IMG/VR virus record: IMGVR_UViG_3300033074_000806
Location: 32,001 to 96,000 of that record
Strand: one strand, 5' to 3'
Length of the DNA stretch: 64,000 bases
DNA from: a virus
Taxonomy: Duplodnaviria; Caudoviricetes
The position numbers and the translations under genes are program-made. Within the stretch, counting starts at the first letter, position 1. The number at the start of each line of letters is the position of its first letter. The notes under the pieces were generated by a model that was not told the origin of the DNA, did not search any database, and saw only the letters and a list, made by a program, of their open reading frames with translations. Below, in pieces: positions 1 to 64,000 of this stretch.

Positions 1-1
1 T

Positions 2-3000
2 GATCCATATAATTATAATGACACCATCAGAGGCAATGAAGCCGGTAGAGCCTTTGGCCGTGGTATAATGCACTGTGCAGTTGATTTATTCTCAGTAAGA
101 GGCACAACAGGTATTCTAACCTATATGTTAGACAGAGGACAGACTGCATATAGCGGATTAGATTTAAACACAGGATCATCATATCAGCACTCACCAGTAA
201 GGCCAGGAGTTAGTCCTTACTACGATACGATGGGTGGGTTTGAGACCGCTAATGGCATTCAAGCAGGAAATCTTCAAAATACTGGACATACGTTTACATG
301 GCAGGATTCTATTGCATCCATAGCTTCCGATGGATGTCAATTATTATTGTCTCGTCGTCCTGAAGGTAGTGGTAGCTATAAGCTTGCAATGTTACAAACA
401 GTGGCTCGCGACTTAGCTTTACAAACAACTTTATATGGATGGCTAGACTGTAGCCATACAGCTCCCTATTACTATAAGGCGGTAGCAATAAATAATACTA
501 GCGCCTTATTTTCTCCTGCTTATTCTGGTCAGCTTTTAAATAGAACGGTCAGCGGAACCAGTAGCAATGCTGTAGGAACTATTATTGGACTAATAGAGTT
601 AGAGAGCGCTTATGGACTGTGGCTAAAAAATGTAACTGGAACGTTTTGCCAAGCTGGCGCTGAATTACTACATATATTTGGCAGTTCCTACACTACCACT
701 GGACTATATGAATACTCTGGCTTTTTAGCCATGAAGGCTAGGGCCAATACCCCTGACTTTAGCGTCCTAACTGGAACTCAACTTGAAGAAACAGTCTTAA
801 TCGAAGCTTATCAGCCTCATGGATCTAATCCTGCGATTATGGATGTTGAAAAGAATTCAAATCCACTTGTGACGCTAGTTGCTTCTGGGGATGAACACTT
901 TTTATACGATAACGCAATTGTTAGAATAAAAAATGATCCAATTTGGACTGGACTTAATGGTGATTGGGTCGTTAGCGTAGTTAATTTATACCAGGTAAGA
1001 TTTAGTGGACTAGACACGTCTAGCTTTCCAGGAGTATATTCTTCTGGTTCAGCTACTGAAATCTATAGACTTGAATGGGGAATGAAAAACTTCAAGACTT
1101 ATAGAGCATATAATATATGGCAAATTGGTTCTGCTGTCATTGCTGAAGACTATGCTAAGTCTGGATACTATTCTGGTAAAAGTTCTGAGGTTCAAACTAA
1201 AGCTAGAAAAATAATAAATTCATTCTCTGGAGAAATAGATGATGTAGGTTCTACATCTCCTAGATGGAATGAAATTGTTGAACATGCGGCAACTAGAGCT
1301 GATGCCTTCAATCCAACTGGAGGATCGCCTCCAGAAGCTCCTATTAGCCCGTCTTTAACAAATTTAAGCTCAACTGAACTTTATTTCACATGGGTTAACG
1401 TAGCAAGTAACGCCTCTGTATTAAATATACAGTATCGGCCGGCCTCTACCACTGGTTGGTCAGATTATCCTGATGTTAGCCCAAATGTAAACAATACAGT
1501 TATTGCAGGCCTAACGCCAGCAACAACTTATTATGCCAGACTAAGGGCAGCCAATAGCTACGGCCAAAGCAGCTGGACCAGCGAAGTTTCAGCCACTACC
1601 TCGTCTAGCAGCACAATACCAAGCGCTCCAACAAACTTAACCCTTGTAACACTGTCTTCCACTAGACTGCGCGCTCAATGGACTAATACAGCAAATAATG
1701 CTGAACTAATAACTATACAATATAAAGAATCTAGTGCATCCGATTGGATATCATTACCCTCACTAGATCCTTCTACAACTTATACAACTATCTATAATTT
1801 GACGGCTGACACATTCTACGATGTGAGAGTTAGAGCCACAAATATAGCAGGGTCCAGTGATTGGGCCCAAGCACTAGGACAAACTTCAGAAGGTGACGAG
1901 ATGGAACCTACTATTCTAACTAGCGACCCAGCTAATGCAGCCGAAGATGTGTATATCAATAAAAATTTGATAGTTACCTTCGTTAATCCTGTTTTGAGCA
2001 GCTCGGTTACTGAAAATACCGTAATATTAATTGATACTATAACAAATAAGAGATTGCCTCTTACTCTCAGTCTAAATACCTTTAGAACTGTGCTAGTTAT
2101 AGTTCCACATAATCATTTACAAGAAAATACGCCGTATCGATTAATGTTTATTGGCCAAGATTTGGCTGTAAACAATGAATACCTAATTGATAGCGCAAGC
2201 GGACTAGCCCTGTCGACATCAGTTTCAATTGAATTCGAGACTGGCGATGACGCTTATTCTATAGACGCTACGTTGCAAAAGAATTCACAAGCCCTAACAT
2301 TAGAAGGAGATTTAAATCTACCTAATAACGTTAAAGCTTTAGGCTACGATTTTACTATACTTAAGGTAAGGCCAAAGAATTACTCAGCAGGTGTAGCAGT
2401 TAATTTTACCGGCGATAACACTATTTGCTTTACCTTTAATAAAGCTCTACAAACAGGCCAAGATATTGAGACTATTAGCGAGATTACTACATATCCATTA
2501 TTCAATTATGAGTATCTTGCTGTATCAGGAACAATGTCTACTTATAGTATACCAACCTTAACGGGCTACATAACAGGCTCACAATTGGTCTTTGGCTTTA
2601 CAGGTAACATGCCTAATAACGTCGGTATCAATATAAAGCTTAAAGATACGCTATTAGCGGAGGATACGGCTACTTATGGCGGTAATATGGACTATAATAT
2701 AACCACAGCCCTATATCCTGATATACTCCCAACAAACTTAATAAAAACAGAGCTTAAGGCTCTTAGCCCTGAGCTTTATGATACCTACGTAAGCACTATC
2801 TTATTTAAGAATTCCATTGAGCTATGGGAGAAGTTAGGGCGCGCTTTCGCGTTATCAGATATATCGTGGCCTGTCAAAAAATATGTCATGAACGCAGCAG
2901 TATTAGATATAATTGAAGATGCTGATCTAGAGAAGTTCTTAGCGGCTGGAACTAGAAAGCAAGTAGGTGATATGTATATTTCAGTTGATAGCTTAGTCGG

Positions 3001-3265
3001 ACGGCTAGCTATGAAAGCTACTCAAGCCACTAAAGACAAAGATCTAGCTTGGGAAAGCTTAAATCAGGGCTGGCAATTTAAAACCACTTTGCGCAGTGCA
3101 GCTGTTGATGCAGCTGAATGGGGTAACAGACTCTGGTATAACGTAAACGGCAACTATGTCTATCCTTATGCCAAATTCTATCAAATGGATATACCTGCAA
3201 GCAATATAGATATCAATAGACAAGCTAAAGCTAATAATCCTACTGATTACGGGTTGTTATTCTAA
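2..3265 (+). CDS. 5'-truncated neck/head-tail adaptor-like virion protein with an E1-FCCH-like domain, two FN3 domains and two Ig-like (Big_5/SbsA-type) domains
   Basis: The frame is open from base 2 (DPYNYNDTIRG...) into the ATG at 68, so the true start is probably upstream. FN3 repeats at about 1328-1605 (PEAP...LYFTW...IQYR...GLTPATTYYARLRAANSYGQSSW) and 1616-1886. Big_5-like EPTILTSDPANAAEDV...LIVTF...LQENTPYRL at 1904-2246. The C-terminal helical region with RKQVGDMYISV resembles head-tail adaptor proteins. It lies directly upstream of the closure, terminator and sheath genes. Confidence 0.7.
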   Translation, partial: DPYNYNDTIRGNEAGRAFGRGIMHCAVDLFSVRGTTGILTYMLDRGQTAYSGLDLNTGSSYQHSPVRPGVSPYYDTMGGFETANGIQAGNLQNTGHTFTWQDSIASIASDGCQLLLSRRPEGSGSYKLAMLQTVARDLALQTTLYGWLDCSHTAPYYYKAVAINNTSALFSPAYSGQLLNRTVSGTSSNAVGTIIGLIELESAYGLWLKNVTGTFCQAGAELLHIFGSSYTTTGLYEYSGFLAMKARANTPDFSVLTGTQLEETVLIEAYQPHGSNPAIMDVEKNSNPLVTLVASGDEHFLYDNAIVRIKNDPIWTGLNGDWVVSVVNLYQVRFSGLDTSSFPGVYSSGSATEIYRLEWGMKNFKTYRAYNIWQIGSAVIAEDYAKSGYYSGKSSEVQTKARKIINSFSGEIDDVGSTSPRWNEIVEHAATRADAFNPTGGSPPEAPISPSLTNLSSTELYFTWVNVASNASVLNIQYRPASTTGWSDYPDVSPNVNNTVIAGLTPATTYYARLRAANSYGQSSWTSEVSATTSSSSTIPSAPTNLTLVTLSSTRLRAQWTNTANNAELITIQYKESSASDWISLPSLDPSTTYTTIYNLTADTFYDVRVRATNIAGSSDWAQALGQTSEGDEMEPTILTSDPANAAEDVYINKNLIVTFVNPVLSSSVTENTVILIDTITNKRLPLTLSLNTFRTVLVIVPHNHLQENTPYRLMFIGQDLAVNNEYLIDSASGLALSTSVSIEFETGDDAYSIDATLQKNSQALTLEGDLNLPNNVKALGYDFTILKVRPKNYSAGVAVNFTGDNTICFTFNKALQTGQDIETISEITTYPLFNYEYLAVSGTMSTYSIPTLTGYITGSQLVFGFTGNMPNNVGINIKLKDTLLAEDTATYGGNMDYNITTALYPDILPTNLIKTELKALSPELYDTYVSTILFKNSIELWEKLGRAFALSDISWPVKKYVMNAAVLDIIEDADLEKFLAAGTRKQVGDMYISVDSLVGRLAMKATQATKDKDLAWESLNQGWQFKTTLRSAAVDAAEWGNRLWYNVNGNYVYPYAKFYQMDIPASNIDINRQAKANNPTDYGLLF

Positions 3266-3801
3266 TGGGATTCGCTGATTTACCAATAAAGTATCTAAAT
3301 TTTGCTCGTGAGCTAGCCAGATTATCTCAAGTCGGCGGTTCGTTTACTTGGGTGGCTCTTAGAACTCCAGATCTGTCAAAAAAATGCTCATGTGGCGGAA
3401 AAGGGATCAAGGATAGTTTACCTGGCTGCAAACGTTGCTTTGATACTGGCTATTTATTTTATGATTGTTTAGTTAAGTGCTATGCCTGGCCCGCTGTTCT
3501 AGGTGTCGAATTTTTCACACCAGCTGGAAAAATTGCAACTCAGAATAAAAATTATATCATTGAGTCTGATAGAATAATCACTACGGAATCATATATTTTA
3601 GAGCTAGACATAGATAAGGCTACTGGTAAGCCTTTACAACCGTTCAAGATAGAAAGAGCCTATAAGATACAAGATTACGCGCTTATAAAGGCAAGGGACG
3701 ATAAGCCAGCCTTTTGGAAAGTTACCGCAGAGCAAAGAAGCCTGTCTAATAGCATAACACCTACCGCTGGCACAGACTATGACCACAATATACTATCATG
3801 A
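3265..3801 (+). CDS. putative head-closure/neck protein with CxC...CxxC zinc finger
   Basis: KKCSC...PGCKRCFDTGY motif followed by a beta-rich domain. Position between adaptor and terminator. TAATG overlap with the previous gene. Confidence 0.6.
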   Translation: MGFADLPIKYLNFARELARLSQVGGSFTWVALRTPDLSKKCSCGGKGIKDSLPGCKRCFDTGYLFYDCLVKCYAWPAVLGVEFFTPAGKIATQNKNYIIESDRIITTESYILELDIDKATGKPLQPFKIERAYKIQDYALIKARDDKPAFWKVTAEQRSLSNSITPTAGTDYDHNILS

Positions 3802-4853
3802 ATGATTTTGGAAATTTTACCGATAAGTATCTAGAAGTTTTTGATCCAAGCTCAAAATCATTAGAACTTAGGTATAAGTCACAAACAGAAGGAAATTTGA
3901 CTATACTTCAGAGCATGGATTTAATTGACACACTATTAAAAAAATATCAGACGGTCTATAAGACTAGCCAGTATGATAAAAATTTGATATTCTTCCCATT
4001 TATGTTTGTTACCCCAAAAGAGGGTGATAAAATTAGAAATGAACACACTGAAGAAATCTATACTGTTGATCAAATAATAAAGAACCCAGAGAACAATCAA
4101 TGGCAGGGCCTTGTAAGATTAGACCTACAAAGTCCTCCTAATAGCTTGGCTGGAGAAAATTTGACACTGATAGATTCTAAGAAATACGTTCGATTTGATC
4201 ATGGCTATAGCCCAGTATCTCCGAACGAAATCACCGCAAATAATTCCGGTGGAGAACGTAATCCACCGCCAATGCATCCAGAAATTACTTGGTTTATACA
4301 GACTAAGGAACCAGCTGCTCTTGGTGGAGCTCCTTTTAGTCCTCGAAAGGACTATAAGTCTCATCTAAGAGATAGAGTAAAGGATCCTGTTGTTGATGGA
4401 TATACCGTAGAAATTTATGGACAATGGTTTGATGTTATAGTTCAGTTTGATATGTGGTATGCTAATAATAGGGCTACTGAAAATCTTACTGACTGGTTTG
4501 AACAATTTATGAGGCATCATACGTGGATGCTAAGGAAGTATGGAGTGAATCAATTGCTTTTTTGGAGGCGGCTAGTTGATGAGACAAAACAACAATGGCG
4601 GCAACCAGTCTGGAAGCGATCGATGCAATACTACTTCCGAACAGAACAGCTTGAAGCTGTTTATCAGCGTGACCTATTGAAGTTGGACGTTAATATTGGA
4701 CTCGCCGAAGGCGGGCGGCTTCCATCTACAGTCGGTAAACGCTACATTGCTGATCAATTAGTGTCTGGCCAGTTATCAGCTAGTGGATATAGGTCTCTAT
4801 TTTACGATCAATCTGGAAACTTCGTATTTGGAAATATTAATATCCTTCAGTAA
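3798..4853 (+). CDS. putative tail terminator / tail-completion protein
   Basis: Immediately upstream of the sheath. The YGQWFDVIVQFDMW...ATENLTDWFEQFM...RSMQYYFRTE pattern fits a terminator-type alpha/beta fold. Confidence 0.55.
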   Translation: MNDFGNFTDKYLEVFDPSSKSLELRYKSQTEGNLTILQSMDLIDTLLKKYQTVYKTSQYDKNLIFFPFMFVTPKEGDKIRNEHTEEIYTVDQIIKNPENNQWQGLVRLDLQSPPNSLAGENLTLIDSKKYVRFDHGYSPVSPNEITANNSGGERNPPPMHPEITWFIQTKEPAALGGAPFSPRKDYKSHLRDRVKDPVVDGYTVEIYGQWFDVIVQFDMWYANNRATENLTDWFEQFMRHHTWMLRKYGVNQLLFWRRLVDETKQQWRQPVWKRSMQYYFRTEQLEAVYQRDLLKLDVNIGLAEGGRLPSTVGKRYIADQLVSGQLSASGYRSLFYDQSGNFVFGNINILQ

Positions 4854-4863
4854 ACTAATTTTC

Positions 4864-4867
4864 GGAG
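4864..4867 (+). promoter_or_regulatory. Shine-Dalgarno site of the tail sheath gene
   Basis: GGAG 9 nt upstream of ATG 4877, in one of the few intergenic gaps. Confidence 0.6.
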
Positions 4868-4876
4868 TTTACACAT

Positions 4877-6478
4877 ATGGCGAACAGTGATTTTCTTCCA
4901 TCCGTTGAGCTTACCCTCAACGACCTTGGGCTTAGAATAGCGCCACCACCCGCTGGTCCTAAATTGACTCTATTAGGTATTACTAGTAATACTACTCTAC
5001 CTATACGTGAGCCAATGACGGTCAGCTCAGCTGAAAAAGCAATGAACGCTCTTTATTTCAGCGGTGCATCTGGTCCTACTTTTCCCGGGGAATTAGCTCT
5101 TGCGATCGAAGAGGCAACGGCAGCAGGAGCCCCAAACATTGAAGTAATAATTATCGGGACTTATACTGGTAACCCCTTACTTCAATATATTTGTCCAACT
5201 GGAACTGGCTTACGATATAACGATCTCTCAGGAGCTTATGAGGTTCTTAAGAATAGAGATATAGACGTAGTTGTGCCCGTTGGTGCCTATATCGATGATA
5301 TAAAGACAGGCTTAACTGCTAACACTAACTATGGTGTTCAGTTAGCTAATTTCTTGTATCAATCAACCAAGTCCCAGAACAGCGCAGTTGGTGTAATAGC
5401 TACATCTCCTGTTGTTTACTGGGCAATCCAGCGGTATACAGGGCTATGCCTTGATATAACCGGTGGTGCAGCTAGCAGAGATCCAAGTCTTTTTGCTGAA
5501 ATGACTGGGTTAGCAAACGTAGACGCTTCTGGTTCGATCAGAAATGTTTTCTTCTCGACACCATCGACTACGCTAACCAATGAATGGCTTGCATATCATT
5601 CTTACTACCAGACAGGCTTAACTCCTGCTTCAGTTCTAAGTGGCTATTTTAAGACTTCAGTTTTCAGCGGCGTGTATTACAATACTGCCTACATTTCCTA
5701 TCTACATGGATCATATGACCTATCATTCAATAGATTCGAAAATGCTGCTACCTCAAGTCAATTAGCAGGTGATTATTTTACTTACTGGCAAGCTCGTGGA
5801 TCTGATGGAGCTTTTGCAACTGATGGAAGAGGCGTTAAGGTTGATGCTGGAGCGTATATTAGCGTATTCTGCTCACCAGTTAAAACTGCAACAACTCAAA
5901 CTAGCACTCTTTCAACTGTTTTAGGCGCTTCAATATCCAACTCTTACCATACTACAGCCGGTGCTGCAGCCTATGGTGGGGCGATACTCAGCTTAGCTCC
6001 TCAATCGTCTACTACAAACAAGCCTATTGGTGGATTAATTCCATTGAAGACAATATCAGCTGCTCAAGCTAATATTTTGACAGGGCTAAGACTAGTTACA
6101 ATGTATACTAGATCTAAGGGATTTGTTGTAGCTAGTGGTGTTACTGGAGCTTATAACGTCAATCAATACTTAAGATCTGACTTTGTAAGATTAACTACAG
6201 TAAGAATTGTCCACACCGTGGTAGATCTAATCAGAGCAATAGGTGATAAGTTCCTAGGTGAGCCAAACAACGCTCCTCAAATGAACGCACTTAATGCCGA
6301 GATAGATCAAGTATTACTAAGTATGAAGTCAGCTCAAGCTCTAAATGGATATGACTTCGTTGTATCCTCAACCCCAGAACAACGTGTTCTAGGACAGGCT
6401 GATGTCAGTCTAACTTTAGTTCCAGCTTTTGAAATTACTAAGATCAACTTAACAGTTTCACTTGCTGATTCTATCTAA
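4877..6478 (+). CDS. contractile tail sheath protein
   Basis: N-terminal LPSVELTLND. C-terminal sheath signature LTTVRIVHTVVDLIRAIGDKFLGEPN...IDQVL...GYDFVV...ADVSLTLVPAFEITKINLTV. Directly precedes the tube gene. Confidence 0.9.
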   Translation: MANSDFLPSVELTLNDLGLRIAPPPAGPKLTLLGITSNTTLPIREPMTVSSAEKAMNALYFSGASGPTFPGELALAIEEATAAGAPNIEVIIIGTYTGNPLLQYICPTGTGLRYNDLSGAYEVLKNRDIDVVVPVGAYIDDIKTGLTANTNYGVQLANFLYQSTKSQNSAVGVIATSPVVYWAIQRYTGLCLDITGGAASRDPSLFAEMTGLANVDASGSIRNVFFSTPSTTLTNEWLAYHSYYQTGLTPASVLSGYFKTSVFSGVYYNTAYISYLHGSYDLSFNRFENAATSSQLAGDYFTYWQARGSDGAFATDGRGVKVDAGAYISVFCSPVKTATTQTSTLSTVLGASISNSYHTTAGAAAYGGAILSLAPQSSTTNKPIGGLIPLKTISAAQANILTGLRLVTMYTRSKGFVVASGVTGAYNVNQYLRSDFVRLTTVRIVHTVVDLIRAIGDKFLGEPNNAPQMNALNAEIDQVLLSMKSAQALNGYDFVVSSTPEQRVLGQADVSLTLVPAFEITKINLTVSLADSI

Positions 6479-6479
6479 T

Positions 6480-6484
6480 AGGAG
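6480..6484 (+). promoter_or_regulatory. Shine-Dalgarno site of the major tail tube gene
   Basis: AGGAG 9 nt upstream of ATG 6494. Confidence 0.65.
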
Positions 6485-6493
6485 TGATTATTA

Positions 6494-7189
6494 ATGGCTA
6501 GTTCACAAGCTCAAAGAGGAATAGCTCCTTCTGGTGCAGGTAGAAGCGCGGCCTCCTTCCAAAAAACCTATAACTCCTTTTCAGGGGTTGATATGGTTGT
6601 AACGTTTGGAGGTAAAGTTATAGGCGAGTTGCAAGGCCTATCCTATACAATACAACGCGAAAAAGCTCCGATATACACTATGGGTTCAGCTGATGCTAGA
6701 TCTTTCTCTCGTGGAAAGAGAGGTATCGCTGGATCTGTTGTATTCGTAGTTTTGGATCGTTCCGCTCTACTTGAGACCATGAGAGATGTTCCGTATATTG
6801 CTAACAAGTATGATATTCCACTTGGATTTGCAATAAATGATGTAGACATTCCAACTATAGAAATTGGAACAGGTCTAATCGGTTCCGCTAGCGGCTCTGC
6901 AAATATAACTATCTCAAGAATAGTTATAGATAAAGTTCTCGCTAGACCACAATATCTTGACCAGGTTCTACCTTTCGATATAGTCATTACTGCGTCCAAT
7001 GAATATGGAGCATTTGCTAACATGAAAATTCATGGTGTCGAAATTTTGAATACTGGTTCAGGCATGTCTATTGATGATATTACAACAGACGAAGCATGCA
7101 CATTCGTAGCTACTTCTATAACTCCTTGGAGCAACCAAGGATTTATTCGAACCACGAATGGCGGAACTTCAGCTGAGATAATAACCTAA
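6494..7189 (+). CDS. major tail tube protein
   Basis: SFSGVDMVVTFGGKVIGELQGLSYTIQREKAPIYTMG...SFSRGKRGIAGSVVF...PFDIVITASNEYG...GMSIDD...TFVA. Follows the sheath and has a strong RBS. Confidence 0.8.
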   Translation: MASSQAQRGIAPSGAGRSAASFQKTYNSFSGVDMVVTFGGKVIGELQGLSYTIQREKAPIYTMGSADARSFSRGKRGIAGSVVFVVLDRSALLETMRDVPYIANKYDIPLGFAINDVDIPTIEIGTGLIGSASGSANITISRIVIDKVLARPQYLDQVLPFDIVITASNEYGAFANMKIHGVEILNTGSGMSIDDITTDEACTFVATSITPWSNQGFIRTTNGGTSAEIIT

Positions 7190-8040
7190 TGGCCAGTAAC
7201 CCAGCGATTATAAAGAATCCAAACCTGCTTCAGCAGCGTCTGAAAGAGGGCACTCTTGGACAAGTCAAAGAATCTTCATACGCTGGGGCTGATATATTAG
7301 CTTATATCAATATTCCACTATTAGATGATCCTACCCAATTATCCTCAAATACACCTAGTGCTAGGATACTTGGTGAAATTCAAACAATCTCGATTTCTTC
7401 TACGAGATCTATATCGCCTGTTAGAACACTTGGGCGATCAAATCCCATTGGGTATACTCGTGGAGGAAGAACCTTTGCTGGCACTCTAGTATTTGCAGCA
7501 TTTGGAAGAGATGTTTTTTCTGATCTATATCGCCCAGACATTGTTGAAAGCTTTATAGATAGCAGCACAAGTCTTTTTGTTGATCAACTCCCACCTTTTT
7601 CTATAATAATTACAGCCTCTAACGAGCTCGGCGGGTTGGCTCAACAGATTATTTCGGGTATTACCCTAGTTAACTATGGTGTCACATACAGTATCGATGA
7701 TATATACACTGAAGTTTCCTACACTTATGTAGCCACTGATGTAACACCGCTATTACCTATTCAAGTTATGAGAGGCCTGGCTAATAGGCCCGCATATAAG
7801 ACTCCCCTAGACATAGGGTTGACAGATCTTCCTAATATTAAAGCATCAGATCGAAATAAATTTGATGGGACCTCTCAACACTTAAAAAGCCCCCAGAATA
7901 TACTACGTAGTTCTGAGGCAATTAATTTAGAACAAGCAAACGGCCTAATACAGGATGAGTTCTTTTGGACTCGTTCTGCTGGTAGAAACACTATACAAAG
8001 AACAGGATCTAGGCAAAGCTTAAGAGATTCACTAAGATAA
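7189..8040 (+). CDS. tail tube paralog 2 (tube initiator/minor tube-like)
   Basis: Clear paralog of the previous ORF: SYAGADI...LGEIQTISIS...PVRTLG...YTRGGRTFAGTLVF...DQLPPFSIIITASNELG...YSIDD...YTYVA. Confidence 0.75.
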   Translation: MASNPAIIKNPNLLQQRLKEGTLGQVKESSYAGADILAYINIPLLDDPTQLSSNTPSARILGEIQTISISSTRSISPVRTLGRSNPIGYTRGGRTFAGTLVFAAFGRDVFSDLYRPDIVESFIDSSTSLFVDQLPPFSIIITASNELGGLAQQIISGITLVNYGVTYSIDDIYTEVSYTYVATDVTPLLPIQVMRGLANRPAYKTPLDIGLTDLPNIKASDRNKFDGTSQHLKSPQNILRSSEAINLEQANGLIQDEFFWTRSAGRNTIQRTGSRQSLRDSLR

Positions 8041-8765
8041 TGTCAAATTATATTATACCTACAGCTAGCACTGTAGCAGTCTTTATTGATGGGATCTATA
8101 TAGATTTGCTCCATAGGCTCGACTATAAAGAAAGCCAACCGAAAATCCCCAGGTATGGCTATAATGATAGATATTTTTCTAATGTAATGAGTGGTCGGCG
8201 CTTAGTTCAGGGGTTCTTAGCGTTAGTATTTGTTGAACCAAATTACTTACTAAGAGTTCTAGAACGTAATAAGGCCCGTCAAGTAAATAATGCAGTAGTC
8301 AATGCAGCTAATAGTCGCATTGAATCATTGCCAAACTACACTACAGATTCTGAAAAACGATCTAGAGCAGAGTATATTGCTAATTTACTATTCCCTCCTG
8401 AGACTTCTGAAGAGCTTGTTTCTGGTGGTGATAAAGGCTTTGAAATGCAATATTCTAAAATACACCAAACGAGCCAGGAGAGTAGAATTTTTTCAGAGAA
8501 ATTGATTAAAAAATTCTCAAGTGGAGAAATTCCTGTAAGTAAAATTACACAAGATGATAGCCATCCCCTAAACAAGGGAGGTGTGGACCTAGATATCTAT
8601 TATCTAGATCCAGAACGTACTACGTGGTATGTCAAATTAGTTAATGTGGAATTTGACGAAATTACACAAACTATTAACAGTTCAGGAGCTGAAGGAAGCT
8701 CTGAGCCATTATATGAAGTATACTCATTTATAGCTAAAGAAAGGAAATTTATAGTAAGAATATGA
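8040..8765 (+). CDS. divergent tail tube paralog 3
   Basis: VFIDGIYID...LDYKE...PRYGYN...VMSGRRLVQGFLAL...LDIYY...LVNVEF...EVYSFIA follows the same pattern with lower similarity. Confidence 0.6.
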   Translation: MSNYIIPTASTVAVFIDGIYIDLLHRLDYKESQPKIPRYGYNDRYFSNVMSGRRLVQGFLALVFVEPNYLLRVLERNKARQVNNAVVNAANSRIESLPNYTTDSEKRSRAEYIANLLFPPETSEELVSGGDKGFEMQYSKIHQTSQESRIFSEKLIKKFSSGEIPVSKITQDDSHPLNKGGVDLDIYYLDPERTTWYVKLVNVEFDEITQTINSSGAEGSSEPLYEVYSFIAKERKFIVRI

Positions 8766-9118
8766 AAACTGAAAATTTAGACGCAGAGATTAAGAGGCTA
8801 AAGTCTTTAGGGCAAAGAGTCCAAAAGGCTGATATTGCTGGCATCACCTTTATTTACACATCTTTTTTAAGATCCGACTGGAAGGCCTTTCAAAAGCTTC
8901 TAGCTCAGAGCTCTCAGGAAATAACTGCTAAAGATCCAGACGGGATTGGAGTAAAAGAAGCAGGGGAAGATCTTATTGTATCACACAAACTAATCTCTCC
9001 AACTCCAACACCAGAGTTGATAGCATCACTTGCGCCCGGAGTTATAACAGCACTAGCTGAACTAATACTAAAAGCATCTGGATTTGGTCAAAATGAGCCT
9101 GTAGTAGAAGAACTATAA
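8762..9118 (+). CDS. putative tail assembly chaperone 1
   Basis: Small protein between tube and tape-measure genes, ending PGVITALAELILKASGF. Confidence 0.55.
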   Translation: MKTENLDAEIKRLKSLGQRVQKADIAGITFIYTSFLRSDWKAFQKLLAQSSQEITAKDPDGIGVKEAGEDLIVSHKLISPTPTPELIASLAPGVITALAELILKASGFGQNEPVVEEL

Positions 9119-9128
9119 AGGGTGCCGG

Positions 9129-9761
9129 ATGCGAAGTCCGGAATTAGAACTAGAACTGCTCATGCTCCGTCAAGAACATGAGCATTTGTTTTTTATAGGC
9201 GCTGGAGAATTTGAGTGCATAATACGTCCATTGACGTTGGCCGAGATCAAAATTTTATCATCAACTGGAGCATCTTTAAGAGATGATGATATTAATGATT
9301 GGATAGTCTCTAGATGTTGTCTTTATGCCACTAATGGAAAGCAGAACCTGTTTACTGTGGCACCTGCCGGCGTAGTTGATTTAATCGCAAAAGGCGTAGT
9401 AAGCATATCAAAATTTCAATCTGAAGAAGATGTAATAGAAGGACTTACTAAAGCAAGATCGGTATTAAATAAATTAGAGAATCAAATAATGTTGGTGCTT
9501 TTGTCTACCTTCCGTAACTTAACTCCTAAGGATATAGATGATATGACATTCTATTCACAGATGAAGCACCTTGCTCTAGCCGAAGCTATTTCTGGTAAGC
9601 CACTTCCAATAGGTCAGAAAGTAAAGAAAGGTCAGAAACTTCTCTCTCCAGAAGCAGCCGCAATTCTATCTGAAAGCGTTGCTGATAAGCCAGATATAGA
9701 AGGTGATAATAAGAGTTTATCACAGTTTTTAACTGGCCGAGAGAGATTAAGTCGTGGCTGA
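9129..9761 (+). CDS. putative tail assembly chaperone 2
   Basis: IIRPLTLAEIK...AGVVDLIAKGVVSISKF resembles chaperone 1. The LTPKDIDDMT motif is typical of chaperone C-terminal parts. Precedes the tape-measure-position gene. Confidence 0.55.
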   Translation: MRSPELELELLMLRQEHEHLFFIGAGEFECIIRPLTLAEIKILSSTGASLRDDDINDWIVSRCCLYATNGKQNLFTVAPAGVVDLIAKGVVSISKFQSEEDVIEGLTKARSVLNKLENQIMLVLLSTFRNLTPKDIDDMTFYSQMKHLALAEAISGKPLPIGQKVKKGQKLLSPEAAAILSESVADKPDIEGDNKSLSQFLTGRERLSRG

Positions 9762-12700
9762 TTCGTTTAATCAAGAAGCGAATAATCAAAAAGCTGAGAA
9801 CTCAGGTATACTTACCTCTATTCTCGCCGGCCTTGGGGTTATAGGCCTAGGTCAAATAATTTATGGTCGCGCAGGAAAAGGAAACTTAATTGCTGACCTA
9901 CTGCACTTTACAGGGAATACTCTACGCGGCAAGGGCATAGATCTAAAGTATGCTGCTAACGCTGGAAAGAGCAGGCCTACTAGTGGAGCATCCGCAGGAG
10001 CTCGCACTGTATTAGATACTAGCATTGATGTTAGAACAGGCGCCTTAAGGTTAGATGATCTAAGTATAGTTAAAGATCTAGTCTATCAGGCTAGGGTTAT
10101 TGGAGCAAGTTCGGCATCAGACCAAAGGAGCGCTTTAACAGAGCTCACTAAAAATGCTATTGCTGCTAGGTATAAACAATCTAACGTAGTATCATTTTTT
10201 GGACAAAAGCTAGAACGATTAACTGTTGGCGAAGTCCTAGCAGATCAAAAAAGATTTCAACAGTCTATAGGCAAAAATAGCTGGGAGGTTATTAGATCAG
10301 CAGAAGAGCGTGGAATAATCAAAAAAGATTATATCCTCGATACTAGAATATTTGCTACATCAAAAGGAATAAGAGATACTAGACTAAAACCACTTGGTAA
10401 GTCAATATTAAAAAATGTAGACTTTCTAGGGCTAAGTTCAGTTGTCAAAGCAGTTACAATTGGAGCTGATCAAAGATTTGGTATTCTTCCTGGTTCTGCT
10501 GGTGGACCACTTAAATTCTTTATTGATGGCGATATATACTCTTTCTCAAGAAGCAAGGAAGGAGTATTAAAGACTAATAAAGTTCCAGGCAAGTTTATAC
10601 TTCGAGATGCAAATGATCCTCTACACGTAGCCACAAGACTAAGATCTGGAGAGGCATATGTAGAAGATCCTAAGCCAACTAATCTATATAATAAACTACA
10701 GTCAGCGCTCGGTATAGGAACAGCGTATCGAAATAGAGACTCACTGTTTACTAGTATATTTATTAATCCAATAAAACGGCTTAGAGCTCTAGAAACTGGT
10801 GAGGGTATACTATATAGAAAGCCGTATAAGAAAACAACTTCGGCTGCGGCTGAAGCTGCTTTTGGAGACATTGCCCCAGAAGCGTTTGGAGCTGATAATT
10901 ATGTAAAAACTGCAGGACAGCAAACACCAAAGCTATCTGAACTTAAATTTTTAGATAGGCTAAAAGTAACATTTGGTGTTCATGATGAACTAGCAATAAT
11001 AAAAGCTAGGTCCTATAGAGAAAAACTTCGATTTAATAAAGTCTTAACCAACACAGATTTAGTTGTTCCACGGCCAACTGGTAGAGTAAAAAATGTTGAT
11101 ACATTCTTTGCTAGTAAGCTCAGTGGTCAGGTCATAGACGCTGCTAACTCATATACTGGCGCTGGTGAAGTTACAAATAGACTTAAGTCAAAATTCTATA
11201 CTGCAAGAGCTGGACTCGGTAATAAAGTCCTTGATTTTACCAATTATGCTATTACAAGACTTAACAGTCTTGCAAGTGGCTCGTTAGCTGGTATTGGTTT
11301 CAAGGTTAGTGGCAGTATAAAAACTAATCTATTTAGATTAGCAGGAATACCGCTTGCCTATGAGGGCATAAAAGAAACGGCCGGCTACTTAGATTATCTA
11401 TCAGAGTCTACTATAGGAGTATCTCCTTTAAAATTATTAGGAGATGCCTATGCTACAGCTAGAGTAGCTCAACAGAAGTTTAGGGAAATAACTGGAATTC
11501 AGCAATTAATGAAAACTGCTGAAGAGGATTTTCCAGGAGCCGTTAATAGCGAACTAGGATTCTTTGGTAGAACTGCTGCTGCACCATTTTTAACTTTCAT
11601 GAAGGGAGTTAAATCTGGATTAGGTGTCAAAAAATCTGGTATACTAGCTGGCGTAATGGAGTTTTTATTTGGAGGCTCTTCTCCAGAACAAACATCAGAA
11701 GAATTAAGTAAAGAGTATTCTGGTATAACAAAGGTTCCAGTTAGACGCGGAGCCCTTTGGGGAATGGGATATCAGCCATTTTTCGGAGGCGATATACAGT
11801 ATTATGACTATAGTTGGTATTACAAAATGCAATCCGACTATAAAACTAAATCACTGTATGGTTCTCGTGAAGAATATTATACAAAGCATGCTAATGTCCT
11901 AGGTATACCACTTCCAACCCCTTCAAACCTATTTGGTATACGTAATTTATTTAATAACTATGCTTTAGAAGAGGCCAACTACTATAGAAGACCATATCAG
12001 GAAACTGCTGGTATGTTCGATGAATTCCCTATTTTTGGGCCTATGCTTTCTGCAACTGTTGGTCAGTTAATAAAACCAACTAAGAAGATGCATGTATCCG
12101 AGCTATACGGATTACCAGCTCAAACTGCTAGCCTAGTAGATAGAACATTGCCACTAAACTCTGCTAAGCGCCTAGGAATTACAGATATACCAGTAACAGA
12201 AATGATGCTACAGGACAGTAGCGATCCATTAGTTAGATTGCAGCAACAAGCAGCAATCGCAACAGAGCCTCTAGGTATCTATCAATTTATCCTTACTTAC
12301 CTAGGAGTTAATTTAAAGTATAATCAAGCCAACGATCCAGCTTCTGCTTCTATAATGGGAAGCGCCGGCAGAGAGCTGTATGACTCTAATCTTGGAGGCT
12401 TCTTTGGCCAAACTGAGTTTATTCGTCGCTTCTTCCCATCAGAAAAGTATTTAGCATCAAAACAGCGGCAATTATATAATCCACTTAGAAACCTAATGCC
12501 AACCTGGTTGCCTGGCATAGGCAGTGAAGAAAAATCTGATCAAGACTACTTTATGGATTTTCTACATGGAGATCCATATGCTAAGCTAGAATCTGGCGAC
12601 TCTCGATTACCTGGAGTGGGTTATGAGGCATTAAATCCACTCTACTCTAATATGCCTGGCGTGTATTCAGATGTAGATAGATTTTTGATACTATCAGACG

Positions 12701-14031
12701 TTGCCCCATATAGCACTGCTTATCAAAAATATCTAGCTAAAATTGGGAATCCTGAGAGATATGCTCCGTATTGGCGCGATAAATTAAAAGCAGCAATAAC
12801 TCAAAAGGATACTATTGTTAATCAGTTGTATCAGTATGAAAGAATAAAGCCAGGTATAAATGATTTAAATAGTAAGACTAAAGCTGGCGGATTCTATCAA
12901 ATGCTGCAGAAGGGATGGGATTCGTTAACACACGATGTCTTAGCAGAAATTCCATATTTTGGTAGTAAGTTCGCTCCATTTAGAGATGCTTTAGAAAGAT
13001 ATGAAAAAGAACAGATATATGGAGATAGCTTTGCTGATTGGAATAGACCCTGGGAAACTATAGTTCGGCCAGCTATTTATGATACTGCAAGATCAAATCC
13101 AGTATATGGGGCTGCTAAGGGTGCTATAATCGGCGCCCTAATGAGCAATGCTATTCCAGGAGTAGGCGGTTCATTGTTTAACCCTGTTGTAGGTCTTAGA
13201 AATTCAGCAACTGCTATACCATTCTTTGGAGCTGTTGGCGCAGCTTTAAGCTTAGGTAGATCAGCTATTACCGATCAGCATTTCGTTCCGCCACATAAAC
13301 AAAGCGAAATTGAAGCTCAAGACTATATGGATAGAGTTGTTTACGCAAAGGCTAGATCTTTTGAAATAGCGGCAACAGAGATGGGCGATAAAGAGCTTGC
13401 CAGCGGCTATGCCCGTCTAGCTGGAAAAACACTAGTTGGAGCAACTAGCCAACGTGGAACAAAATCAGCTTTAAACTCCTTTGATAGAAAGTATTTTGAT
13501 ACTTTTGTAAATAGTGAAGAAAGCGGAAGATCGGAATTACTAGCAAGATTGCCACAATATTATGGGCACGCGCTCAATAAAGTCTGGTCTAATGACTATG
13601 GCACAGAGCGTCAGCACGATTTAGAGACATTAGAATACTTTAGCAATAACGCACCACCGTCTACAGATTCATTAATATGGCACCCATCTGTTCCAACTTC
13701 TGCTTTGAAGATTAAAATGATTCAGGGCGGAATTAATGGCGTTAGTGATAACCTACATCGATTTGGATTTTACGAAAGTCAGGGCCTAGAGGCGGCTGAT
13801 AGATTCCCAAATGTCAATTTTATGACTACTAGTAAAATTAGCTCGCCCAATTTTAACTCGCTAAAAAACGATATACAGATTAATTTAAGACGACTAAATC
13901 CATTTGCTAATCCTGAGAATGTAAAGATCAAACAAATACACAATAGCCAATATAATCAAGCTTACGAGATAAGTCAAAAAATTGATAGAAAGCAAGAAAC
14001 CTATAGATACATGAGCGATATAATGAGATGA
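9754..14031 (+). CDS. large tape-measure/ejection-type virion protein (1425 aa)
   Basis: GTG start. Follows the chaperones. Largely helical and basic, with Gly-rich hydrophobic segments at 9805-9867 and 13108-13257. Conserved-looking blocks VPVRRGALWGMGYQPFFGG and GDPYAKLESGDSRLPGVGYEALNP...ILSDVAPYS. Confidence 0.55.
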   Translation: MADSFNQEANNQKAENSGILTSILAGLGVIGLGQIIYGRAGKGNLIADLLHFTGNTLRGKGIDLKYAANAGKSRPTSGASAGARTVLDTSIDVRTGALRLDDLSIVKDLVYQARVIGASSASDQRSALTELTKNAIAARYKQSNVVSFFGQKLERLTVGEVLADQKRFQQSIGKNSWEVIRSAEERGIIKKDYILDTRIFATSKGIRDTRLKPLGKSILKNVDFLGLSSVVKAVTIGADQRFGILPGSAGGPLKFFIDGDIYSFSRSKEGVLKTNKVPGKFILRDANDPLHVATRLRSGEAYVEDPKPTNLYNKLQSALGIGTAYRNRDSLFTSIFINPIKRLRALETGEGILYRKPYKKTTSAAAEAAFGDIAPEAFGADNYVKTAGQQTPKLSELKFLDRLKVTFGVHDELAIIKARSYREKLRFNKVLTNTDLVVPRPTGRVKNVDTFFASKLSGQVIDAANSYTGAGEVTNRLKSKFYTARAGLGNKVLDFTNYAITRLNSLASGSLAGIGFKVSGSIKTNLFRLAGIPLAYEGIKETAGYLDYLSESTIGVSPLKLLGDAYATARVAQQKFREITGIQQLMKTAEEDFPGAVNSELGFFGRTAAAPFLTFMKGVKSGLGVKKSGILAGVMEFLFGGSSPEQTSEELSKEYSGITKVPVRRGALWGMGYQPFFGGDIQYYDYSWYYKMQSDYKTKSLYGSREEYYTKHANVLGIPLPTPSNLFGIRNLFNNYALEEANYYRRPYQETAGMFDEFPIFGPMLSATVGQLIKPTKKMHVSELYGLPAQTASLVDRTLPLNSAKRLGITDIPVTEMMLQDSSDPLVRLQQQAAIATEPLGIYQFILTYLGVNLKYNQANDPASASIMGSAGRELYDSNLGGFFGQTEFIRRFFPSEKYLASKQRQLYNPLRNLMPTWLPGIGSEEKSDQDYFMDFLHGDPYAKLESGDSRLPGVGYEALNPLYSNMPGVYSDVDRFLILSDVAPYSTAYQKYLAKIGNPERYAPYWRDKLKAAITQKDTIVNQLYQYERIKPGINDLNSKTKAGGFYQMLQKGWDSLTHDVLAEIPYFGSKFAPFRDALERYEKEQIYGDSFADWNRPWETIVRPAIYDTARSNPVYGAAKGAIIGALMSNAIPGVGGSLFNPVVGLRNSATAIPFFGAVGAALSLGRSAITDQHFVPPHKQSEIEAQDYMDRVVYAKARSFEIAATEMGDKELASGYARLAGKTLVGATSQRGTKSALNSFDRKYFDTFVNSEESGRSELLARLPQYYGHALNKVWSNDYGTERQHDLETLEYFSNNAPPSTDSLIWHPSVPTSALKIKMIQGGINGVSDNLHRFGFYESQGLEAADRFPNVNFMTTSKISSPNFNSLKNDIQINLRRLNPFANPENVKIKQIHNSQYNQAYEISQKIDRKQETYRYMSDIMR

Positions 14032-17000
14032 AAGAAATAATTGATAGGTCTCGTCAAACGTTTAATAAACTGTTCGATACTATAGGTAAATTCGGCAGTA
14101 AGTATGATGTTTATAACTTTACTGCATTCGATACTGAAACAAACGCGCTATTAAAGGGCGATGCTAAACTAGGTGCCCAAACAGATATCTTTAAGCAGGG
14201 CGCATCTGGCATAAGAACTATATTTGCTAGAAAGGCAGTTTTTGATAGATTTGGTAATGTAAAGGATGAATCAGCAGTCCATTTATTGATGGGTGGTGGT
14301 AAGATATCTACCCAAGGTGAAAAGTTCTTCAAAGATGTTGGGCTAACAATAGATAGGATTCTTCCTAACTTTGAAACCATCCCCAGTGAATATAGAGAAA
14401 GATTAAGAGGTAAGGCCTTAACTAATAGATCTCTTAACTATTTAGAGGCTGTTCAAAAGAAAACAGGTAAGAAATTATTGACAACTGAGGGCGAGCTAGC
14501 AGATGTTCTAAATAATATGCTAGGACATTCAACTAATACTATGAATGTCGCTATTGGACATAACGCTAGTAGATTCGATTTGATGATGGCCAGAGGTGTT
14601 AAAGGATTTAAGGGTGTAGGCAGCTCTACACATATCCTAGATACTTATGAGCTAACCACTAGAATGTTCCCTGAGCTAGCAGTAGAAAAGACTGGCGCCC
14701 TAGAACTAGATAATCTTATATCTTTAATGATGTATGAGTCTGGTAATAAGACTAAAGCTAAAATAAAAGATCCACTAAGACAGGCGACAGCCACTGAAGT
14801 TGATGCTCTAAAATTCTATGGAATTGATAATGTTCCACAAGAATTTAAAGCAGTATCAAAAATGTTTGGCGGTTCAACTGGAGTTCTTGCTGCCGGCGCA
14901 CATAGTGCCGATGTTGACTCGTTACGGTCTATGGCGATACTACATGCTGCTATGCTAAGAGCAGAAACATCTAAATCAGCATCAGAAATCTTTCATGGTT
15001 ATCTAACTGAGATCGGTGTCAAAGAACATCTATCTGCTATAGATATAATGAGTCGTATTAAGAAATTTGATCCTCAGCAAGTTTCTAGATACATGAATGT
15101 TGGAGGATATAAAGGTAAGATAAAAGACCTATTTGATATACTACAATCAGGACAAACTAGTATAGATGATTTAACTATTTATTCCAGATCTGGAATGAAT
15201 GAGTTATTTTCTGAATTAGGTAATCGATTTGGAAAAGGATTTGTATCCTCGTTTGCCCCAACAGCTAGAGCACTAGCAGAAGGGATGGACGCTGGAGTTT
15301 TCATGCTACGTGGAAACTCTCTTAAGTTTGGTAGGTTGGGAGACGCAGCATCTTTTATTTCCCTACCAACGCAGAACTTTAATAAGTTAGGCAATGGATT
15401 AATAAATATGGGCGATAAGCTTCGCTCAGTGACTAATCTATTAAGCCTAGGAAACAATAAAACAACAGTAGTCCCTTTTAGCCGATTCTTCTATTCTAAT
15501 ATGAATAGAATAATTGGAAGTGGTTTAAATCCTACTGATAGCAATGCTGCATATGCACTGCCAAATATAGTTAGACAAACGCTAGGAACTAAAGTATTTG
15601 GAACTAAATCACTGGGCTCCTTATTAGGATCTCATCCAACAGAGATGGGATTACCGAACTTCTCTGCTATTACAGCAAAAGCTGGAGTCTTACAGGTTAT
15701 AGAAAGTAATGCGCCCATTGTCCAGCATTATAAAAACCTCCAACAAGGAATACAATTAAGAAACCTAAGCATTGGGAATAGCCTTTCTAACTTTAAGAAA
15801 GCTAGAAAAATAATCGAAAGCAGCATCTCTGGTATCAGTTCTGAGCTTAATAGGCTAGGCATCGGCGCACAAGCAGCTTTTTCCAAAGCTGAGTCCCTAT
15901 TAGATGATGGATTAAAGTTAACTGTCGGCAGCTTATTAAGTGATATGACTATTCCAGAGGTCAGAGGCTTTGAAAAAGGTCGGCTAAGAAGACTTGGAAC
16001 AATATCCAATAGCCATACTGCGCGGTTAAGAAAACTTGGCAGACCTGTAGGTCCGTCTGTAATTTCTGAAAAGTGGGAATCAGCTGGCATAAGAAGCTCA
16101 TTCCAAGGCGGCGTATTTGTTGCTGAGTTTGATACGATGTCAAATTTAAGATCTTCATTTGAAGATTCAGCTGTATATGCTAGCAGAACTGGTTTGAATC
16201 TATTAAAGCAAAAAAGATATGCAGGTAGCGTAACTTTAAGAGACTGGTCAGCTAGAGACGTAAGTTTATTAAATCAATATTTAGATCCAACAGGAGCATT
16301 TAATTTAGAGCCTGGTATCGATTTTAGACCAACAGATGAGTCTGGTTATTTTAAAGTTCGTAATAGAAGAATGTTCTCTGATAAACGCAGAGAAATCGCT
16401 GCTGAATTATTTAGTGGAAAATCTAAAATTCAAAGACGTGTATTAGAGCAAATTATACGAGGCAGAGCAGCTTTGTCCCAAGCTGTGTTCACAGAAGATG
16501 CAATACAACTAAAATTTGCCACTAGAGCGTTTACAGGCAGTAGATCAGATAGCATCTTACTGGGCCCGTTGGGATCTCTTAGAGCCACAGTAAATGGATT
16601 TGTTGGCGGACGCATTTCTAAACTGATGCGCTCAATTGGAGCTGACTTCATCATGTCAGCAGAAAACTTAAAAGGTGCAGCCCCAGCTGATTTAATTACA
16701 CAGCATAGAATTTCATTGGTTCAGAGAGAAGGTGCCTTAGATGAGCTAGTTGGTTTCTTTAATTCTCAACGAGATGGATTTAGACTCGCACCGTCTAGTG
16801 TTCCTGGTGTTCGCACTCTAGTAATGCCATCTGGCGTAACAAAAGATGAGGTTCTAAAGTTTACTGAGCTATTCAAAACTCATTTAGTTAAAACTGCCGC
16901 TGAGCATTTGGATAAAGATAGAACACGTAGAACCTTAAAAATAATACGTGGGTATGATGGTATAAGAGCATCAGGCAATGTCATAAGAAAGATAGCTAGC

Positions 17001-19436
17001 ATAGGCATGAAGGGCATAACTTCTGCTTCTAGACTATTCTTGACAGATATACATCTTAGATCCGATGCATCTGATGTTAACAGATTAAATAACGTTAGAT
17101 GGAATGCCAGCCATATAAATCAGTATAAGCAATCCTTAGCAGCTACAGGAATCTCTGGTAACTCTGTATCTAGATTCTTAGAACAAGCTATGGCTAGAGC
17201 GACTGGATTTAGCTTATCAAAGGGCGTATTAAATCCTGGCCGACTAGGCTTTATTGGTCAAGCAATGACTGGCCAATTACCTTCTGATGCCTATATCCTA
17301 CGATTAGGAGCCAATAAGCAATTCTTTGATCAGCATGGAACCGCATATTCATTCCTGCCCAAGGTTGGTTCTGGACACGTATTAACTCCAGAAAGCTTAA
17401 AAGGAACAATCTACGATACTAACTATTCAGATCGTCAATTTTTTATCGATTTTGGACAAGCTGAACGATTCTCAGTTAGAGGAAGAAAAGAAACACAGGT
17501 ATCTACTAGATACTTACCAGTCCCAAATTTAAGAAAAATACTAGGGGTTAAGGTCGGACCAGGAGGTGCTCATGTATCTTCTTCGTCACTGGCTGGTAAA
17601 GTTTTTAGAGCTATAAGAGCTTATTCTAGTGAAGGTAATTTAGATGTAGTTCACACTCTTAAAACTGGTGGCAGATATTCTGTTAGAGACACTATATCGG
17701 CTGCTATGGATAAACTTATATCCAGCATACCAGGTAAGAAAGGACTAGCAAAGTCACTTACAACGTTCTCCATAAAAGAATCTGTAAACGCTAGATTGCT
17801 AGGTAAAGCACCCACTGGAAATTTAACCGACGCGTTTATTGCTGAACTAGATTCGCGGCAATTTGCTGAATGGGCTCATGTAAAATTTGGTAAGGAGAAA
17901 GCTCAGAAGTTTTTAGCAATGGCGGAAAATGATGCCCTTTATGGATTCGTAAGGGCAGATCCTATGCAAAAAGGTGGCCATGCAGCTATCATAAAATATA
18001 AGCTGATAAATCGTGGCAGGAATCCTAATGCAAAAATGGATGTGGCATTAGATCCTTATCTAGTTTCTAGACTAAATAGAGACGTTGATAAGGATGCTGT
18101 CAGATTATTGCTATTCGATCAAATAAGTGCCAAGGATTTGGAGCTTGATTTTAATCAACAAGTTGCTGCCCATGCTGTAGACTTTAATACCTATCTAAAG
18201 AATCTATCTAATACAAAAGCACCATCCATTAATGGCATACTAACCAACTTTATAGAGTCGGCAACTAAGGGTTTTCAACAAAGCTCAGACACACTAACAG
18301 CCCACCTCGGCATGAAGATGAATGCCAGCCTTGGATATACTCTATCTAAGGCTCCAGAAAGTATACTGAATAGGGCTTTAGAAGCTAAGTCTCCTGAAGA
18401 CTTAATTAATATACTAACTAGTAGAGGCGTAGATAGAAATTCAATTAATGATGAGATCATTAAAGCACTTACTGAACAAAGCAAAGATAAGACCGCAGCT
18501 GCTATAGAACTATTCCAGTCCTTTAAGCAGGCTGGAGTTAAGAAGGGTGCAGTTAAGACTGCAATGTATGATTTAATTGAAGAGGTTACTGGACTAATGG
18601 AACGAATTCGTTCTGGTAGCAGTAACTTAAGTGAAGCTATTGATGTTAGCTCTAAGGTATTTACTAACTTTTTTCAGCAGATAGCTGGCGAAGATTTAAT
18701 AAGACCTAGCTCCGCTGCGAAATTTTTGACTGATAATATTCCTGAAAGTGCCGGTAAGCTAGTTGGAGAAACTTATGGTAGAGCTTTTTTTGCTGTCTCC
18801 TCCTTAAGAGGAAAGGTATCTGATGCTTTATCTATGACTAGGGCAAATGCGCCAGATACTAAAGAAATTTTAGGAGCAACATTAGAAGCAGATCAGACTT
18901 CTCTATTAGATGATGTAATGGGTGAGTCAACAGTTGGAGATGAAGTTCTAGAATCATCTACGCAAAAGCTGAGAGCAAGTTTATCATCTAGAGCCGGTGA
19001 GTTTATTGGAACACAACTTGGTAATGCCAGAAACTTCTTGCGTTCTGATGGTGGCAGGTTAGCTCTTTGGGGCGCTGGATTATTAGGAGCGTATAGCTTA
19101 TTCTCTGCTATGACTTCTAATCCTGACGAACTTGCGCCACCTCCGTTACAGCTAAATCAGACTTCTGCGCCATTGCCTCCACCTCCAATGTTGCAGCAAC
19201 CGATGGACTATGGAATACAAAATGTTCCCCAGCTTGATCAAAAAATTGCTAGGATAAGTCCAACACATCCTGCACATATGCCGAGACAATCAAAAATTAG
19301 ACACTATACGCGCCACAGCCCTGGATACCCTTCCGCAAATATCAATGGCCGTATAGAAGATGATACTAGTAGTATGAATAGTGCTATTATCTCTCAGAGG
19401 ATGAAGCACATTGCAAATAGCGATTTCGTGTATTAA
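14028..19436 (+). CDS. putative virion single-chain two-barrel RNA polymerase fused to an N-terminal DEDDh 3'-5' exonuclease (1802 aa)
   Basis: Exonuclease motifs: FDTET (D35,E37), GHNASRFD (D184), HSADVD (H292,D297). Beta-like: FVAEF...FEDSAVYAS (E712,D713) and ADFIMS. Beta'-like: YLPVP (1162), GKKG (1236), RADP (R1309), LDPYLVSRLNRDVDKD (D1352/1354/1356), bridge-helix-like KMNASLGY (1430). All occur in canonical order. C-terminal hydrophobic helix and poly-Pro. Confidence 0.75.
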   Translation: MKEIIDRSRQTFNKLFDTIGKFGSKYDVYNFTAFDTETNALLKGDAKLGAQTDIFKQGASGIRTIFARKAVFDRFGNVKDESAVHLLMGGGKISTQGEKFFKDVGLTIDRILPNFETIPSEYRERLRGKALTNRSLNYLEAVQKKTGKKLLTTEGELADVLNNMLGHSTNTMNVAIGHNASRFDLMMARGVKGFKGVGSSTHILDTYELTTRMFPELAVEKTGALELDNLISLMMYESGNKTKAKIKDPLRQATATEVDALKFYGIDNVPQEFKAVSKMFGGSTGVLAAGAHSADVDSLRSMAILHAAMLRAETSKSASEIFHGYLTEIGVKEHLSAIDIMSRIKKFDPQQVSRYMNVGGYKGKIKDLFDILQSGQTSIDDLTIYSRSGMNELFSELGNRFGKGFVSSFAPTARALAEGMDAGVFMLRGNSLKFGRLGDAASFISLPTQNFNKLGNGLINMGDKLRSVTNLLSLGNNKTTVVPFSRFFYSNMNRIIGSGLNPTDSNAAYALPNIVRQTLGTKVFGTKSLGSLLGSHPTEMGLPNFSAITAKAGVLQVIESNAPIVQHYKNLQQGIQLRNLSIGNSLSNFKKARKIIESSISGISSELNRLGIGAQAAFSKAESLLDDGLKLTVGSLLSDMTIPEVRGFEKGRLRRLGTISNSHTARLRKLGRPVGPSVISEKWESAGIRSSFQGGVFVAEFDTMSNLRSSFEDSAVYASRTGLNLLKQKRYAGSVTLRDWSARDVSLLNQYLDPTGAFNLEPGIDFRPTDESGYFKVRNRRMFSDKRREIAAELFSGKSKIQRRVLEQIIRGRAALSQAVFTEDAIQLKFATRAFTGSRSDSILLGPLGSLRATVNGFVGGRISKLMRSIGADFIMSAENLKGAAPADLITQHRISLVQREGALDELVGFFNSQRDGFRLAPSSVPGVRTLVMPSGVTKDEVLKFTELFKTHLVKTAAEHLDKDRTRRTLKIIRGYDGIRASGNVIRKIASIGMKGITSASRLFLTDIHLRSDASDVNRLNNVRWNASHINQYKQSLAATGISGNSVSRFLEQAMARATGFSLSKGVLNPGRLGFIGQAMTGQLPSDAYILRLGANKQFFDQHGTAYSFLPKVGSGHVLTPESLKGTIYDTNYSDRQFFIDFGQAERFSVRGRKETQVSTRYLPVPNLRKILGVKVGPGGAHVSSSSLAGKVFRAIRAYSSEGNLDVVHTLKTGGRYSVRDTISAAMDKLISSIPGKKGLAKSLTTFSIKESVNARLLGKAPTGNLTDAFIAELDSRQFAEWAHVKFGKEKAQKFLAMAENDALYGFVRADPMQKGGHAAIIKYKLINRGRNPNAKMDVALDPYLVSRLNRDVDKDAVRLLLFDQISAKDLELDFNQQVAAHAVDFNTYLKNLSNTKAPSINGILTNFIESATKGFQQSSDTLTAHLGMKMNASLGYTLSKAPESILNRALEAKSPEDLINILTSRGVDRNSINDEIIKALTEQSKDKTAAAIELFQSFKQAGVKKGAVKTAMYDLIEEVTGLMERIRSGSSNLSEAIDVSSKVFTNFFQQIAGEDLIRPSSAAKFLTDNIPESAGKLVGETYGRAFFAVSSLRGKVSDALSMTRANAPDTKEILGATLEADQTSLLDDVMGESTVGDEVLESSTQKLRASLSSRAGEFIGTQLGNARNFLRSDGGRLALWGAGLLGAYSLFSAMTSNPDELAPPPLQLNQTSAPLPPPPMLQQPMDYGIQNVPQLDQKIARISPTHPAHMPRQSKIRHYTRHSPGYPSANINGRIEDDTSSMNSAIISQRMKHIANSDFVY

Positions 19437-19438
19437 AT

Positions 19439-22400
19439 ATGACAAAGCAAAAAATTAATAGCACCGACATAAAGCCTGACTATCTTACTAACGCTATAAC
19501 GTATGGAAATTTGAAGTCATCGTTAGATATTTCTAACGGATGGGCTGGGGATGAACTTAACTCAGCAGAATTTTATCAACGAGCAGTTGATAGGGTTATG
19601 GAATATGATAATTATTTAATAGACCAGGGCCCATCTGATTCCGACTCAGCTTTAGTTATTGGTCCATTAAGATACACCTATTCTGTCCAGTCTATAGAAG
19701 TTGCTGAGCAAAGAGCAATAAGCGCACCAGCCACCACACGTAGTAATAAGCCAGTCCTAGTTGACTCGGGTTCTGCCTACCAAAAGGCCAGTGTTACATT
19801 TACTTTTACAGGCGAAGAAGAGGTAAACAAGCATCTTAGGGCGCTGATAATACTATTTAAAGTATGTCCTATAATCTCTATAGAAAATGAGATGCTATCT
19901 AGGATGTGGTCCCCTAAGAGTGCCAAAATAATTGAAGATGTTAAAAGAAAGCTTTCTACTGTAAATGCTACGTCTGATGACCAAGCTTTAATAAATCAAA
20001 GCTATGAGGATTTTAAAGAAGCAGTAAGAACTGGTAAAAATTTGACAGACTATTTAAAAACAAATAGTAACAAAGCTTTTAACGATAGTGAAGTTAAAGC
20101 CATTATAAATGGTATATTTACAGATAGTATATTCAGTTTAAATGAACTTAATTACATTCCTGTTTGTTTAGAAGATCTATCAATACAGACTATACCTGAA
20201 ATTCCTGGTGCCTTAAATGTTTCTTTAGGCATATCACATATTGACGTATCATCTTCTACTGAGACTGGAGTCATAACTTATCTAGGTGCCAAGCCAGGAA
20301 CATTTGAGGTTAATCCTAGAAGAGCTCATTGGCTTAAAACTTGGATTAGAAAAATACTAAACTCAGAATATAATTCTGCATTCCCTAGGGTAGGGGTGGG
20401 TGGAGATTATGAAGGAGCCTTTAGCTACTTTAAGCTATCTTTTTATGACAAGGCTATTGGTAATCTATTGCCGTTAACTGGAAAGCCCGAGGACTTATCT
20501 ATTAATTCTGATTCACAGTCGAAAATATTGACACAAGCAATCAGTATATCAAATAAATTTGCATATCAAAGAATTGTAGGAAAGGCCCTTCCCTGTGTCC
20601 AGCATTTAGGGCTAACAGCAAACTCATTAACTTTAACCATCCAGTTTAGTGATTCAGAAACATCATTTGATCACTTTATGCAGTTTAAAGAGTTATCTGA
20701 TAAACTTTTTAGATCTGATTCTATAATAGATAGAACTATGGGATGGGCAGTAAGTTCACCTTTAGTTCAGCTATTAGGTCATAAAGGCGCTAACGTGTTC
20801 TTGCCGTTGAATATAAATGTCAACACAACGGAGCTCCCTGGTGTCAAAAATTGCACAATAACCTTATTAGAATCTAACGTTGACTTTAAAGAAAATACTC
20901 AGATCCTATTAGATGGTGGAGGAACTCCTTACAACGACTTAAAAGCCTTTTTACTTGGTGGTCAGGCAATTACAAGATACGACGATCTAACACAAACCAC
21001 TGATAAAAGAATAACAAGCTCGTTTATAGGGCTGTTCAATTATGATCAGACATTTAGAAACAATGTTACACCAACTAATTTAGCTACTTTAATATTAGAA
21101 CGGTCACCCGAATATCAGGCCCATTCAGTCTTATTCCCAAAGGATAGTAATGGATTTGAAGGAATTATAAATAGAGACTCTATAAGAGCTATGCTTTTTA
21201 GCTCTGTCCTAAGTAACTCAGTGGAGTTAAGAGAAGCTCTATTGAAACTTCCACTAGCTACTGGAAAAATATCAAATAGCAATCTTACACTTTCTAGCTT
21301 AGATGCATTCTTAATAGGTTTTTCTGATATTGGACTTTTTGGTCCAGGATCATTAGAAAGCGGCAAAGTAGGAACTCTTAAAGATGTGGCTTCCAAATTA
21401 GCTACAGAGCTATTTGAAATCAGCTCAGTCGAAACCCTTGAAATAACAGAGCTGATATTGCTATCTTTATTCGGTCTTCCAGAGAATGCCATAGCTGCTA
21501 TAAATAAAATAAAAGGATCAAAGTTAAAGCTATCAAACAAATTTAGAGAGGCTATATTTGATGTAATAGCAGCTAGACCATCGCCAATATCTTTGCTGTC
21601 TAAAACATATGATAGAGATGGACTATACATATCATTTAATATACTATATCTTGAGTATATAGCCAGTAAAGATCTTTACCCATCCTTTGATAAGGATGAG
21701 TCATTTAGTTCTGTAAATGATAGTGCATGGCGCCAATCTTGCTATAAAGATATAGAGCTTCCAAGCTATGAAGAACTTTTTGGTGATAGCTGGAGACATT
21801 TCGCTCCTACATATGATGATATTGGAATTAGTTATTATAGCTCTCGCGGAGCTTCTAAGCCTATTAACACTAATGAGAATAAACAAAATAACATTAGTGT
21901 GTCGGCCAAAGATAAAGTCCCGCCCTATGTTTGGTTTTATAACAAACGATTAAAAAATGAACTACGAAAGGGACTAGATTCAAATGCTCAGGGATATCTG
22001 TCTCTAGCAGAAAAAAGATATCTATCTATGAATCTTAGAACTATAAGGCAGTCTGAGCTTTTAAGAAGCCTAGATAAAAATAAATCAGCCGAACTAGAAA
22101 GAATTGCAAATGGTGAATCCTTATCTAACAAGGAAGTTAAAGGCACTGCAACTAGACTTGTAGAAATTATTACTCAAGCGTATTCAGATGACTTAGGAAA
22201 AATAGACATTGGCAGGTTCCAAGAAGATTTGGAATCTACTAGAGATTTAGTTAGACAAGAAGATAAGCTTTCTGCCTATGACTTTAATAACAGTAAGGTT
22301 AGTAAGTATAAAGTTTTCTATCAAGAGTATCTACATCCAAGTTCTCCAAAGAAAATTAACCTATATTTTACTACTACAGGAACACAAGATGATGGACCTT

Positions 22401-25400
22401 GCGGATATGTAAGCAGCAGGTTCCAAGTATCACCAATTGCTGGCGCTGCCTATATTAGGGTAATGCATGAATTAAAATACACTATACAGAAGAATGGATC
22501 TTTAAAGGATGCCTCGCCATTACATGACGAAGCTATGACTACTGTTGGAGCTGGTAACTTAGATGTTCAAAGACGTAATCAACGTGAAACTACACTTGAA
22601 ACTGTTAAAAGTTCTTTGTCTCAAATTCCAGATGACTATAATAGTATGTCAAAATTATGGCCGGCTGCTAAAGTTTATTTCCTAGAACGTAGAGGAAATG
22701 ATCTAATAGCTGACGATGTTTATTTTGCCACAGATAGCATTCTATCTATAGATATTACTGATGATAAAGATGATGCCCCATTGGCTGTTATAAAGATAGC
22801 GGATCCACTAAGGCTAATTCAAAACTCTACATTTGGCACGGGGAATATAGTATCTCAAAAGAATCTAAGTGTAGACGGAGATAAGGTATCTCCCGTCATT
22901 CTTGGAACTAGAAAAGCGAATCAGGAAGGCTTTATAAAGCAGCGTAAAATAGAACAAGGGAGAGCCATACAGATTAGATTAGGCTATGGAGCTAATCCAG
23001 ACCATCTGCCGATAGTGTTTACTGGTAGAATAACAGAGGTCGAGCCAGGTGATGAACTTACTATTGTGGCACAGGGCTGGAAAGCTGAGTTAATAAATAG
23101 ACAAGTCAATTTTTATTCTAACAATAGAAAGGTCTGGGGTGCTAAAGACTTAGTTATACAGACTATTCAGTTAGCAGATCCTGATGGAATGGGCCAGCAT
23201 ATTCCTGAAAAAGAAGCAAACGCAATAATTTCCAAGCTTAGAAATAATCAAGAAGGTGTAGTTGCTAACAGTCTTAATAACGCTGTAGATACTATCCTAG
23301 TAAAGGATTCTCCTAGCATCTTAACAGATATAACAAGGTTATTGCAACTAGATACATTAGACATTTATAATCCTGATGCAAGAAAGCCAGGTATCGATAC
23401 TAGATTTAAAAACATTTGGTATCCAGATATGTCAAAGACTATCAATAATTTCTTTAAATGGAGACAGTTCTTTGGCATACACGGGCCTGATTTTATAAAT
23501 GATTATTGGCTAGTCCCAATACAGCCTGCCTGGGATGTTATAAAAGAAGCCTCTAGGCACACTTGGAACTATATAGCTCAAGTTGTCCCATATGATGGAG
23601 AGTCTACTTTATTCTTTGGGCATCCAGACCAAATGTATTATTACACTAGAGGCCAAAAAACTAAGATAGATGAATGGAAAAAGTATGCTTCTCAGAAGCA
23701 AGAAGAATTATTTGACAAGGTCGTAAGATTAGTTTACGACTTTAAAAAGTGGGATGATAGTTCACCTACTATCACTTTTGAAGATATGCAGGTGCGCGCG
23801 TATATATTGCAAACTGGACATCGAATTAAAATCGGTATAGATTTTGCTGACAAAGTAGCTGATGATATAGTCGCTGGTAAGTTCAAGTATAGTTACAAAG
23901 CTTTTAAGGAAGCAGCTAAAAAGGATCCTCGCGTTATCCAAGCTATAAAATCTTCTGGAGTTACCAAAGCCAATATTGCAGAACTAGATAACATACTCTC
24001 GGCTAATAGCATCCCGTTACTACTTTATCTATTCTATGGTATAAAGCCGAATCGATTATTTTTGTGGCCCAATTATGATAAGGTAATTAGAACCTTACTA
24101 GGTCCACTAAATGACAGCACTATAAATCTATATAATGAAATTAAAAAAGTTGACACCAGGCTATTGGAATTAGTCAATGCGGATGTATTGGCCTCAGGTG
24201 TTTCAAGCTCATCTTTACTTAAGGCCAGGGATGTTCTGGACGAACTTAGATTTCAAATAAACACTACAAAAAGGCATACAATAGATGCTAAGGACTTTCT
24301 AGACCAGCTGAGATTTCATCTAAAGACAACAAGCTCTTCATTGTTAGACTTATTATCTAATCTAGATAAGACTACTAAGCCTAAGACTGTTGGCACTAGG
24401 TTCACAAGAGAGGTCAAAGTATTCTCCGCAAAAGACTTTAGTGCCATAAAAGCCATCAAAGCTTTAACAGCTGCAATTGAATTATCACTGGGTTCAAACA
24501 AAAATGTAGCCTTTACATCTATATACCCTACTCCAGATACCGCTACTATCGAAGAATTGCTAGACCAAAGCGATTATTTATTTAAAGCTTTTGTTGGATA
24601 TTTCCTACAGTTTTTAAAGTCTACCAACCAAAAGGAAATAACCGCAGTTGGCACATCTATAAAAGACTCTACTAACTTTCCTAATATGAAAGTGTTTAGA
24701 GTCCATCATTATATTGATAGTGACAAGGATATTATAGAGAATAATATTGTTGCTACTACAACACAGATGTGGAATACTGTTGTAATAAATAGACCAGCAG
24801 AAAATCCTGCTGATACTACTATTACCGATGGCACGCAACTAAACCAAGGAACCCAAGTAAAAACGACTGTTAACTGGGTCTATTGGCCTAAGCCGGCGAT
24901 CAGTAAAGTTATTGGATTGCAATTCCACCCTGGCATCTCTTTAGCTAATAAGAAGGTTAAATTATGCACAGAACTAAACTGCATAAGTGATGAACTAGCT
25001 GCAAAATTGGCATGTAATAACCTAGCTGAAGGTATCAAAAAAATGTATCGCGGGACTCTATCTATTAGAGGAAGATATGTAAAGCCTTACGATCGCATTG
25101 TATTAAATGATAGGTTTAATGGAATGAAGGGGCCGCTAGAGGTGGAGAGCGTAATCCATCACTTTAATCCTCAAGTAGGCTGGGTAACTAATATTATTCC
25201 TCAAGCTGTGTGCGATTCCAATCCTGGAGCAGCAGTAATTCAAACTGCTATTATAGAAGCTAATTTTGAGCGCGTTATGAATGTAGTAGATACATTTTTT
25301 AATGCAGCATATCTTGGGACTATCTTAGCAGCTCCGGGAGTAGGAACAGCCCTAAAGGCTGTTACTAAAGGCGTTCCGGCTGTATTTAACACTAGCCTAA

Positions 25401-25804
25401 AAGGATCGTTTGGGATTATAACGAATTCTATTAAATCGCTATCATCAAGCCTTGCCAGGTTTAATTACAATCCAATTACGGCAGCCAGCTTCTTAGCTAA
25501 TAGATATCGTGGAACAGCTAAACTATTATTTACCTCGTATCTAATAGAACAAGTAGTAGGATCTATAGCACAACATAGTTCTAATTTTTTGATAGCAACT
25601 TCTTGGGCAGAAGGTGCATCGGATAAGGATAAAACCGCTCAGCTTCCTGTTATATTATCGCCACTGATTTTTAATGGGGCGCCATGGACCGCTGGTCTAG
25701 AAGCTGATGATATCTTATTCAATGTTCCATTTTACGATACATACTATAACTTTCATGATCTAAAAACTGCCTTTAATGATTATATAGGAGCTTTAAATAG
25801 ATGA
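19439..25804 (+). CDS. giant baseplate hub protein (T4 gp27 / Mu gp44 / P2 gpD-like) with N-terminal tube-like domains (2121 aa)
   Basis: GRAIQIRLGYGAN...IVFTGRITEVEPGDELTIVAQG, STLFFGHP and MYRGTLSIRG...VKPYDRIVLND...EVESVIHHF...GWVTNI are hub-family motifs. Confidence 0.75.
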   Translation: MTKQKINSTDIKPDYLTNAITYGNLKSSLDISNGWAGDELNSAEFYQRAVDRVMEYDNYLIDQGPSDSDSALVIGPLRYTYSVQSIEVAEQRAISAPATTRSNKPVLVDSGSAYQKASVTFTFTGEEEVNKHLRALIILFKVCPIISIENEMLSRMWSPKSAKIIEDVKRKLSTVNATSDDQALINQSYEDFKEAVRTGKNLTDYLKTNSNKAFNDSEVKAIINGIFTDSIFSLNELNYIPVCLEDLSIQTIPEIPGALNVSLGISHIDVSSSTETGVITYLGAKPGTFEVNPRRAHWLKTWIRKILNSEYNSAFPRVGVGGDYEGAFSYFKLSFYDKAIGNLLPLTGKPEDLSINSDSQSKILTQAISISNKFAYQRIVGKALPCVQHLGLTANSLTLTIQFSDSETSFDHFMQFKELSDKLFRSDSIIDRTMGWAVSSPLVQLLGHKGANVFLPLNINVNTTELPGVKNCTITLLESNVDFKENTQILLDGGGTPYNDLKAFLLGGQAITRYDDLTQTTDKRITSSFIGLFNYDQTFRNNVTPTNLATLILERSPEYQAHSVLFPKDSNGFEGIINRDSIRAMLFSSVLSNSVELREALLKLPLATGKISNSNLTLSSLDAFLIGFSDIGLFGPGSLESGKVGTLKDVASKLATELFEISSVETLEITELILLSLFGLPENAIAAINKIKGSKLKLSNKFREAIFDVIAARPSPISLLSKTYDRDGLYISFNILYLEYIASKDLYPSFDKDESFSSVNDSAWRQSCYKDIELPSYEELFGDSWRHFAPTYDDIGISYYSSRGASKPINTNENKQNNISVSAKDKVPPYVWFYNKRLKNELRKGLDSNAQGYLSLAEKRYLSMNLRTIRQSELLRSLDKNKSAELERIANGESLSNKEVKGTATRLVEIITQAYSDDLGKIDIGRFQEDLESTRDLVRQEDKLSAYDFNNSKVSKYKVFYQEYLHPSSPKKINLYFTTTGTQDDGPCGYVSSRFQVSPIAGAAYIRVMHELKYTIQKNGSLKDASPLHDEAMTTVGAGNLDVQRRNQRETTLETVKSSLSQIPDDYNSMSKLWPAAKVYFLERRGNDLIADDVYFATDSILSIDITDDKDDAPLAVIKIADPLRLIQNSTFGTGNIVSQKNLSVDGDKVSPVILGTRKANQEGFIKQRKIEQGRAIQIRLGYGANPDHLPIVFTGRITEVEPGDELTIVAQGWKAELINRQVNFYSNNRKVWGAKDLVIQTIQLADPDGMGQHIPEKEANAIISKLRNNQEGVVANSLNNAVDTILVKDSPSILTDITRLLQLDTLDIYNPDARKPGIDTRFKNIWYPDMSKTINNFFKWRQFFGIHGPDFINDYWLVPIQPAWDVIKEASRHTWNYIAQVVPYDGESTLFFGHPDQMYYYTRGQKTKIDEWKKYASQKQEELFDKVVRLVYDFKKWDDSSPTITFEDMQVRAYILQTGHRIKIGIDFADKVADDIVAGKFKYSYKAFKEAAKKDPRVIQAIKSSGVTKANIAELDNILSANSIPLLLYLFYGIKPNRLFLWPNYDKVIRTLLGPLNDSTINLYNEIKKVDTRLLELVNADVLASGVSSSSLLKARDVLDELRFQINTTKRHTIDAKDFLDQLRFHLKTTSSSLLDLLSNLDKTTKPKTVGTRFTREVKVFSAKDFSAIKAIKALTAAIELSLGSNKNVAFTSIYPTPDTATIEELLDQSDYLFKAFVGYFLQFLKSTNQKEITAVGTSIKDSTNFPNMKVFRVHHYIDSDKDIIENNIVATTTQMWNTVVINRPAENPADTTITDGTQLNQGTQVKTTVNWVYWPKPAISKVIGLQFHPGISLANKKVKLCTELNCISDELAAKLACNNLAEGIKKMYRGTLSIRGRYVKPYDRIVLNDRFNGMKGPLEVESVIHHFNPQVGWVTNIIPQAVCDSNPGAAVIQTAIIEANFERVMNVVDTFFNAAYLGTILAAPGVGTALKAVTKGVPAVFNTSLKGSFGIITNSIKSLSSSLARFNYNPITAASFLANRYRGTAKLLFTSYLIEQVVGSIAQHSSNFLIATSWAEGASDKDKTAQLPVILSPLIFNGAPWTAGLEADDILFNVPFYDTYYNFHDLKTAFNDYIGALNR

Positions 25805-26352
25805 ACTTAACTAACACAATAAGATCATCTGCAGCTATTGATAGTAGACGAGTAGCTGGTGGAACATACTGTAAAATAATAAACAGTATCAAAATTTTAA
25901 CGCTACTAAAGAAATATAACTGTATCCCAATATACACTAATATTAATCCCTTAACAGGCTATGATGTAAAATCTGGATTAGCATTCGTCGTTCCTAACCA
26001 TTCCTTATTTGCTTTTTCTCAGCTAGATGAAGCTCTGTTAACTTTATCAAGTGAACAACTTCAATTAGTCAAACTACTAAAAGAGAAGAATAAAGATAGT
26101 GAACTTACGGCAGATGATGTGGCTAAGATTAGCGCCACCATACAAGATTCGGAACAAACTATCCTTGAACAATTAAACAGCATGATACTTTTAGTAAGGC
26201 TTCGCTATGATGCTCTACTAGGTATCCCTGATGCCAGACTGCATGATGTATTTATTGAGACTCAAGAAGTTATGCCGCCCGAAGCTTATATAGTAACACG
26301 ATCAAATATTTATCAAGACCCGAATATCAATAAGGAAATTAAGCCAAGATGA
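25801..26352 (+). CDS. hypothetical baseplate-region protein
   Basis: ATGA-coupled 183-aa ORF with phage-like codon usage. No recognised motif. Confidence 0.6.
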   Translation: MNLTNTIRSSAAIDSRRVAGGTYCKIINSIKILTLLKKYNCIPIYTNINPLTGYDVKSGLAFVVPNHSLFAFSQLDEALLTLSSEQLQLVKLLKEKNKDSELTADDVAKISATIQDSEQTILEQLNSMILLVRLRYDALLGIPDARLHDVFIETQEVMPPEAYIVTRSNIYQDPNINKEIKPR

Positions 26353-26972
26353 ATCCACAATCAATAGCTGGCTCCGCTATAGGAGCAAAAACTGCAGCCC
26401 AGTCTGACCTAGAGTCAAAGGTATTGCTAGAATCAGACTTAGTAGGCTCATACAACGATCAAAATATTGATACTATTAATGCTACAAAGTTTCCTACTGC
26501 CGATAATAGCGTAGCTTATCTGGCGAATGGCACTGTGAGCATATCAAAAGAAGACGGCAGATTTGTGTTTAGCAACAACTCGCCCAGACCTTCACCTGGT
26601 GCTTTAAGACTAGATCAAGGAAAAGGAACCATTACCTCTACAGCTACAGAGATGAAAATTGGTTCAGAGACTATCAAAACTTTGACAGGATTAATAATGA
26701 ATCCTTCATTGGTTATTAGGCCAAGTAGTAATATAACTCCAGAAAAACAATGGCTAAAAAGTCTTTTCCCAATCTTAACAGATAGCGATTATCGTTGTAT
26801 TTTTATGTATAGGCTCATACAGGCCAGCTTATTTGCCGCCCTAAAAGCTCTAGATACTACAAAAAATAAAACAAGTTATCAAGAACATCGATCCTATAAA
26901 GACCTTGGAACTCAGATAATTGAGAACCAAGAACTTGAAAGAAAAATACTCGACGGTAAGATAAAAAATTGA
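26349..26972 (+). CDS. hypothetical protein, possibly central spike (gpV/gp45-like)
   Basis: Lies between hub and gp25. Short beta-strand repeats GTVSISKEDGRFVF...ALRLDQGKGTITSTATEMKIG. Confidence 0.35.
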   Translation: MNPQSIAGSAIGAKTAAQSDLESKVLLESDLVGSYNDQNIDTINATKFPTADNSVAYLANGTVSISKEDGRFVFSNNSPRPSPGALRLDQGKGTITSTATEMKIGSETIKTLTGLIMNPSLVIRPSSNITPEKQWLKSLFPILTDSDYRCIFMYRLIQASLFAALKALDTTKNKTSYQEHRSYKDLGTQIIENQELERKILDGKIKN

Positions 26973-26995
26973 CTGTAAAAAATATTCGCTAAAAT
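26969..26995 (+). promoter_or_regulatory. possible sigma70-like promoter giving a leaderless transcript
   Basis: TTGACT(26969-74), 15 nt spacer, TAAAAT(26990-95), with an A-tract upstream. The predicted +1 falls at ATG 27001, which has no SD. The spacer is short. Confidence 0.3.
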
Positions 26996-27000
26996 AACAT

Positions 27001-27441
27001 ATGAATACCTACTTTCTTCAAGATATAGGCGCAACCTTTTCAGGAGATCTAGTCATAGATTCAAAAGGTGATTTAAAGCTAGCGGACTCATACGAAACCC
27101 AAAAATCACTGACAAATTTTTGGCTCCGTACAGATCAAGGTGAGTATGTTCCTAACCCTTCTGTTGGCTGCAACTTAGGATCATTTATCGGTGAACAGAA
27201 CTCAGCCAAGAATCTTGGTCTAATTGAATCCCAAACTTATAATATTTTAGTTAGGAATATTTGGCAGGCTGAGGATATAAAAATTAGAGTTGTCCCATTG
27301 GATCATCAAGAATTAATGATAGCCTTACAGCTTAGAGGTAAGTTTGCTAATTCAAGCGGCAACTTTATTAATATAATTCCTGAAGTAATAGCCTATTCTT
27401 TTCCATATATCACAGCTGAACCAACTCCTATTATAGAATAA
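27001..27441 (+). CDS. gp25-like baseplate wedge / sheath-initiator protein
   Basis: GDLVIDSKGDLKL...LRTDQGEYVPNPSVGCNLGSFIGE pattern, directly upstream of baseplate J. Confidence 0.8.
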   Translation: MNTYFLQDIGATFSGDLVIDSKGDLKLADSYETQKSLTNFWLRTDQGEYVPNPSVGCNLGSFIGEQNSAKNLGLIESQTYNILVRNIWQAEDIKIRVVPLDHQELMIALQLRGKFANSSGNFINIIPEVIAYSFPYITAEPTPIIE

Positions 27442-27445
27442 TCAT

Positions 27446-28600
27446 ATGGGAATAAGACCAAGAACATATAATGAAATGGTATCCGATGCCATAACTTACC
27501 TATCAAATAATACTAATATAACATATCTAGAAGCAGGATCTATTGCCAGAGCATTAGTAGACGCTACTATGCTAGAAGTCGCTAAGCTACAAGATTTCGT
27601 AGTTACTAATTTTGAAAACTCATTTCTTTCAAATGCTAAAGGGCCATATTTAGATATCATTGGTAATAGCTTTGGTATAGCTAGAAAGCTAGAAGGTCGT
27701 GCCAAAGTTTACAAAGAAGATGCTGCCATTAGGTTCTACGTAAGATCTGGAACACTCGGCCAAAGACTTCCACATCCAACGGATAATACAAAAGGACTAA
27801 TTCCAGCAAACACGACTGTAACTAATCCTGACGGAACTGCACAATATTCAGTATCAGAAGACTTGTTGTTTCCAATCAATGCCAAAAGTGTTTATGTAGA
27901 CGCTATAGCCAGCTCAACTGGATCTGCAGGAAACATTGGCGTAAATCAATTAACCGTCAATAGCTTAAACATTTCTGATGTCTACTCTACTAACGATATT
28001 ACTATTACCGTAGGATCAGATCAAGAATCTGATGATGCCTATAGGTATAGAATAAGTAAGGCTTTTACTACCAAGTTTGGTGCTACTTCAGCTTCTATAG
28101 CTACAGCCGCTAATTCAATTGCTGGCGTATCAGTTTCGGAGCTAGTCCCATTTGCTAGAGGAGCTGGAACTTTTGATGTCTTATTAGTTCCTCGTGGCAA
28201 TAGATTAAGTAAATCCACTAAAGATCAGGCTTTGCGCGCAATCGAGTCTGTGACTGCTTATGGCATCTCAGCTAGAATAAAAGAGCCAGAGTATATACCT
28301 ATCTGTTTAACTGTTAAGTTGCGCTTTGCTTCAGGAACTGAGCAGGGTGAACAAACTGCGTTAAGAGATTTAGTCCAGAGTGTTATATTGAACTTCTTAG
28401 GTGGTATAAAAATAGGTGGCGAATTAATTATTAATCAACTAAAAGCTGCCATATTAAACACTAATCAGCAAATTTTAGATGTCAATATATTAGAGCTTTG
28501 CATAGACGGTCGGCCCCGAGGTATACGGGATTATAAACTGGCTAGCGATGAGCTTCTTATACCAGATGAAGACAATAGTGACCCAATACAAGTATTATAG
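27446..28600 (+). CDS. baseplate J / Mu gp47-like wedge protein
   Basis: GSIARALVDA, FLSNAKGPYLDIIG...GIAR, TGSAGNIGVNQL, GSDQESDDAYRYRI, RGAGTFDV, IKIGGELIINQL. Confidence 0.92.
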   Translation: MGIRPRTYNEMVSDAITYLSNNTNITYLEAGSIARALVDATMLEVAKLQDFVVTNFENSFLSNAKGPYLDIIGNSFGIARKLEGRAKVYKEDAAIRFYVRSGTLGQRLPHPTDNTKGLIPANTTVTNPDGTAQYSVSEDLLFPINAKSVYVDAIASSTGSAGNIGVNQLTVNSLNISDVYSTNDITITVGSDQESDDAYRYRISKAFTTKFGATSASIATAANSIAGVSVSELVPFARGAGTFDVLLVPRGNRLSKSTKDQALRAIESVTAYGISARIKEPEYIPICLTVKLRFASGTEQGEQTALRDLVQSVILNFLGGIKIGGELIINQLKAAILNTNQQILDVNILELCIDGRPRGIRDYKLASDELLIPDEDNSDPIQVL

Positions 28601-28603
28601 TCC

Positions 28604-29071
28604 ATGTTAAACTTTTATAAACCAATCTATAATCCCACTGGCTTAACTGGACTGTGCGGAGGAGCTATAACTACTGGAACTTTTAACGGTGTTATAAATG
28701 AAATATTCACGCACGTTTCAGCTCCACCATCTGGATCTACTGGTGTTTTCTATCAATATAGAAAAGTCTATTTAAAAAACAATTATTTGACATCAGTAAC
28801 GACAGTTGGTTTATATGTGGATGCAATAGAGCATCCAGAACAAATTCAAATTGGTATTGAGACTGGTGCAAATCAGATATGTTCTTCACCAACTGGCGCT
28901 CCTACTGGAGTGTCATTTTCTGAATATACTGGCTACCAATCATCATTACAAATAGGAACTCTAGCGGCAGGCACCTATACCGGCGTTTGGCTGCGACAAA
29001 CTTTATCAGGAATAATCCAATCAGATCCATATGCAACATTTAGGTTGTATGGTGCAGGAGTAGTAAGTTAA
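28604..29071 (+). CDS. small baseplate-associated beta-sandwich structural protein
   Basis: YRKVYLKN...LAAGTYTGVWLR motif seen in phage baseplate-region proteins. TG-rich. Confidence 0.5.
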   Translation: MLNFYKPIYNPTGLTGLCGGAITTGTFNGVINEIFTHVSAPPSGSTGVFYQYRKVYLKNNYLTSVTTVGLYVDAIEHPEQIQIGIETGANQICSSPTGAPTGVSFSEYTGYQSSLQIGTLAAGTYTGVWLRQTLSGIIQSDPYATFRLYGAGVVS

Positions 29072-30702
29072 TGTATAGTATATCACCAAATTTAAACTGG
29101 AATAGTAGAACTTTATTTTCAAGTGTAGTAAATTCAGATGCCACAGGAAATGATCCAGGATATACAGTAGTTAATCTTGTTGGATCTTTAACGACTCCAA
29201 TTGGATTACAGACTACAGCTGTAGGTCTAGTGGATCAGAATGGTCAATGGACTTTAGCCCCTAAGCCTAGAACATTGCTGCCTGATCTTAGTATCTCTGG
29301 AGTATTTAACTATCCTAACTACTTCTTTTTTACTCAGCCATCTAATGTTGTTCCTATTGCCTATGGACTTGAAGTAGAAAGCTTTAAGTGTAGCACTGGA
29401 ACTTCTGTTCATGAGGCTTATACAGGAGTGGGTAAGGGCGCTTTTATTCCTACAATAGCAAATTATTTCACAGGCAAAGAGATAATAATAACTAGAGGGC
29501 AGCATGTGCCCTATGTGTTAGTAACAACAGCTACAGCTAGCTATGTTCAATCTACTGAAGCAGTTTTAAACTGCGGCTATTTTGGAACTGGAGTAGTTGG
29601 TGATTATGTTTATGTTGAGGCTGGCTCTAATGCAGGAATGGTATATAGAATAACTGGACAAGGAAATTCCTTCCTAGGTATTGAAGGAACAGATCTCTAC
29701 CTTGAGGGGCTTACCGGATCTGCAATATCTGCTGGTGATACTATATCTATTTGGCAAAGTAAACACATTACTGGAGAAAATAGTAACTATTATTACTTAC
29801 GGAATCGTAACCCACTATATCCAAACACTGTTTCTTTAGTAGGAACTCAAGGCTATTGTCCTGGTGGACAGATAGTTGCTGGTAGCTCTATTAATGGATT
29901 TAGAGAATACGTGGTAACATCTTCAGCCATAACAGGACAGAATGGTATTGTTTATGGTTCCAAGTTAAGAGAAGGCGATTACATTGTCTACACTAAGGCT
30001 GGTGGCGCGACATTAGATACAGCACAAATAGCTGGCTATAATAGCGCAGGCGGCATAGATACATTTTTCTTAAAGACAGGTGCAGGCAACGTAGGAATAA
30101 TTGACACCACTAATGCTACTGTATTCCTATTAAGTAATAACTACGTAGTAGCCAATGGCCCATTCCCAGGTGGTAAATATTCAGCCGTCCTAATGTCTGG
30201 CTTTTTACCATATAACAATAGCTTTGTATTACGTCCTGCTCCAACTTATACAGGCACTCAATACACTGGATCATTTAAAACTTTGCACGTAGAGAAAGTC
30301 GCTCAGGATGATATTTCTGTTGAAATCAGCTTTAACGAATATGATAGCAATGTAACTTCGATTGGCTCCAGAGCTCACTTCCATATAGGCCCTATATACT
30401 ATGGTAGCGAAATATTGACAGCCGGTGTATCTGGTTGTAGAGCCACACTCTACTCGCCACAGAGCAGCGCCCTAAACAGCATAAAGACTTGGACTATTCC
30501 AGCTAACTATGGAGTCGCCACAAAGTCTGGTTCAACACAAGACGGATCTTACTACGATTCCACTAGAGGCGTGTTTGTTCTAACCTATAATGCTGGTATA
30601 CAATTTGATCAAGCTAGAACCTATACTCTAGATGTTGAGGTTGTTGTAAATGGCCAGGTAATCAAACGCGTCATACCAGTTCCAACACAGCCTCCAATCT
30701 AA
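29071..30702 (+). CDS. putative tail fibre / baseplate peripheral protein
   Basis: 543 aa, Gly/Thr/Ser/Tyr-rich beta-type sequence, coupled to both neighbours. Confidence 0.45.
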   Translation: MYSISPNLNWNSRTLFSSVVNSDATGNDPGYTVVNLVGSLTTPIGLQTTAVGLVDQNGQWTLAPKPRTLLPDLSISGVFNYPNYFFFTQPSNVVPIAYGLEVESFKCSTGTSVHEAYTGVGKGAFIPTIANYFTGKEIIITRGQHVPYVLVTTATASYVQSTEAVLNCGYFGTGVVGDYVYVEAGSNAGMVYRITGQGNSFLGIEGTDLYLEGLTGSAISAGDTISIWQSKHITGENSNYYYLRNRNPLYPNTVSLVGTQGYCPGGQIVAGSSINGFREYVVTSSAITGQNGIVYGSKLREGDYIVYTKAGGATLDTAQIAGYNSAGGIDTFFLKTGAGNVGIIDTTNATVFLLSNNYVVANGPFPGGKYSAVLMSGFLPYNNSFVLRPAPTYTGTQYTGSFKTLHVEKVAQDDISVEISFNEYDSNVTSIGSRAHFHIGPIYYGSEILTAGVSGCRATLYSPQSSALNSIKTWTIPANYGVATKSGSTQDGSYYDSTRGVFVLTYNAGIQFDQARTYTLDVEVVVNGQVIKRVIPVPTQPPI

Positions 30703-33700
30703 ATGTTAAAGCCATCTAAGTTTGCTAGTAATCGTCCGAGACGTGGTGGTAACCTCCAACACGGTGGATTTTTATATACTCAAAGATCTACAGCGACTTA
30801 TCAAACAGAACTAACACTTACAAATGGTATTGTAAGCTTTACTTTTCAACAAGATAAAGCCACAGGCGTTCGCTTAAAGAGTTGTAAGTATCAAAATAAC
30901 GCTGAGATTTTAAATAGCACTTCATCCTTATGGGTTGTGCATGCAAACGCTGGTGAATTTGATGGAGAGTCATATGGAGTCTATCCCAGTGCCTCCACAT
31001 TCCAGTCTTCTTCTTTTGCTATACAGACGTTTTCTGGTGGCAAAAAAGCAGTATTTGTTTGGCGTAATGTCTATTTAGAACAGGATAAGAATCTATTATT
31101 TGACGCATATTATACTGTCACTTTATTAGACGGCTCTTCTCATCTCGATGCTTCTCTAGAATTAAGAGAGCCAGTAACGATATCTTCTATACCTACTATG
31201 TCTCAAGAGGTGGCTCTTGCAGCAGTATGTGTGTTGAACTTAGCCCTTCTTGATCCTACAGATGATAACAATGATAATTGGATGTTTACAACTCCAATGG
31301 GCTTAGGAGATACTGTAACTAATCCTATCAAAAATTTGAGAACTAACCTGCCTGTTCCAACTGTAAGCACAGATAATGGCAATCTAATTCAGGCTGGTGG
31401 GACTATTCTAGATGAGAACTACTACCCAGTAATTTTTTGGGCTCAGCCGACTCAATCACCAAAAGCCAGCACTTGTAGAATGTCTACAACTCATCCTGGC
31501 TTTATGTATATCCCGATGCTATCATTGGGAAATTCTTCGACTAAGAATGGTCTTTTGATCTATGCAATGGATCCAGATGGTCTTTCAGCAAAGAATTTTC
31601 AATGGTGGTCTGATGGTAGTAAGCTTCGCATACAGATCTGGGATTACTCTAACTATGAGGTAGATCCACACGGCCTAGGAGGAGAGTCTTCTATAGGTAG
31701 TCCTTATTCATTACGTTGGACTGCTAGACTTCGTCCTTTTAAGAGTCCTACAAAGCATGTTGATTTTTATGGACCCATGCTATATAGAACAGAAGCAGTT
31801 CCTAATCAAACCTATATAACTCAGCCATTATGGCAAAGAGCTTTAAGCGGGGAGATTGATCAACGAAGCGCCGAATCTACATTATTTTTACTCACTAGCT
31901 ACTTAAAAACTGGTGATGGCGCAACCTTTATTGATGCATTAACTACCTATCAAAATTTAATAAAGACCGGCTTTATGGTAGATTATACGCCATTAGTATG
32001 CTGCCATGCTATGGCAAATAATGGACTACCTGCAACTGGTCAGACATGGAGCTGGTTTAGCTTTGCTACTGGTGCAACGGGTGTCTTAAACAACTATAAG
32101 TTGCCGGATGTATTGCCACCTAACCCAGTCTGGTCCACAGTCTGGGATAAGTTAGCGGCAAGTGGCGCGTCTGTAAATACTTATGTAGTAAAGAACGTAG
32201 TTCAGCCTTATGATACTACAGTAATGATTCCTTATTCTGGTTATGATCTAATCATAAAAGGACGAAATTACGCTGACTTTATAATGACTAAAGACCGGTT
32301 TGAAACTGGTGTCAGCTTTGCCGAAGGTGGTAATAGCATCTTCTCTGTAGATCAAATTGGATGCTGGACAGCACCACTGATTAAAAATCAATACTACAAC
32401 ATATTTAAAACTCTAGCACAATCTGGAACACATATGTATGCAGATACCCTAGGAAATTTTCCTGGGTGTTATGCGCATAATCATATCTATAGAGAGGCTG
32501 GAACACTAATAAGCTATACTCATCCTAGAGCTGGTTACTCTAGGTTCTTCAATGAGTTAATATATCAAGACTATATTTCTGCTTTTAGATCTGGGGCGTC
32601 TGGTTATTTAAGTAGACCAAATGCGACCAGAACTGATCTTTTATCAACAGCCGAATTCCCAACTGATATTTATTTAAGCTATAAGACTAGCGCATCTGCT
32701 ACTAGAGTTGGGGACAACTTCCATAAGCAGCACTATTCTATCAACCCATTTGACGCCTCGGCTTTTTATCGACTATCACCTTATTGGCATCTATTAACGC
32801 CCACTATGTTTATAGTGCATGGCAATAGATTCTATAATGGTGGATACTACGCACATGGTGGTAATGTTGGAGATAGTAACAATCAATCCTATATATACTC
32901 AGGATTTAGTGGCTTTGGACCTGGCATAACTACTACTTTTTATACTACGACAGACAGAGCTTTTAGATCTACCTGCTTCTCACAAGGCCTAGCTAAAGAA
33001 GCTTTGTATGGAGGTAGAGTAGTAATTGACCATAGAGGGGCCGAGTCTACCGGTGATGCTGGCATTGGAACTGGCATATTTACAAGAGAATCTTCTTGGA
33101 TTACTGGTAGTAATTGGACAGGTGTTTCTAGCTTTATTTCCGAATGGTTTAGAGTTGTGGGTGTAACTAAAGAATATCAGCCACAAGGATTGCTATACCC
33201 ACCGCTTGAAAATTGGGCCTGTGGGGCAACTGGCCATGCATTTAATTATGAACAAAATGCAACTAGATTTTCTAGACACACTGGGGCTTCTGGAGAAGAC
33301 GCAATTCTGCACACAGTAAGAAAGCATAGATCCAGAAGTAAATATTTGATAACAATGTTAAATTGGACAACTGGATCTACTACATTCAGTGGACAGTTTG
33401 TTCCAGCAGTTTACGGTATAAGCGGATCATATGACGTATCTAGAATTTATACAGTAACTGGAGAAGTAGATCCACTAACACCAATTTCAATTGGAGATAG
33501 AATTTTACAGGCTAGCAAAACTGGCGGCGACTATCTATTCCAAGTTACTATACCTCCTAGATCTAGCTATTTGCTCGAAGTCACTCCAAAGAGTATAGTC
33601 GGCAATCTAGCATATATTGATTTAGTTAGTAACTACATTAATGTAAGATACTCATATAATGCCACAGTCTTAGCTGCTGTTTCTATGACTATTGGTTATA

Positions 33701-35199
33701 GTTACGGTAGCCAATGTGTTGAAGTAATTGATCCACCTTACGCCGGCTACATGGGCGCAGCTACACAATCGATATTAAATAATCTTCCACAATGGATGGA
33801 GATGCGTCAGAAAACTGATTCTGTAGGTTATAAATTTGTTAACTCATGGGGCATGGCAATCGAATCTGTAGTTAATCTAACAAACAATAAACTACGCAAT
33901 CTATTTTCTATAACTGCCGACAAGTCTTCTAGATTCAAGCTATTCCGTGGATCAGTAACTACTAGAGAAGCTTTTGAAAATAGAGCATCTCGTAATTTAC
34001 TATTGAACTCTGGATTTGGATTAAGAGACGTCGCCAGATCTAAACTGCCTTTAGGCTGGACTGACTATGGCAAACCAGAATACCAGCAAGTATATTTGGA
34101 TACTTTAAATAGCTTTGCTGGATCATACTGCATCAAGATGCTAGATAATTGTATTCTAAGTCAATTAACTGACATAAATAAAAATGTCACTAAATTGATA
34201 GGCTCTGTTTATGTAAAAGGAACAGGCATACTTGGTAGCTTAGTTTTATCTATACAGACTATTGATGGTATCAATTTTAGTGCTGAAGTTCCAATAGAGG
34301 GAGAAATTTCTAATTGGCAAAGATTTATAGCTCCAGTAAGAATAGACTCAGAAGTATATCAAGTTCAAACCACTATTAAGCTAAAGACTGGAACTATGTA
34401 TGTTGCATGTCCACAGCTTGAAATCTCAGAGTCTGTTACAGAATGGCAGCCCAACCTAATAGATAAGCCGCGCTATATTGAGTATACTTTACCATATAGA
34501 TTTGCACAAGCCATATCCAATGTAGGGACTATTAGCCTACACCCAATCGGTGACATTGAAGACTTTACAACCATTAGTGTTCCTACACGTGCAGAAGTAG
34601 CACAGCCAATTTCTGAAAACAAAGAATATATAAATAATCAAACTTTTGGAAGAAAAATTGACTTTTATAAGTCATTACATACAACAAAATGGATAGCCAG
34701 AGATGGCGATCTCTGCCTAGTAGATCAAAGTTCTGATTTTGAGGTTTACAAAACTTATGAAATCAAAGATATTAGGTGGTATGAAAATTTTGGTTATGGA
34801 ACTAAACAGCACTGTAATGTGGATCGAGCTGTATTAGCCACAACAATTTATGATGATTTATTATTTGCAGTATGTAAAGAAACATATCGCAATAGAAATA
34901 TGTATGTGCTAAAAGTAATGAAACCACAAGTTCCGCCTAATTTTGGTGATTATATAGAATGCTTTGCAGATATAGAACTTCCAATTTCTTTAATAAACAC
35001 CTACGCACTAAATCAAATTTCTGATGAAGTGCAGACTATTACGTTCTCAGACTCAGATAATAAGTGGTTAAAGATAACCACTACTTTGGGTCGCACCATT
35101 CATATAAGACTTTATTACGATTATTACTATATAAATCCCTCTAATAGGAATGTTTACACAATTGAAGATTACGGTATCTGCAAGATACAGGTGATATAA
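30703..35199 (+). CDS. baseplate protein with N-terminal DUF6259-like putative glycoside hydrolase, wedge-like segment and CBM4/9-like domain (1498 aa)
   Basis: GLLIYAMDPDGLSAK, MYADTLG...CYAHNH...HPRAG and LSTAEF resemble DUF6259 TIM-barrel proteins. ILNNLPQWMEMR...GYKFVNSWG is wedge-like. RNLLLNSGF...GWT...YVACPQLE is CBM-like. Confidence 0.5.
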   Translation: MLKPSKFASNRPRRGGNLQHGGFLYTQRSTATYQTELTLTNGIVSFTFQQDKATGVRLKSCKYQNNAEILNSTSSLWVVHANAGEFDGESYGVYPSASTFQSSSFAIQTFSGGKKAVFVWRNVYLEQDKNLLFDAYYTVTLLDGSSHLDASLELREPVTISSIPTMSQEVALAAVCVLNLALLDPTDDNNDNWMFTTPMGLGDTVTNPIKNLRTNLPVPTVSTDNGNLIQAGGTILDENYYPVIFWAQPTQSPKASTCRMSTTHPGFMYIPMLSLGNSSTKNGLLIYAMDPDGLSAKNFQWWSDGSKLRIQIWDYSNYEVDPHGLGGESSIGSPYSLRWTARLRPFKSPTKHVDFYGPMLYRTEAVPNQTYITQPLWQRALSGEIDQRSAESTLFLLTSYLKTGDGATFIDALTTYQNLIKTGFMVDYTPLVCCHAMANNGLPATGQTWSWFSFATGATGVLNNYKLPDVLPPNPVWSTVWDKLAASGASVNTYVVKNVVQPYDTTVMIPYSGYDLIIKGRNYADFIMTKDRFETGVSFAEGGNSIFSVDQIGCWTAPLIKNQYYNIFKTLAQSGTHMYADTLGNFPGCYAHNHIYREAGTLISYTHPRAGYSRFFNELIYQDYISAFRSGASGYLSRPNATRTDLLSTAEFPTDIYLSYKTSASATRVGDNFHKQHYSINPFDASAFYRLSPYWHLLTPTMFIVHGNRFYNGGYYAHGGNVGDSNNQSYIYSGFSGFGPGITTTFYTTTDRAFRSTCFSQGLAKEALYGGRVVIDHRGAESTGDAGIGTGIFTRESSWITGSNWTGVSSFISEWFRVVGVTKEYQPQGLLYPPLENWACGATGHAFNYEQNATRFSRHTGASGEDAILHTVRKHRSRSKYLITMLNWTTGSTTFSGQFVPAVYGISGSYDVSRIYTVTGEVDPLTPISIGDRILQASKTGGDYLFQVTIPPRSSYLLEVTPKSIVGNLAYIDLVSNYINVRYSYNATVLAAVSMTIGYSYGSQCVEVIDPPYAGYMGAATQSILNNLPQWMEMRQKTDSVGYKFVNSWGMAIESVVNLTNNKLRNLFSITADKSSRFKLFRGSVTTREAFENRASRNLLLNSGFGLRDVARSKLPLGWTDYGKPEYQQVYLDTLNSFAGSYCIKMLDNCILSQLTDINKNVTKLIGSVYVKGTGILGSLVLSIQTIDGINFSAEVPIEGEISNWQRFIAPVRIDSEVYQVQTTIKLKTGTMYVACPQLEISESVTEWQPNLIDKPRYIEYTLPYRFAQAISNVGTISLHPIGDIEDFTTISVPTRAEVAQPISENKEYINNQTFGRKIDFYKSLHTTKWIARDGDLCLVDQSSDFEVYKTYEIKDIRWYENFGYGTKQHCNVDRAVLATTIYDDLLFAVCKETYRNRNMYVLKVMKPQVPPNFGDYIECFADIELPISLINTYALNQISDEVQTITFSDSDNKWLKITTTLGRTIHIRLYYDYYYINPSNRNVYTIEDYGICKIQVI

Positions 35200-37695
35200 A
35201 TGCCAAATTATAATACATTTAGTTCTCATAGCCCAACTGGAGCAGCCATAACTGGTGCTAGAGTTGTAGTATCTCCTAATGAATATGCGCCTGAAGGCCG
35301 TCGTATAGAATTCCCAGCTAACTTTAGTGTTTATGTAAATAAACAATCAAATATAGATGGCTCATTCCAAGTAGCAGAAGAACATTATTTGACACAGATA
35401 GTAGGCACACGACTCTATTTGTATCATAGACCACTTGTAAATAGCAATGGAACAATCACCACTATAACTAGTAGTGATGGAACTATAGCTACTAGCAACA
35501 CTAATGCTAAGCAAGGATACATAGAATTTTCAGCGCTTCCCACGGCCAGCAGCTTTGTAATTACTTACAGCGCATCTCCTGATTGTGTTTCAATGTGGCA
35601 CTTTAACACATTGCAAGACGATGTAATGGAGATTCAAAAAACTATTGGTGTAACAAACTATACAGGTTGGCCAGGCCTACGCCATGTTGGATATGCATTA
35701 GCTAATGATCCTGCAGACAATATAGCTTCACTATTTAGTAATGCTCTATACCTACAACATTTAAATAAAAACCTTCGCATATCATCTACTGAAACAGCTG
35801 GTTATTATCCTACACTGGGCTCAGGACATTTAATTCAAGTTGGGTCAAGATACGATAAAGTTAATCTAGAAGGAACTGGAATAACTCTTGCAGCCAATGT
35901 TGAAGCTACCAATCCTTTGGCTACTATATCCACTGTAATCGAGCTAGGTAATAATACTGGAGATAGGATAACTTACCGCGGATCGTTGTCTGGAGAAGGG
36001 CAAACTACAATAGGTGGCGCACTATGGCCTAACCATTCAGGTGCTCTTGGTTCCATAACTACAGCACAGTATACTGGAGCTATGCTCCGAGTTAATGGAA
36101 ATGAAACTATTTTAGGAAACCTATATGTAAATGGTGCCGTAACTGTTGTCCATTCAACTGGTGAGACTTCTACTATATTAGGAGATTTCACTGTTAATGA
36201 CGAGCTGTTTGTCAATGGTGTTTCTCATTTAATTGGTCCTGTAGAAACTAACAACGTTACAGTAAATCAAAATTTAATCTATGAAGGAAATTTGATTGCT
36301 GGTAACTCAGCAGGTGCAGGAGCGGACGGCCATTCAGTTGTAGATAATTTAGATGCGTCAGAAGTTGCTCATACATATAAGTATGCTATGAAGCGCAATC
36401 TAAGAAATTATATTGTAGCTGCTCCTAAGTATTATGGAACGGTTTTACCAAAACGAGGCGCGTATACACCTAATGGTTTTATAAGCAGTGGTAACTTTGT
36501 TGGAGAAATATTTAACTATTCTGGCCTATTAAACGCTGCTGCAAGTTCTTCTGGCGCCTATCTATCCATACTACAGCTACTGTGCACTGGAACTAGAATG
36601 GCTATTGTTAGCGGCTTTTATACAGGCATACTTGGCTTTGTGGATGGCGGCTGGTTCTCTAAAGGAATGATGGATCCAGGGGCTCTACACATAGATCTTC
36701 CTACAAAAAATTATAGCGCTCCAATATATGGCTATACAGTAGAAGAGTTAACTGGAACAGCAAGTGGAGAGATACGCCGCCTTAATGTGTATACACCAGA
36801 GCAGCCTACTGAGAGCACACTAGGTAATCCTCCATACTCTTTGTATTCGCCTGGAGCTAGACACTGGCAATTTATTGATGATGTAACAAGTAATGCTACT
36901 GATCCTACAATAAGAATTTCAGCCACTAATACAAGTCCACTTGTCATAGCATTTGATGAAGAGATTAGAATACTCAACGCTAATAGCCCTAACATATCCA
37001 TAGCAACTACGGCTGGTCATGCCGTATCTGGATCTATAGACACATCACCTACTGGGGTTGTTTATGTGTTCGCTAGTCGCAACTATAATTCTAATATAGA
37101 AACTACTCCTACTTTTATAACAAGAGCAATACCTTTTGCAATGCCGGGAGAAGTAGCTGTAGGCGAAGTTTGCTTGACTAGAACTGGAGTGACTGAGTGG
37201 AGAGTAAATGAAATAACTTCCTACAGGCCGGGTGGTTATTATGACTCTGCTTGGATACCAATCAATACTGCTGTCGATACTGTATCAGGTAGATCAACAC
37301 CAAGAATAAATTATGGCAGCACAAATGCTTCAACCAAGTTATACTTTAATCATAATCTTGGTTGTGATTTAGATTTTGCATATGTAGATTTCAAACTATT
37401 CTTAGGAGCTTATGGCACTAAGGATGTAACTACATTATGGCCAAACAAATTTAATACATTTAGCCACAGTCTATTTGGACACGATCATAGACGGCAAGTT
37501 GGTTTGAGTGGTGCCTTTACTGTTGTCGATCTAAATAATCGCGGAAGTAATGCTTCAACTCAAAATGATGCTAGCCTGTTCTATCTTGATGGCCGACTTG
37601 CTGGAGTTCAAATTTCCGAATCCTTATTAGCACCTACACAAAGTGGCGTTACAGCCTTTAACTACTTGAGACTAATAGCAAAGAGAACTGAATGA
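35200..37695 (+). CDS. tail fibre-like protein (831 aa)
   Basis: HFNTLQDDVMEIQKTIG coiled attachment motif. LRVNGNETILGNLYVNGAVTV...GDFTVNDELFVNG beta-helix/shaft repeats. YDSAWIP...FNHNLG C-terminal fibre motif. Confidence 0.6.
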   Translation: MPNYNTFSSHSPTGAAITGARVVVSPNEYAPEGRRIEFPANFSVYVNKQSNIDGSFQVAEEHYLTQIVGTRLYLYHRPLVNSNGTITTITSSDGTIATSNTNAKQGYIEFSALPTASSFVITYSASPDCVSMWHFNTLQDDVMEIQKTIGVTNYTGWPGLRHVGYALANDPADNIASLFSNALYLQHLNKNLRISSTETAGYYPTLGSGHLIQVGSRYDKVNLEGTGITLAANVEATNPLATISTVIELGNNTGDRITYRGSLSGEGQTTIGGALWPNHSGALGSITTAQYTGAMLRVNGNETILGNLYVNGAVTVVHSTGETSTILGDFTVNDELFVNGVSHLIGPVETNNVTVNQNLIYEGNLIAGNSAGAGADGHSVVDNLDASEVAHTYKYAMKRNLRNYIVAAPKYYGTVLPKRGAYTPNGFISSGNFVGEIFNYSGLLNAAASSSGAYLSILQLLCTGTRMAIVSGFYTGILGFVDGGWFSKGMMDPGALHIDLPTKNYSAPIYGYTVEELTGTASGEIRRLNVYTPEQPTESTLGNPPYSLYSPGARHWQFIDDVTSNATDPTIRISATNTSPLVIAFDEEIRILNANSPNISIATTAGHAVSGSIDTSPTGVVYVFASRNYNSNIETTPTFITRAIPFAMPGEVAVGEVCLTRTGVTEWRVNEITSYRPGGYYDSAWIPINTAVDTVSGRSTPRINYGSTNASTKLYFNHNLGCDLDFAYVDFKLFLGAYGTKDVTTLWPNKFNTFSHSLFGHDHRRQVGLSGAFTVVDLNNRGSNASTQNDASLFYLDGRLAGVQISESLLAPTQSGVTAFNYLRLIAKRTE

Positions 37696-40250
37696 CCTGC
37701 TCAGAAAGATTTCTTAACATGGAAGGACAGATACTTCCACCCATTACTAATTACGAATACGAAGATAATCTAAGTATCCGTGGTATTAATGATAGATACT
37801 TTAGATTCGAAGATGTGTCTAGCGAGTCTGAGTATCTATTTATTGATAGAGTTAGAAATGGATATTTAGAATCTGGAGTGTTTCCAACAGGCACCGGTAT
37901 ACTTAACCTTAGGTTAACTGGTGTATTCGCAACAGGTATTACAAACTGGGCAGTAAGCGGCGCAACAGGATATTTAATTCCTCAATCTGGCGTAGATTTA
38001 AGTGGCCTTCCTGTTGTCACTGGTAGTGTAATGACTAGATCTATCTACGAGGGATATAGCGTTGCATTAGTAAACTATGATACAACTGGTAGTTATTTAA
38101 TACAGACAGGGATATCACTAACAACTGGAGCTCGTCATCAATTTTTTGCTCAGATTCAGCAGCCGTATGCTTACGGGAATATTACTAAAAATGTTTCTGT
38201 TCATATCATAGGCTATACAGGAGGTATACCTATAGCGTATTATGATCATGTTTCAGGAAGTTGGTATAACAATACCACGCCTCCAAACACGACTGCTACT
38301 CAGACACCTACTGGATTACGCTTTGAGTTTTATACAACTTCATTTCCTGGTGCAACTCCTACAAGCTATGCGGTTAGGATAGCATTAACGGGTGCTGCCA
38401 CCAAATCTACAACTGGTAATCCTATGATAGTCTTAGCTGATGATATTCATGTTGATGAATACTTAGCTAGAGATGCATTTACAGATGTAATAGTTCCAAC
38501 GGGATATCTAATTCAGATTACTCCTGATCTTGGATGGCATGATACCTTATCAATGTTTGGTGAAAGGAACAATGAAATTAACCCCCACCTAACAACTCTT
38601 GGTCCATATACTGTAGAACAAGAAAATCTGATTGATAATACAGACGGTAGCATTACCGCATTTCTATCAGAAGATGAAATGCAAAAGGCCACCAATGAGA
38701 ACTTTAGAAGTTACTTATGGCGGGCTATAGCTTTAGGACCAAACACCATAGGTGAAGGCGGCCTACCAAGAAGATTTACCTATGTTGGAAAAATATTTGA
38801 TAGCGAATTTACGATAAATAAGGTAGAAGACTCTGAGTCAATTATAAAAGTTATTACTGGAACCAAAGGCCAGCGAATGTCAGTTCTTGTAGACGAAGAG
38901 GCAAACCATCCAGGACTAGAATACCCAACAGCTAATAGCTGGAAGTTAACTATTCTTATGGATGTGGAATATAAGAAGCTAGCTATTAGAGGACAGGATC
39001 AGGGCGGTGGAGTAACTAGCGTTCGATACTTAGAGTTAAAATCAAATGCAGTAAGTGTTAGTGAGCGGCCTCTATGGAATATCTTTGACGATTTCGCGGC
39101 GCTACTGGACATCCAACGGCTACCAGATGAAGATAACTATAAGCTAATTGATAGAGTTAAAGATGCGGTTAATAATCCTGGAGCACCATATTATGAAGGT
39201 GTGCTAAATAGCTCTACTAGAGAACTAGGTATCAAAAAAGAATCAGCAGGCATAACCTTAGGTATATCAAAAAATTATATACCCTACAACTTGCGCGCGG
39301 TTGCTGTAGTAACTTCTATTGGAGTATTACTAAGAACAGATGATCTAATAACTACTGAGCTAGTTTACTTAGATCCAATAACACTAAAAGCTACAGTCTC
39401 CTATCCAATATATGATAATCCAATCATAATTGAAAGCGAGTATGGAGAAAAAATAGACGACAATGATATTGATTTTTATGGTGTAGATTCTGAAAATCCA
39501 GATCTATACTCTATTAAAATAGCTGATGAAAAAACGGCAGGGAAGTTATTAAAAATAACTTATCCATATTTTAGACTATACAAATATATTGATTATCCAT
39601 ATCTTGGACAATTGCTATTAGCTATAAATCAATTTACTGACTCTCTAAATCGAGAAGTAATTACTGCCACTATTGATCCCCAGCTATCAGGTTCTGAAAA
39701 CTCTGATGGATTGTTACTAGGAGAATATCCTATAACAGTAGATTCTTCTGTAGATATTGCTTGGGCTGCAATAGTTTTACGAAGAATATCTGATAGGTTG
39801 TTTAGAGACAGCTATAAAGACGATAATGAAAACCTTAGGAAGACCCGTTTTTATTCCTTCATTAAGGAATTAAAATCCAATACAAATATCGAATGGGGAA
39901 GCCTACGTTCAGATAGAGCTTACTGGGATGCTGCAAATAACAAAGACTTAGGGTTCGATCATTTAGAAACAAGATGTGATCCATCTATTGTGCAATATAC
40001 TAGTAATGATATTATACTAGATTCTATACATGCACATGGGCGAGGGCTCAGTGGCTACAGTGGAGAAAAAATTGATAACACAATATTAAACTATAACAGC
40101 TTCATTCCTGGAGTCGCTCACACATTCGATTTAGAACCGTCAGTATATATTACTCAATCTAAGGCGCCAATCTTATCTCAAGTGTTTAGTATAGTAGTTG
40201 GAGAAACAGGCAATTCATCTTTAAAGTATTTCACAGGTAATATTATCTAA
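37692..40250 (+). CDS. baseplate wedge protein (P2 gpI / T4 gp7-like core) with N-terminal carbohydrate-binding-like domains
   Basis: WNIFDDFAALLDIQRLPDEDN...RVKD...EGVLNSSTRELG at 39075-39230. TG-rich CBM-like N-terminus. Confidence 0.55.
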   Translation: MTCSERFLNMEGQILPPITNYEYEDNLSIRGINDRYFRFEDVSSESEYLFIDRVRNGYLESGVFPTGTGILNLRLTGVFATGITNWAVSGATGYLIPQSGVDLSGLPVVTGSVMTRSIYEGYSVALVNYDTTGSYLIQTGISLTTGARHQFFAQIQQPYAYGNITKNVSVHIIGYTGGIPIAYYDHVSGSWYNNTTPPNTTATQTPTGLRFEFYTTSFPGATPTSYAVRIALTGAATKSTTGNPMIVLADDIHVDEYLARDAFTDVIVPTGYLIQITPDLGWHDTLSMFGERNNEINPHLTTLGPYTVEQENLIDNTDGSITAFLSEDEMQKATNENFRSYLWRAIALGPNTIGEGGLPRRFTYVGKIFDSEFTINKVEDSESIIKVITGTKGQRMSVLVDEEANHPGLEYPTANSWKLTILMDVEYKKLAIRGQDQGGGVTSVRYLELKSNAVSVSERPLWNIFDDFAALLDIQRLPDEDNYKLIDRVKDAVNNPGAPYYEGVLNSSTRELGIKKESAGITLGISKNYIPYNLRAVAVVTSIGVLLRTDDLITTELVYLDPITLKATVSYPIYDNPIIIESEYGEKIDDNDIDFYGVDSENPDLYSIKIADEKTAGKLLKITYPYFRLYKYIDYPYLGQLLLAINQFTDSLNREVITATIDPQLSGSENSDGLLLGEYPITVDSSVDIAWAAIVLRRISDRLFRDSYKDDNENLRKTRFYSFIKELKSNTNIEWGSLRSDRAYWDAANNKDLGFDHLETRCDPSIVQYTSNDIILDSIHAHGRGLSGYSGEKIDNTILNYNSFIPGVAHTFDLEPSVYITQSKAPILSQVFSIVVGETGNSSLKYFTGNII

Positions 40251-43200
40251 TGGTAACTTATAACTATACTGTCAGCTCAGCATCTGGTTACAAAACAGTT
40301 CAACAGGCAATAGATTCCATTGCAGCTGAATTGGAAGATAGTCCAGTTTTAACAGGTGATATAACTATACAAGTAGCTGCTGGGACTTATCCAGGATTTA
40401 TATTTCCACGTGGCACTACCCTCGCGCTGTTAGGAACAGAGTTACGCATTATTATAAAGTCTGCAGGAAATTTCTTTCCTGTATTTGATGGTAGATTAAA
40501 TCCTTCTGAGCAATATGTTGGAGCCGATTTAGATTCAGCCAATCCTAATGTGACAATCGAAGGGCTTAGATTTCAAAATTTTGCTGTTGGAATTAGAGCT
40601 ACAAATGGTTCTCATAAGGTAAAGATAAAAAATTGCATAGTAAATGATAATACTAATGTCAATATTTTATTAGAGCAATGTAACAACTCAGCAGTATTAC
40701 AATGTGTTATTACAAATGGAGACTTTGGTGTTGTCTCTAGACTGTGCAAAAATACAGCCTTATATCACAACAGTATCTTTTTAAATGGCTCTGTAGGAAA
40801 TGCAGATGCCGGTATTTGGATCCAATTAGCAAATGATTACGGTTCTGGACTAGCTGATACTGGTAAAGCTTATATTGTGGGCAATGTTATATGGAATACA
40901 ATAGGGCCGGCTGCCATACTCTTTCAAGAAGATATTGAGCTAAAAGCTATAGTATCAAATTATAATGACTTAGTAAAGACTGCTGAAACTTTAATTGCTA
41001 TAGAAAAGAAAGCGTATGTGCCAGATAAGCCTAGAGAAAGAAAAAATATCGCAAGTCTTTCAGAATGGAAAGATCTAAGAATACTTAGTAATCCAGATAG
41101 TTCTATACTTGATGCTAAGTCTATTTCACAAGATCCTAAATTCTTACAAGTTGCTAAATCTAAAACTAAGCAGAATGGATTGTATATTGATCTTAGCTTA
41201 TTGCCAATATCTCCTGTGCTAGGATTAGTTCCTAGCTTTCATTCTGAATTGGCTCAAGCAGTAATCTGGCTACCAAGTTATATTGAATCATCAGAGTTTA
41301 GAACAGACATAGTAAACAACTTACGCAATAGTGGCACAACTGCTGCAGGTGCCAATGATAAAAAATCAAACTCTGGATTTTTTGGACAAGATGTTTTTAT
41401 ATCTCCGCGAGATCTAGCTCTTACAAAGAACTGTGATATCGATCCTCTTAGAGATCTAATTTATAAACGATTAGATATTTGGCTGCCAAAGATTAGAAAG
41501 GGATTTTTTAGCTCACACGAAAGAGAGTATTATTTATACTCTAAAAAAGCTTGCCGGACTATAGGAGAATGTGCTGTAACAAAGTTTAAACTACCTGGGA
41601 CTGTAATAACTACAAAACCTATTAAGCTATCTGTTGCCGGTGAAAATGTTGAAGATCCTAGATATATTGACATAATAGGAAATGAATTAATATTGTATCA
41701 CTATGACCTAGACATTCAGGATGGAACAGAAGAGGTAGAGCTACAATGCTATATTAGAAAGTGGCAGAGTAATGTCAGTGGATTTATATACTCTCCTGTA
41801 TACTATAGGTTTAAAATTTCTCAAGGCACTACTAAATTTTATTTACCTCCTGACTATATACCTGATGGTCCTGTAGTAATAACTGATGATAGATCTGCAC
41901 CAAATGATAATGATCGATTAGCTAACCGTGAATTTAAGTTAGTTTGGGATACAGAAATGCAGCGGACTGAAATTATATTCGCTAATAACTCTAACCTGGC
42001 TGCAAATTGTCAGTTCGATAGGTTTGCTGGATCCGACGCTTATAGGCCACTTAATTGGAATAGTCAGAATACTTATTTGTATTCTGGGCAAGGTTATAAC
42101 ATAGAGCCCTATGTAGGAGATTATGTCTGTGTAGTAGAGCCTGCCGGGTATCTAGAGCAATTGTTACCTATAGATAATAATGCCCACGCTATTAGCTGGC
42201 ACGCAAAAGCTGGCGCCATCACTGGCATCACTGGCTTTTTTGTTACTGGTAACTATAACGTTTCCCCAGAAGATAATTCATATTATATATGCAAGTTTTA
42301 TGATTCTACTTACCAATGGCTTGGTCTAGACTTAAGTGGAATCTATACTGTAAATCCAGAATGGACGCGCTACTTTATTACTATTGGCTCTGGAGCTAAC
42401 GCAGATAAAACAATAGAAGTTGATTGCGATGTTTCTGGAATATCAATAAATAATTTCATACCTGAAAGATCCGCTTTCTGTAGCTTTAGGCTAGTAAATA
42501 ATGTTGACTACAATCTATACGTAGACGGATTTCAATATGAAAAAGCTGAGAAGCCTTCTATCTATCATAGAAAATTTAGACTATCTGAGTTAACTGTAGA
42601 ATATGAAACTAGCTCGTCTAAAGAATTTATTGACACTAGACTTGCTATGTCTCCTGTCAGAAATAGCTTTAGCCAAGGCTTTATCCATATACCAGAGATC
42701 CCAGCTTCTATCTACGACGGTCCATTAAATCCTAATGTAACTACTCTAAATGAAATTAGATGGCCGCTAGGTCGTAAGTTAATAATTCCGTGGGCGCGCT
42801 TAAATGGAAAGGATAAGCTAAGACGTAAAACGGTCTTCAATCTTATACCAGAGAAGCACTCAGATATTATAAAACCATACCATATAAGCTATCAGCCTTT
42901 TGATATTATTCTAAATCCAGAAACTATTGTTTGTAGGCAAGGCGATACCAATGGGGTAGGATTTACAATCCAAGTATCAACTTCAGAAGGAAATCCATAT
43001 GCTGGCGGCAAGTATGCTGTTGGTATATCAGAGCCCTTAGCTCGGTTTCCAGGCTGGCTACATAAGCGCTATTTGGGTGCTAATGAACAGCTAGCTCCTA
43101 CTATCAATGGTAAACTAGATTCTGCAGGATCTTCTTCTATCCTTTGGATTCCACCTGACGAGACAGTAATACAATTTGCTGGCCAAGTTCCAACAAGACG

Positions 43201-43777
43201 TGCCGCTACCTATGACCAAATTACTTCAGTCGAGTTGAACTATAGAGCAAATCCAGAACAACATGGGAATGTGATTATATTAGATGGCAGCTATAATAAG
43301 ATTCCAACCTCAGCCAGCAGAGCTTTCAGAACTATTTATAGACCAACTTACAGTCAAAATTTTAGTATAATAAATTTGAACTATCCAGCCACTCCTGGCT
43401 CGGTTAAGGTAATAGTGAATGGAATAAACTTGCTAGAATCTTATCTAGCTAATCCAGACAGCGATCAATTTTTTGTTGATTATCAGAGTAATAAAATTTT
43501 ACTAAAGGGTAGAATAGACGAAGCCATAGTTGAGTATGTTCCTAGCTATGTGTTTATAAATCTCGCAAACCCATATAGGTTACAATTCTATCACGAAAAA
43601 CTATTCGGCTCTTATACAGGGCCCATTACTATTGGATACGATGCGCTAATAGACCTAAGTATAGTAGTATTAAAACCAAATGGCGTTGATACAATAACTA
43701 AGACCCACACCATTACCGCACAGAATCATCTAGTATCAAATTTTAGACAGTTTAATACCATAGCACTAGAATACTAA
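40250..43777 (+). CDS. virion protein with N-terminal right-handed parallel beta-helix (pectin-lyase-like) and CBM-like domain (1175 aa)
   Basis: YKTVQQAID...ITIQVAAGTY cap. NVTIEGLRF, VKIKNCIV, LYHNSIF and IVGNVIW rungs. SISQDPKF terminus. Later NLAANCQF...LYVDGFQYE is CBM-like. Confidence 0.7.
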   Translation: MVTYNYTVSSASGYKTVQQAIDSIAAELEDSPVLTGDITIQVAAGTYPGFIFPRGTTLALLGTELRIIIKSAGNFFPVFDGRLNPSEQYVGADLDSANPNVTIEGLRFQNFAVGIRATNGSHKVKIKNCIVNDNTNVNILLEQCNNSAVLQCVITNGDFGVVSRLCKNTALYHNSIFLNGSVGNADAGIWIQLANDYGSGLADTGKAYIVGNVIWNTIGPAAILFQEDIELKAIVSNYNDLVKTAETLIAIEKKAYVPDKPRERKNIASLSEWKDLRILSNPDSSILDAKSISQDPKFLQVAKSKTKQNGLYIDLSLLPISPVLGLVPSFHSELAQAVIWLPSYIESSEFRTDIVNNLRNSGTTAAGANDKKSNSGFFGQDVFISPRDLALTKNCDIDPLRDLIYKRLDIWLPKIRKGFFSSHEREYYLYSKKACRTIGECAVTKFKLPGTVITTKPIKLSVAGENVEDPRYIDIIGNELILYHYDLDIQDGTEEVELQCYIRKWQSNVSGFIYSPVYYRFKISQGTTKFYLPPDYIPDGPVVITDDRSAPNDNDRLANREFKLVWDTEMQRTEIIFANNSNLAANCQFDRFAGSDAYRPLNWNSQNTYLYSGQGYNIEPYVGDYVCVVEPAGYLEQLLPIDNNAHAISWHAKAGAITGITGFFVTGNYNVSPEDNSYYICKFYDSTYQWLGLDLSGIYTVNPEWTRYFITIGSGANADKTIEVDCDVSGISINNFIPERSAFCSFRLVNNVDYNLYVDGFQYEKAEKPSIYHRKFRLSELTVEYETSSSKEFIDTRLAMSPVRNSFSQGFIHIPEIPASIYDGPLNPNVTTLNEIRWPLGRKLIIPWARLNGKDKLRRKTVFNLIPEKHSDIIKPYHISYQPFDIILNPETIVCRQGDTNGVGFTIQVSTSEGNPYAGGKYAVGISEPLARFPGWLHKRYLGANEQLAPTINGKLDSAGSSSILWIPPDETVIQFAGQVPTRRAATYDQITSVELNYRANPEQHGNVIILDGSYNKIPTSASRAFRTIYRPTYSQNFSIINLNYPATPGSVKVIVNGINLLESYLANPDSDQFFVDYQSNKILLKGRIDEAIVEYVPSYVFINLANPYRLQFYHEKLFGSYTGPITIGYDALIDLSIVVLKPNGVDTITKTHTITAQNHLVSNFRQFNTIALEY

Positions 43778-46086
43778 TGGCCTCCGGATTAAAAATAATT
43801 GATACTGAAAACCTTAGTAGAGAAAAAACTTTACTAATTAAATACTATCTAAGCAATACAGGTGAGTGGGTTTATGCTTTAGATAATTGTGGATACAAGC
43901 CTGTTTGTGATGAATATTGGACTATAATGTATCCGAATTTTCAGCACCCACAACACACAGATGCTTCTCCAGATAGGCCATTAATTATCTTGACAGGATC
44001 ATTATATGGAGTATTTGCTTGGAACTACGGTGGTATTCCAGGCATACAGCCTTCTGATTTTGATGCTGAACATAGTTACTTAGTGCAAGTTACTATGGTT
44101 AATCAAGGCTGTTTATTTACTGGCAATAACACTGGACAAACAGGCTCTGGTGGAACAACAGGATCAGTTCCTGTTACGGGAATAAGTGCGCCACCACAAT
44201 CAGGATACTATCCTCCCAAAGGTCCAGGGCGAATAACTCCAGGTTATGGAGCGCCGCCATATCCAAGGATACCAGACATTCCTATTATAGTTCATAATTC
44301 TGGAACGCTAATAAGAATTAATAATCCAGATCCAGGAACCTATGCAGAGGTTATCCAGCCAGATAATGGCTACTATTCAAGGCCTATTGAGTTTAGCGAG
44401 GGCAGCTTGGAGTATACGAATATTCCATTGCGAGACTTATCTATAGGAAATAATCCTATAAAGCCTTCTCTGTTCTATGGTAATGGCCCAGGTGAAATTG
44501 TAGAGAATCCATTGTTTATTCAAAAAGAAAAAGATCGAAATAATCTCCCTTCTAAATTTGATAATAAGCTAAGCAGCGACCCAGAAGGCTGGCACGCATT
44601 AAATCCAGATTCAAGTTTTAGTAATAAAAATTTAACACCAAGCTTTGTATTTGGAGATCAAAACTCTAAAGACATGAGCAAGGTTGGAAGATCCAATAGA
44701 CCTATAAATAACTCTAGTATGGATCTATTAATTGAAGGCAGCAATGCTAGTGGCATTGTTTATATAAATAGAACTATTTCGTTGAGTGGAGGATCAATGT
44801 TAGATTCTCGCGCTTCAATTCCATCAGTATCATTAATTCCTGGAATAACAACAGATGATTTATCTACTAAGATTCCAATAAATGAATTGCCTGCAGGATT
44901 GGACGCTGGCTCATATAACTCTAGAAACTATTCTGCCTTAGATACCTCTAGTGATAGTTCTACTAGACCATATACATCAAGCTCAGTTGCTTATAATGCT
45001 GATATAGTTATTTCAAATCCTGTTGTTCGCCGTGGAGAACTACTGACTATTGCAGCTAGTTGCTACCCTAATACCGATGTTTCTATCTACGCTAAGTTAA
45101 TAATTGTTGATACTGAGGGTAAGCAAATTGATGCTGCTACCTCGATAGCAGCTATAGCTAATAGCTCTGAAGCATCAAAAATAGCTATAACAACTAGAAC
45201 AGATATCTATGCACTAGGTAAAATATTTATCAATGCTTTATTTTTTGATAGTAGCAACAACATTGTAGCTAGCGCCAGTAAAACAGCAGAAGTAATTGAT
45301 CAAATAATAGAGTCCTCTGGTGCCATACCAAAGACTATTAATAGTTATAGACTTCCTACTAATGGGCATATATCAGATAATCTTGCGAGATACGCAGGTG
45401 TTAATATAAACAAGTATGTTGATTTTTATATAGATGATAAGCCACGCTACTTCATTTTTAGAATGTTAGCTGGCCAATTAGCCTTTGTCATTAAATCATT
45501 AAACGCAACTACCTTAGATACCAACCTAATAGCAAAAGTATACGATCCTGATGTCGTTGGATCGATGGCAGGTTCATCAACAAGAAGAGTTGATATTACG
45601 CAACACTCAGATCCTGTATTGACTGTCAAAGATAAGATAAAGATAAATGATGTAACTATTTTTGATAACGAACACATAATTGGAACTAAGCCTGTATCAT
45701 TGCCATTTGATATGATTGTAACACCCATTCTTTCTATATCCAAGAATGGTAGTAATGTAGAAGGCCCAGCAAAAGTAAGAATGTATTTAAATGATGATGC
45801 TAATCTTATAGTTCCAGTAAGGATTTCTAAGACAAATGATGGCCTATCAGATATTGCTATCTATAATCTTCCTTATGCAGGAGAAGAGATTCGAATGCTT
45901 GTCGGAGGTAAAGATCAATATGATGTTCCAGATGAGATTGTAACCTATAGTGCTACTGGCTCGCTTATTGGTGAAACTACATTTACTATAGAAACATCTT
46001 TAATAAACTCTGATAACTGGATTCATTTGTTACGGTATCCTTATAATATAGCTAATGATATAATCTATTCTGAGAGGTTTGTATAA
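43777..46086 (+). CDS. hypothetical virion protein with Pro/Gly-rich and Ser/Asn-rich linkers and an Ig-like domain
   Basis: 769 aa coupled ORF with a PPQSGYYPPKGPGRITPGYGAPPYP region. Confidence 0.5.
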   Translation: MASGLKIIDTENLSREKTLLIKYYLSNTGEWVYALDNCGYKPVCDEYWTIMYPNFQHPQHTDASPDRPLIILTGSLYGVFAWNYGGIPGIQPSDFDAEHSYLVQVTMVNQGCLFTGNNTGQTGSGGTTGSVPVTGISAPPQSGYYPPKGPGRITPGYGAPPYPRIPDIPIIVHNSGTLIRINNPDPGTYAEVIQPDNGYYSRPIEFSEGSLEYTNIPLRDLSIGNNPIKPSLFYGNGPGEIVENPLFIQKEKDRNNLPSKFDNKLSSDPEGWHALNPDSSFSNKNLTPSFVFGDQNSKDMSKVGRSNRPINNSSMDLLIEGSNASGIVYINRTISLSGGSMLDSRASIPSVSLIPGITTDDLSTKIPINELPAGLDAGSYNSRNYSALDTSSDSSTRPYTSSSVAYNADIVISNPVVRRGELLTIAASCYPNTDVSIYAKLIIVDTEGKQIDAATSIAAIANSSEASKIAITTRTDIYALGKIFINALFFDSSNNIVASASKTAEVIDQIIESSGAIPKTINSYRLPTNGHISDNLARYAGVNINKYVDFYIDDKPRYFIFRMLAGQLAFVIKSLNATTLDTNLIAKVYDPDVVGSMAGSSTRRVDITQHSDPVLTVKDKIKINDVTIFDNEHIIGTKPVSLPFDMIVTPILSISKNGSNVEGPAKVRMYLNDDANLIVPVRISKTNDGLSDIAIYNLPYAGEEIRMLVGGKDQYDVPDEIVTYSATGSLIGETTFTIETSLINSDNWIHLLRYPYNIANDIIYSERFV

Positions 46087-47150
46087 TGCCAGGCGATTTA
46101 AGAGTGCATAACAGAGACTTTATAGGTCCTGATAGATTAAGCAAATTACCTTGCGTAGTTTGCAATCGATTTTTAGAAAAGGTTAGTGAAAAAATTGTCA
46201 TACTTAATGTATGCCAAGATGAGCAAAATCCATCGGTATGCTGGATTACATTTACTTTGAATGGGGTATTTAATTATACTCCGACATTATCTATTTTAAA
46301 AGTAGATGAAGACGGCTCTTATAAAGATAGAAATGTAAAGGCGCCCATATTCTTATCCTATTATAGAAACACAGTAAATAGTCTACCTATAAATACTAAC
46401 TGCGAAACCAAAACTTATATACTTGCGTTTGATTTCGGCACAGTTATACCTAATTTTTTAGGTGCTAGTGTAGTTGAATTTGATCTAATAATGGATGGAA
46501 TAATGCCGGATGCTCTAAATATTCCTGATTTTGCAGAGCTAACTAAGACTATTAAAGACTCCAAAGTTTGGACTAAAGGTCCAACTCCAAATCCATACAG
46601 GCTCGTTTATAGCTCTAGTAATAGTAAGCTATTTATATACTTCGATTTCAATGATAATCTACCATGCAGTTGCAATATTCAGTGCGCTTCTATATCTGGA
46701 AACCTAAATAGCATACAGTATTGTCCTGATAAGATAAGCCGAGTTACAGTTGATTATGCACAGGGTGATGATCCACAAAGTATACTATTAAGATTCTCAG
46801 ACTCTTATGGCAACTATAAGAACTTAGATATCTACCCACTAATGGGCACCACTCCAGCAACCCCATCAGTTTCAATTCTATCTAATCCAAAACGCATTGA
46901 GATTAGTATAAATAAGCGGTCAGTTAATAACTCAGCTATTGGAGATAGAACAGCCTATCAAATATGGAGGTATGACAGCTCTATCAGCTCGGCCTCCATC
47001 TGGAAAGACTGGTCGTACAGAGACCATACAACATTTGTTGACATGGACGTAATCCCAGGAAATACATATGGTTACGCTGTCCGATTTAAAGGCCAATTTG
47101 GCGAAGAATCAAAAATTTCAAACTGGGCTTCTAAGACTATACCTACATGA
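46086..47150 (+). CDS. Cys-rich protein with C-terminal FN3-like domain
   Basis: 9 Cys in the N-terminal two-thirds. TPATPSV...YQIWR...FVDMDVIPGNTYGYAVR...GEESKIS is an FN3 signature. Confidence 0.6.
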   Translation: MPGDLRVHNRDFIGPDRLSKLPCVVCNRFLEKVSEKIVILNVCQDEQNPSVCWITFTLNGVFNYTPTLSILKVDEDGSYKDRNVKAPIFLSYYRNTVNSLPINTNCETKTYILAFDFGTVIPNFLGASVVEFDLIMDGIMPDALNIPDFAELTKTIKDSKVWTKGPTPNPYRLVYSSSNSKLFIYFDFNDNLPCSCNIQCASISGNLNSIQYCPDKISRVTVDYAQGDDPQSILLRFSDSYGNYKNLDIYPLMGTTPATPSVSILSNPKRIEISINKRSVNNSAIGDRTAYQIWRYDSSISSASIWKDWSYRDHTTFVDMDVIPGNTYGYAVRFKGQFGEESKISNWASKTIPT

Positions 47151-50100
47151 CATTTTATCCAGATAAGGGCCTACAAGCAGTAGAACATTTTTTAGATGCC
47201 AGCGGCATATCCGGATCTAATACAGGCCTCCAATCTGTTGTAAATGGATTCGTTGCTCTACTCCCACAGATAGAAAGATCAGTATCATATTTTAATCAGT
47301 GGGCAGCGATTTCTGGATGGACGATTAACAATGGACTTTCTAATCTAACAACTCTCAGAACTGACTTCACAGTCACTGGCGGGTATGTTAATAATTTGAT
47401 ACTAACCGGAATCACCGGCTATCAGCGATCTACCTTTGGAGGTGGATCTTGGGAAGTTTATACTCCAGAATGTTCTGGCTCAGGTATAGGTATTACTGGC
47501 GCCACCTATCAATATTTTGCTTTATGGTCTGGTTCTCCAAACACAAAGTTCTTTTCTGGAAACGAGCCCACTAATTATCCATTTACTTTTGAGTTTGATG
47601 TTGCTTCTACATATATAACTAGTAGCAGTATAGTTGGTTATACCAGTGGTCAAAATACATTAACAGGATTGCCCAAGTTAAGCGGTTCTATTAATCATGG
47701 TATCTATATATCTAACGGAACTAATTGGGATTATTTAGAGTGTCGGCCAGATGGTATCAGATCTATCAATCATCCAGAGTTATCTATTGGCGTTGGACTA
47801 AGCCAGCCTAAACGCTTTAGAGTAGGGATAGAAAGTAATAACCTATATATACTCTGTGAAAATGGAAGATCAGTGGCAGGCATATCAAAATTTGATACTC
47901 CTGTATACACTGGATTTGCTGATAGGCCTATATTAGCTTTTGGAGCTCCACCACATACTGGCTATAACCTATTTTCATTTACAGGTATCTATGGTATAGT
48001 TGGGCATACTTACTGGGACAATATCAAGGTTCTCACAGGGAAGTTAGCTCTTGAGCTGCCAACTGGTCTTGAACGAATCTATACGACTACTCAACAGTCT
48101 CTTAGAACTTCTCCGTTTTCTCCTGGATTAGCCATAAGTAAATGGCAAGATGCAGTCATACAATATGATTACTATCCTGGTGGCACGACTATAGTCACAC
48201 CAGAATATCTATTCTCTGGAGTATACATAACGGCTACTAGCTTAGCAAAGACATTAACGTCTAGTGGTGTTACAGCTAGAATAGACCTATCAACAATTCC
48301 TATTTCCAATAGTATCAATTTATTAACTGGAACATATAACTTAGATCAGCCAATAGCCGCCTACAATACTATTAGATTTAAAATAGATCAGGTATCAACA
48401 AATGGTTCTGCTCAGGCTCCGATCGTCGACGCCATAACTGTTACTGCTAGGAAAGAGGGTGGGTTTTTAGATGCCATACCAAACTGGGCACCAAAAAATA
48501 AAAACACATCTGTTCTTTTAAAGATTAAGTCTGAAGAATTTTTAAATACTGTTCCTGATGTAGATGCCTACTCTACTTTCTATTACAGAGCGCCAGTATC
48601 CACAGGACTTATCTACGGTTCCTTTACTGATCTATCAATATTTAGTATAACAGGAAATATCCGTGGGACTGGAGAGCTATATAATTACGGCCCATGGAAC
48701 GCAGCCTTTCAAAATTATAGCTATCTAAGTGGCTATTATTTAAGCGGAACTAGTGGATCAAAGTTGTTTGGTATAAAAGAAGTCTACAATTTTATTCCAG
48801 ATCCTACGTTTGACAAGGGATTTAAGTCAGTATCAGCTCTCCCAACTTATGTATCAAGCGGCTTAAGCGGTAAAGTTTTTGGTGAGATAGGTCAATATCT
48901 ATTTTTACCTAGCGCCTATACCGGTGATGCTATAATGACTTTTGAGAAATTAAAGGTTATTAGACCCTATAGGCAAGAGTCTGATAATATCGACTACGCC
49001 CAAAAAGTCACTATACAAAATACAACCGGCATATACAATACTAATGCTGGACTAACAATTTGGATTCCATCCGGGATATACTACACTAATCCTGTGGCCC
49101 CACAAGGCTATGTATTCTCTATGGATTTGAGAATTCTAAATGGTTCTGGTGTATATCTGACAGGTGATAATTTCTCTTCTAGTTCAATCTATCTCGATCC
49201 TACTCACTACAGCGACTATAGACGCGCCAGCATTATACTACCAACTGGAATTGCCACAACTAATAGTTATTTAAAGCTATACGCAGCCACCGGATATAGT
49301 GGTAAGTATGAGTTTATAATTGACAATCTTTCCTTAAGACCATTCATTACAGCTAGAATAGAAGCTACTGGAGTTCCTAGTTTATATCATACAGTTGGAT
49401 CTTCTAACTTGTTACTCTTCCCAGAAGTCTTTTCAAGAGGAAAAGATTTAGCTCAGCGGGCAGCTACTGTTGTTGGAATGGATTTATATTTGGATAGTTA
49501 TCCAACTGGTTCAAATATACTGTTTAGAAAGTTAAGGACCGCCGATAGCAAGGGAGTGACATTATCAATTAATAATGACGGCTATCCAATAGCTTCGTTT
49601 GATATAGCTCAACGCTCTTGGTATACAGGATCTATAACAGGTATCTTTGGTATAATAACTGGTGGTAATTTTGCCATCAATGATAATACAGACTATATCA
49701 AAAATTATACAATAACAGGTGCTAGTAAAATACCATTGGGTTATTGGAGTCATCTGGGATTTATTCACGAATCTTGGAACCATTCTAATTATGGTATTAG
49801 AAACGTCACTGGTCATCATATACTTCCTAATCAGGCTAGTTGTAATCGAGCCTATCTAGCCATAGATGGACTTCCAGTTGCAACTACGGATACTTGTGAA
49901 TTCTGGCGTAGCTACGTTTCAACTGGAGCCCTAGGCACCGGCTATGATGCTTATAAAGATGCCACACCATTTTCTACAATGGTTGCTGACGGCACCGGCA
50001 ACATAGTTATTGCCTCTGGATTGTTTTGTAAACTAGATAATGTATTTATCTCTAGACCTCCAGTCGCCGATTTAGAATCAGAAATCTATATAAAGACTGC

Positions 50101-52216
50101 TAAAATAGGCATCCCATACTTTATGCCTGATGAGCATATTAAGCCAGGGCATAAAACACAAACAACTGGATCAACCCCTGCATATCCATTAGGCATGCCT
50201 GGTTACGATCCATTCGCAAATAGCTATTATCTTGCTAGTTCCTTCGCTGCAAATCTATATCCATTAGATAATCCAGGACCTTATACTAACTGGGATCATG
50301 GAAATAACCGCAATCATCTTTTATTTTATGGTAGCAATGTATCTAAAGATACTAACAACCCATATAAAACTGGACTAGGCTCTACCAGATTTGGTAGTGG
50401 ATCATACGCAGTTAGCCCATATAGCTCAAGTTTGGAACGAGTAATAAATGACAGTTCTTTATGGCCAGGATTAAGTCTACCATATCCTATCCCTTCTGTA
50501 GTTTCAGAAATGAAAGGCAGAATATATTTCGGCTCCTGGATATACCCAAGAACAACTGGCGAATTTATAACTATCTACAACGATCCAACTAATAGATCAG
50601 GAAATAAGATCGCGGCATCTATAACGGATGCTAATACTATAAGGTTAATTAATTATAACTCAACAGGTCTTGCAACAGCAACTATTACCCATGTTCCTAT
50701 TGAATCAAATGGCGATTCTATAAACTTATTAAATCGCTGGACTCATTTAGGTTTCTTTTATCAGTGGAGAGCTTTTACTGGTTCTGGTGTATATAGTGCC
50801 CACATCGCTATGGACGGCGAAATAGCTGCTGCTGTTGGCGATACAATTGGAACTGGCGTTGGATTTTTATATAGCGGTAATAGTGCAATCTATTATGGAT
50901 ATAACTCTGATGTTAATATGTGTGATGCTTACACATTAGTAGATCCATATAATGAACAAGAATTAATACTGTTTAATATTATTCCTATTGTCAATTATGC
51001 TGCCTTAGCAAGCACTGGAGACAAGGGCGGATTATTCTCAAAGCTATATATAAATGATACACCATTCACTGGACTAACCGGAATAGCAAACTCACATAAG
51101 ATAAATGGATTTGATTCTTATAGCATCATAGTAAATAGTAATCAAATAATTGACGATGACGATGATCTAAATATTTGGGTTGGAACTAATAATAACCAAG
51201 CAGAAGAAGTTCCAAATGTTGCAGGATTTGCACTATACAATAGTGTTCCATTTAAGTTTGCTGATAGCTATATAATGTCTTATGATGATACTCAGGTAAA
51301 CGCAAGCTTTGGAGCCACTGATTCTCCTATTAAAATTGGTAATGTCGTTCCAGAACATGCAATTAATATAGCCAGATTTGATTCGCCAGAATACTCTACA
51401 GCGGCGTCAATTTCTACTGTCGACCTATCTGATAAAAATCCCGGCAATCTTCTTGCCTATCGCGGTGGGAAATTTACACTAAATAAAACTAATCAACATC
51501 TTACTGGAACTGTAGCTTCAGGTCTATTTAAAGGAATTAACTCCGATAGATATTCTGGCCAGATAGATGTGGTATATACTAAGCAGTCAGATACTAATAA
51601 CATTAGACTTACTAGTCTAAGCGTTGCTAGCAAGGAAGGCCCCTGCGCCGAAGCTTTTTATGCTTACCTAGTTGGTAGAGGATTATACGGAGTTCAAATA
51701 CCAGACTATATGGCAAATCTGTCTGGAGTTATAACTGCAACACTATCAGGTTCTAGAGTGTCTAATTATGTTTACAATCTAGAAAATATTAAAAAATCGA
51801 TATATGTCACAGACAATAAAGGAAAGACCGGAAGCTTATTGTGGGATGTAGTCTATAGTCCTTATAGTCCATCTGGATTAGACTTCGCCATTGCAAGTGG
51901 AATAAATATTGCTACTGATGGAATAGGGCCGACTACACATCAAACTACTTTACCTAGCGGTATCTATTCAGTAATATTGATCGTTAATGAAATACCTAAA
52001 GAAACTATGTGGATTCAATATAGCTCTTATAGATATAGTGACGGCTCGGTAGGACCCAAAAAAGAAATAATTAATCCAATCCCTGTAATGAGAGAACATA
52101 GAGCATTTGAAGCTGCGCTTGGCGGCCAATATAGTGTAACACCTAGTAGCGATGGTAAAGGATATGCTGTAACTATACATGGAGTTTATAGTGGTTATAG
52201 TGGAGCTTTTGCATAA
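47147..52216 (+). CDS. large lectin-rich virion protein with LamG/ConA-like and CBM-like domains (1689 aa)
   Basis: KIPLGYWSHLGF...YLAIDG and FGSWIYP...LLNRWTHLGF...IAMDG are LamG patterns. NFIPDPTFD...FIIDNLSL is CBM-like. Extremely TG/SG-rich. Confidence 0.6.
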   Translation: MTFYPDKGLQAVEHFLDASGISGSNTGLQSVVNGFVALLPQIERSVSYFNQWAAISGWTINNGLSNLTTLRTDFTVTGGYVNNLILTGITGYQRSTFGGGSWEVYTPECSGSGIGITGATYQYFALWSGSPNTKFFSGNEPTNYPFTFEFDVASTYITSSSIVGYTSGQNTLTGLPKLSGSINHGIYISNGTNWDYLECRPDGIRSINHPELSIGVGLSQPKRFRVGIESNNLYILCENGRSVAGISKFDTPVYTGFADRPILAFGAPPHTGYNLFSFTGIYGIVGHTYWDNIKVLTGKLALELPTGLERIYTTTQQSLRTSPFSPGLAISKWQDAVIQYDYYPGGTTIVTPEYLFSGVYITATSLAKTLTSSGVTARIDLSTIPISNSINLLTGTYNLDQPIAAYNTIRFKIDQVSTNGSAQAPIVDAITVTARKEGGFLDAIPNWAPKNKNTSVLLKIKSEEFLNTVPDVDAYSTFYYRAPVSTGLIYGSFTDLSIFSITGNIRGTGELYNYGPWNAAFQNYSYLSGYYLSGTSGSKLFGIKEVYNFIPDPTFDKGFKSVSALPTYVSSGLSGKVFGEIGQYLFLPSAYTGDAIMTFEKLKVIRPYRQESDNIDYAQKVTIQNTTGIYNTNAGLTIWIPSGIYYTNPVAPQGYVFSMDLRILNGSGVYLTGDNFSSSSIYLDPTHYSDYRRASIILPTGIATTNSYLKLYAATGYSGKYEFIIDNLSLRPFITARIEATGVPSLYHTVGSSNLLLFPEVFSRGKDLAQRAATVVGMDLYLDSYPTGSNILFRKLRTADSKGVTLSINNDGYPIASFDIAQRSWYTGSITGIFGIITGGNFAINDNTDYIKNYTITGASKIPLGYWSHLGFIHESWNHSNYGIRNVTGHHILPNQASCNRAYLAIDGLPVATTDTCEFWRSYVSTGALGTGYDAYKDATPFSTMVADGTGNIVIASGLFCKLDNVFISRPPVADLESEIYIKTAKIGIPYFMPDEHIKPGHKTQTTGSTPAYPLGMPGYDPFANSYYLASSFAANLYPLDNPGPYTNWDHGNNRNHLLFYGSNVSKDTNNPYKTGLGSTRFGSGSYAVSPYSSSLERVINDSSLWPGLSLPYPIPSVVSEMKGRIYFGSWIYPRTTGEFITIYNDPTNRSGNKIAASITDANTIRLINYNSTGLATATITHVPIESNGDSINLLNRWTHLGFFYQWRAFTGSGVYSAHIAMDGEIAAAVGDTIGTGVGFLYSGNSAIYYGYNSDVNMCDAYTLVDPYNEQELILFNIIPIVNYAALASTGDKGGLFSKLYINDTPFTGLTGIANSHKINGFDSYSIIVNSNQIIDDDDDLNIWVGTNNNQAEEVPNVAGFALYNSVPFKFADSYIMSYDDTQVNASFGATDSPIKIGNVVPEHAINIARFDSPEYSTAASISTVDLSDKNPGNLLAYRGGKFTLNKTNQHLTGTVASGLFKGINSDRYSGQIDVVYTKQSDTNNIRLTSLSVASKEGPCAEAFYAYLVGRGLYGVQIPDYMANLSGVITATLSGSRVSNYVYNLENIKKSIYVTDNKGKTGSLLWDVVYSPYSPSGLDFAIASGINIATDGIGPTTHQTTLPSGIYSVILIVNEIPKETMWIQYSSYRYSDGSVGPKKEIINPIPVMREHRAFEAALGGQYSVTPSSDGKGYAVTIHGVYSGYSGAFA

Positions 52217-55200
52217 TGAATATTAATAACATAGATTTTATAAGACAGGTCTTACACTCAAGAATAACAAGACCTCAAATGACATTGGCAATCTATCCTG
52301 ATATTCAGTCAGGTAGCACTAAGCCCCAGGTTAGCATCTCTTCAACTACTATTACAGTAAAGTATGGATCAACACAAGAGCAGGTCTTGTTTGTTGGTAA
52401 AAGCGTAGAACAAGTAGCCGCAGATATCAATAGAACATCTGTGCCAGTTAAGTGTGTAGCATTATCTAATAGTCTATCTTTAAGCTCAGGAGACTTTATT
52501 CAGACTAGTGGATTCCTAACTATCCCAGATGGCTTTAATGTCTACGATAGACTAACTGATAATGGAGTCGCAATTAGATCCACAAAGTGGACTGTCAAAT
52601 ATAATGACACGGCTAAAATAAAATTACTGCCGCCATATAACGATAGTTATACCTTGCCATGGTATCCGCGCATAAGCGTAGGAGCATTTAGTCAGGACTA
52701 CAGAGGTAGAAAGTTTAATTTCTATATTCCAGAGTATAACCTCCAAACTTGGTCGACTTTATATGGCATGCCATTTAAAGATCTTAAGTCTGCTTCAGTA
52801 TCTGTTAAGGACACAAACCTATTACAGCTGCCACGATATCCAATACATTGGAATGGTGATAATTTAATATTCTATAATGATGGTTCCCCACTATCAAATT
52901 TTATTATAGAAGATATAGATATTAACAATGGTCTAGTTTATATAAAGCCAGGCTCATTTCCAAATGGAAACATTACTGTTGATTATACCTATCTAGAAAA
53001 TAACTTTATATATCCATACCTAAATATAAATGCGCACTTTAATCAAAACCCAAACCTAATAGATAAGTTTGTAGTTTTCTATTTACTACCTGCTGAAGGA
53101 ACTATAGCAGTAAAAAATAACAGAACAGTCTATCATAAAATTGCTGACAACCTCCAAGAAGCTATTGACTCTATAGAAATAGAGAACGCTGATATTCCAA
53201 TAGCTATTATTGGAGCATATTCTATACAGCAAGTTTTATCGTCTGATAGAATTACTATTCTAGATACTAGAGTATTGGGTGGTGGATTAGTTGGAGAAGA
53301 TCTAAAGAGCCCCGTTCATATAGTAGATACTGTATTTACTCTTAACAATGATTCTAAAACTAAACCAATTGAACAGACATATGACGATGCAAAATCATTC
53401 TGGGATATTGGAAACTACGATGGAGAGCCGTATCCTGGCGCAGCATCTGTAGTCATAAAAGTTCCGGATTATCTTAAAGATGAATACCCTCTATCCACTA
53501 TAAAAGCTAAGGTATCTAAATTTCTCTCAGCTGGTGTATATCCAATAATTGACTACTATACAGAGTATACTGGTTATGTAAATGGATTCTCAGACAACAT
53601 ATCTTTATTAGACAATCCAAACTTTAGTGGTAATTTTTCTGGTATCTATGGATCTTATTGGATCCCGTCTAATAGAACCATCCCAAGTGGAACTGTTCTG
53701 ACTTATTGGAAAGAACCAATACAGAGTAATGTTATCGTTAAAAGCTTAGATAATACTTTCTATTTAGAATCTACGCCACATACTGGATACTACCAAACAT
53801 ATTTAAAGTCTTCTCCAAAGGCTATCATAAGCTGGGAAGAGCGGTCGATACTAGCGACTGGCGATAAGTTTTCAGATTGGAAAACTGTTAGAAAGATTGA
53901 CGATAGAGAAGTAACTCCAGGACACTTAGTCAAGGGATATCTAGGATTATACTCTCCCTACGAACATAAACAATACCGCGATGTATCAATTTTTTCACCC
54001 TATATTCTAAAAGACACTTCTATATTTAAAGCAGAACTAGAACAAGAGTTGCTAAGTATAATGTCTGGTGTTGTTGCTCTTGCAGGTCCTTCTGGGGAAC
54101 GACCCTTAGTTGGAACTGTAACTAATATTGTTAATAATTGGACTGGTGTTGCAGATGGCTATTATGGTATGCCTGAACAGTATATACCAGTATTGAAGTT
54201 AGCAGTAGAAAGTCCAGAGCTAATGACTACTGGCATTGCTTCTTTTGTAAACAATATTGTTTCTGGTTATTCATCTGGATATGATTCATCTTATATTTCT
54301 AAATACTATGACCCAAGTGCTGGATCGTATTCTCAGATATCAATTAATAATCCATTTACAGTAACGCCACACTTAACTAATTTAGCCTACTGCTTAAACT
54401 ATGCCAAAGCTAATTTAACTGGGCTATACCCAACCTTATATGCTGATGTCAAAAATATCTTAACCAAGCTATATGGGGTTAATATTGGTCAAACTTATAT
54501 ATCCCCTGAGTATTATTTAGATGGTAGTATAGATCCGGCGCAATTTGCAAGGTATCCATTAAATGTTCCGGCCTATATAGATGTAAATCCAGTATTTGAA
54601 GATCATCGTATTACAGAATTGTTACCAAGTATAGTCTTATCTATAAAGGGATTTCCTGTATATAACACAGCTACATTAACGGGCTATACTGGGTTAATGC
54701 ATTTGGTAACTGATACTATTAACACCGCAGTTGCAAGATTACCTAGCTCAATCTACAGTCAAAAATATAATAGCGGCGATGCAGTAGCTAATTCTTGGTA
54801 TGCTCCTTTTGATCGATACGGAGAATACCTTGGAACATTATCCACTGATATCATCAAGACCTATGAGAACCTATTTAGTATCTATAAGGAAAATACTAAA
54901 GAGCCTGGCTTTACTGGGTTCTCAATCAATTATTTGATAGGATATCTTAATGGGCTTAAGACAGTATTGGATCATGGCTACTCAGGCTTTTTTGAAACTA
55001 TATCTAGAGGTGGTATTCTAGATAAGAAAGTATCAAAATTATTATATGCATATGGGTGGTATGCCCATCAGGCTCTAGACGCTGAAGGGGCAATTGATAG
55101 CATCGCAAATAAGTTATTATCCGCTGACTACTCAGGATACCATACTCTCTTTATTGAAGGAATAAGACTATATACAAAGTCTATCATAAGAGAAGATGGT

Positions 55201-56961
55201 GCCATAGCTGAAATAGATACTGTAGATCAAGATCATTTACCTGTAGAAGGAACACCTCCTTTAGAAATTTTTGATAGTTTAAAGCTAAATTATCAGAAAG
55301 AAAATGAACTTGGACTGCTGCAGGGTGTATTTACTAACACAACTGGCCAGTGGAGTTATAATGGATACTACCCTGACTCAACATTAGATAGTAATCTTTC
55401 TGGAAACTTTGGACCACACCTAGCATCAAAGTTTATAGATATGCGAAAACCATTTACTGGATACGCCATTGATGAGTGGGAGCCTGTATACCAGGACTAT
55501 AGTAACGTTAGAGGAATTAACTTTACTCCTGTGTATACTGAGTATCTATATTTGACTCCAGAAAATCCATTCTCTGGAGCAGCCAATACTACTTCCCAGT
55601 GGCGATTCTTTAGAACAGGAAGCACTGATACCCAGCTTGGGTATTTACGTGGTATGGGATTTAATTCAATTAGACTTTTCTGTGGTCTTCATATGTATGA
55701 ATACCATAGGCTTCTAGGTCTAACAGGCGATTCAAATCCGTTCATACAAAATTACAAACAATTTTTAACACTAGCGCAAAATAACCATATCAAAGTTATG
55801 CCGGTGCTATTCGATGGCACGGCCCTATGCACGAATCCAACAGGAGAGCCATATAACTTCCTGTATAATTGGGTATCCATGCCGCATTCAAGCTATAGAA
55901 CAACAGCTTGGTATACAGGAACTGGTCAATACTACGTTAGAGATGTAGTAGTAGCCAGCACTGGATTTAGAAACATACTAATGTTTGACGTAGCAAATGA
56001 AATGGATCCGGTAGCGGCGTCTGGATTAATAAGATCTACAATAGATGGTATCAAAACAATAACTCCAGATATACCAGTAACTGTAGGATATGCTGCATCA
56101 GTCCATAGACCTGGTAGTTTCTTTACAAACTGGTCGCTATCTTATTCTGGACTAGACGTAGTTTCATACCATCCGTATGGAGTCTTTAAGGAAGTTTTTG
56201 ATTCTTTTACTGATCTTGCTAAAGAATCGGCTAATGGAAAACCACTTATAATCTCTGAGTTTGGTGGTCCTACTAATGCACAGCTTCCACAGGACGTATG
56301 TTTATATGCCATAGCAACTGGTGTTGGCTACATGTTTTATAACAACGTTGTTGCGCCTCCCCACTTTAATCAGATTCTAAACAACTTAGGTGGGGTTATA
56401 TTCTATGATGGCGAGATAATGAACACCAAGACAGTAGAAGAAATTCAGTCTCATGCTAGAAGACAGCGAGCACCTACTGGTTCCTTTAGACAGTATGTTC
56501 AGAAATCAAATCTAGAACCTTACGGTTTTAGTCCATTCCTGCCTACCTATTCTGGCCGAGACTTTGTTTCTTTCTTTGCCACTTGGCATGAACAGCCATT
56601 GTTTGTAGACACTCCAGATTCACAGAAGGGTAGATTATACTTATTTAAAAAGCACCATCTGAATACTTGCTTAACTGATCTTAACTTCTTAGTCGATGGT
56701 ATATATGGATTTACTGGCGCCTATGCTAGAAACTATTTTACATCTGGTGAAGAGGTAACTATAACTGGAACGTTAGCAACGTTTGCTTTAAGAGACTTAC
56801 TTGGCGTCAGTGGAATTTCATCTTCAACGCCAGCGTGGCTGTATGATACAGACTATACTCCCTATACTGTTATAGATTGGGGCGCATATGATTCTTTATT
56901 CTCAGGCATGGCAGATACTCTTTATGGTTTTATAACTGGTAAAAATTTCACATATATCTAA
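52216..56961 (+). CDS. baseplate protein with C-terminal clan GH-A (GH5-like) glycoside hydrolase (1581 aa)
   Basis: RGINF, LRGMGFNSIRLF, IKVMPVLFD, ILMFDVANE (acid/base E1262), PVTVG, LDVVSYHPY, KPLIISEFG (nucleophile E1348). N-terminal structural blocks ILDTRVLGGGL and FWDIGNYDGEPYPG. Confidence 0.8.
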   Translation: MNINNIDFIRQVLHSRITRPQMTLAIYPDIQSGSTKPQVSISSTTITVKYGSTQEQVLFVGKSVEQVAADINRTSVPVKCVALSNSLSLSSGDFIQTSGFLTIPDGFNVYDRLTDNGVAIRSTKWTVKYNDTAKIKLLPPYNDSYTLPWYPRISVGAFSQDYRGRKFNFYIPEYNLQTWSTLYGMPFKDLKSASVSVKDTNLLQLPRYPIHWNGDNLIFYNDGSPLSNFIIEDIDINNGLVYIKPGSFPNGNITVDYTYLENNFIYPYLNINAHFNQNPNLIDKFVVFYLLPAEGTIAVKNNRTVYHKIADNLQEAIDSIEIENADIPIAIIGAYSIQQVLSSDRITILDTRVLGGGLVGEDLKSPVHIVDTVFTLNNDSKTKPIEQTYDDAKSFWDIGNYDGEPYPGAASVVIKVPDYLKDEYPLSTIKAKVSKFLSAGVYPIIDYYTEYTGYVNGFSDNISLLDNPNFSGNFSGIYGSYWIPSNRTIPSGTVLTYWKEPIQSNVIVKSLDNTFYLESTPHTGYYQTYLKSSPKAIISWEERSILATGDKFSDWKTVRKIDDREVTPGHLVKGYLGLYSPYEHKQYRDVSIFSPYILKDTSIFKAELEQELLSIMSGVVALAGPSGERPLVGTVTNIVNNWTGVADGYYGMPEQYIPVLKLAVESPELMTTGIASFVNNIVSGYSSGYDSSYISKYYDPSAGSYSQISINNPFTVTPHLTNLAYCLNYAKANLTGLYPTLYADVKNILTKLYGVNIGQTYISPEYYLDGSIDPAQFARYPLNVPAYIDVNPVFEDHRITELLPSIVLSIKGFPVYNTATLTGYTGLMHLVTDTINTAVARLPSSIYSQKYNSGDAVANSWYAPFDRYGEYLGTLSTDIIKTYENLFSIYKENTKEPGFTGFSINYLIGYLNGLKTVLDHGYSGFFETISRGGILDKKVSKLLYAYGWYAHQALDAEGAIDSIANKLLSADYSGYHTLFIEGIRLYTKSIIREDGAIAEIDTVDQDHLPVEGTPPLEIFDSLKLNYQKENELGLLQGVFTNTTGQWSYNGYYPDSTLDSNLSGNFGPHLASKFIDMRKPFTGYAIDEWEPVYQDYSNVRGINFTPVYTEYLYLTPENPFSGAANTTSQWRFFRTGSTDTQLGYLRGMGFNSIRLFCGLHMYEYHRLLGLTGDSNPFIQNYKQFLTLAQNNHIKVMPVLFDGTALCTNPTGEPYNFLYNWVSMPHSSYRTTAWYTGTGQYYVRDVVVASTGFRNILMFDVANEMDPVAASGLIRSTIDGIKTITPDIPVTVGYAASVHRPGSFFTNWSLSYSGLDVVSYHPYGVFKEVFDSFTDLAKESANGKPLIISEFGGPTNAQLPQDVCLYAIATGVGYMFYNNVVAPPHFNQILNNLGGVIFYDGEIMNTKTVEEIQSHARRQRAPTGSFRQYVQKSNLEPYGFSPFLPTYSGRDFVSFFATWHEQPLFVDTPDSQKGRLYLFKKHHLNTCLTDLNFLVDGIYGFTGAYARNYFTSGEEVTITGTLATFALRDLLGVSGISSSTPAWLYDTDYTPYTVIDWGAYDSLFSGMADTLYGFITGKNFTYI

Positions 56962-59681
56962 TGGCTCTACTGGATAAGATAATACAGGTTCTTCCTCAAG
57001 CTCAAAGATTAGCTATTAGATCGCTATTAGCTTCTAAGAAGAAAGCTGCTGAAATTAGAACGGCTAGAGAAGAGTTAGCTGCGGCAGAAGCACTATATAA
57101 AAATCTTCAAAACAAGTTAGGCGGTCAATTATTTGACGCTCCACGTTATGCGATAACTGATAATAAAATTTCATCTATCGACCATAACAAAAACATGGAG
57201 GAAATCTATATTGACCTAAATGCTATCTATAGTCAGATAGATGCTATAGGAAAATCTGAATCAGCAAAAGCCACTGCTTTACAAAGTGACTATTATAAGT
57301 CGCGCGCTTCTATCGAAAAATTGATAAACGATGCAAGAACCTTTGCACTTCGTAAGAAGTATAATAAGTTTACTGAAATAAACATAATTGATTTTAACTC
57401 GGCTAGGAATGTGACAGCACAAGTTCCTAAGGCAATTATCGATGATAACACTAGGCTTTTGGAACTAATACCGCTAAGCTCTGTTACAGCCCATTTACCA
57501 AATCGGGGTGTCAGAATCACGCGCGTATACACGAAAACTATAAGCCCTGGCCTTAAAGCGAACCTGTCTGTGGAGTTCCCTCCTGAGGGAATGATAGATC
57601 AAAAGCCAGAAACTTTTTGGCTGACATCAATATTATCTGATGTCCCTGTCTATCAAAAATTTGATTCATTAAATATCTACGGACCTATAGTCGAAGTTTA
57701 TCTTTCCTATAGTCATGTGGAGATCTTGAATGTTATACGCCTACTACCATTTGGTGAGTTTCCAATCAAGCTACTAAAGCTTTCGTATAAGCCAAATCCT
57801 TCTTCTGAAGTTTATTATGACATCCCTTTTATTTCTGAGGAAGCTACACTGGATTGGATTGAGGTAAACTTTGCTCCAATCTATGCGTCCGAAATAAGAA
57901 TAACAATAGCCCAAGAAAATCCAAAACAAGTTATATATCATCTACCAAAAGCATTGGTTAATAATACTGATGTCTTTAATTACATTGTCAGAGAACAAAC
58001 AGATAAGAATTTCAAAAGTCAATTTTTTGATTCAGATCTTGCCAATGAATTAAGAAGAGCGACTAGTGCATATGATTCTGCCATAAAAGATTTAGAGGCA
58101 ATAATCGGCGCAGCTAGTTTAGAAAAGTCTAGGTATAACGAGATCGAACTAAACAACGACCTATTAGCTTCTTTAAGTTTGGTGTTCGATCAATATGATC
58201 CAGAACAACTTAAATTACTTGAACTATATAACTCAGAAAAAGCTACAGACAAGGTAATTGAAATTAAAAAATATGAGTATATTCTTGGCGTCCGTGAGCT
58301 AGAAACTAGCTATGAAATTTATGCGCCTACTTGCTATTTTGAATCAGATGAATATCTTCCACAAGCTACCCTATCTGAAGTTCAATTAGAGGTTGACGAG
58401 CGGCACCTAGAATTAAAAAATCCATGGGGAACTTATTATCCTACGTCTACTGAATGGTCTATTGACATTGGAGAAGGTAGAGTAATACCAATACATCCTA
58501 TTAACAAGACTGGTGAGTTTGGCTATCCAGCTGCTATTGATGAGCGTTTAGAAATTGATAGAAACACAAGCATAGGATTTACTAGACTTGGCTGTAGTAA
58601 AGGCAATGTCTTAAATCTTAAAAAGAATGGAACCCCAATTCCATTCACTGGATATACTCAAGAACGTCAGACACAGGGCACTCCTAGAATTAAAGTTACT
58701 TTAGCTGATGGATTTTTTGACGAGAATAGCATCTATACTGTTGACTATGAAGTAGTTTTGGATAGCTATAATATTGATATTCTAAGTAATTTTGAAGCTA
58801 GATCATTAACTACGCCAGAAACATATGACACTCTTGGGCCAGACAACGATATAATTCTTAAAAGATATCCCTACGTTGAGTATGAAATTGTCAATAGAAC
58901 TGGCCAGTTCACTAATGAAACTGGTATAGCTAAGTGGACATATATACCGCCTACTGGTAATTTATTTACTGGGCATATAAAAGTTTATCCAACCATCCTA
59001 ACAAACATTGGCGAAACTATTTATACTGGAAGTATAACTGGATATACTCAAAGTGGATCATGGGGAGCTAGATCTGGTCAGCCATTTTTGAATTTAACTA
59101 ACCTTAATAACGCGTTCTTTAATGATCCGTTTGGTTATTATACACAGATACAAGATGTAAAAAGAAGCTTCCAGCTTAGTGGAACTTTCTCCGCTAGTGG
59201 ATTTACTTTGTATGAGCCTGTTGAGTTTACAATAAATGAGATTCTACAGATGCCAGAGGCCGCGCTTACTGGAATGTATTTAACTAATCTATCTGCTCCT
59301 AGCGGATTCTTATTGGCAGAGTATTCACTTGGTGTTGGAATAAATATAAGGAATAACATATTTGCTTTTGATAACGCTACTTATGAACCAATAAGAGTTA
59401 CAGTTGGCGGCAAGGAAGCAAAAAATATAACAGACTATAAGACCTTACAACATCCAGCATTTTCTATTGCTACAAATCAAGACAACCAGTATCAATATAT
59501 TCATGCGGGAAGAAGACTGTATTTCAATCAGCCAATTAATAGTGAAATAAAAATAGACTATGATTGGTTAACTGAGTATATAAAAGTTCTTGGTGTGCTG
59601 CGTTGCAATACTGCAATTAATCCTAACTATACACCAAAAGTTAATGGTATCAAAATTTTAATGAATACTTCAACTATATAA
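56961..59681 (+). CDS. virion structural protein, paralog A (helical N-terminus plus discoidin/galactose-binding-like domain)
   Basis: HNKNMEEIYIDLNAIY helix, MIDQKPETFW and YEYILGVRELE. These motifs are shared with the downstream ORFs. Confidence 0.55.
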   Translation: MALLDKIIQVLPQAQRLAIRSLLASKKKAAEIRTAREELAAAEALYKNLQNKLGGQLFDAPRYAITDNKISSIDHNKNMEEIYIDLNAIYSQIDAIGKSESAKATALQSDYYKSRASIEKLINDARTFALRKKYNKFTEINIIDFNSARNVTAQVPKAIIDDNTRLLELIPLSSVTAHLPNRGVRITRVYTKTISPGLKANLSVEFPPEGMIDQKPETFWLTSILSDVPVYQKFDSLNIYGPIVEVYLSYSHVEILNVIRLLPFGEFPIKLLKLSYKPNPSSEVYYDIPFISEEATLDWIEVNFAPIYASEIRITIAQENPKQVIYHLPKALVNNTDVFNYIVREQTDKNFKSQFFDSDLANELRRATSAYDSAIKDLEAIIGAASLEKSRYNEIELNNDLLASLSLVFDQYDPEQLKLLELYNSEKATDKVIEIKKYEYILGVRELETSYEIYAPTCYFESDEYLPQATLSEVQLEVDERHLELKNPWGTYYPTSTEWSIDIGEGRVIPIHPINKTGEFGYPAAIDERLEIDRNTSIGFTRLGCSKGNVLNLKKNGTPIPFTGYTQERQTQGTPRIKVTLADGFFDENSIYTVDYEVVLDSYNIDILSNFEARSLTTPETYDTLGPDNDIILKRYPYVEYEIVNRTGQFTNETGIAKWTYIPPTGNLFTGHIKVYPTILTNIGETIYTGSITGYTQSGSWGARSGQPFLNLTNLNNAFFNDPFGYYTQIQDVKRSFQLSGTFSASGFTLYEPVEFTINEILQMPEAALTGMYLTNLSAPSGFLLAEYSLGVGINIRNNIFAFDNATYEPIRVTVGGKEAKNITDYKTLQHPAFSIATNQDNQYQYIHAGRRLYFNQPINSEIKIDYDWLTEYIKVLGVLRCNTAINPNYTPKVNGIKILMNTSTI

Positions 59682-59682
59682 A

Positions 59683-61191
59683 ATGGCAAATAAAGTTCTA
59701 GCTAAGACAAATATAAATGTAGAAAAGCTTCGATCTTTGTTAGCAAAGCTAGCTAAAGAAACGAATAGATCTAGCGCTTTGAACGATATAATGGCCAAAG
59801 CTAATGAGATCTTTAAGGAAGCTTTTGATACTCTAGCTGATCCTGCTTTCTATCCTACATACTTAAAGACTGGTGATACAGCTAACTCCGCATTGTATAA
59901 TAAAAACTTTGAACTTATATTAGAAGACATAACTAGGTTCTATAAAGAATTAGAATTATTATCACAAGCTAGTATATCTAGTTTTAATTATGCACAGGTA
60001 GTTAATGCAGAATTAATAACGCGAGCTAATCAATTAGCTAGCACAGTTTTAGATCTAAAAATACTTAGTGACTTTACTAGGGGAGATGTGCTAATAGCCG
60101 GAGATGATTTTAGATCATTGGATAACGTTGATCAATCTATTGCCACTGCCTCTTCAAAAGCTGAAAAGATGTTTGGATCTGGTGGCATATCTTTAAAGAG
60201 AGCTACAAACAATACTGTTATAGACGGCTCTACTGAAATAGAAATATTTCCATTAGGTCCTAGCAATCCTGCTAAAGGCACATCAGTTAACTTAGAGCCA
60301 ACTCCTGGGAACGTAGAACGGTTCTATGAAGGTATGTATTATAGTTTTATAAATTCGGCTAGGCCCGAAGGTGGTTTGTTTAATATCAAATTTTTGCTAC
60401 AGCCTGCTGAAGGTGAAAAACAAGAGCTAACTAAAGATAACCAAACCATTAGTGATGATAGCAATCTATACTCTAATAATGCCGCAGGTTACTTTGTTGA
60501 GATTGGTGCAACTGAGGAAGAAAAGAAAGTAGCCCGTCAAAAAATGTTCGATGGAGATCCATCAACTTTTTGGGAGTGTGAGTATGTTTATGATGTTCCA
60601 AAGCCATTAATCGATAGTCTAATAGACAATGGGTCTGTAGAAAATAATGATGACAACGAATCTAAGGGGCATAAAGATGATGCCGCTCGTGGTGTTTCTG
60701 TAGTCATTGATTATAAAGCTGCTGAACAAGCAGCTAAGGCCTATGATTTTAATGGTAGAGATCTAGTTATAGAAATTGTTTTTACCTTACAACAGCAACA
60801 AACAGTTAACTATTGCGTCATAGATCCGGTTGTGTTTGGAGTAAATTCATTTGTTGAAGTCTTAGATATAGCTGTTGCATCCGAAGATGATGGTGCATTT
60901 ATTACCGTAGACGGATGGAACTCTAGTAAGTATGCTAAAATTTTGACACCAGAAGCTAACAAGTTTTTAAATGATAATCAAATCGGTGAGCTCCTAGCTC
61001 CTAGTCGTTATGAATATAGCGGTAAAGGTGTCTTTCCATTCCCATCAAAAATAGCTAAGAAACTAAAAGTAAAATTAAAAGTTGATAACCCTGTGGCGGC
61101 GGTCTATGAACGATATTATATACTCATGAAACATCAAGTAGATATTTCAACTAACGTCAAGACAACTACAACTAAAGGTCTATTTAGATAG
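59683..61191 (+). CDS. virion structural protein, paralog B N-terminal part
   Basis: YNKNFELILEDITRFY helix, MFDGDPSTFW and FPSKIAKKLKV. Lacks the Y-x-x-G-x-R-E-L block, which is in the next ORF. Confidence 0.55.
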   Translation: MANKVLAKTNINVEKLRSLLAKLAKETNRSSALNDIMAKANEIFKEAFDTLADPAFYPTYLKTGDTANSALYNKNFELILEDITRFYKELELLSQASISSFNYAQVVNAELITRANQLASTVLDLKILSDFTRGDVLIAGDDFRSLDNVDQSIATASSKAEKMFGSGGISLKRATNNTVIDGSTEIEIFPLGPSNPAKGTSVNLEPTPGNVERFYEGMYYSFINSARPEGGLFNIKFLLQPAEGEKQELTKDNQTISDDSNLYSNNAAGYFVEIGATEEEKKVARQKMFDGDPSTFWECEYVYDVPKPLIDSLIDNGSVENNDDNESKGHKDDAARGVSVVIDYKAAEQAAKAYDFNGRDLVIEIVFTLQQQQTVNYCVIDPVVFGVNSFVEVLDIAVASEDDGAFITVDGWNSSKYAKILTPEANKFLNDNQIGELLAPSRYEYSGKGVFPFPSKIAKKLKVKLKVDNPVAAVYERYYILMKHQVDISTNVKTTTTKGLFR

Positions 61192-61201
61192 AGGTAATAC
61201 A

Positions 61202-62041
61202 GTGGGTTTATTTAAAAAGAAAAAGAAAACTACTGAGGAGAACTTTAAAGAGACTATTGTAGAGCATAAAATAGTTAAGCTTTCTTATCTACAAACTCTA
61301 GCGGTAACTGGTGGCATAACCAATACCAATGAACTTGCAGGTGAAACAGAAGCAGTAGATGAGACCATAAAGAATGGAGAAACATCTAATAAGCTACCAA
61401 AGTTTTTTGATGATCCTCTTACTAGACTTAGAAAGAAGTTTGATCCACTACTAAGTGGAACTTTAAATGGACTTTTCGGTAAGAAAGTTTCTAGAGAAGT
61501 TACACAAACAGTAAAGGACTCTGGGTGGAAAGTTGTTAAGTCCTGGCTACAGCCAGAATTTGATAAGATAAGATATGCCATAGGAATTAGAGAACTTACA
61601 TTTGCTCAGTTTAGATATGAAAAAGTTAGTGAGATTGTTAGTCAACCCTGGTCATCTCCTAAGGATATTAGTAAAGTAACCTTGATTGTAGATGAGTTTA
61701 TTCCCCCACAGTTTGATCCTGGGCCGGCTTATATAGAATACTATATCAAGCCCGAACTTGAGAATCAAGAATGGATTCGAATAAATCCTATTGGAGCTCG
61801 AACAGTTTACAATGATAAAGGAACAATAGTTCCTCGGATTATAAACTTTAATACTGAAAAGCCCGTTAATTCTAGGATCGAAGACGCTTATATAACTACA
61901 AAAGAGCAGGTCAAATCTATTAGATTTAGAGCAGTTTTGATGCGACCAGATACAGTAGTTGATTCTGATACGTCTGCTGATAGCTATACGCCTATATTAA
62001 AATCATATAGGCTAGCACTATTCCCGCGTGGTGGACTATAA
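61202..62041 (+). CDS. virion structural protein, paralog B C-terminal part
   Basis: GTG start with SD GAGGT at 61191-61195. Contains RYAIGIRELT, ISKVTLIVDE, IEYYI...WIRINPI and SYTPILKSY, matching paralog A. Confidence 0.55.
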   Translation: MGLFKKKKKTTEENFKETIVEHKIVKLSYLQTLAVTGGITNTNELAGETEAVDETIKNGETSNKLPKFFDDPLTRLRKKFDPLLSGTLNGLFGKKVSREVTQTVKDSGWKVVKSWLQPEFDKIRYAIGIRELTFAQFRYEKVSEIVSQPWSSPKDISKVTLIVDEFIPPQFDPGPAYIEYYIKPELENQEWIRINPIGARTVYNDKGTIVPRIINFNTEKPVNSRIEDAYITTKEQVKSIRFRAVLMRPDTVVDSDTSADSYTPILKSYRLALFPRGGL

Positions 62042-64000
62042 TGGCAATATACGAAAGACAATATTCTAAACTATTAACTAGAGAACTACTCAAGTATTTA
62101 CTTGCTGGTAGGCTGCCCAATATTGCAGAGATATCTTCTCAGTTAGATGAGCTCTTTAAGAAGAATGGTAACATAACTTATAAGTATGTTCCCCAATTAA
62201 AGGGCGAGGTCTTTAATAATACTCTATTTAATAGACAGCTGAATGCAATAAATTTTGACATTGAGACATTAAACGAAGAGTTCATAGATCTTTTATCTTC
62301 AGCTTTTCGCAGATTAAACTATGCAGATACCTACTATAGGGTGCATAGCCATGAGTTAAATAAACTTGAAGCTATATTAAATGCCATTTTATTTACATTT
62401 GATAAGGCTGATTATTTTTTCTTAAGTGCGTTTGATAGCTTTACAGATTACAGTAAAACAGATATAGAAAAATCTGATTCAGATATTATAAACCTATCTG
62501 AAAAAGCTATAATGCTTCCCTATGGTGGTAAAAATACACAGCGCATAAAAACATCGCACATGTATGAAGTTAAAACTTGGCCAGTCAAAGTTTTGACACC
62601 GCTAGATTTTGTATCAGCTAACCAAGTTCCGTCTACATCCTTTGGTGACATCTTTAGTGATGTAGCTACTGGCTGGATTTATGAAGTCGTAACTAATAAA
62701 CAAGAGTCAGTTTCAATAACTTTTACATTCCCATTAGCTGGAGTTCTATCTGAGAATGTAGAGGTATTAGTAAATAGATTTGAATTAACATCTCACTCAG
62801 CTACTGCTCAAAAAGCAAAAATTGAGTTCTCAGTTGATGATGTAAACTATAAAACCCCAGAGGGTTATGAAGACGGCTTAGTTATAAAAGATCAAAAATT
62901 TGTTTATGGCCTTGACTTTACAACTGAGCTGGCACAGTTTATTAGAATTACATTAACAAAGGATACATTTGATGAGGAGCTTGGTAATAGTTCTGACAAA
63001 AGATTCGTCTATAGATTTGGTTTGAAAGGCTTTAGTGCTTATTCAGTAGGTAGAAAGCAGGCCGCCATTTACCAAAGTAAGCCATTTGATTTTTCAGCAG
63101 AGCAAGAAAACATATCTAGAGTCTCTATAAAAGCAAAAACCTCAACTCCAAATGGAACATCAATAGACTTTAGTGTAGCTTTAACTGATGGAGAAACGAC
63201 TAGCAATTTTATTCCAATCAAGCCTACACAGGGTGATGCTAAACCTGGAACTTCAGAAGTTGTTGTATTCGGTTCAACAAAGGCCAATAGCCTGCGATTT
63301 GAAGCAGACTCCTCGTTGTTTACTCAGTATACTAACGGGACTATTAGAGGACATACCTTTTATAAATACTCTCAAGATGTTAATCCAGCGCCAATATTTG
63401 GCTCAGCTCAATTAATAAGAGGCTATAAGGCTTGGTCGCGCGATATAAGTTCTACTATTCAGACTAATAAAATATCTGACAATTACGTTAGTTTTGCTGA
63501 AGGTGATATACAAAAGGTATATGCGCTTTATACAGAGACACCAACCTTCTTAAAAGATACAATCGGTAGTGTCAATATTACAAGATTAGTAACAAGCTTA
63601 CCAGTCTATTATAATGGTAAAGGGCCGCTTGTCCCTATAGGGAATCAATACAATAGCACAGGATCTGATGCAACTCCTGGATACGCAGTATATAAAGTCC
63701 TATATATAACTGATCAAGGTCGAAAAACATTCACTGTAACAGCTAATGCTAGCAAAATAAAACTAAGCTACGACAGCTTTGTTCCCAATGGCGCCAATGC
63801 TCCTATTGTAAAGAACAGTAATAATACTGTTACATATAAAGAGGGTAAGGACTACATTATAGAAACAGAAATAAAAGACGGCTCTTTGCGCACGACTGGC
63901 AATTTAGATATTCCTGCTGGAAGCCAGATCAATACTGCCTCTGCTCCAACCTTAAATATTACCATAACTCTTGATCCAGATGTGACTTACAAAGTTACAG
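62041..64000 (+). CDS. 3'-truncated virion structural protein, paralog C (not in the ORF track)
   Basis: ATG at 62041 (TAATG overlap). The frame was read at its start, at internal lines and at the window end with no stop seen, and it is absent from the ORF track, consistent with no stop: MAIYERQYSKLL...FNRQLNAINFDIETL...FVYRFGLKGF...ISRVSI...FIPIKP. Confidence 0.7.
   Translation, partial: MAIYERQYSKLLTRELLKYLLAGRLPNIAEISSQLDELFKKNGNITYKYVPQLKGEVFNNTLFNRQLNAINFDIETLNEEFIDLLSSAFRRLNYADTYYRVHSHELNKLEAILNAILFTFDKADYFFLSAFDSFTDYSKTDIEKSDSDIINLSEKAIMLPYGGKNTQRIKTSHMYEVKTWPVKVLTPLDFVSANQVPSTSFGDIFSDVATGWIYEVVTNKQESVSITFTFPLAGVLSENVEVLVNRFELTSHSATAQKAKIEFSVDDVNYKTPEGYEDGLVIKDQKFVYGLDFTTELAQFIRITLTKDTFDEELGNSSDKRFVYRFGLKGFSAYSVGRKQAAIYQSKPFDFSAEQENISRVSIKAKTSTPNGTSIDFSVALTDGETTSNFIPIKPTQGDAKPGTSEVVVFGSTKANSLRFEADSSLFTQYTNGTIRGHTFYKYSQDVNPAPIFGSAQLIRGYKAWSRDISSTIQTNKISDNYVSFAEGDIQKVYALYTETPTFLKDTIGSVNITRLVTSLPVYYNGKGPLVPIGNQYNSTGSDATPGYAVYKVLYITDQGRKTFTVTANASKIKLSYDSFVPNGANAPIVKNSNNTVTYKEGKDYIIETEIKDGSLRTTGNLDIPAGSQINTASAPTLNITITLDPDVTYKVT

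Follow-up and report, generated by a model that had tools for sequence, protein, structure and literature searches.

A candidate single-chain two-barrel RNA polymerase in the tail module of an uncultured contractile-tailed phage

To our knowledge, two-barrel RNA polymerases (RNAPs) carried in the virion have been demonstrated experimentally only for crAss-like phages, for P23-45-like Thermus siphoviruses and for jumbo phages of the phiKZ/AR9 type. In P23-45, the virion enzyme gp96 is a two-barrel RNAP joined with the tape measure in one protein (PDB 8H2M/8H2N; Chaban et al. 2024, PMC10770324), and its partner is a non-virion RNAP, gp64 (P74-26 gp62; PMC10770324). In the crAss-like phage phi14:2, the virion contains a single-chain two-barrel RNAP, gp66 (Drobysheva et al. 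2021; bioRxiv 10.1101/2020.03.07.982082). Eight residues have been listed as invariant in all two-barrel polymerases by Ruprich-Robert and Thuriaux (PMC2919709), and the P23-45 survey made use of the filter '[RK]xP x(20-100) DxDxD' (PMC10770324).

As judged from sequence conservation and a predicted model, the product of an 1802-aa gene in the locus described here is very probably a relative of cellular RNAP, highly diverged and made as one chain. A preliminary description of the same DNA had read it as a single-chain two-barrel RNAP, and this overall reading is supported both by conservation throughout the family and by the predicted fold. Taken as a whole, the best explanation, which we consider probable, is that of a single-chain two-barrel polymerase that would be carried in the tail, ejected and used for transcribing the first phage genes.

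The locus and its neighbourhood

The window analysed (64,000 nt) corresponds to bases 32001-96000 of a single linear viral sequence of 130,587 bp with an estimated completeness of 68%. Every large gene within the window is carried by the + strand. The terminase, portal and major capsid genes are situated upstream of it in the genome, and the other genome arm holds a DnaB-primase fusion together with sugar-nucleotide enzymes. The genes on which the description of the locus depends are:

4877-6478, + strand: tail sheath gene (PHROG 16991, E 4e-51)
6494-7189, + strand: tube-like gene
9754-14031, + strand: upstream neighbour, 1425 aa, with an N-terminal transmembrane segment and no Cys
14028-19436, + strand: target ORF, 1802 aa, with zero Cys
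19439-25804, + strand: downstream neighbour, 2121 aa, matching PHROG 20474 (labelled endolysin) in its C-terminal part
27446-28600, + strand: Baseplate_J / wedge gene (Pfam E 1e-22; PHROG 6, E 2.5e-35)

Since sheath, tube-like and Baseplate_J genes are present, this uncultured phage is contractile-tailed (a myovirus). Three giant ORFs, of 1425, 1802 and 2121 aa, fill the space from the tube and small genes to the baseplate, the last of them probably encoding a hub or tail-lysin-type giant protein, and long fibre-like genes come after Baseplate_J. The ATG of the target overlaps the stop of the upstream gene (ATGA), the next gene begins 2 nt past the target stop, and a scan for sigma-70 promoters and terminators around the target gene gave no more sites than shuffled sequence; thus, the target is a member of the late tail operon. 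Likewise, no obvious promoter motif was found among the 12-mers repeated across the genome.

The gene order is shared by the loci of homologues with as little as ~20% identity and runs from sheath and tube through four small genes to a gene of ~1430 aa, the polymerase family gene and a gene of ~2100 aa. In one locus (L006) a 937-aa gene is placed between the last two, and Baseplate J comes next in the loci that reach that far (the window, L001, L003, L004 and L007). The target had previously been assigned to the tape-measure position, which is right as regards its place in the tail module; the gene itself, however, is not the tape measure, but adjoins a tape-measure-like gene. In fact, members of the polymerase family vary in length between 1439 and 1966 aa, whereas the length of the upstream gene is nearly fixed (1414-1458 aa in six syntenic loci), and it is the upstream gene, not the target, that directly follows the small genes. 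The target was rejected as tape measure on account of its variable family length and its not coming directly after the small genes, while the fixed length and the N-terminal transmembrane segment make the upstream 1425-aa gene the better candidate for this ruler.

Family signatures, predicted fold and candidate active site

An exhaustive HMMER search with aa 650-1550 as the query against 1.84 billion representatives yielded 16 clusters, none of them named, of which 15 are distant homologues (18-35% identity, or 23-37% over the matched stretches); a word-indexed homologue search, with either the single sequence or a profile as query, returned two close relatives only. The family alignment consisted of 18 sequences. 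Translating 14028-19436 (+) recovers all eight motif strings which the preliminary description had likened to those of E. coli RNAP, each at the position it had given. The features of the polymerase core are:

15951-17069, + strand: beta-like (second-largest-subunit-like) module, aa 642-1014
16158-16169, + strand: FEDS, aa 711-714, opening the string FEDSAVYASR (16158); candidate equivalent of Rpb2-D837 / beta D814 (conservation; equivalence from order and model)
16503, + strand: IQLKF
16545, + strand: SDSILLGPLGSLRAT
16572-16589, + strand: GSLRAT, aa 849-854, carrying R852 (family alignment)
16641, + strand: ADFIMS
17184-18869, + strand: beta'-like (largest-subunit-like) module, aa 1053-1614
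17508-17525, + strand: RYLPVP, conserved (family alignment)
17733-17744, + strand: GKKG, candidate switch-2 motif (equivalence suggested by the motif)
17778-18119, + strand: beta'-like double-psi beta-barrel (DPBB), aa 1251-1364
17949, + strand: VRADP
17955-17981, + strand: ADPMQKGGH, aa 1310-1318, in the R-x-P place and without a conserved Arg (family alignment)
18078-18095, + strand: RDVDKD, aa 1351-1356, invariant R-D-x-D-x-D, candidate Mg-binding triad
18306, + strand: LGMKMNASLGYT
18312-18383, + strand: 24-residue helix, aa 1429-1452, with conserved LGYT; candidate bridge helix (model and conservation)
18513-18548, + strand: FQSFKQAGVKKG, putative trigger loop (family alignment)

A DxDxD motif is not rare in itself, ~0.3 being expected by chance, on a rough estimate, in 1800 residues at 5% Asp. 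The motifs rise above chance because they are conserved in distant homologues, and on this basis they are true family signatures, ordered as in beta and then beta'. G1239, P1312, Q1314, R1351, D1352, D1354 and D1356 are invariant in the family alignment; conservation of the Asp triad in homologues, which had been named as a check, is therefore borne out in all 18 sequences. H1318, Q1501 and K1506 are retained in at least 90% of the family, and RYLPVP, K1237 of GK.G, R1256 and the G-Y of LGYT in ~80%. As for FED, each of the 15 members covering position 713 has Asp or Glu there. We take RYLPVP to resemble the LPVPP..RP segment of beta'/Rpb1. GK.G sits where expected ahead of the barrel, its likeness to the GKEG segment of Rpb1-K332 being one of motif only; this switch-2 residue marks DNA-dependent two-barrel RNAPs as against RdRPs (PMC2919709). 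For the funnel residues, the other mark of this kind (PMC2919709), no counterpart was assigned in the family.

While most of the eight motifs proved to be conserved, two of the equivalences drawn from them failed. The Arg of VRADP had been matched to that of R-x-P, but R1309 lies at -3 rather than -2 from the proline and is not conserved, being present in a few members only (three close relatives and P0007), and the residue at -2 from the invariant P1312 is A, V or N. Similarly, the loop matched to beta GDK...RHGNKG bears one conserved basic residue, R852, and not two lysines; most distant members have a second Arg beside it (RR), the register over gapped rows having been judged by eye. GSLRAT is put forward as a candidate counterpart of the beta/Rpb2 loop bearing the two catalytic lysines.

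In relation to the canonical set (PMC2919709), the target has five of the eight residues, namely the three Asp (D481/D483/D485 in Rpb1), the other-barrel acidic residue and the proline (Rpb1-P448). The remaining three, the R-x-P arginine (Rpb1-R446) and two lysines, are absent in canonical form, and in the family alignment the basic loop shows no conserved Lys pair (Rpb2-K979/K987; beta K1065/K1073). R1351, beside the triad, and R852 may be candidate substitutes for the missing Arg and Lys. From motif order and the model, position 713 would be the other-barrel acidic residue (Rpb2-D837 / beta D814).

An AlphaFold2 model of aa 640-1640, built from the 18-sequence alignment and without templates, gave a mean pLDDT of 75.7 and a pTM of 0.60. 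The structural search that had been proposed as a check, performed with Foldseek, returned beta'-type chains only among the PDB matches listed, with plastid RpoC1 at the top (8ras_D, E 3.9e-4); next come beta' fragments from the non-virion RNAPs of AR9 and phiKZ, together with numerous beta' chains from bacteria. VIA-align, which is independent of Foldseek, was run against 48,161 representative chains and matched model residues 414-975 (aa 1053-1614) to largest subunits, with scores of 9.3 for Rpb1, 9.2 for A190, 8.9 for archaeal A', 8.8 for ASFV and 8.4 for M. tuberculosis beta'; the phage single-chain RNAPs P74-26 gp62 and P23-45 gp96 scored 7.6 and 5.5. No gp66 chain was among the structural matches listed, a result with which similarity is still compatible. 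Isolated DPBB domains align to the region holding the Asp triad.

The RDVDKD loop is placed by the model between helix aa 1343-1349 and strand aa 1357-1362 (the triad being model residues 713-717, between helix 704-710 and strand 718-723); as modelled, it is the alpha2-beta6 loop, the site of NADFDGD in beta', and the LGYT helix falls after the barrel, as expected of a bridge helix. The two DPBB modules anticipated by the preliminary description are present in the predicted model, the first second-largest-subunit-like and the second largest-subunit-like. Conservation and predicted fold would thus set a beta-like module (aa ~640-1015) ahead of a beta'-like one (aa ~1050-1615) in one chain, so that the barrels of two cellular subunits would sit in one polypeptide, with D1352, D1354 and D1356 holding the catalytic magnesium, aided by the acidic D713 of the first barrel.

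Among BFVD entries, the model matched best to unnamed, 'minor tail' or uncharacterised phage proteins, after which annotated phage and giant-virus RNAP subunits are ranked. Acinetobacter phage ME3 and Microcystis phage MaMV-DC are represented among the uncharacterised matches, and the records of these two phages gave no match with the family profile. ESM Atlas returned viral clusters without names, with scores of at most 0.84.

Sequence methods were silent by comparison. Pfam matched neither the target ORF nor its two giant neighbours, and PHROGs gave the target a single weak match over the Asp loop (phrog_37419, function unknown, E 0.004). When 50,697 phage records were searched by tblastn with the ORF, the conserved core or P0012 (a distant member) as query, nothing meaningful was obtained; megablast gave no match, and phmmer of the ORF and the family profile against PDB sequences gave noise only (SH2/SH3 kinases, uL23). 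The Pfam model PF00623 did not match the genome, while it matched all 14 control genomes, and searching viral contigs for related loci with single proteins found none. The family is visible only via conservation and predicted structure. It would not pass the P23-45 survey filter, and five motif variants of the family type are absent from the tables of that paper (PMC10770324), where the single instance of the target's DVDKD belongs to an unrelated jumbo phage, in its phiKZ-type vRNAP. No description of the family was found in open-access papers and preprints or in the P23-45 supplementary tables.

Flanking domains, proposed delivery and alternative explanations

Outside the core, the target carries the following features:

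14100-14927, + strand: probable DEDDh 3'-5' exonuclease domain with a ~130-aa insertion (motifs, hhalign)
14127-14141, + strand: Exo I, FDTET
14556-14579, + strand: Exo II, GHNASRFD
14901-14921, + strand: Exo III, HSADVDS
15105-16097, + strand: family-wide N-terminal region, aa ~360-690, an alpha/beta region and a helical hairpin, confidently modelled in part
19059-19433, + strand: conserved C-terminal module, last ~130 aa (family alignment)
19059-19112, + strand: Gly/Ala-rich hydrophobic helix
19137-19187, + strand: proline-rich stretch

The three exonuclease motifs start at aa 34, 177 and 292 and provide the five DEDDh residues in order (D35, E37, D184, H292 and D297); they are kept in P0007 (31% identity, E 2e-40). 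Two longer family members, P0013 and P0019, have a Pfam-significant RNase_T domain (PF00929; 1.6e-17 and 2.3e-15), to which the target clade was aligned by hhalign over the Exo II region only (probability 85%, E 5.8e-6). The exonuclease domain was not detected by Pfam on the target itself, and a second AF2 model (aa 1-700) had a pLDDT below 50 over this region. Because hhalign covers Exo II only, Pfam is silent and the model is unreliable here, the N-terminal DEDDh exonuclease is called no more than probable. The shorter members (1439-1557 aa) do not have it, so it is an accessory domain; in the target clade, its candidate roles would be RNA 3'-end trimming or proofreading, or an attack on host nucleic acid. 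We know of no described precedent for the joining of an RNAP and a 3'-5' DEDDh exonuclease in one protein. As regards aa ~360-690, no informative fold was matched.

The C-terminal module also holds a (Q)PxDxGP motif and a terminal SDF-x-Y/R. Its Gly/Ala-rich helix was not flagged at a strict hydropathy threshold, and the module is a candidate membrane-insertion or tail-incorporation element. Cys is absent from all 18 family members and from the six upstream-gene orthologues, while the ORFs of this phage contain 0.9% Cys on average, so that ~16 would be expected in the target; 6-10 are present in the giant gene downstream. Such avoidance would fit proteins that cross the envelope unfolded. From the conserved place in the tail module, the zero cysteines and the conserved C-terminal module, we infer delivery in the virion.

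The process proposed would begin late, when the polymerase would be made together with the tail proteins and built into the tail or baseplate interior via its C-terminal module. Upon tail contraction it would be ejected in an extended state, and would transcribe the first phage genes off the entering DNA, a YonO/RdRP-like gene included, the product of which would then handle later transcription.

Three other explanations have to be weighed against this one. The protein might be an ejected structural or pilot tail protein, descended from a polymerase and inactive, whose fold has been kept as a DNA-binding or threading scaffold at the entry channel. The loss of the canonical R-x-P arginine and of the two barrel lysines would suit such a scaffold, as would a tail-module gene with a conserved hydrophobic C-terminal module and an RNAP recognised by no sequence method. 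Nevertheless, homologues at ~20% identity all keep R-D-x-D-x-D and also conserve the acidic residue on the other barrel, which is hard to explain without catalysis, and the invariant R1351 and the conserved basic-loop R852 could compensate for the losses, so that an inactive scaffold seems unlikely. That the whole resemblance is spurious, with chance motifs and a structure predictor drifting towards a familiar fold, is in keeping with the shallow alignment (18 sequences), the moderate Z and TM scores and the lack of support from sequence-based methods. Yet each of the two separate modules matches its own RNAP subunit, and they follow one another as they should; the alignment of isolated DPBB domains falls exactly around the loop with the invariant Asp residues; the motifs have the order, and the secondary-structure positions, that they have in beta'; and the outcome is the same with two different aligners. 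We regard this explanation as very improbable.

A further possibility, to which we attach little weight, is that of an active two-barrel enzyme other than a DNA-dependent transcriptase, either an RNA-dependent or primer-making polymerase (QDE-1/RDR-like) or else a PolD-like DNA polymerase acting on the entering genome.

Returning to the tail-carried transcriptase, a broader joint reading can be offered tentatively, as a possible but doubtful extension. It would be an undescribed class of injected transcription machine in contractile-tailed phages, in which a Cys-free single-chain RNAP threads the tail tube, is retained at the inner membrane, beside the tape-measure channel, through its C-terminal hydrophobic/proline module, transcribes the incoming genome and may help to pull the DNA in. 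Some clades would use the fused DEDDh exonuclease for RNA 3'-end proofreading or for degrading host nucleic acid, and the active site would have been re-wired, with an Arg beside the Asp triad and Arg in place of the two lysines.

Comparison with known polymerase systems

If the preferred reading is true, contractile-tailed phages of medium and large size, with an enzyme hidden from sequence annotation, would join the known carriers as a further lineage. The 'universally invariant' two-barrel catalytic set could then be re-wired, the R-x-P arginine and both lysines having been replaced, which bears on NTP binding by two-barrel polymerases. Motif filters like '[RK]xP...DxDxD' would miss the family, and the giant 'hypothetical tail proteins' of metagenomic myoviruses may encode host-independent transcription.

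The genome also contains a second candidate polymerase:

5246-7594 of the genome (outside the window), - strand: YonO/QDE-1-type candidate, 782-aa ORF with RDP...GGDYDGDD

This ORF matched Pfam RdRP (PF05183) with an E of 2.9e-4, below the curated cut-off, and hhalign of the target family against it showed no relation. Given a tail-module polymerase and a separate YonO-like gene, the layout resembles that of P23-45. As with gp96, a single-chain two-barrel polymerase, in the case of the target a candidate one, is encoded among the tail genes, either as part of the tape measure or next to it; the same genome has a second, separate single-chain polymerase, here likewise a candidate; and the proposed logic is also the same, the injected enzyme making the first transcripts, including those of the second polymerase. 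In contrast to the P23-45 pair, the two candidate polymerases have no mutual similarity here, and the target has its own gene beside the tape measure, whereas gp96 is fused to it.

The crAss phi14:2 gp66 is likewise a giant single-chain two-barrel RNAP with a divergent DxDxD, found by motif and structure only and encoded among other large virion proteins; it is carried in the virion, as is proposed for the target. Unlike the target, gp66 belongs to a podovirus-like crAss phage, has DFDID, is packaged as cargo in the head and bears no exonuclease fusion. With the phiKZ/AR9-type virion RNAPs and the N4 vRNAP, the strategy shared, in the case of the target a proposed one, is that of a particle-carried, injected enzyme which makes early transcription independent of the host. 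The phiKZ/AR9 enzymes, unlike the target, can be recognised from their sequences and are divided among four or five polypeptides, and the fold of the N4 vRNAP, a right-hand (T7-like) polymerase, is unrelated to that of the target. The single-chain two-barrel polymerases of the QDE-1/YonO type (QDE-1, eukaryotic RDR, SPbeta YonO) have DYDGD and R-x-P, whereas the target has RDxDxD and no R-x-P Arg; the target family also keeps the GK.G switch-2-like motif and the LPVP segment, features typical of multisubunit enzymes that are DNA-dependent.

The kind of system is already known, virion-delivered single-chain two-barrel RNAPs being represented by P23-45 gp96 and crAss gp66. What would be new with respect to both is the contractile-tailed type of host virus, the separate gene beside the tape measure, the re-wired catalytic residues, the fused exonuclease in some members and the invisibility to sequence annotation.

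Genes around the predicted polymerase in the tail module

Three further genes of the tail module lie around the predicted polymerase, all in the window.

6494-7189, +, gene directly after the sheath, in tube position (PHROG 9206, E 1.5e-52)
9754-14031, +, 1425-aa cysteine-free protein with a transmembrane segment at its N-terminus
19439-25804, +, 2121-aa protein, residues 1748-1927 matching PHROG 20474 and PHROG 8809

The label of PHROG 9206, "major head protein", is probably a mislabel. The true tape measure is probably the 1425-aa protein, for which Pfam and PHROG searches returned zero matches and whose length is nearly constant (1414-1458 aa) across six syntenic loci. In addition, the C-terminus of four of its six orthologues reads [SNQ]D[IM][ML]R, similar to the SDFVR/SDFVY with which members of the polymerase family terminate. 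The 2121-aa protein, matched by PHROG 20474 (labelled endolysin) with an E of 5e-33, may be a giant hub or tail-lysin protein, and in the syntenic locus of a relative (L006) an additional 937-aa gene is found 5' of its orthologue.

Genes elsewhere in the genome

The following features belong to the same record outside the window, L009-L013 being its parts.

genome 5246-7594 (L009:250-2595), -, 782-aa ORF with RDP...GGDYDGDD and a match to Pfam RdRP PF05183
genome ~110100-123300 (L011, L012), -, sugar-nucleotide enzyme cluster
genome 126751-130392 (L012:10754-14392), -, 1213-aa fusion of primase (Toprim/DnaG_N) and DnaB-type helicase
L010:14757-16658, +, metallophosphoesterase, residues 233-472 matching PHROG 85
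L013:2639-5722, +, portal, residues 344-551 matching PHROG 85

The 782-aa ORF is a candidate for a second, non-virion RNA polymerase of the YonO/QDE-1 type, the Pfam match (E 2.9e-4) being weaker than the curated cut-off; no similarity between this ORF and the tail-module polymerase family was found by hhalign. Intein-splicing and LAGLIDADG matches fall within the N-terminal half of the primase-helicase fusion. Segments of about 210-240 aa in the portal and the metallophosphoesterase match the same part of PHROG 85 (labelled thymidylate synthase), which suggests that both genes share an inserted element, e.g. an intein or homing module. The sugar-nucleotide cluster comprises a UDP-GlcNAc 2-epimerase (E 6e-60), a DegT/DnrJ aminotransferase (E 2e-69), two NAD-dependent epimerase/dehydratases and one group-1 glycosyltransferase.

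Structural matches in cultured phages

The AlphaFold2 model of window 15945-18947 was compared by Foldseek with BFVD, the predicted viral protein structures, and matched a "minor tail protein" from an uncultured siphovirus as well as three uncharacterised proteins from phages that have been cultured, A0A172Q021 and A0A172Q0S6 of Acinetobacter phage vB_AbaM_ME3 and A0A075BUT7 of Microcystis phage MaMV-DC, with E values from 3e-11 to 6.5e-3. Since the polymerase family profile gave zero matches in the ME3 and MaMV-DC records, any kinship must be very remote. These two phages could serve as cultured systems in which the idea of a virion RNA polymerase might be tried out.

Follow-up and report, generated by a model that had tools for sequence, protein, structure and literature searches.

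Can the tail of a phage carry into the host cell an enzyme that joins a nuclease to an RNA polymerase? The question is raised by the gene of an 1802-residue protein, here called P0001, in the 64,000-nucleotide stretch of viral DNA that we analysed (the window, to which all coordinates refer). The original prediction held that an intact DEDDh exonuclease domain is fused to the N-terminus of a putative RNA polymerase. A script recovered every motif position that it listed, within one ORF whose start overlaps the stop codon of the upstream ORF (ATGA; Table 1). The tape-measure position of the gene, the exonuclease domain and the RNA polymerase-like motifs together raise the possibility that a combined nuclease and polymerase is injected by the phage. 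To this explanation as a whole, an ejected slot protein with a DEDDh exonuclease and β′-like motifs, we assign a probability of roughly 0.55.

Table 1. Features of the P0001 locus in the window
Feature	Position	Strand	Residues and remarks
P0003, 1425 aa	9754..14031	+	Homologue of 0305phi8-36 virion protein gp145
P0001, 1802 aa	14028..19436	+	Tape-measure slot of the tail module; single uninterrupted frame
Putative DEDDh (DnaQ-like) exonuclease-like domain	14028..14987	+	aa ~1-320; profile match aa 25-326
ExoI FTAFDTET	14118..14141	+	aa 31-38; D35, E37; D35/E37/T38/N39 invariant
ExoII IGHNASRFD	14553..14579	+	aa 176-184; H178, N179, D184; G177-H-N and R182-F-D invariant
ILDTY strand and helix start	14634..14648	+	aa 203-207, then MFPEL; D205, T206, F214-L217 invariant
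ExoIII GAHSADVD	14895..14918	+	aa 290-297; H292, D297; A291/H292/A294/D295/D297 invariant
FED(S)	16158..16169	+	aa 711-714; F711, E712, D713 invariant
Island DSILLGPLGSLRATV	16545..16592	+	aa 841-855; second best-conserved 15-residue window of P0001
RADPMQ	17952..17969	+	aa 1309-1314; six consecutive invariant residues; RADP at 17952-17963, aa 1309-1312
NRDVDKD	18075..18095	+	aa 1350-1356; R1351, D1352, D1354, K1355, D1356 invariant
Island AHLGMKMNASLGYTLSK	18300..18350	+	aa 1425-1441; 11/15 identical, joint second best-conserved 15-residue window
C-terminal module	19035..19433	+	Hydrophobic helix aa ~1676-1697, Pro-rich stretch, conserved tail
P0002, 2121 aa	19439..25804	+	Homologue of 0305phi8-36 gp147 (hub, annotated 'endolysin')

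The phage is contractile-tailed, with a genome of about 190 kb and tail genes like those of Bacillus phage 0305phi8-36. The two share the gene order sheath, tube, tube paralogue, small ORFs, three giant ORFs and baseplate J. P0003 matches gp145 collinearly (blastp E-values of 5e-25, 2.5e-20 and 3e-14) and gave tblastn matches in 8 jumbo-phage records, and P0002 is collinear with gp147 (blastp E 1.4e-10) and matches phrog_20474 (E 5e-33). The P0001 gene lies between these two homologues, after the sheath, tube and chaperone genes and before baseplate J. Judging from this arrangement, we confidently assign it to the presumed tape-measure slot of a 0305phi8-36-like tail module. The annotations of gp145 and gp146 of 0305phi8-36 state that mass spectrometry detected both in virions, and the gene position and neighbour homology indicate that P0001 is probably present in the virion and ejected. 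No similarity between P0001 and gp146 was found with blastp or hhalign. Synteny with 0305phi8-36-type tail modules can thus reveal genes of this kind for which no HMM gives a match.

Word-index searches, phmmer searches of 1.84 billion representative sequences and scans of viral, metagenome and genome contigs yielded a compact and extremely divergent family, with just four sequences (P0001, P0004, P0005 and P0006) among ~15 billion proteins. The homologues are full-length (1800-1814 residues), with identical synteny. Two further phmmer matches among the representatives were TPR-repeat artefacts. Neither P0001 nor its N-terminus matched any of 50,697 phage records by tblastn; two Helicobacter prophage matches (E ~1), inside a 373-residue hypothetical protein, were dropped as chance. 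P0006 is a divergent relative, with 28% identity to P0001 overall and 36% in the N-terminal region. The best-conserved 15-residue window of P0001 is in the C-terminal module, and the exonuclease motifs provide four of the ten best. Neither the whole protein nor its N-terminal domain or sub-segments gave a significant match to Pfam, NCBIfam or PHROGs. The unannotated phrog_37419 matched the DxDxD region with an E-value of 0.004, a match that recurred only in P0005. Sequence and profile searches of the PDB with P0001 and with alignments A2, A3 and A4 gave chance matches only (SH2 domains, glutamate dehydrogenase, EF-hand).

The N-terminal region was compared by hhalign, as an alignment of the four family sequences (A2), with a self-built profile of 11 DEDDh sequences. 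Over the whole domain, the match had a P-value of 2e-4 (score 34.8, HH-suite probability 46%), and the core of A2 reached 1.8e-5 (HH-suite probability 78%). The motifs are collinear, with D35, E37, D184, H292 and D297 paired with D12, E14, D103, H162 and D167 of Escherichia coli DnaQ, and the ILDTY...MFPEL stretch aligned with KVTDSL...KMFP of DnaQ. Other 360-column windows of the P0001 protein scored 11-17 against the same profile, reversed A2 scored 12.0, and 150 column shuffles of A2 gave 13.9 +/- 2.3 and never exceeded 21.1, which places the real score 9 SD above them. When three segments of the domain were run singly, each had its own motif region as the top match (P 0.024, 1.8e-5 for ExoII, and 0.059). 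In P0006, all five catalytic residues are invariant, as are N179, F183, D205 and T206. The match therefore exceeds chance, given its register, the clean controls, the segment searches and the invariance in P0006. It is likely, as read from the sequence, that residues ~1-320 form a very diverged DEDDh domain of the DnaQ/RNase T type with a complete catalytic set. The ExoI, ExoII and ExoIII motifs and the five catalytic residues that the original prediction had named are thus all in place, in the DnaQ register.

The expectation that HMM comparisons would recognize the domain held for the profile-profile match described above, but not for curated models. PF00929 gave no match even at an E-value of 10, no NCBIfam model matched, and neither phmmer nor profile searches found a PDB entry. 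The PHROG matches of the N-terminal domain in three family members were limited to phrog_403 and phrog_192, two 'DNA polymerase exonuclease subunit' families, at sub-threshold E-values of 0.02-0.4. A plain HMM of our DEDDh alignment ranked P0001 second among all ORFs of the genome with 7 bits, which is not discriminating, and the comparison of A2 with E. coli DnaQ alone was uninformative. In the ESM Atlas, the nearest named clusters were those of PF00929 (score 0.86), which we take as a lead only. As for the fold, the order of strands and helices in AlphaFold2 models is compatible with an RNase H-like fold, yet these models are of low confidence (pLDDT 33.5 from the single sequence, 42.7 from the 4-sequence alignment), and Foldseek found no match at E <= 0.001 for the latter. 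The weak Foldseek list contains mostly proteins of RNase H-like fold (Argonaute PIWI, Hsp70 NBD, Maelstrom); we did not count it as evidence.

The silence of the curated HMMs and of the PDB, the 7 bits of our own HMM, the low-confidence fold prediction and the unusually long inserts would suit an explanation in which the DEDDh-like motifs are relics or have come together by chance, and the N-terminal region has a structural role in a tail-lumen protein, without nuclease activity. The decayed DEDDh-like domain of 0305phi8-36 gp146 exemplifies such a loss in the same slot. Nevertheless, this explanation appears improbable. Two lineages whose N-terminal regions share 36% identity have the catalytic five unchanged, together with the signature residues that flank them, and the hhalign score stands well clear of the shuffles, with the correct register across all motifs. 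Furthermore, the same kind of domain recurs, with P-values of about 7e-5, in the slot proteins of Bacillus phages vB_BauM_KLEB27-3 and vB_BceM_WH1 and of Moorella phage MTATph1.

In the DnaQ, RNase T and PolC-exo family (PF00929), which includes the epsilon subunit of E. coli DNA polymerase III, the motifs follow the same order as in P0001, namely DxE, HN...FD, the DT strand and Hx4D. The P0001 domain differs by large inserts, one between ExoI and ExoII and one ahead of ExoIII. These motifs are ~140 residues apart in the first case and ~110 residues from ExoII to ExoIII in the second, both much longer than in DnaQ. Its ExoII has one more residue than that of DnaQ (HNASRFD), a spacing that we take to be that of TREX1. 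It also falls below every curated threshold, and it is fused to a tail protein rather than working for a replicase.

The evidence for the polymerase part of P0001 is at the level of motifs. RADPMQ is a candidate counterpart of NRAPTLH in β′, and NRDVDKD a candidate for the metal-binding DxDxD of a β′-like barrel. Their spacing, L-x-P-x6-N-x-D-x-D-x-D, is an exact copy of that in β′, and RADPMQ and RDxDKD both belong to the longest invariant stretches between two proteins that are 28% identical. By our estimate, ~0.3 DxDxD would be expected by chance per 1800 residues. When residues 1295-1400 were compared with a profile of E. coli β′, the best local alignment was in register at NRDVDKD (P 0.06-0.09). 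With the A3 alignment, the top hhalign match to the β′ profile fell in a non-conserved stretch ~50 residues upstream of the proposed motif, and neither A3 nor A1 gave anything significant against E. coli β and β′, also as single sequences. FED(S) is a candidate element of a β-like barrel. Its likeness to FEDS of E. coli β (position 812) was noted by eye only, and hhalign against β did not pick it up. Invariant residues considered for the basic positions of the second barrel (FED 711-713, K882 and GKKG 1236-1239) were not placed by any alignment. The conserved island AHLGMKMNASLGYTLSK is a possible bridge-helix-like element.

Searches of the polymerase core against Pfam, PHROG and PDB polymerases (PF00623, PF04997 and PF05183; 8H2M, 6VR4 and 2J7N) revealed nothing significant. 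The nearest named ESM Atlas clusters for residues 1180-1520 were those of PF05183 RdRP (score 0.77-0.78), again a lead only. A profile of residues 1295-1460 had as its best, non-significant PDB match an EF-hand loop aligned on NRDVDKDAV.

These last results leave room for another explanation, that P0001 is an ejected slot protein with a genuine DEDDh nuclease and no polymerase. The DxDxD would then belong to an ordinary acidic loop, structural or metal-binding, and the nuclease would work by itself at entry, trimming back DNA ends or degrading host or defence nucleic acids. T4 DexA and the arenavirus NP are examples of DEDDh nucleases whose role is not proofreading. In favour of this explanation, searches of Pfam, PHROG and the PDB detected no polymerase family. 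Moreover, the slot protein of MTATph1, CDS27, has a DEDDh-like domain (P 7e-5) but no DxDxD, and the decayed domain of gp146 is likewise not accompanied by a DxDxD. The presence of DEDDh-like domains in MTATph1 without DxDxD indicates that the nuclease need not serve a polymerase. A survey of co-occurrence, as suggested in the original prediction, thus did not bear out a strict tie between the two, and we rejected the argument that the polymerase motif is present wherever the exonuclease is. On the other side stand the invariance and the β′-like spacing of the motifs, and the acid at position 12 of an EF-hand is missing from the NRDVDKD stretch.

Further evidence against it comes from gp034 of KLEB27-3 (2434 residues) and gp095 of WH1 (2515 residues), both annotated only as structural; our literature search found no characterization of either. 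Like P0001, these proteins occupy the slot after the gp145 homologue, begin with a DEDDh-like domain with large inserts (P 7e-5) and have an R-x-P...DxDxD near the C-terminal third. LYGFVRADP...LNRDVDKD of P0001 aligns in register with LYGFVNRYP...LKADYDGD of KLEB27-3. The alignments are weak, with P 0.032 over 170 columns for A1 against KLEB27-3 gp034, in register, and P 0.047 for A4 against KLEB27-3/WH1. At the DxDxD site, PF00623 is the top Pfam match for KLEB27-3 and the second for WH1, at sub-threshold E-values of 0.015 and 0.09, respectively. The two proteins are ~600-700 residues longer than P0001, with a canonical DYDGD/DHDGD where P0001 has DVDKD, and YN/QN in ExoII where P0001 has HN. 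Direct comparison of the exonuclease domains of the P0001 family and of KLEB27-3/WH1 was not significant (P 0.14). By hhalign, the C-terminal module of P0001 matches the C-termini of gp034 and gp095 (P 3e-4 and 1.4e-3, respectively). This shared module is hydrophobic and Pro-rich in all three, and was not seen in the slot proteins of 0305phi8-36 (gp146), ME3 or MTATph1.

On balance, we regard a slot protein with a nuclease and no polymerase as rather doubtful. That the region is polymerase-like seems fairly probable, on the strength of invariant β′-like motifs and weak in-register alignments to the Bacillus phage slot proteins. The predicted fusion of an exonuclease to a putative RNA polymerase thus stands insofar as one conserved ORF joins both parts. 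The identity of the second part as an RNA polymerase is at motif level, with in-register alignments at P-values of 0.03-0.09.

Proofreading DNA polymerases classically have a DEDD exonuclease at the N-terminus and the polymerase after it. This layout is matched by P0001, and might mean that its two-barrel core makes DNA, like archaeal PolD, the DEDDh domain being the proofreader of a virion-delivered DNA polymerase or repair enzyme. No DNA polymerase of family A or B was found in the 130.6-kb contig; since the contig is only 68% complete, this absence means little. The gene lies in the tail operon, away from replication genes, and its closest relatives by motif have an RNA polymerase-type DYDGD and sub-threshold matches to PF00623. 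The R and N that contact the ribose in β′ also appear to be retained, an argument of the original prediction. Altogether, synthesis of DNA by P0001 is very improbable.

For tail-borne virion RNA polymerases, we know of one characterized case, gp96 of Thermus phage P23-45, which is the closest characterized relative of the putative P0001 enzyme. This phage sets a precedent for a tail-fused virion RNA polymerase together with a non-virion one (Chaban et al. 2024, PMC10770324). Its gp96 (PDB 8H2M/8H2N) is a two-barrel RNA polymerase fused to the tape measure, proposed to transcribe the first genes during DNA entry (PMC10770324). P0001 resembles gp96 in being a giant protein in tape-measure position with a DxDxD, hydrophobic segments and otherwise undetectable similarity to RNA polymerases. 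However, gp96 comes from a siphovirus and has 5002 residues with the RNA polymerase at the N-terminus (PMC10770324), whereas P0001 comes from a contractile-tailed 0305phi8-36-like jumbo phage and has an exonuclease-like domain before the polymerase-like part. PDB searches detected no sequence similarity between the two. No exonuclease is reported for gp96, and the word does not occur in the text of the gp96 preprint. Other giant virion-delivered RNA polymerases within larger proteins are gp66 of phi14:2, a crAss-like phage (PDB 6VR4), and N4 vRNAP (PMC10770324); both are from podovirus-type phages and have no sequence similarity to P0001. The original prediction knew of no characterized fusion of a DEDDh domain to a two-barrel polymerase, and none is described in the literature that we searched.

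As in P23-45, there is a counterpart to the second, small non-virion two-barrel RNA polymerase, in this case the YonO-like ORF G000:C1:5246-7594(-). It matches PF05183 (E 2.7e-6), and its best PDB match, non-significant and aligned at DYDGD, is P23-45 gp64 (8F72, E 0.77). No similarity between this ORF and P0001 was detectable by hhalign.

If P0001 is an ejected nuclease-polymerase, it would most likely leave the tail together with the DNA, as P23-45 gp96 does, and be anchored by its C-terminal module at the envelope or the channel. Transcription of the first genes would fall to the polymerase-like core, and the YonO-type polymerase gene 24 kb upstream may be one of them; the exonuclease would act on 3′ ends at the entry site. 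Foremost among the candidate substrates, though tentatively, is the RNA of the fused polymerase, nascent or backtracked, at its 3′ end. The 3′ ends of the entering phage DNA are a possible second, and host or defence nucleic acids a somewhat unlikely third. A catalytically silent domain would be more surprising still. The most specific proposal, a virion-delivered two-barrel RNA polymerase whose own DEDDh exonuclease acts in cis to proofread or trim the transcript at its 3′ end, strikes us as unlikely. To our knowledge, two-barrel RNA polymerases otherwise proofread solely by their own active site with factors of the Gre/TFIIS type.

A nuclease fused to a tail-borne virion RNA polymerase would, if true, add a functional module of a new sort to phage DNA entry. 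As an editor of RNA, this nuclease would be the first proofreading domain of a two-barrel RNA polymerase to be separate; with DNA ends or with host or defence nucleic acids as its substrate, it would be an injected nuclease of a new type. Phages KLEB27-3, WH1, ME3, MTATph1 and 0305phi8-36 have named hosts in their records and provide a natural experimental series, which covers slot proteins with both exonuclease and polymerase motif, with the polymerase motif only, with the exonuclease only and with a decayed exonuclease.

P0001, the product of the middle one of three giant ORFs in the window, is encoded as one chain on a 130.6-kb IMG/VR viral contig of 68% estimated completeness. Its start codon overlaps the stop codon of the upstream 1425-aa ORF (ATGA). 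A script check located every motif of the original prediction at its proposed position. The coordinates are collected in the table.

Positions of P0001, its motifs and neighbours, and of the genes found in the same position in related phages
Feature	Position	Size	Motifs or basis
Tail sheath	4877-6478		PHROG
Two tail-tube paralogues	6494-7189 and 7189-8040		PHROG
Three small ORFs	between the tube paralogues and the giant ORFs
Giant ORF P0003	9754-14031	1425 aa
Giant ORF P0001	14028-19436 (+)	1802 aa
P0001 ExoI	aa 31-38		FTAFDTET; script check
P0001 ExoII	aa 176-184		IGHNASRFD; script check
P0001 ILDTY	aa 203-207		script check
P0001 ExoIII	aa 290-297		GAHSADVD; script check
P0001 RADP	aa 1309-1312		script check
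P0001 NRDVDKD	aa 1350-1356		script check
Giant ORF P0002	19439-25804	2121 aa
Three small ORFs	between the giant ORFs and baseplate J
Baseplate J	27446-28600		PHROG
Second polymerase-like ORF	G000:C1:5246-7594(-); L020:447-2795:-	710-782 aa	RDPSLP...GGDYDGDD
KLEB27-3 gp034		2434 aa	N-terminal, DEDDh-like: YDTEI; GYNVHNFD; HFGLSD. Polymerase-like: RYP...DYDGD
WH1 gp095		2515 aa	N-terminal, DEDDh-like: FDIEN; QNINTYD; HMALQD. Polymerase-like: RYP...DHDGD
Acinetobacter phage ME3 gp036	L108:16337-21148	1603 aa	Polymerase-like: REP...GGDHDQD
Moorella phage MTATph1 CDS27	L107:15849-19778	1309 aa	Internal, well-preserved DEDDh-like domain (aa about 860-1075, P 7e-5): LDLETT; QNVVGFD; HEALTD
MTATph1 transposase gene	L107:19875-21362
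0305phi8-36 gp146	L105:12623-20236	2537 aa	Canonical ExoI-like YLDIETTGLSG near aa 1222; ExoII and ExoIII degenerate

Curated models did not recognize the exonuclease proposed for the N-terminus of P0001. Pfam (even at E 10) and NCBIfam scans gave no match to the domain, PF00929 had none in the six-frame translation of the genome, and phmmer and family-profile searches of the PDB returned chance matches only. With PHROG, three family members matched only phrog_403 and phrog_192, both 'DNA polymerase exonuclease subunit' families, in the ExoII region (E 0.02-0.4). A feature search of the ESM Atlas pointed to PF00929 clusters (score 0.86), which we consider a lead only. As the curated libraries were silent, we built our own DEDDh reference profile from E. 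coli DnaQ and ten DnaQ-like exonuclease sequences taken from matches in a collection of phage records.

The N-terminal alignment of the four known members of the P0001 family matched this profile in hhalign comparisons with P 2e-4 and a score of 34.8. In greedy mode, residues 25-326 of P0001 are collinear with profile positions 2-188. D35/E37, D184 and H292/D297 align with D12/E14, D103 and H162/D167 of DnaQ, and ILDTY...MFPEL falls on KVTDSL...KMFP. All other 360-column windows of P0001 scored between 11 and 17, the reversed alignment scored 12.0, and 150 column shuffles gave 13.9 +/- 2.3 and never exceeded 21.1. When segments were searched separately, each found its own motif region as the top match (P 0.024 for ExoI, 1.8e-5 for ExoII-DT and 0.059 for ExoIII). 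The profile check of the original prediction gave no match with curated models and a moderately strong profile-profile match with our own, with the motifs in register.

The proposed set of five catalytic residues is complete, lies in the DnaQ register and is invariant in P0006, a relative that shares 36% identity with P0001 in this domain and 28% overall. T38, N39, G177, H178, N179, R182, F183, D205, T206, A291 and A294 are invariant as well. When 15-residue windows along all of P0001 are ranked by conservation, the exonuclease motifs supply four of the top ten. Other results point the opposite way. A simple HMM made from our reference reached only 7 bits on the domain. AlphaFold2 predictions were of low confidence (pLDDT 33.5 with a single sequence, 42.7 with the four-sequence alignment), with an order of strands and helices compatible with a DEDDh fold, and a Foldseek search with the predicted domain gave no significant match. 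Altogether, sequence comparisons indicate, with a probability of roughly four in five, that the N-terminus of P0001 is a genuine DEDDh domain, strongly diverged and carrying two long inserts, whose catalytic set is intact.

The P0001 family is very small. Only three relatives were found, P0004 (1800 aa), P0005 (1800 aa) and P0006 (1814 aa), all of them full length and in a gene order identical to that of the P0001 locus. A phmmer search with residues 1-340 against 1.84 billion representative proteins returned these three and two further matches, which were rejected as TPR-repeat artefacts. Word-index searches and contig scans (viral, metagenome and genome) added none. By sequence, these searches detected no relative of the exonuclease domain that stands alone or is fused to something else.

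The PHROG assignments define a contractile tail module, whose gene order is identical to that annotated in Bacillus phage 0305phi8-36, namely sheath (gp139), tube (gp140/141), chaperonins, gp145, gp146, gp147, gpV-like and gpJ-like. P0003 is a homologue of gp145 (blastp E 5e-25, 2.5e-20 and 3e-14, collinear), a virion protein by mass spectrometry, and P0002 of gp147 (blastp E 1.4e-10), the hub annotated 'endolysin'. However, gp147 harbours NlpC/P60, M23 and SLT domains, whereas P0002 has no Pfam lytic domain at all. Between them, gp146 is annotated as a 'hypothetical tape measure protein' and was also found in the virion by mass spectrometry; P0001 has no detectable similarity to it. P0001 therefore occupies the tape-measure position, yet is a different protein. 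Both tube paralogues of the window match phrog_9206, labelled 'major head protein'. The gp140/141 entries of 0305phi8-36 carry that product name together with the note 'tail tube', which suggests that the label is a misannotation passed on between records.

A tblastn search with P0003 identified eight jumbo-phage records representing six phages, and we compared the genes in the P0001 position in five of these. The N-termini of the KLEB27-3 and WH1 proteins match our DEDDh profile with P 7e-5. The ME3 protein has no exonuclease motifs detectable by regular expression or hhalign. In MTATph1, CDS27 is devoid of a DxDxD polymerase-like motif; a transposase gene directly follows it, and the gene may therefore be interrupted. 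The 0305phi8-36 protein, also lacking the polymerase-like motif, matches DEDDh with P 9e-4 and may hold a decayed exonuclease domain. Thus, as judged from motifs and profiles, DEDDh-type domains are a recurring feature of this position, with the polymerase motif in some lineages and without it in others.

In the polymerase-like part of P0001, both RADPMQ and R-D-x-D-K-D are invariant and rank with the best-conserved windows, and beta-prime has the same L-x-P-x6-N-x-D-x-D-x-D spacing. Compared with a beta-prime profile, residues 1295-1400 give the cognate alignment as their best local one (P 0.06-0.09). In KLEB27-3 and WH1, PF00623 (Rpb1 domain 2, the NADFDGD domain) matches exactly at DxDxD, below threshold (E 0.015 and 0.09), as the first- and second-ranked Pfam match, respectively. 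The P0001 family aligns with KLEB27-3 gp034 over 170 columns in register (P 0.032), pairing LYGFVRADP with LYGFVNRYP and LNRDVDKD with LKADYDGD, and with the KLEB27-3/WH1 pair at P 0.047. At its C-terminus, P0001 has a hydrophobic helix, a Pro-rich stretch and a tail that align end to end with the C-termini of these two proteins (P 3e-4 and 1.4e-3). An Atlas feature search with residues 1180-1520 placed PF05183 RdRP clusters nearest (0.77-0.78), again a lead only. Nevertheless, Pfam, PHROG and the PDB gave no polymerase match for P0001, and comparisons with E. coli beta and beta-prime as single sequences, or with the small polymerase-like ORF of the phage itself, gave nothing. Two results count against a polymerase: the top hhalign match between the family alignment and the beta-prime profile falls on a non-conserved stretch ~50 residues upstream, and the best, non-significant match of a narrow-profile PDB search is an EF-hand loop. 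On balance, we lean towards the rest of P0001 being an RNA polymerase.

That small ORF lies about 24.4 kb before the window start. PF05183 (RdRP/YonO type) matches it just under the cut-off (E 2.7e-6, 22.1 bits), a sub-threshold signal comparable to that in the B. subtilis control genome. Its best PDB match, non-significant (E 0.77) and aligned on the catalytic motif, is 8F72, the non-virion RNAP gp64 of Thermus phage P23-45. A YonO-like enzyme has been listed in 0305phi8-36 by Iyer and colleagues (PMC7824862). These similarities suggest that the ORF probably codes for the non-virion RNA polymerase of the phage, and its presence in the same genome as P0001 fits the P23-45 scheme of a tail-fused virion RNAP and a separate non-virion one. 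Tail-borne two-barrel virion RNAPs are already known, and P0001 would be a variant of these. The claim that no DEDD exonuclease fused to a two-barrel polymerase has been characterized held in full-text literature searches, which retrieved no description of such a fusion and no paper naming phage KLEB27-3. The window contributes a compact and extremely diverged example of the exonuclease-like and polymerase-like architecture, together with a synteny link to 0305phi8-36.

Direct support, of varying strength, exists for the single chain, the tape-measure position, the exonuclease-like domain with its complete catalytic set, the conserved polymerase-like motifs and the C-terminal hydrophobic and Pro-rich module. 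P0001 might be packaged in the tail and ejected, its C-terminus would anchor it at the envelope, the polymerase-like core would transcribe the first genes, and at the entry site the exonuclease would act on 3' ends. In three lineages the exonuclease is fused to a polymerase-like core, which favours editing or trimming of RNA 3' ends, whereas the MTATph1 exonuclease without DxDxD favours a function unrelated to a polymerase, on DNA ends or on nucleic acids of the host or of its defences.

The contig forms one plus-strand block from 9.1 to 106.7 kb (about 97 kb), almost devoid of family matches. This block, with many more giant ORFs (1498, 1175, 1689 and 1581 aa; window positions 30703-61191 and the whole contig), is an unusually large structural arm.
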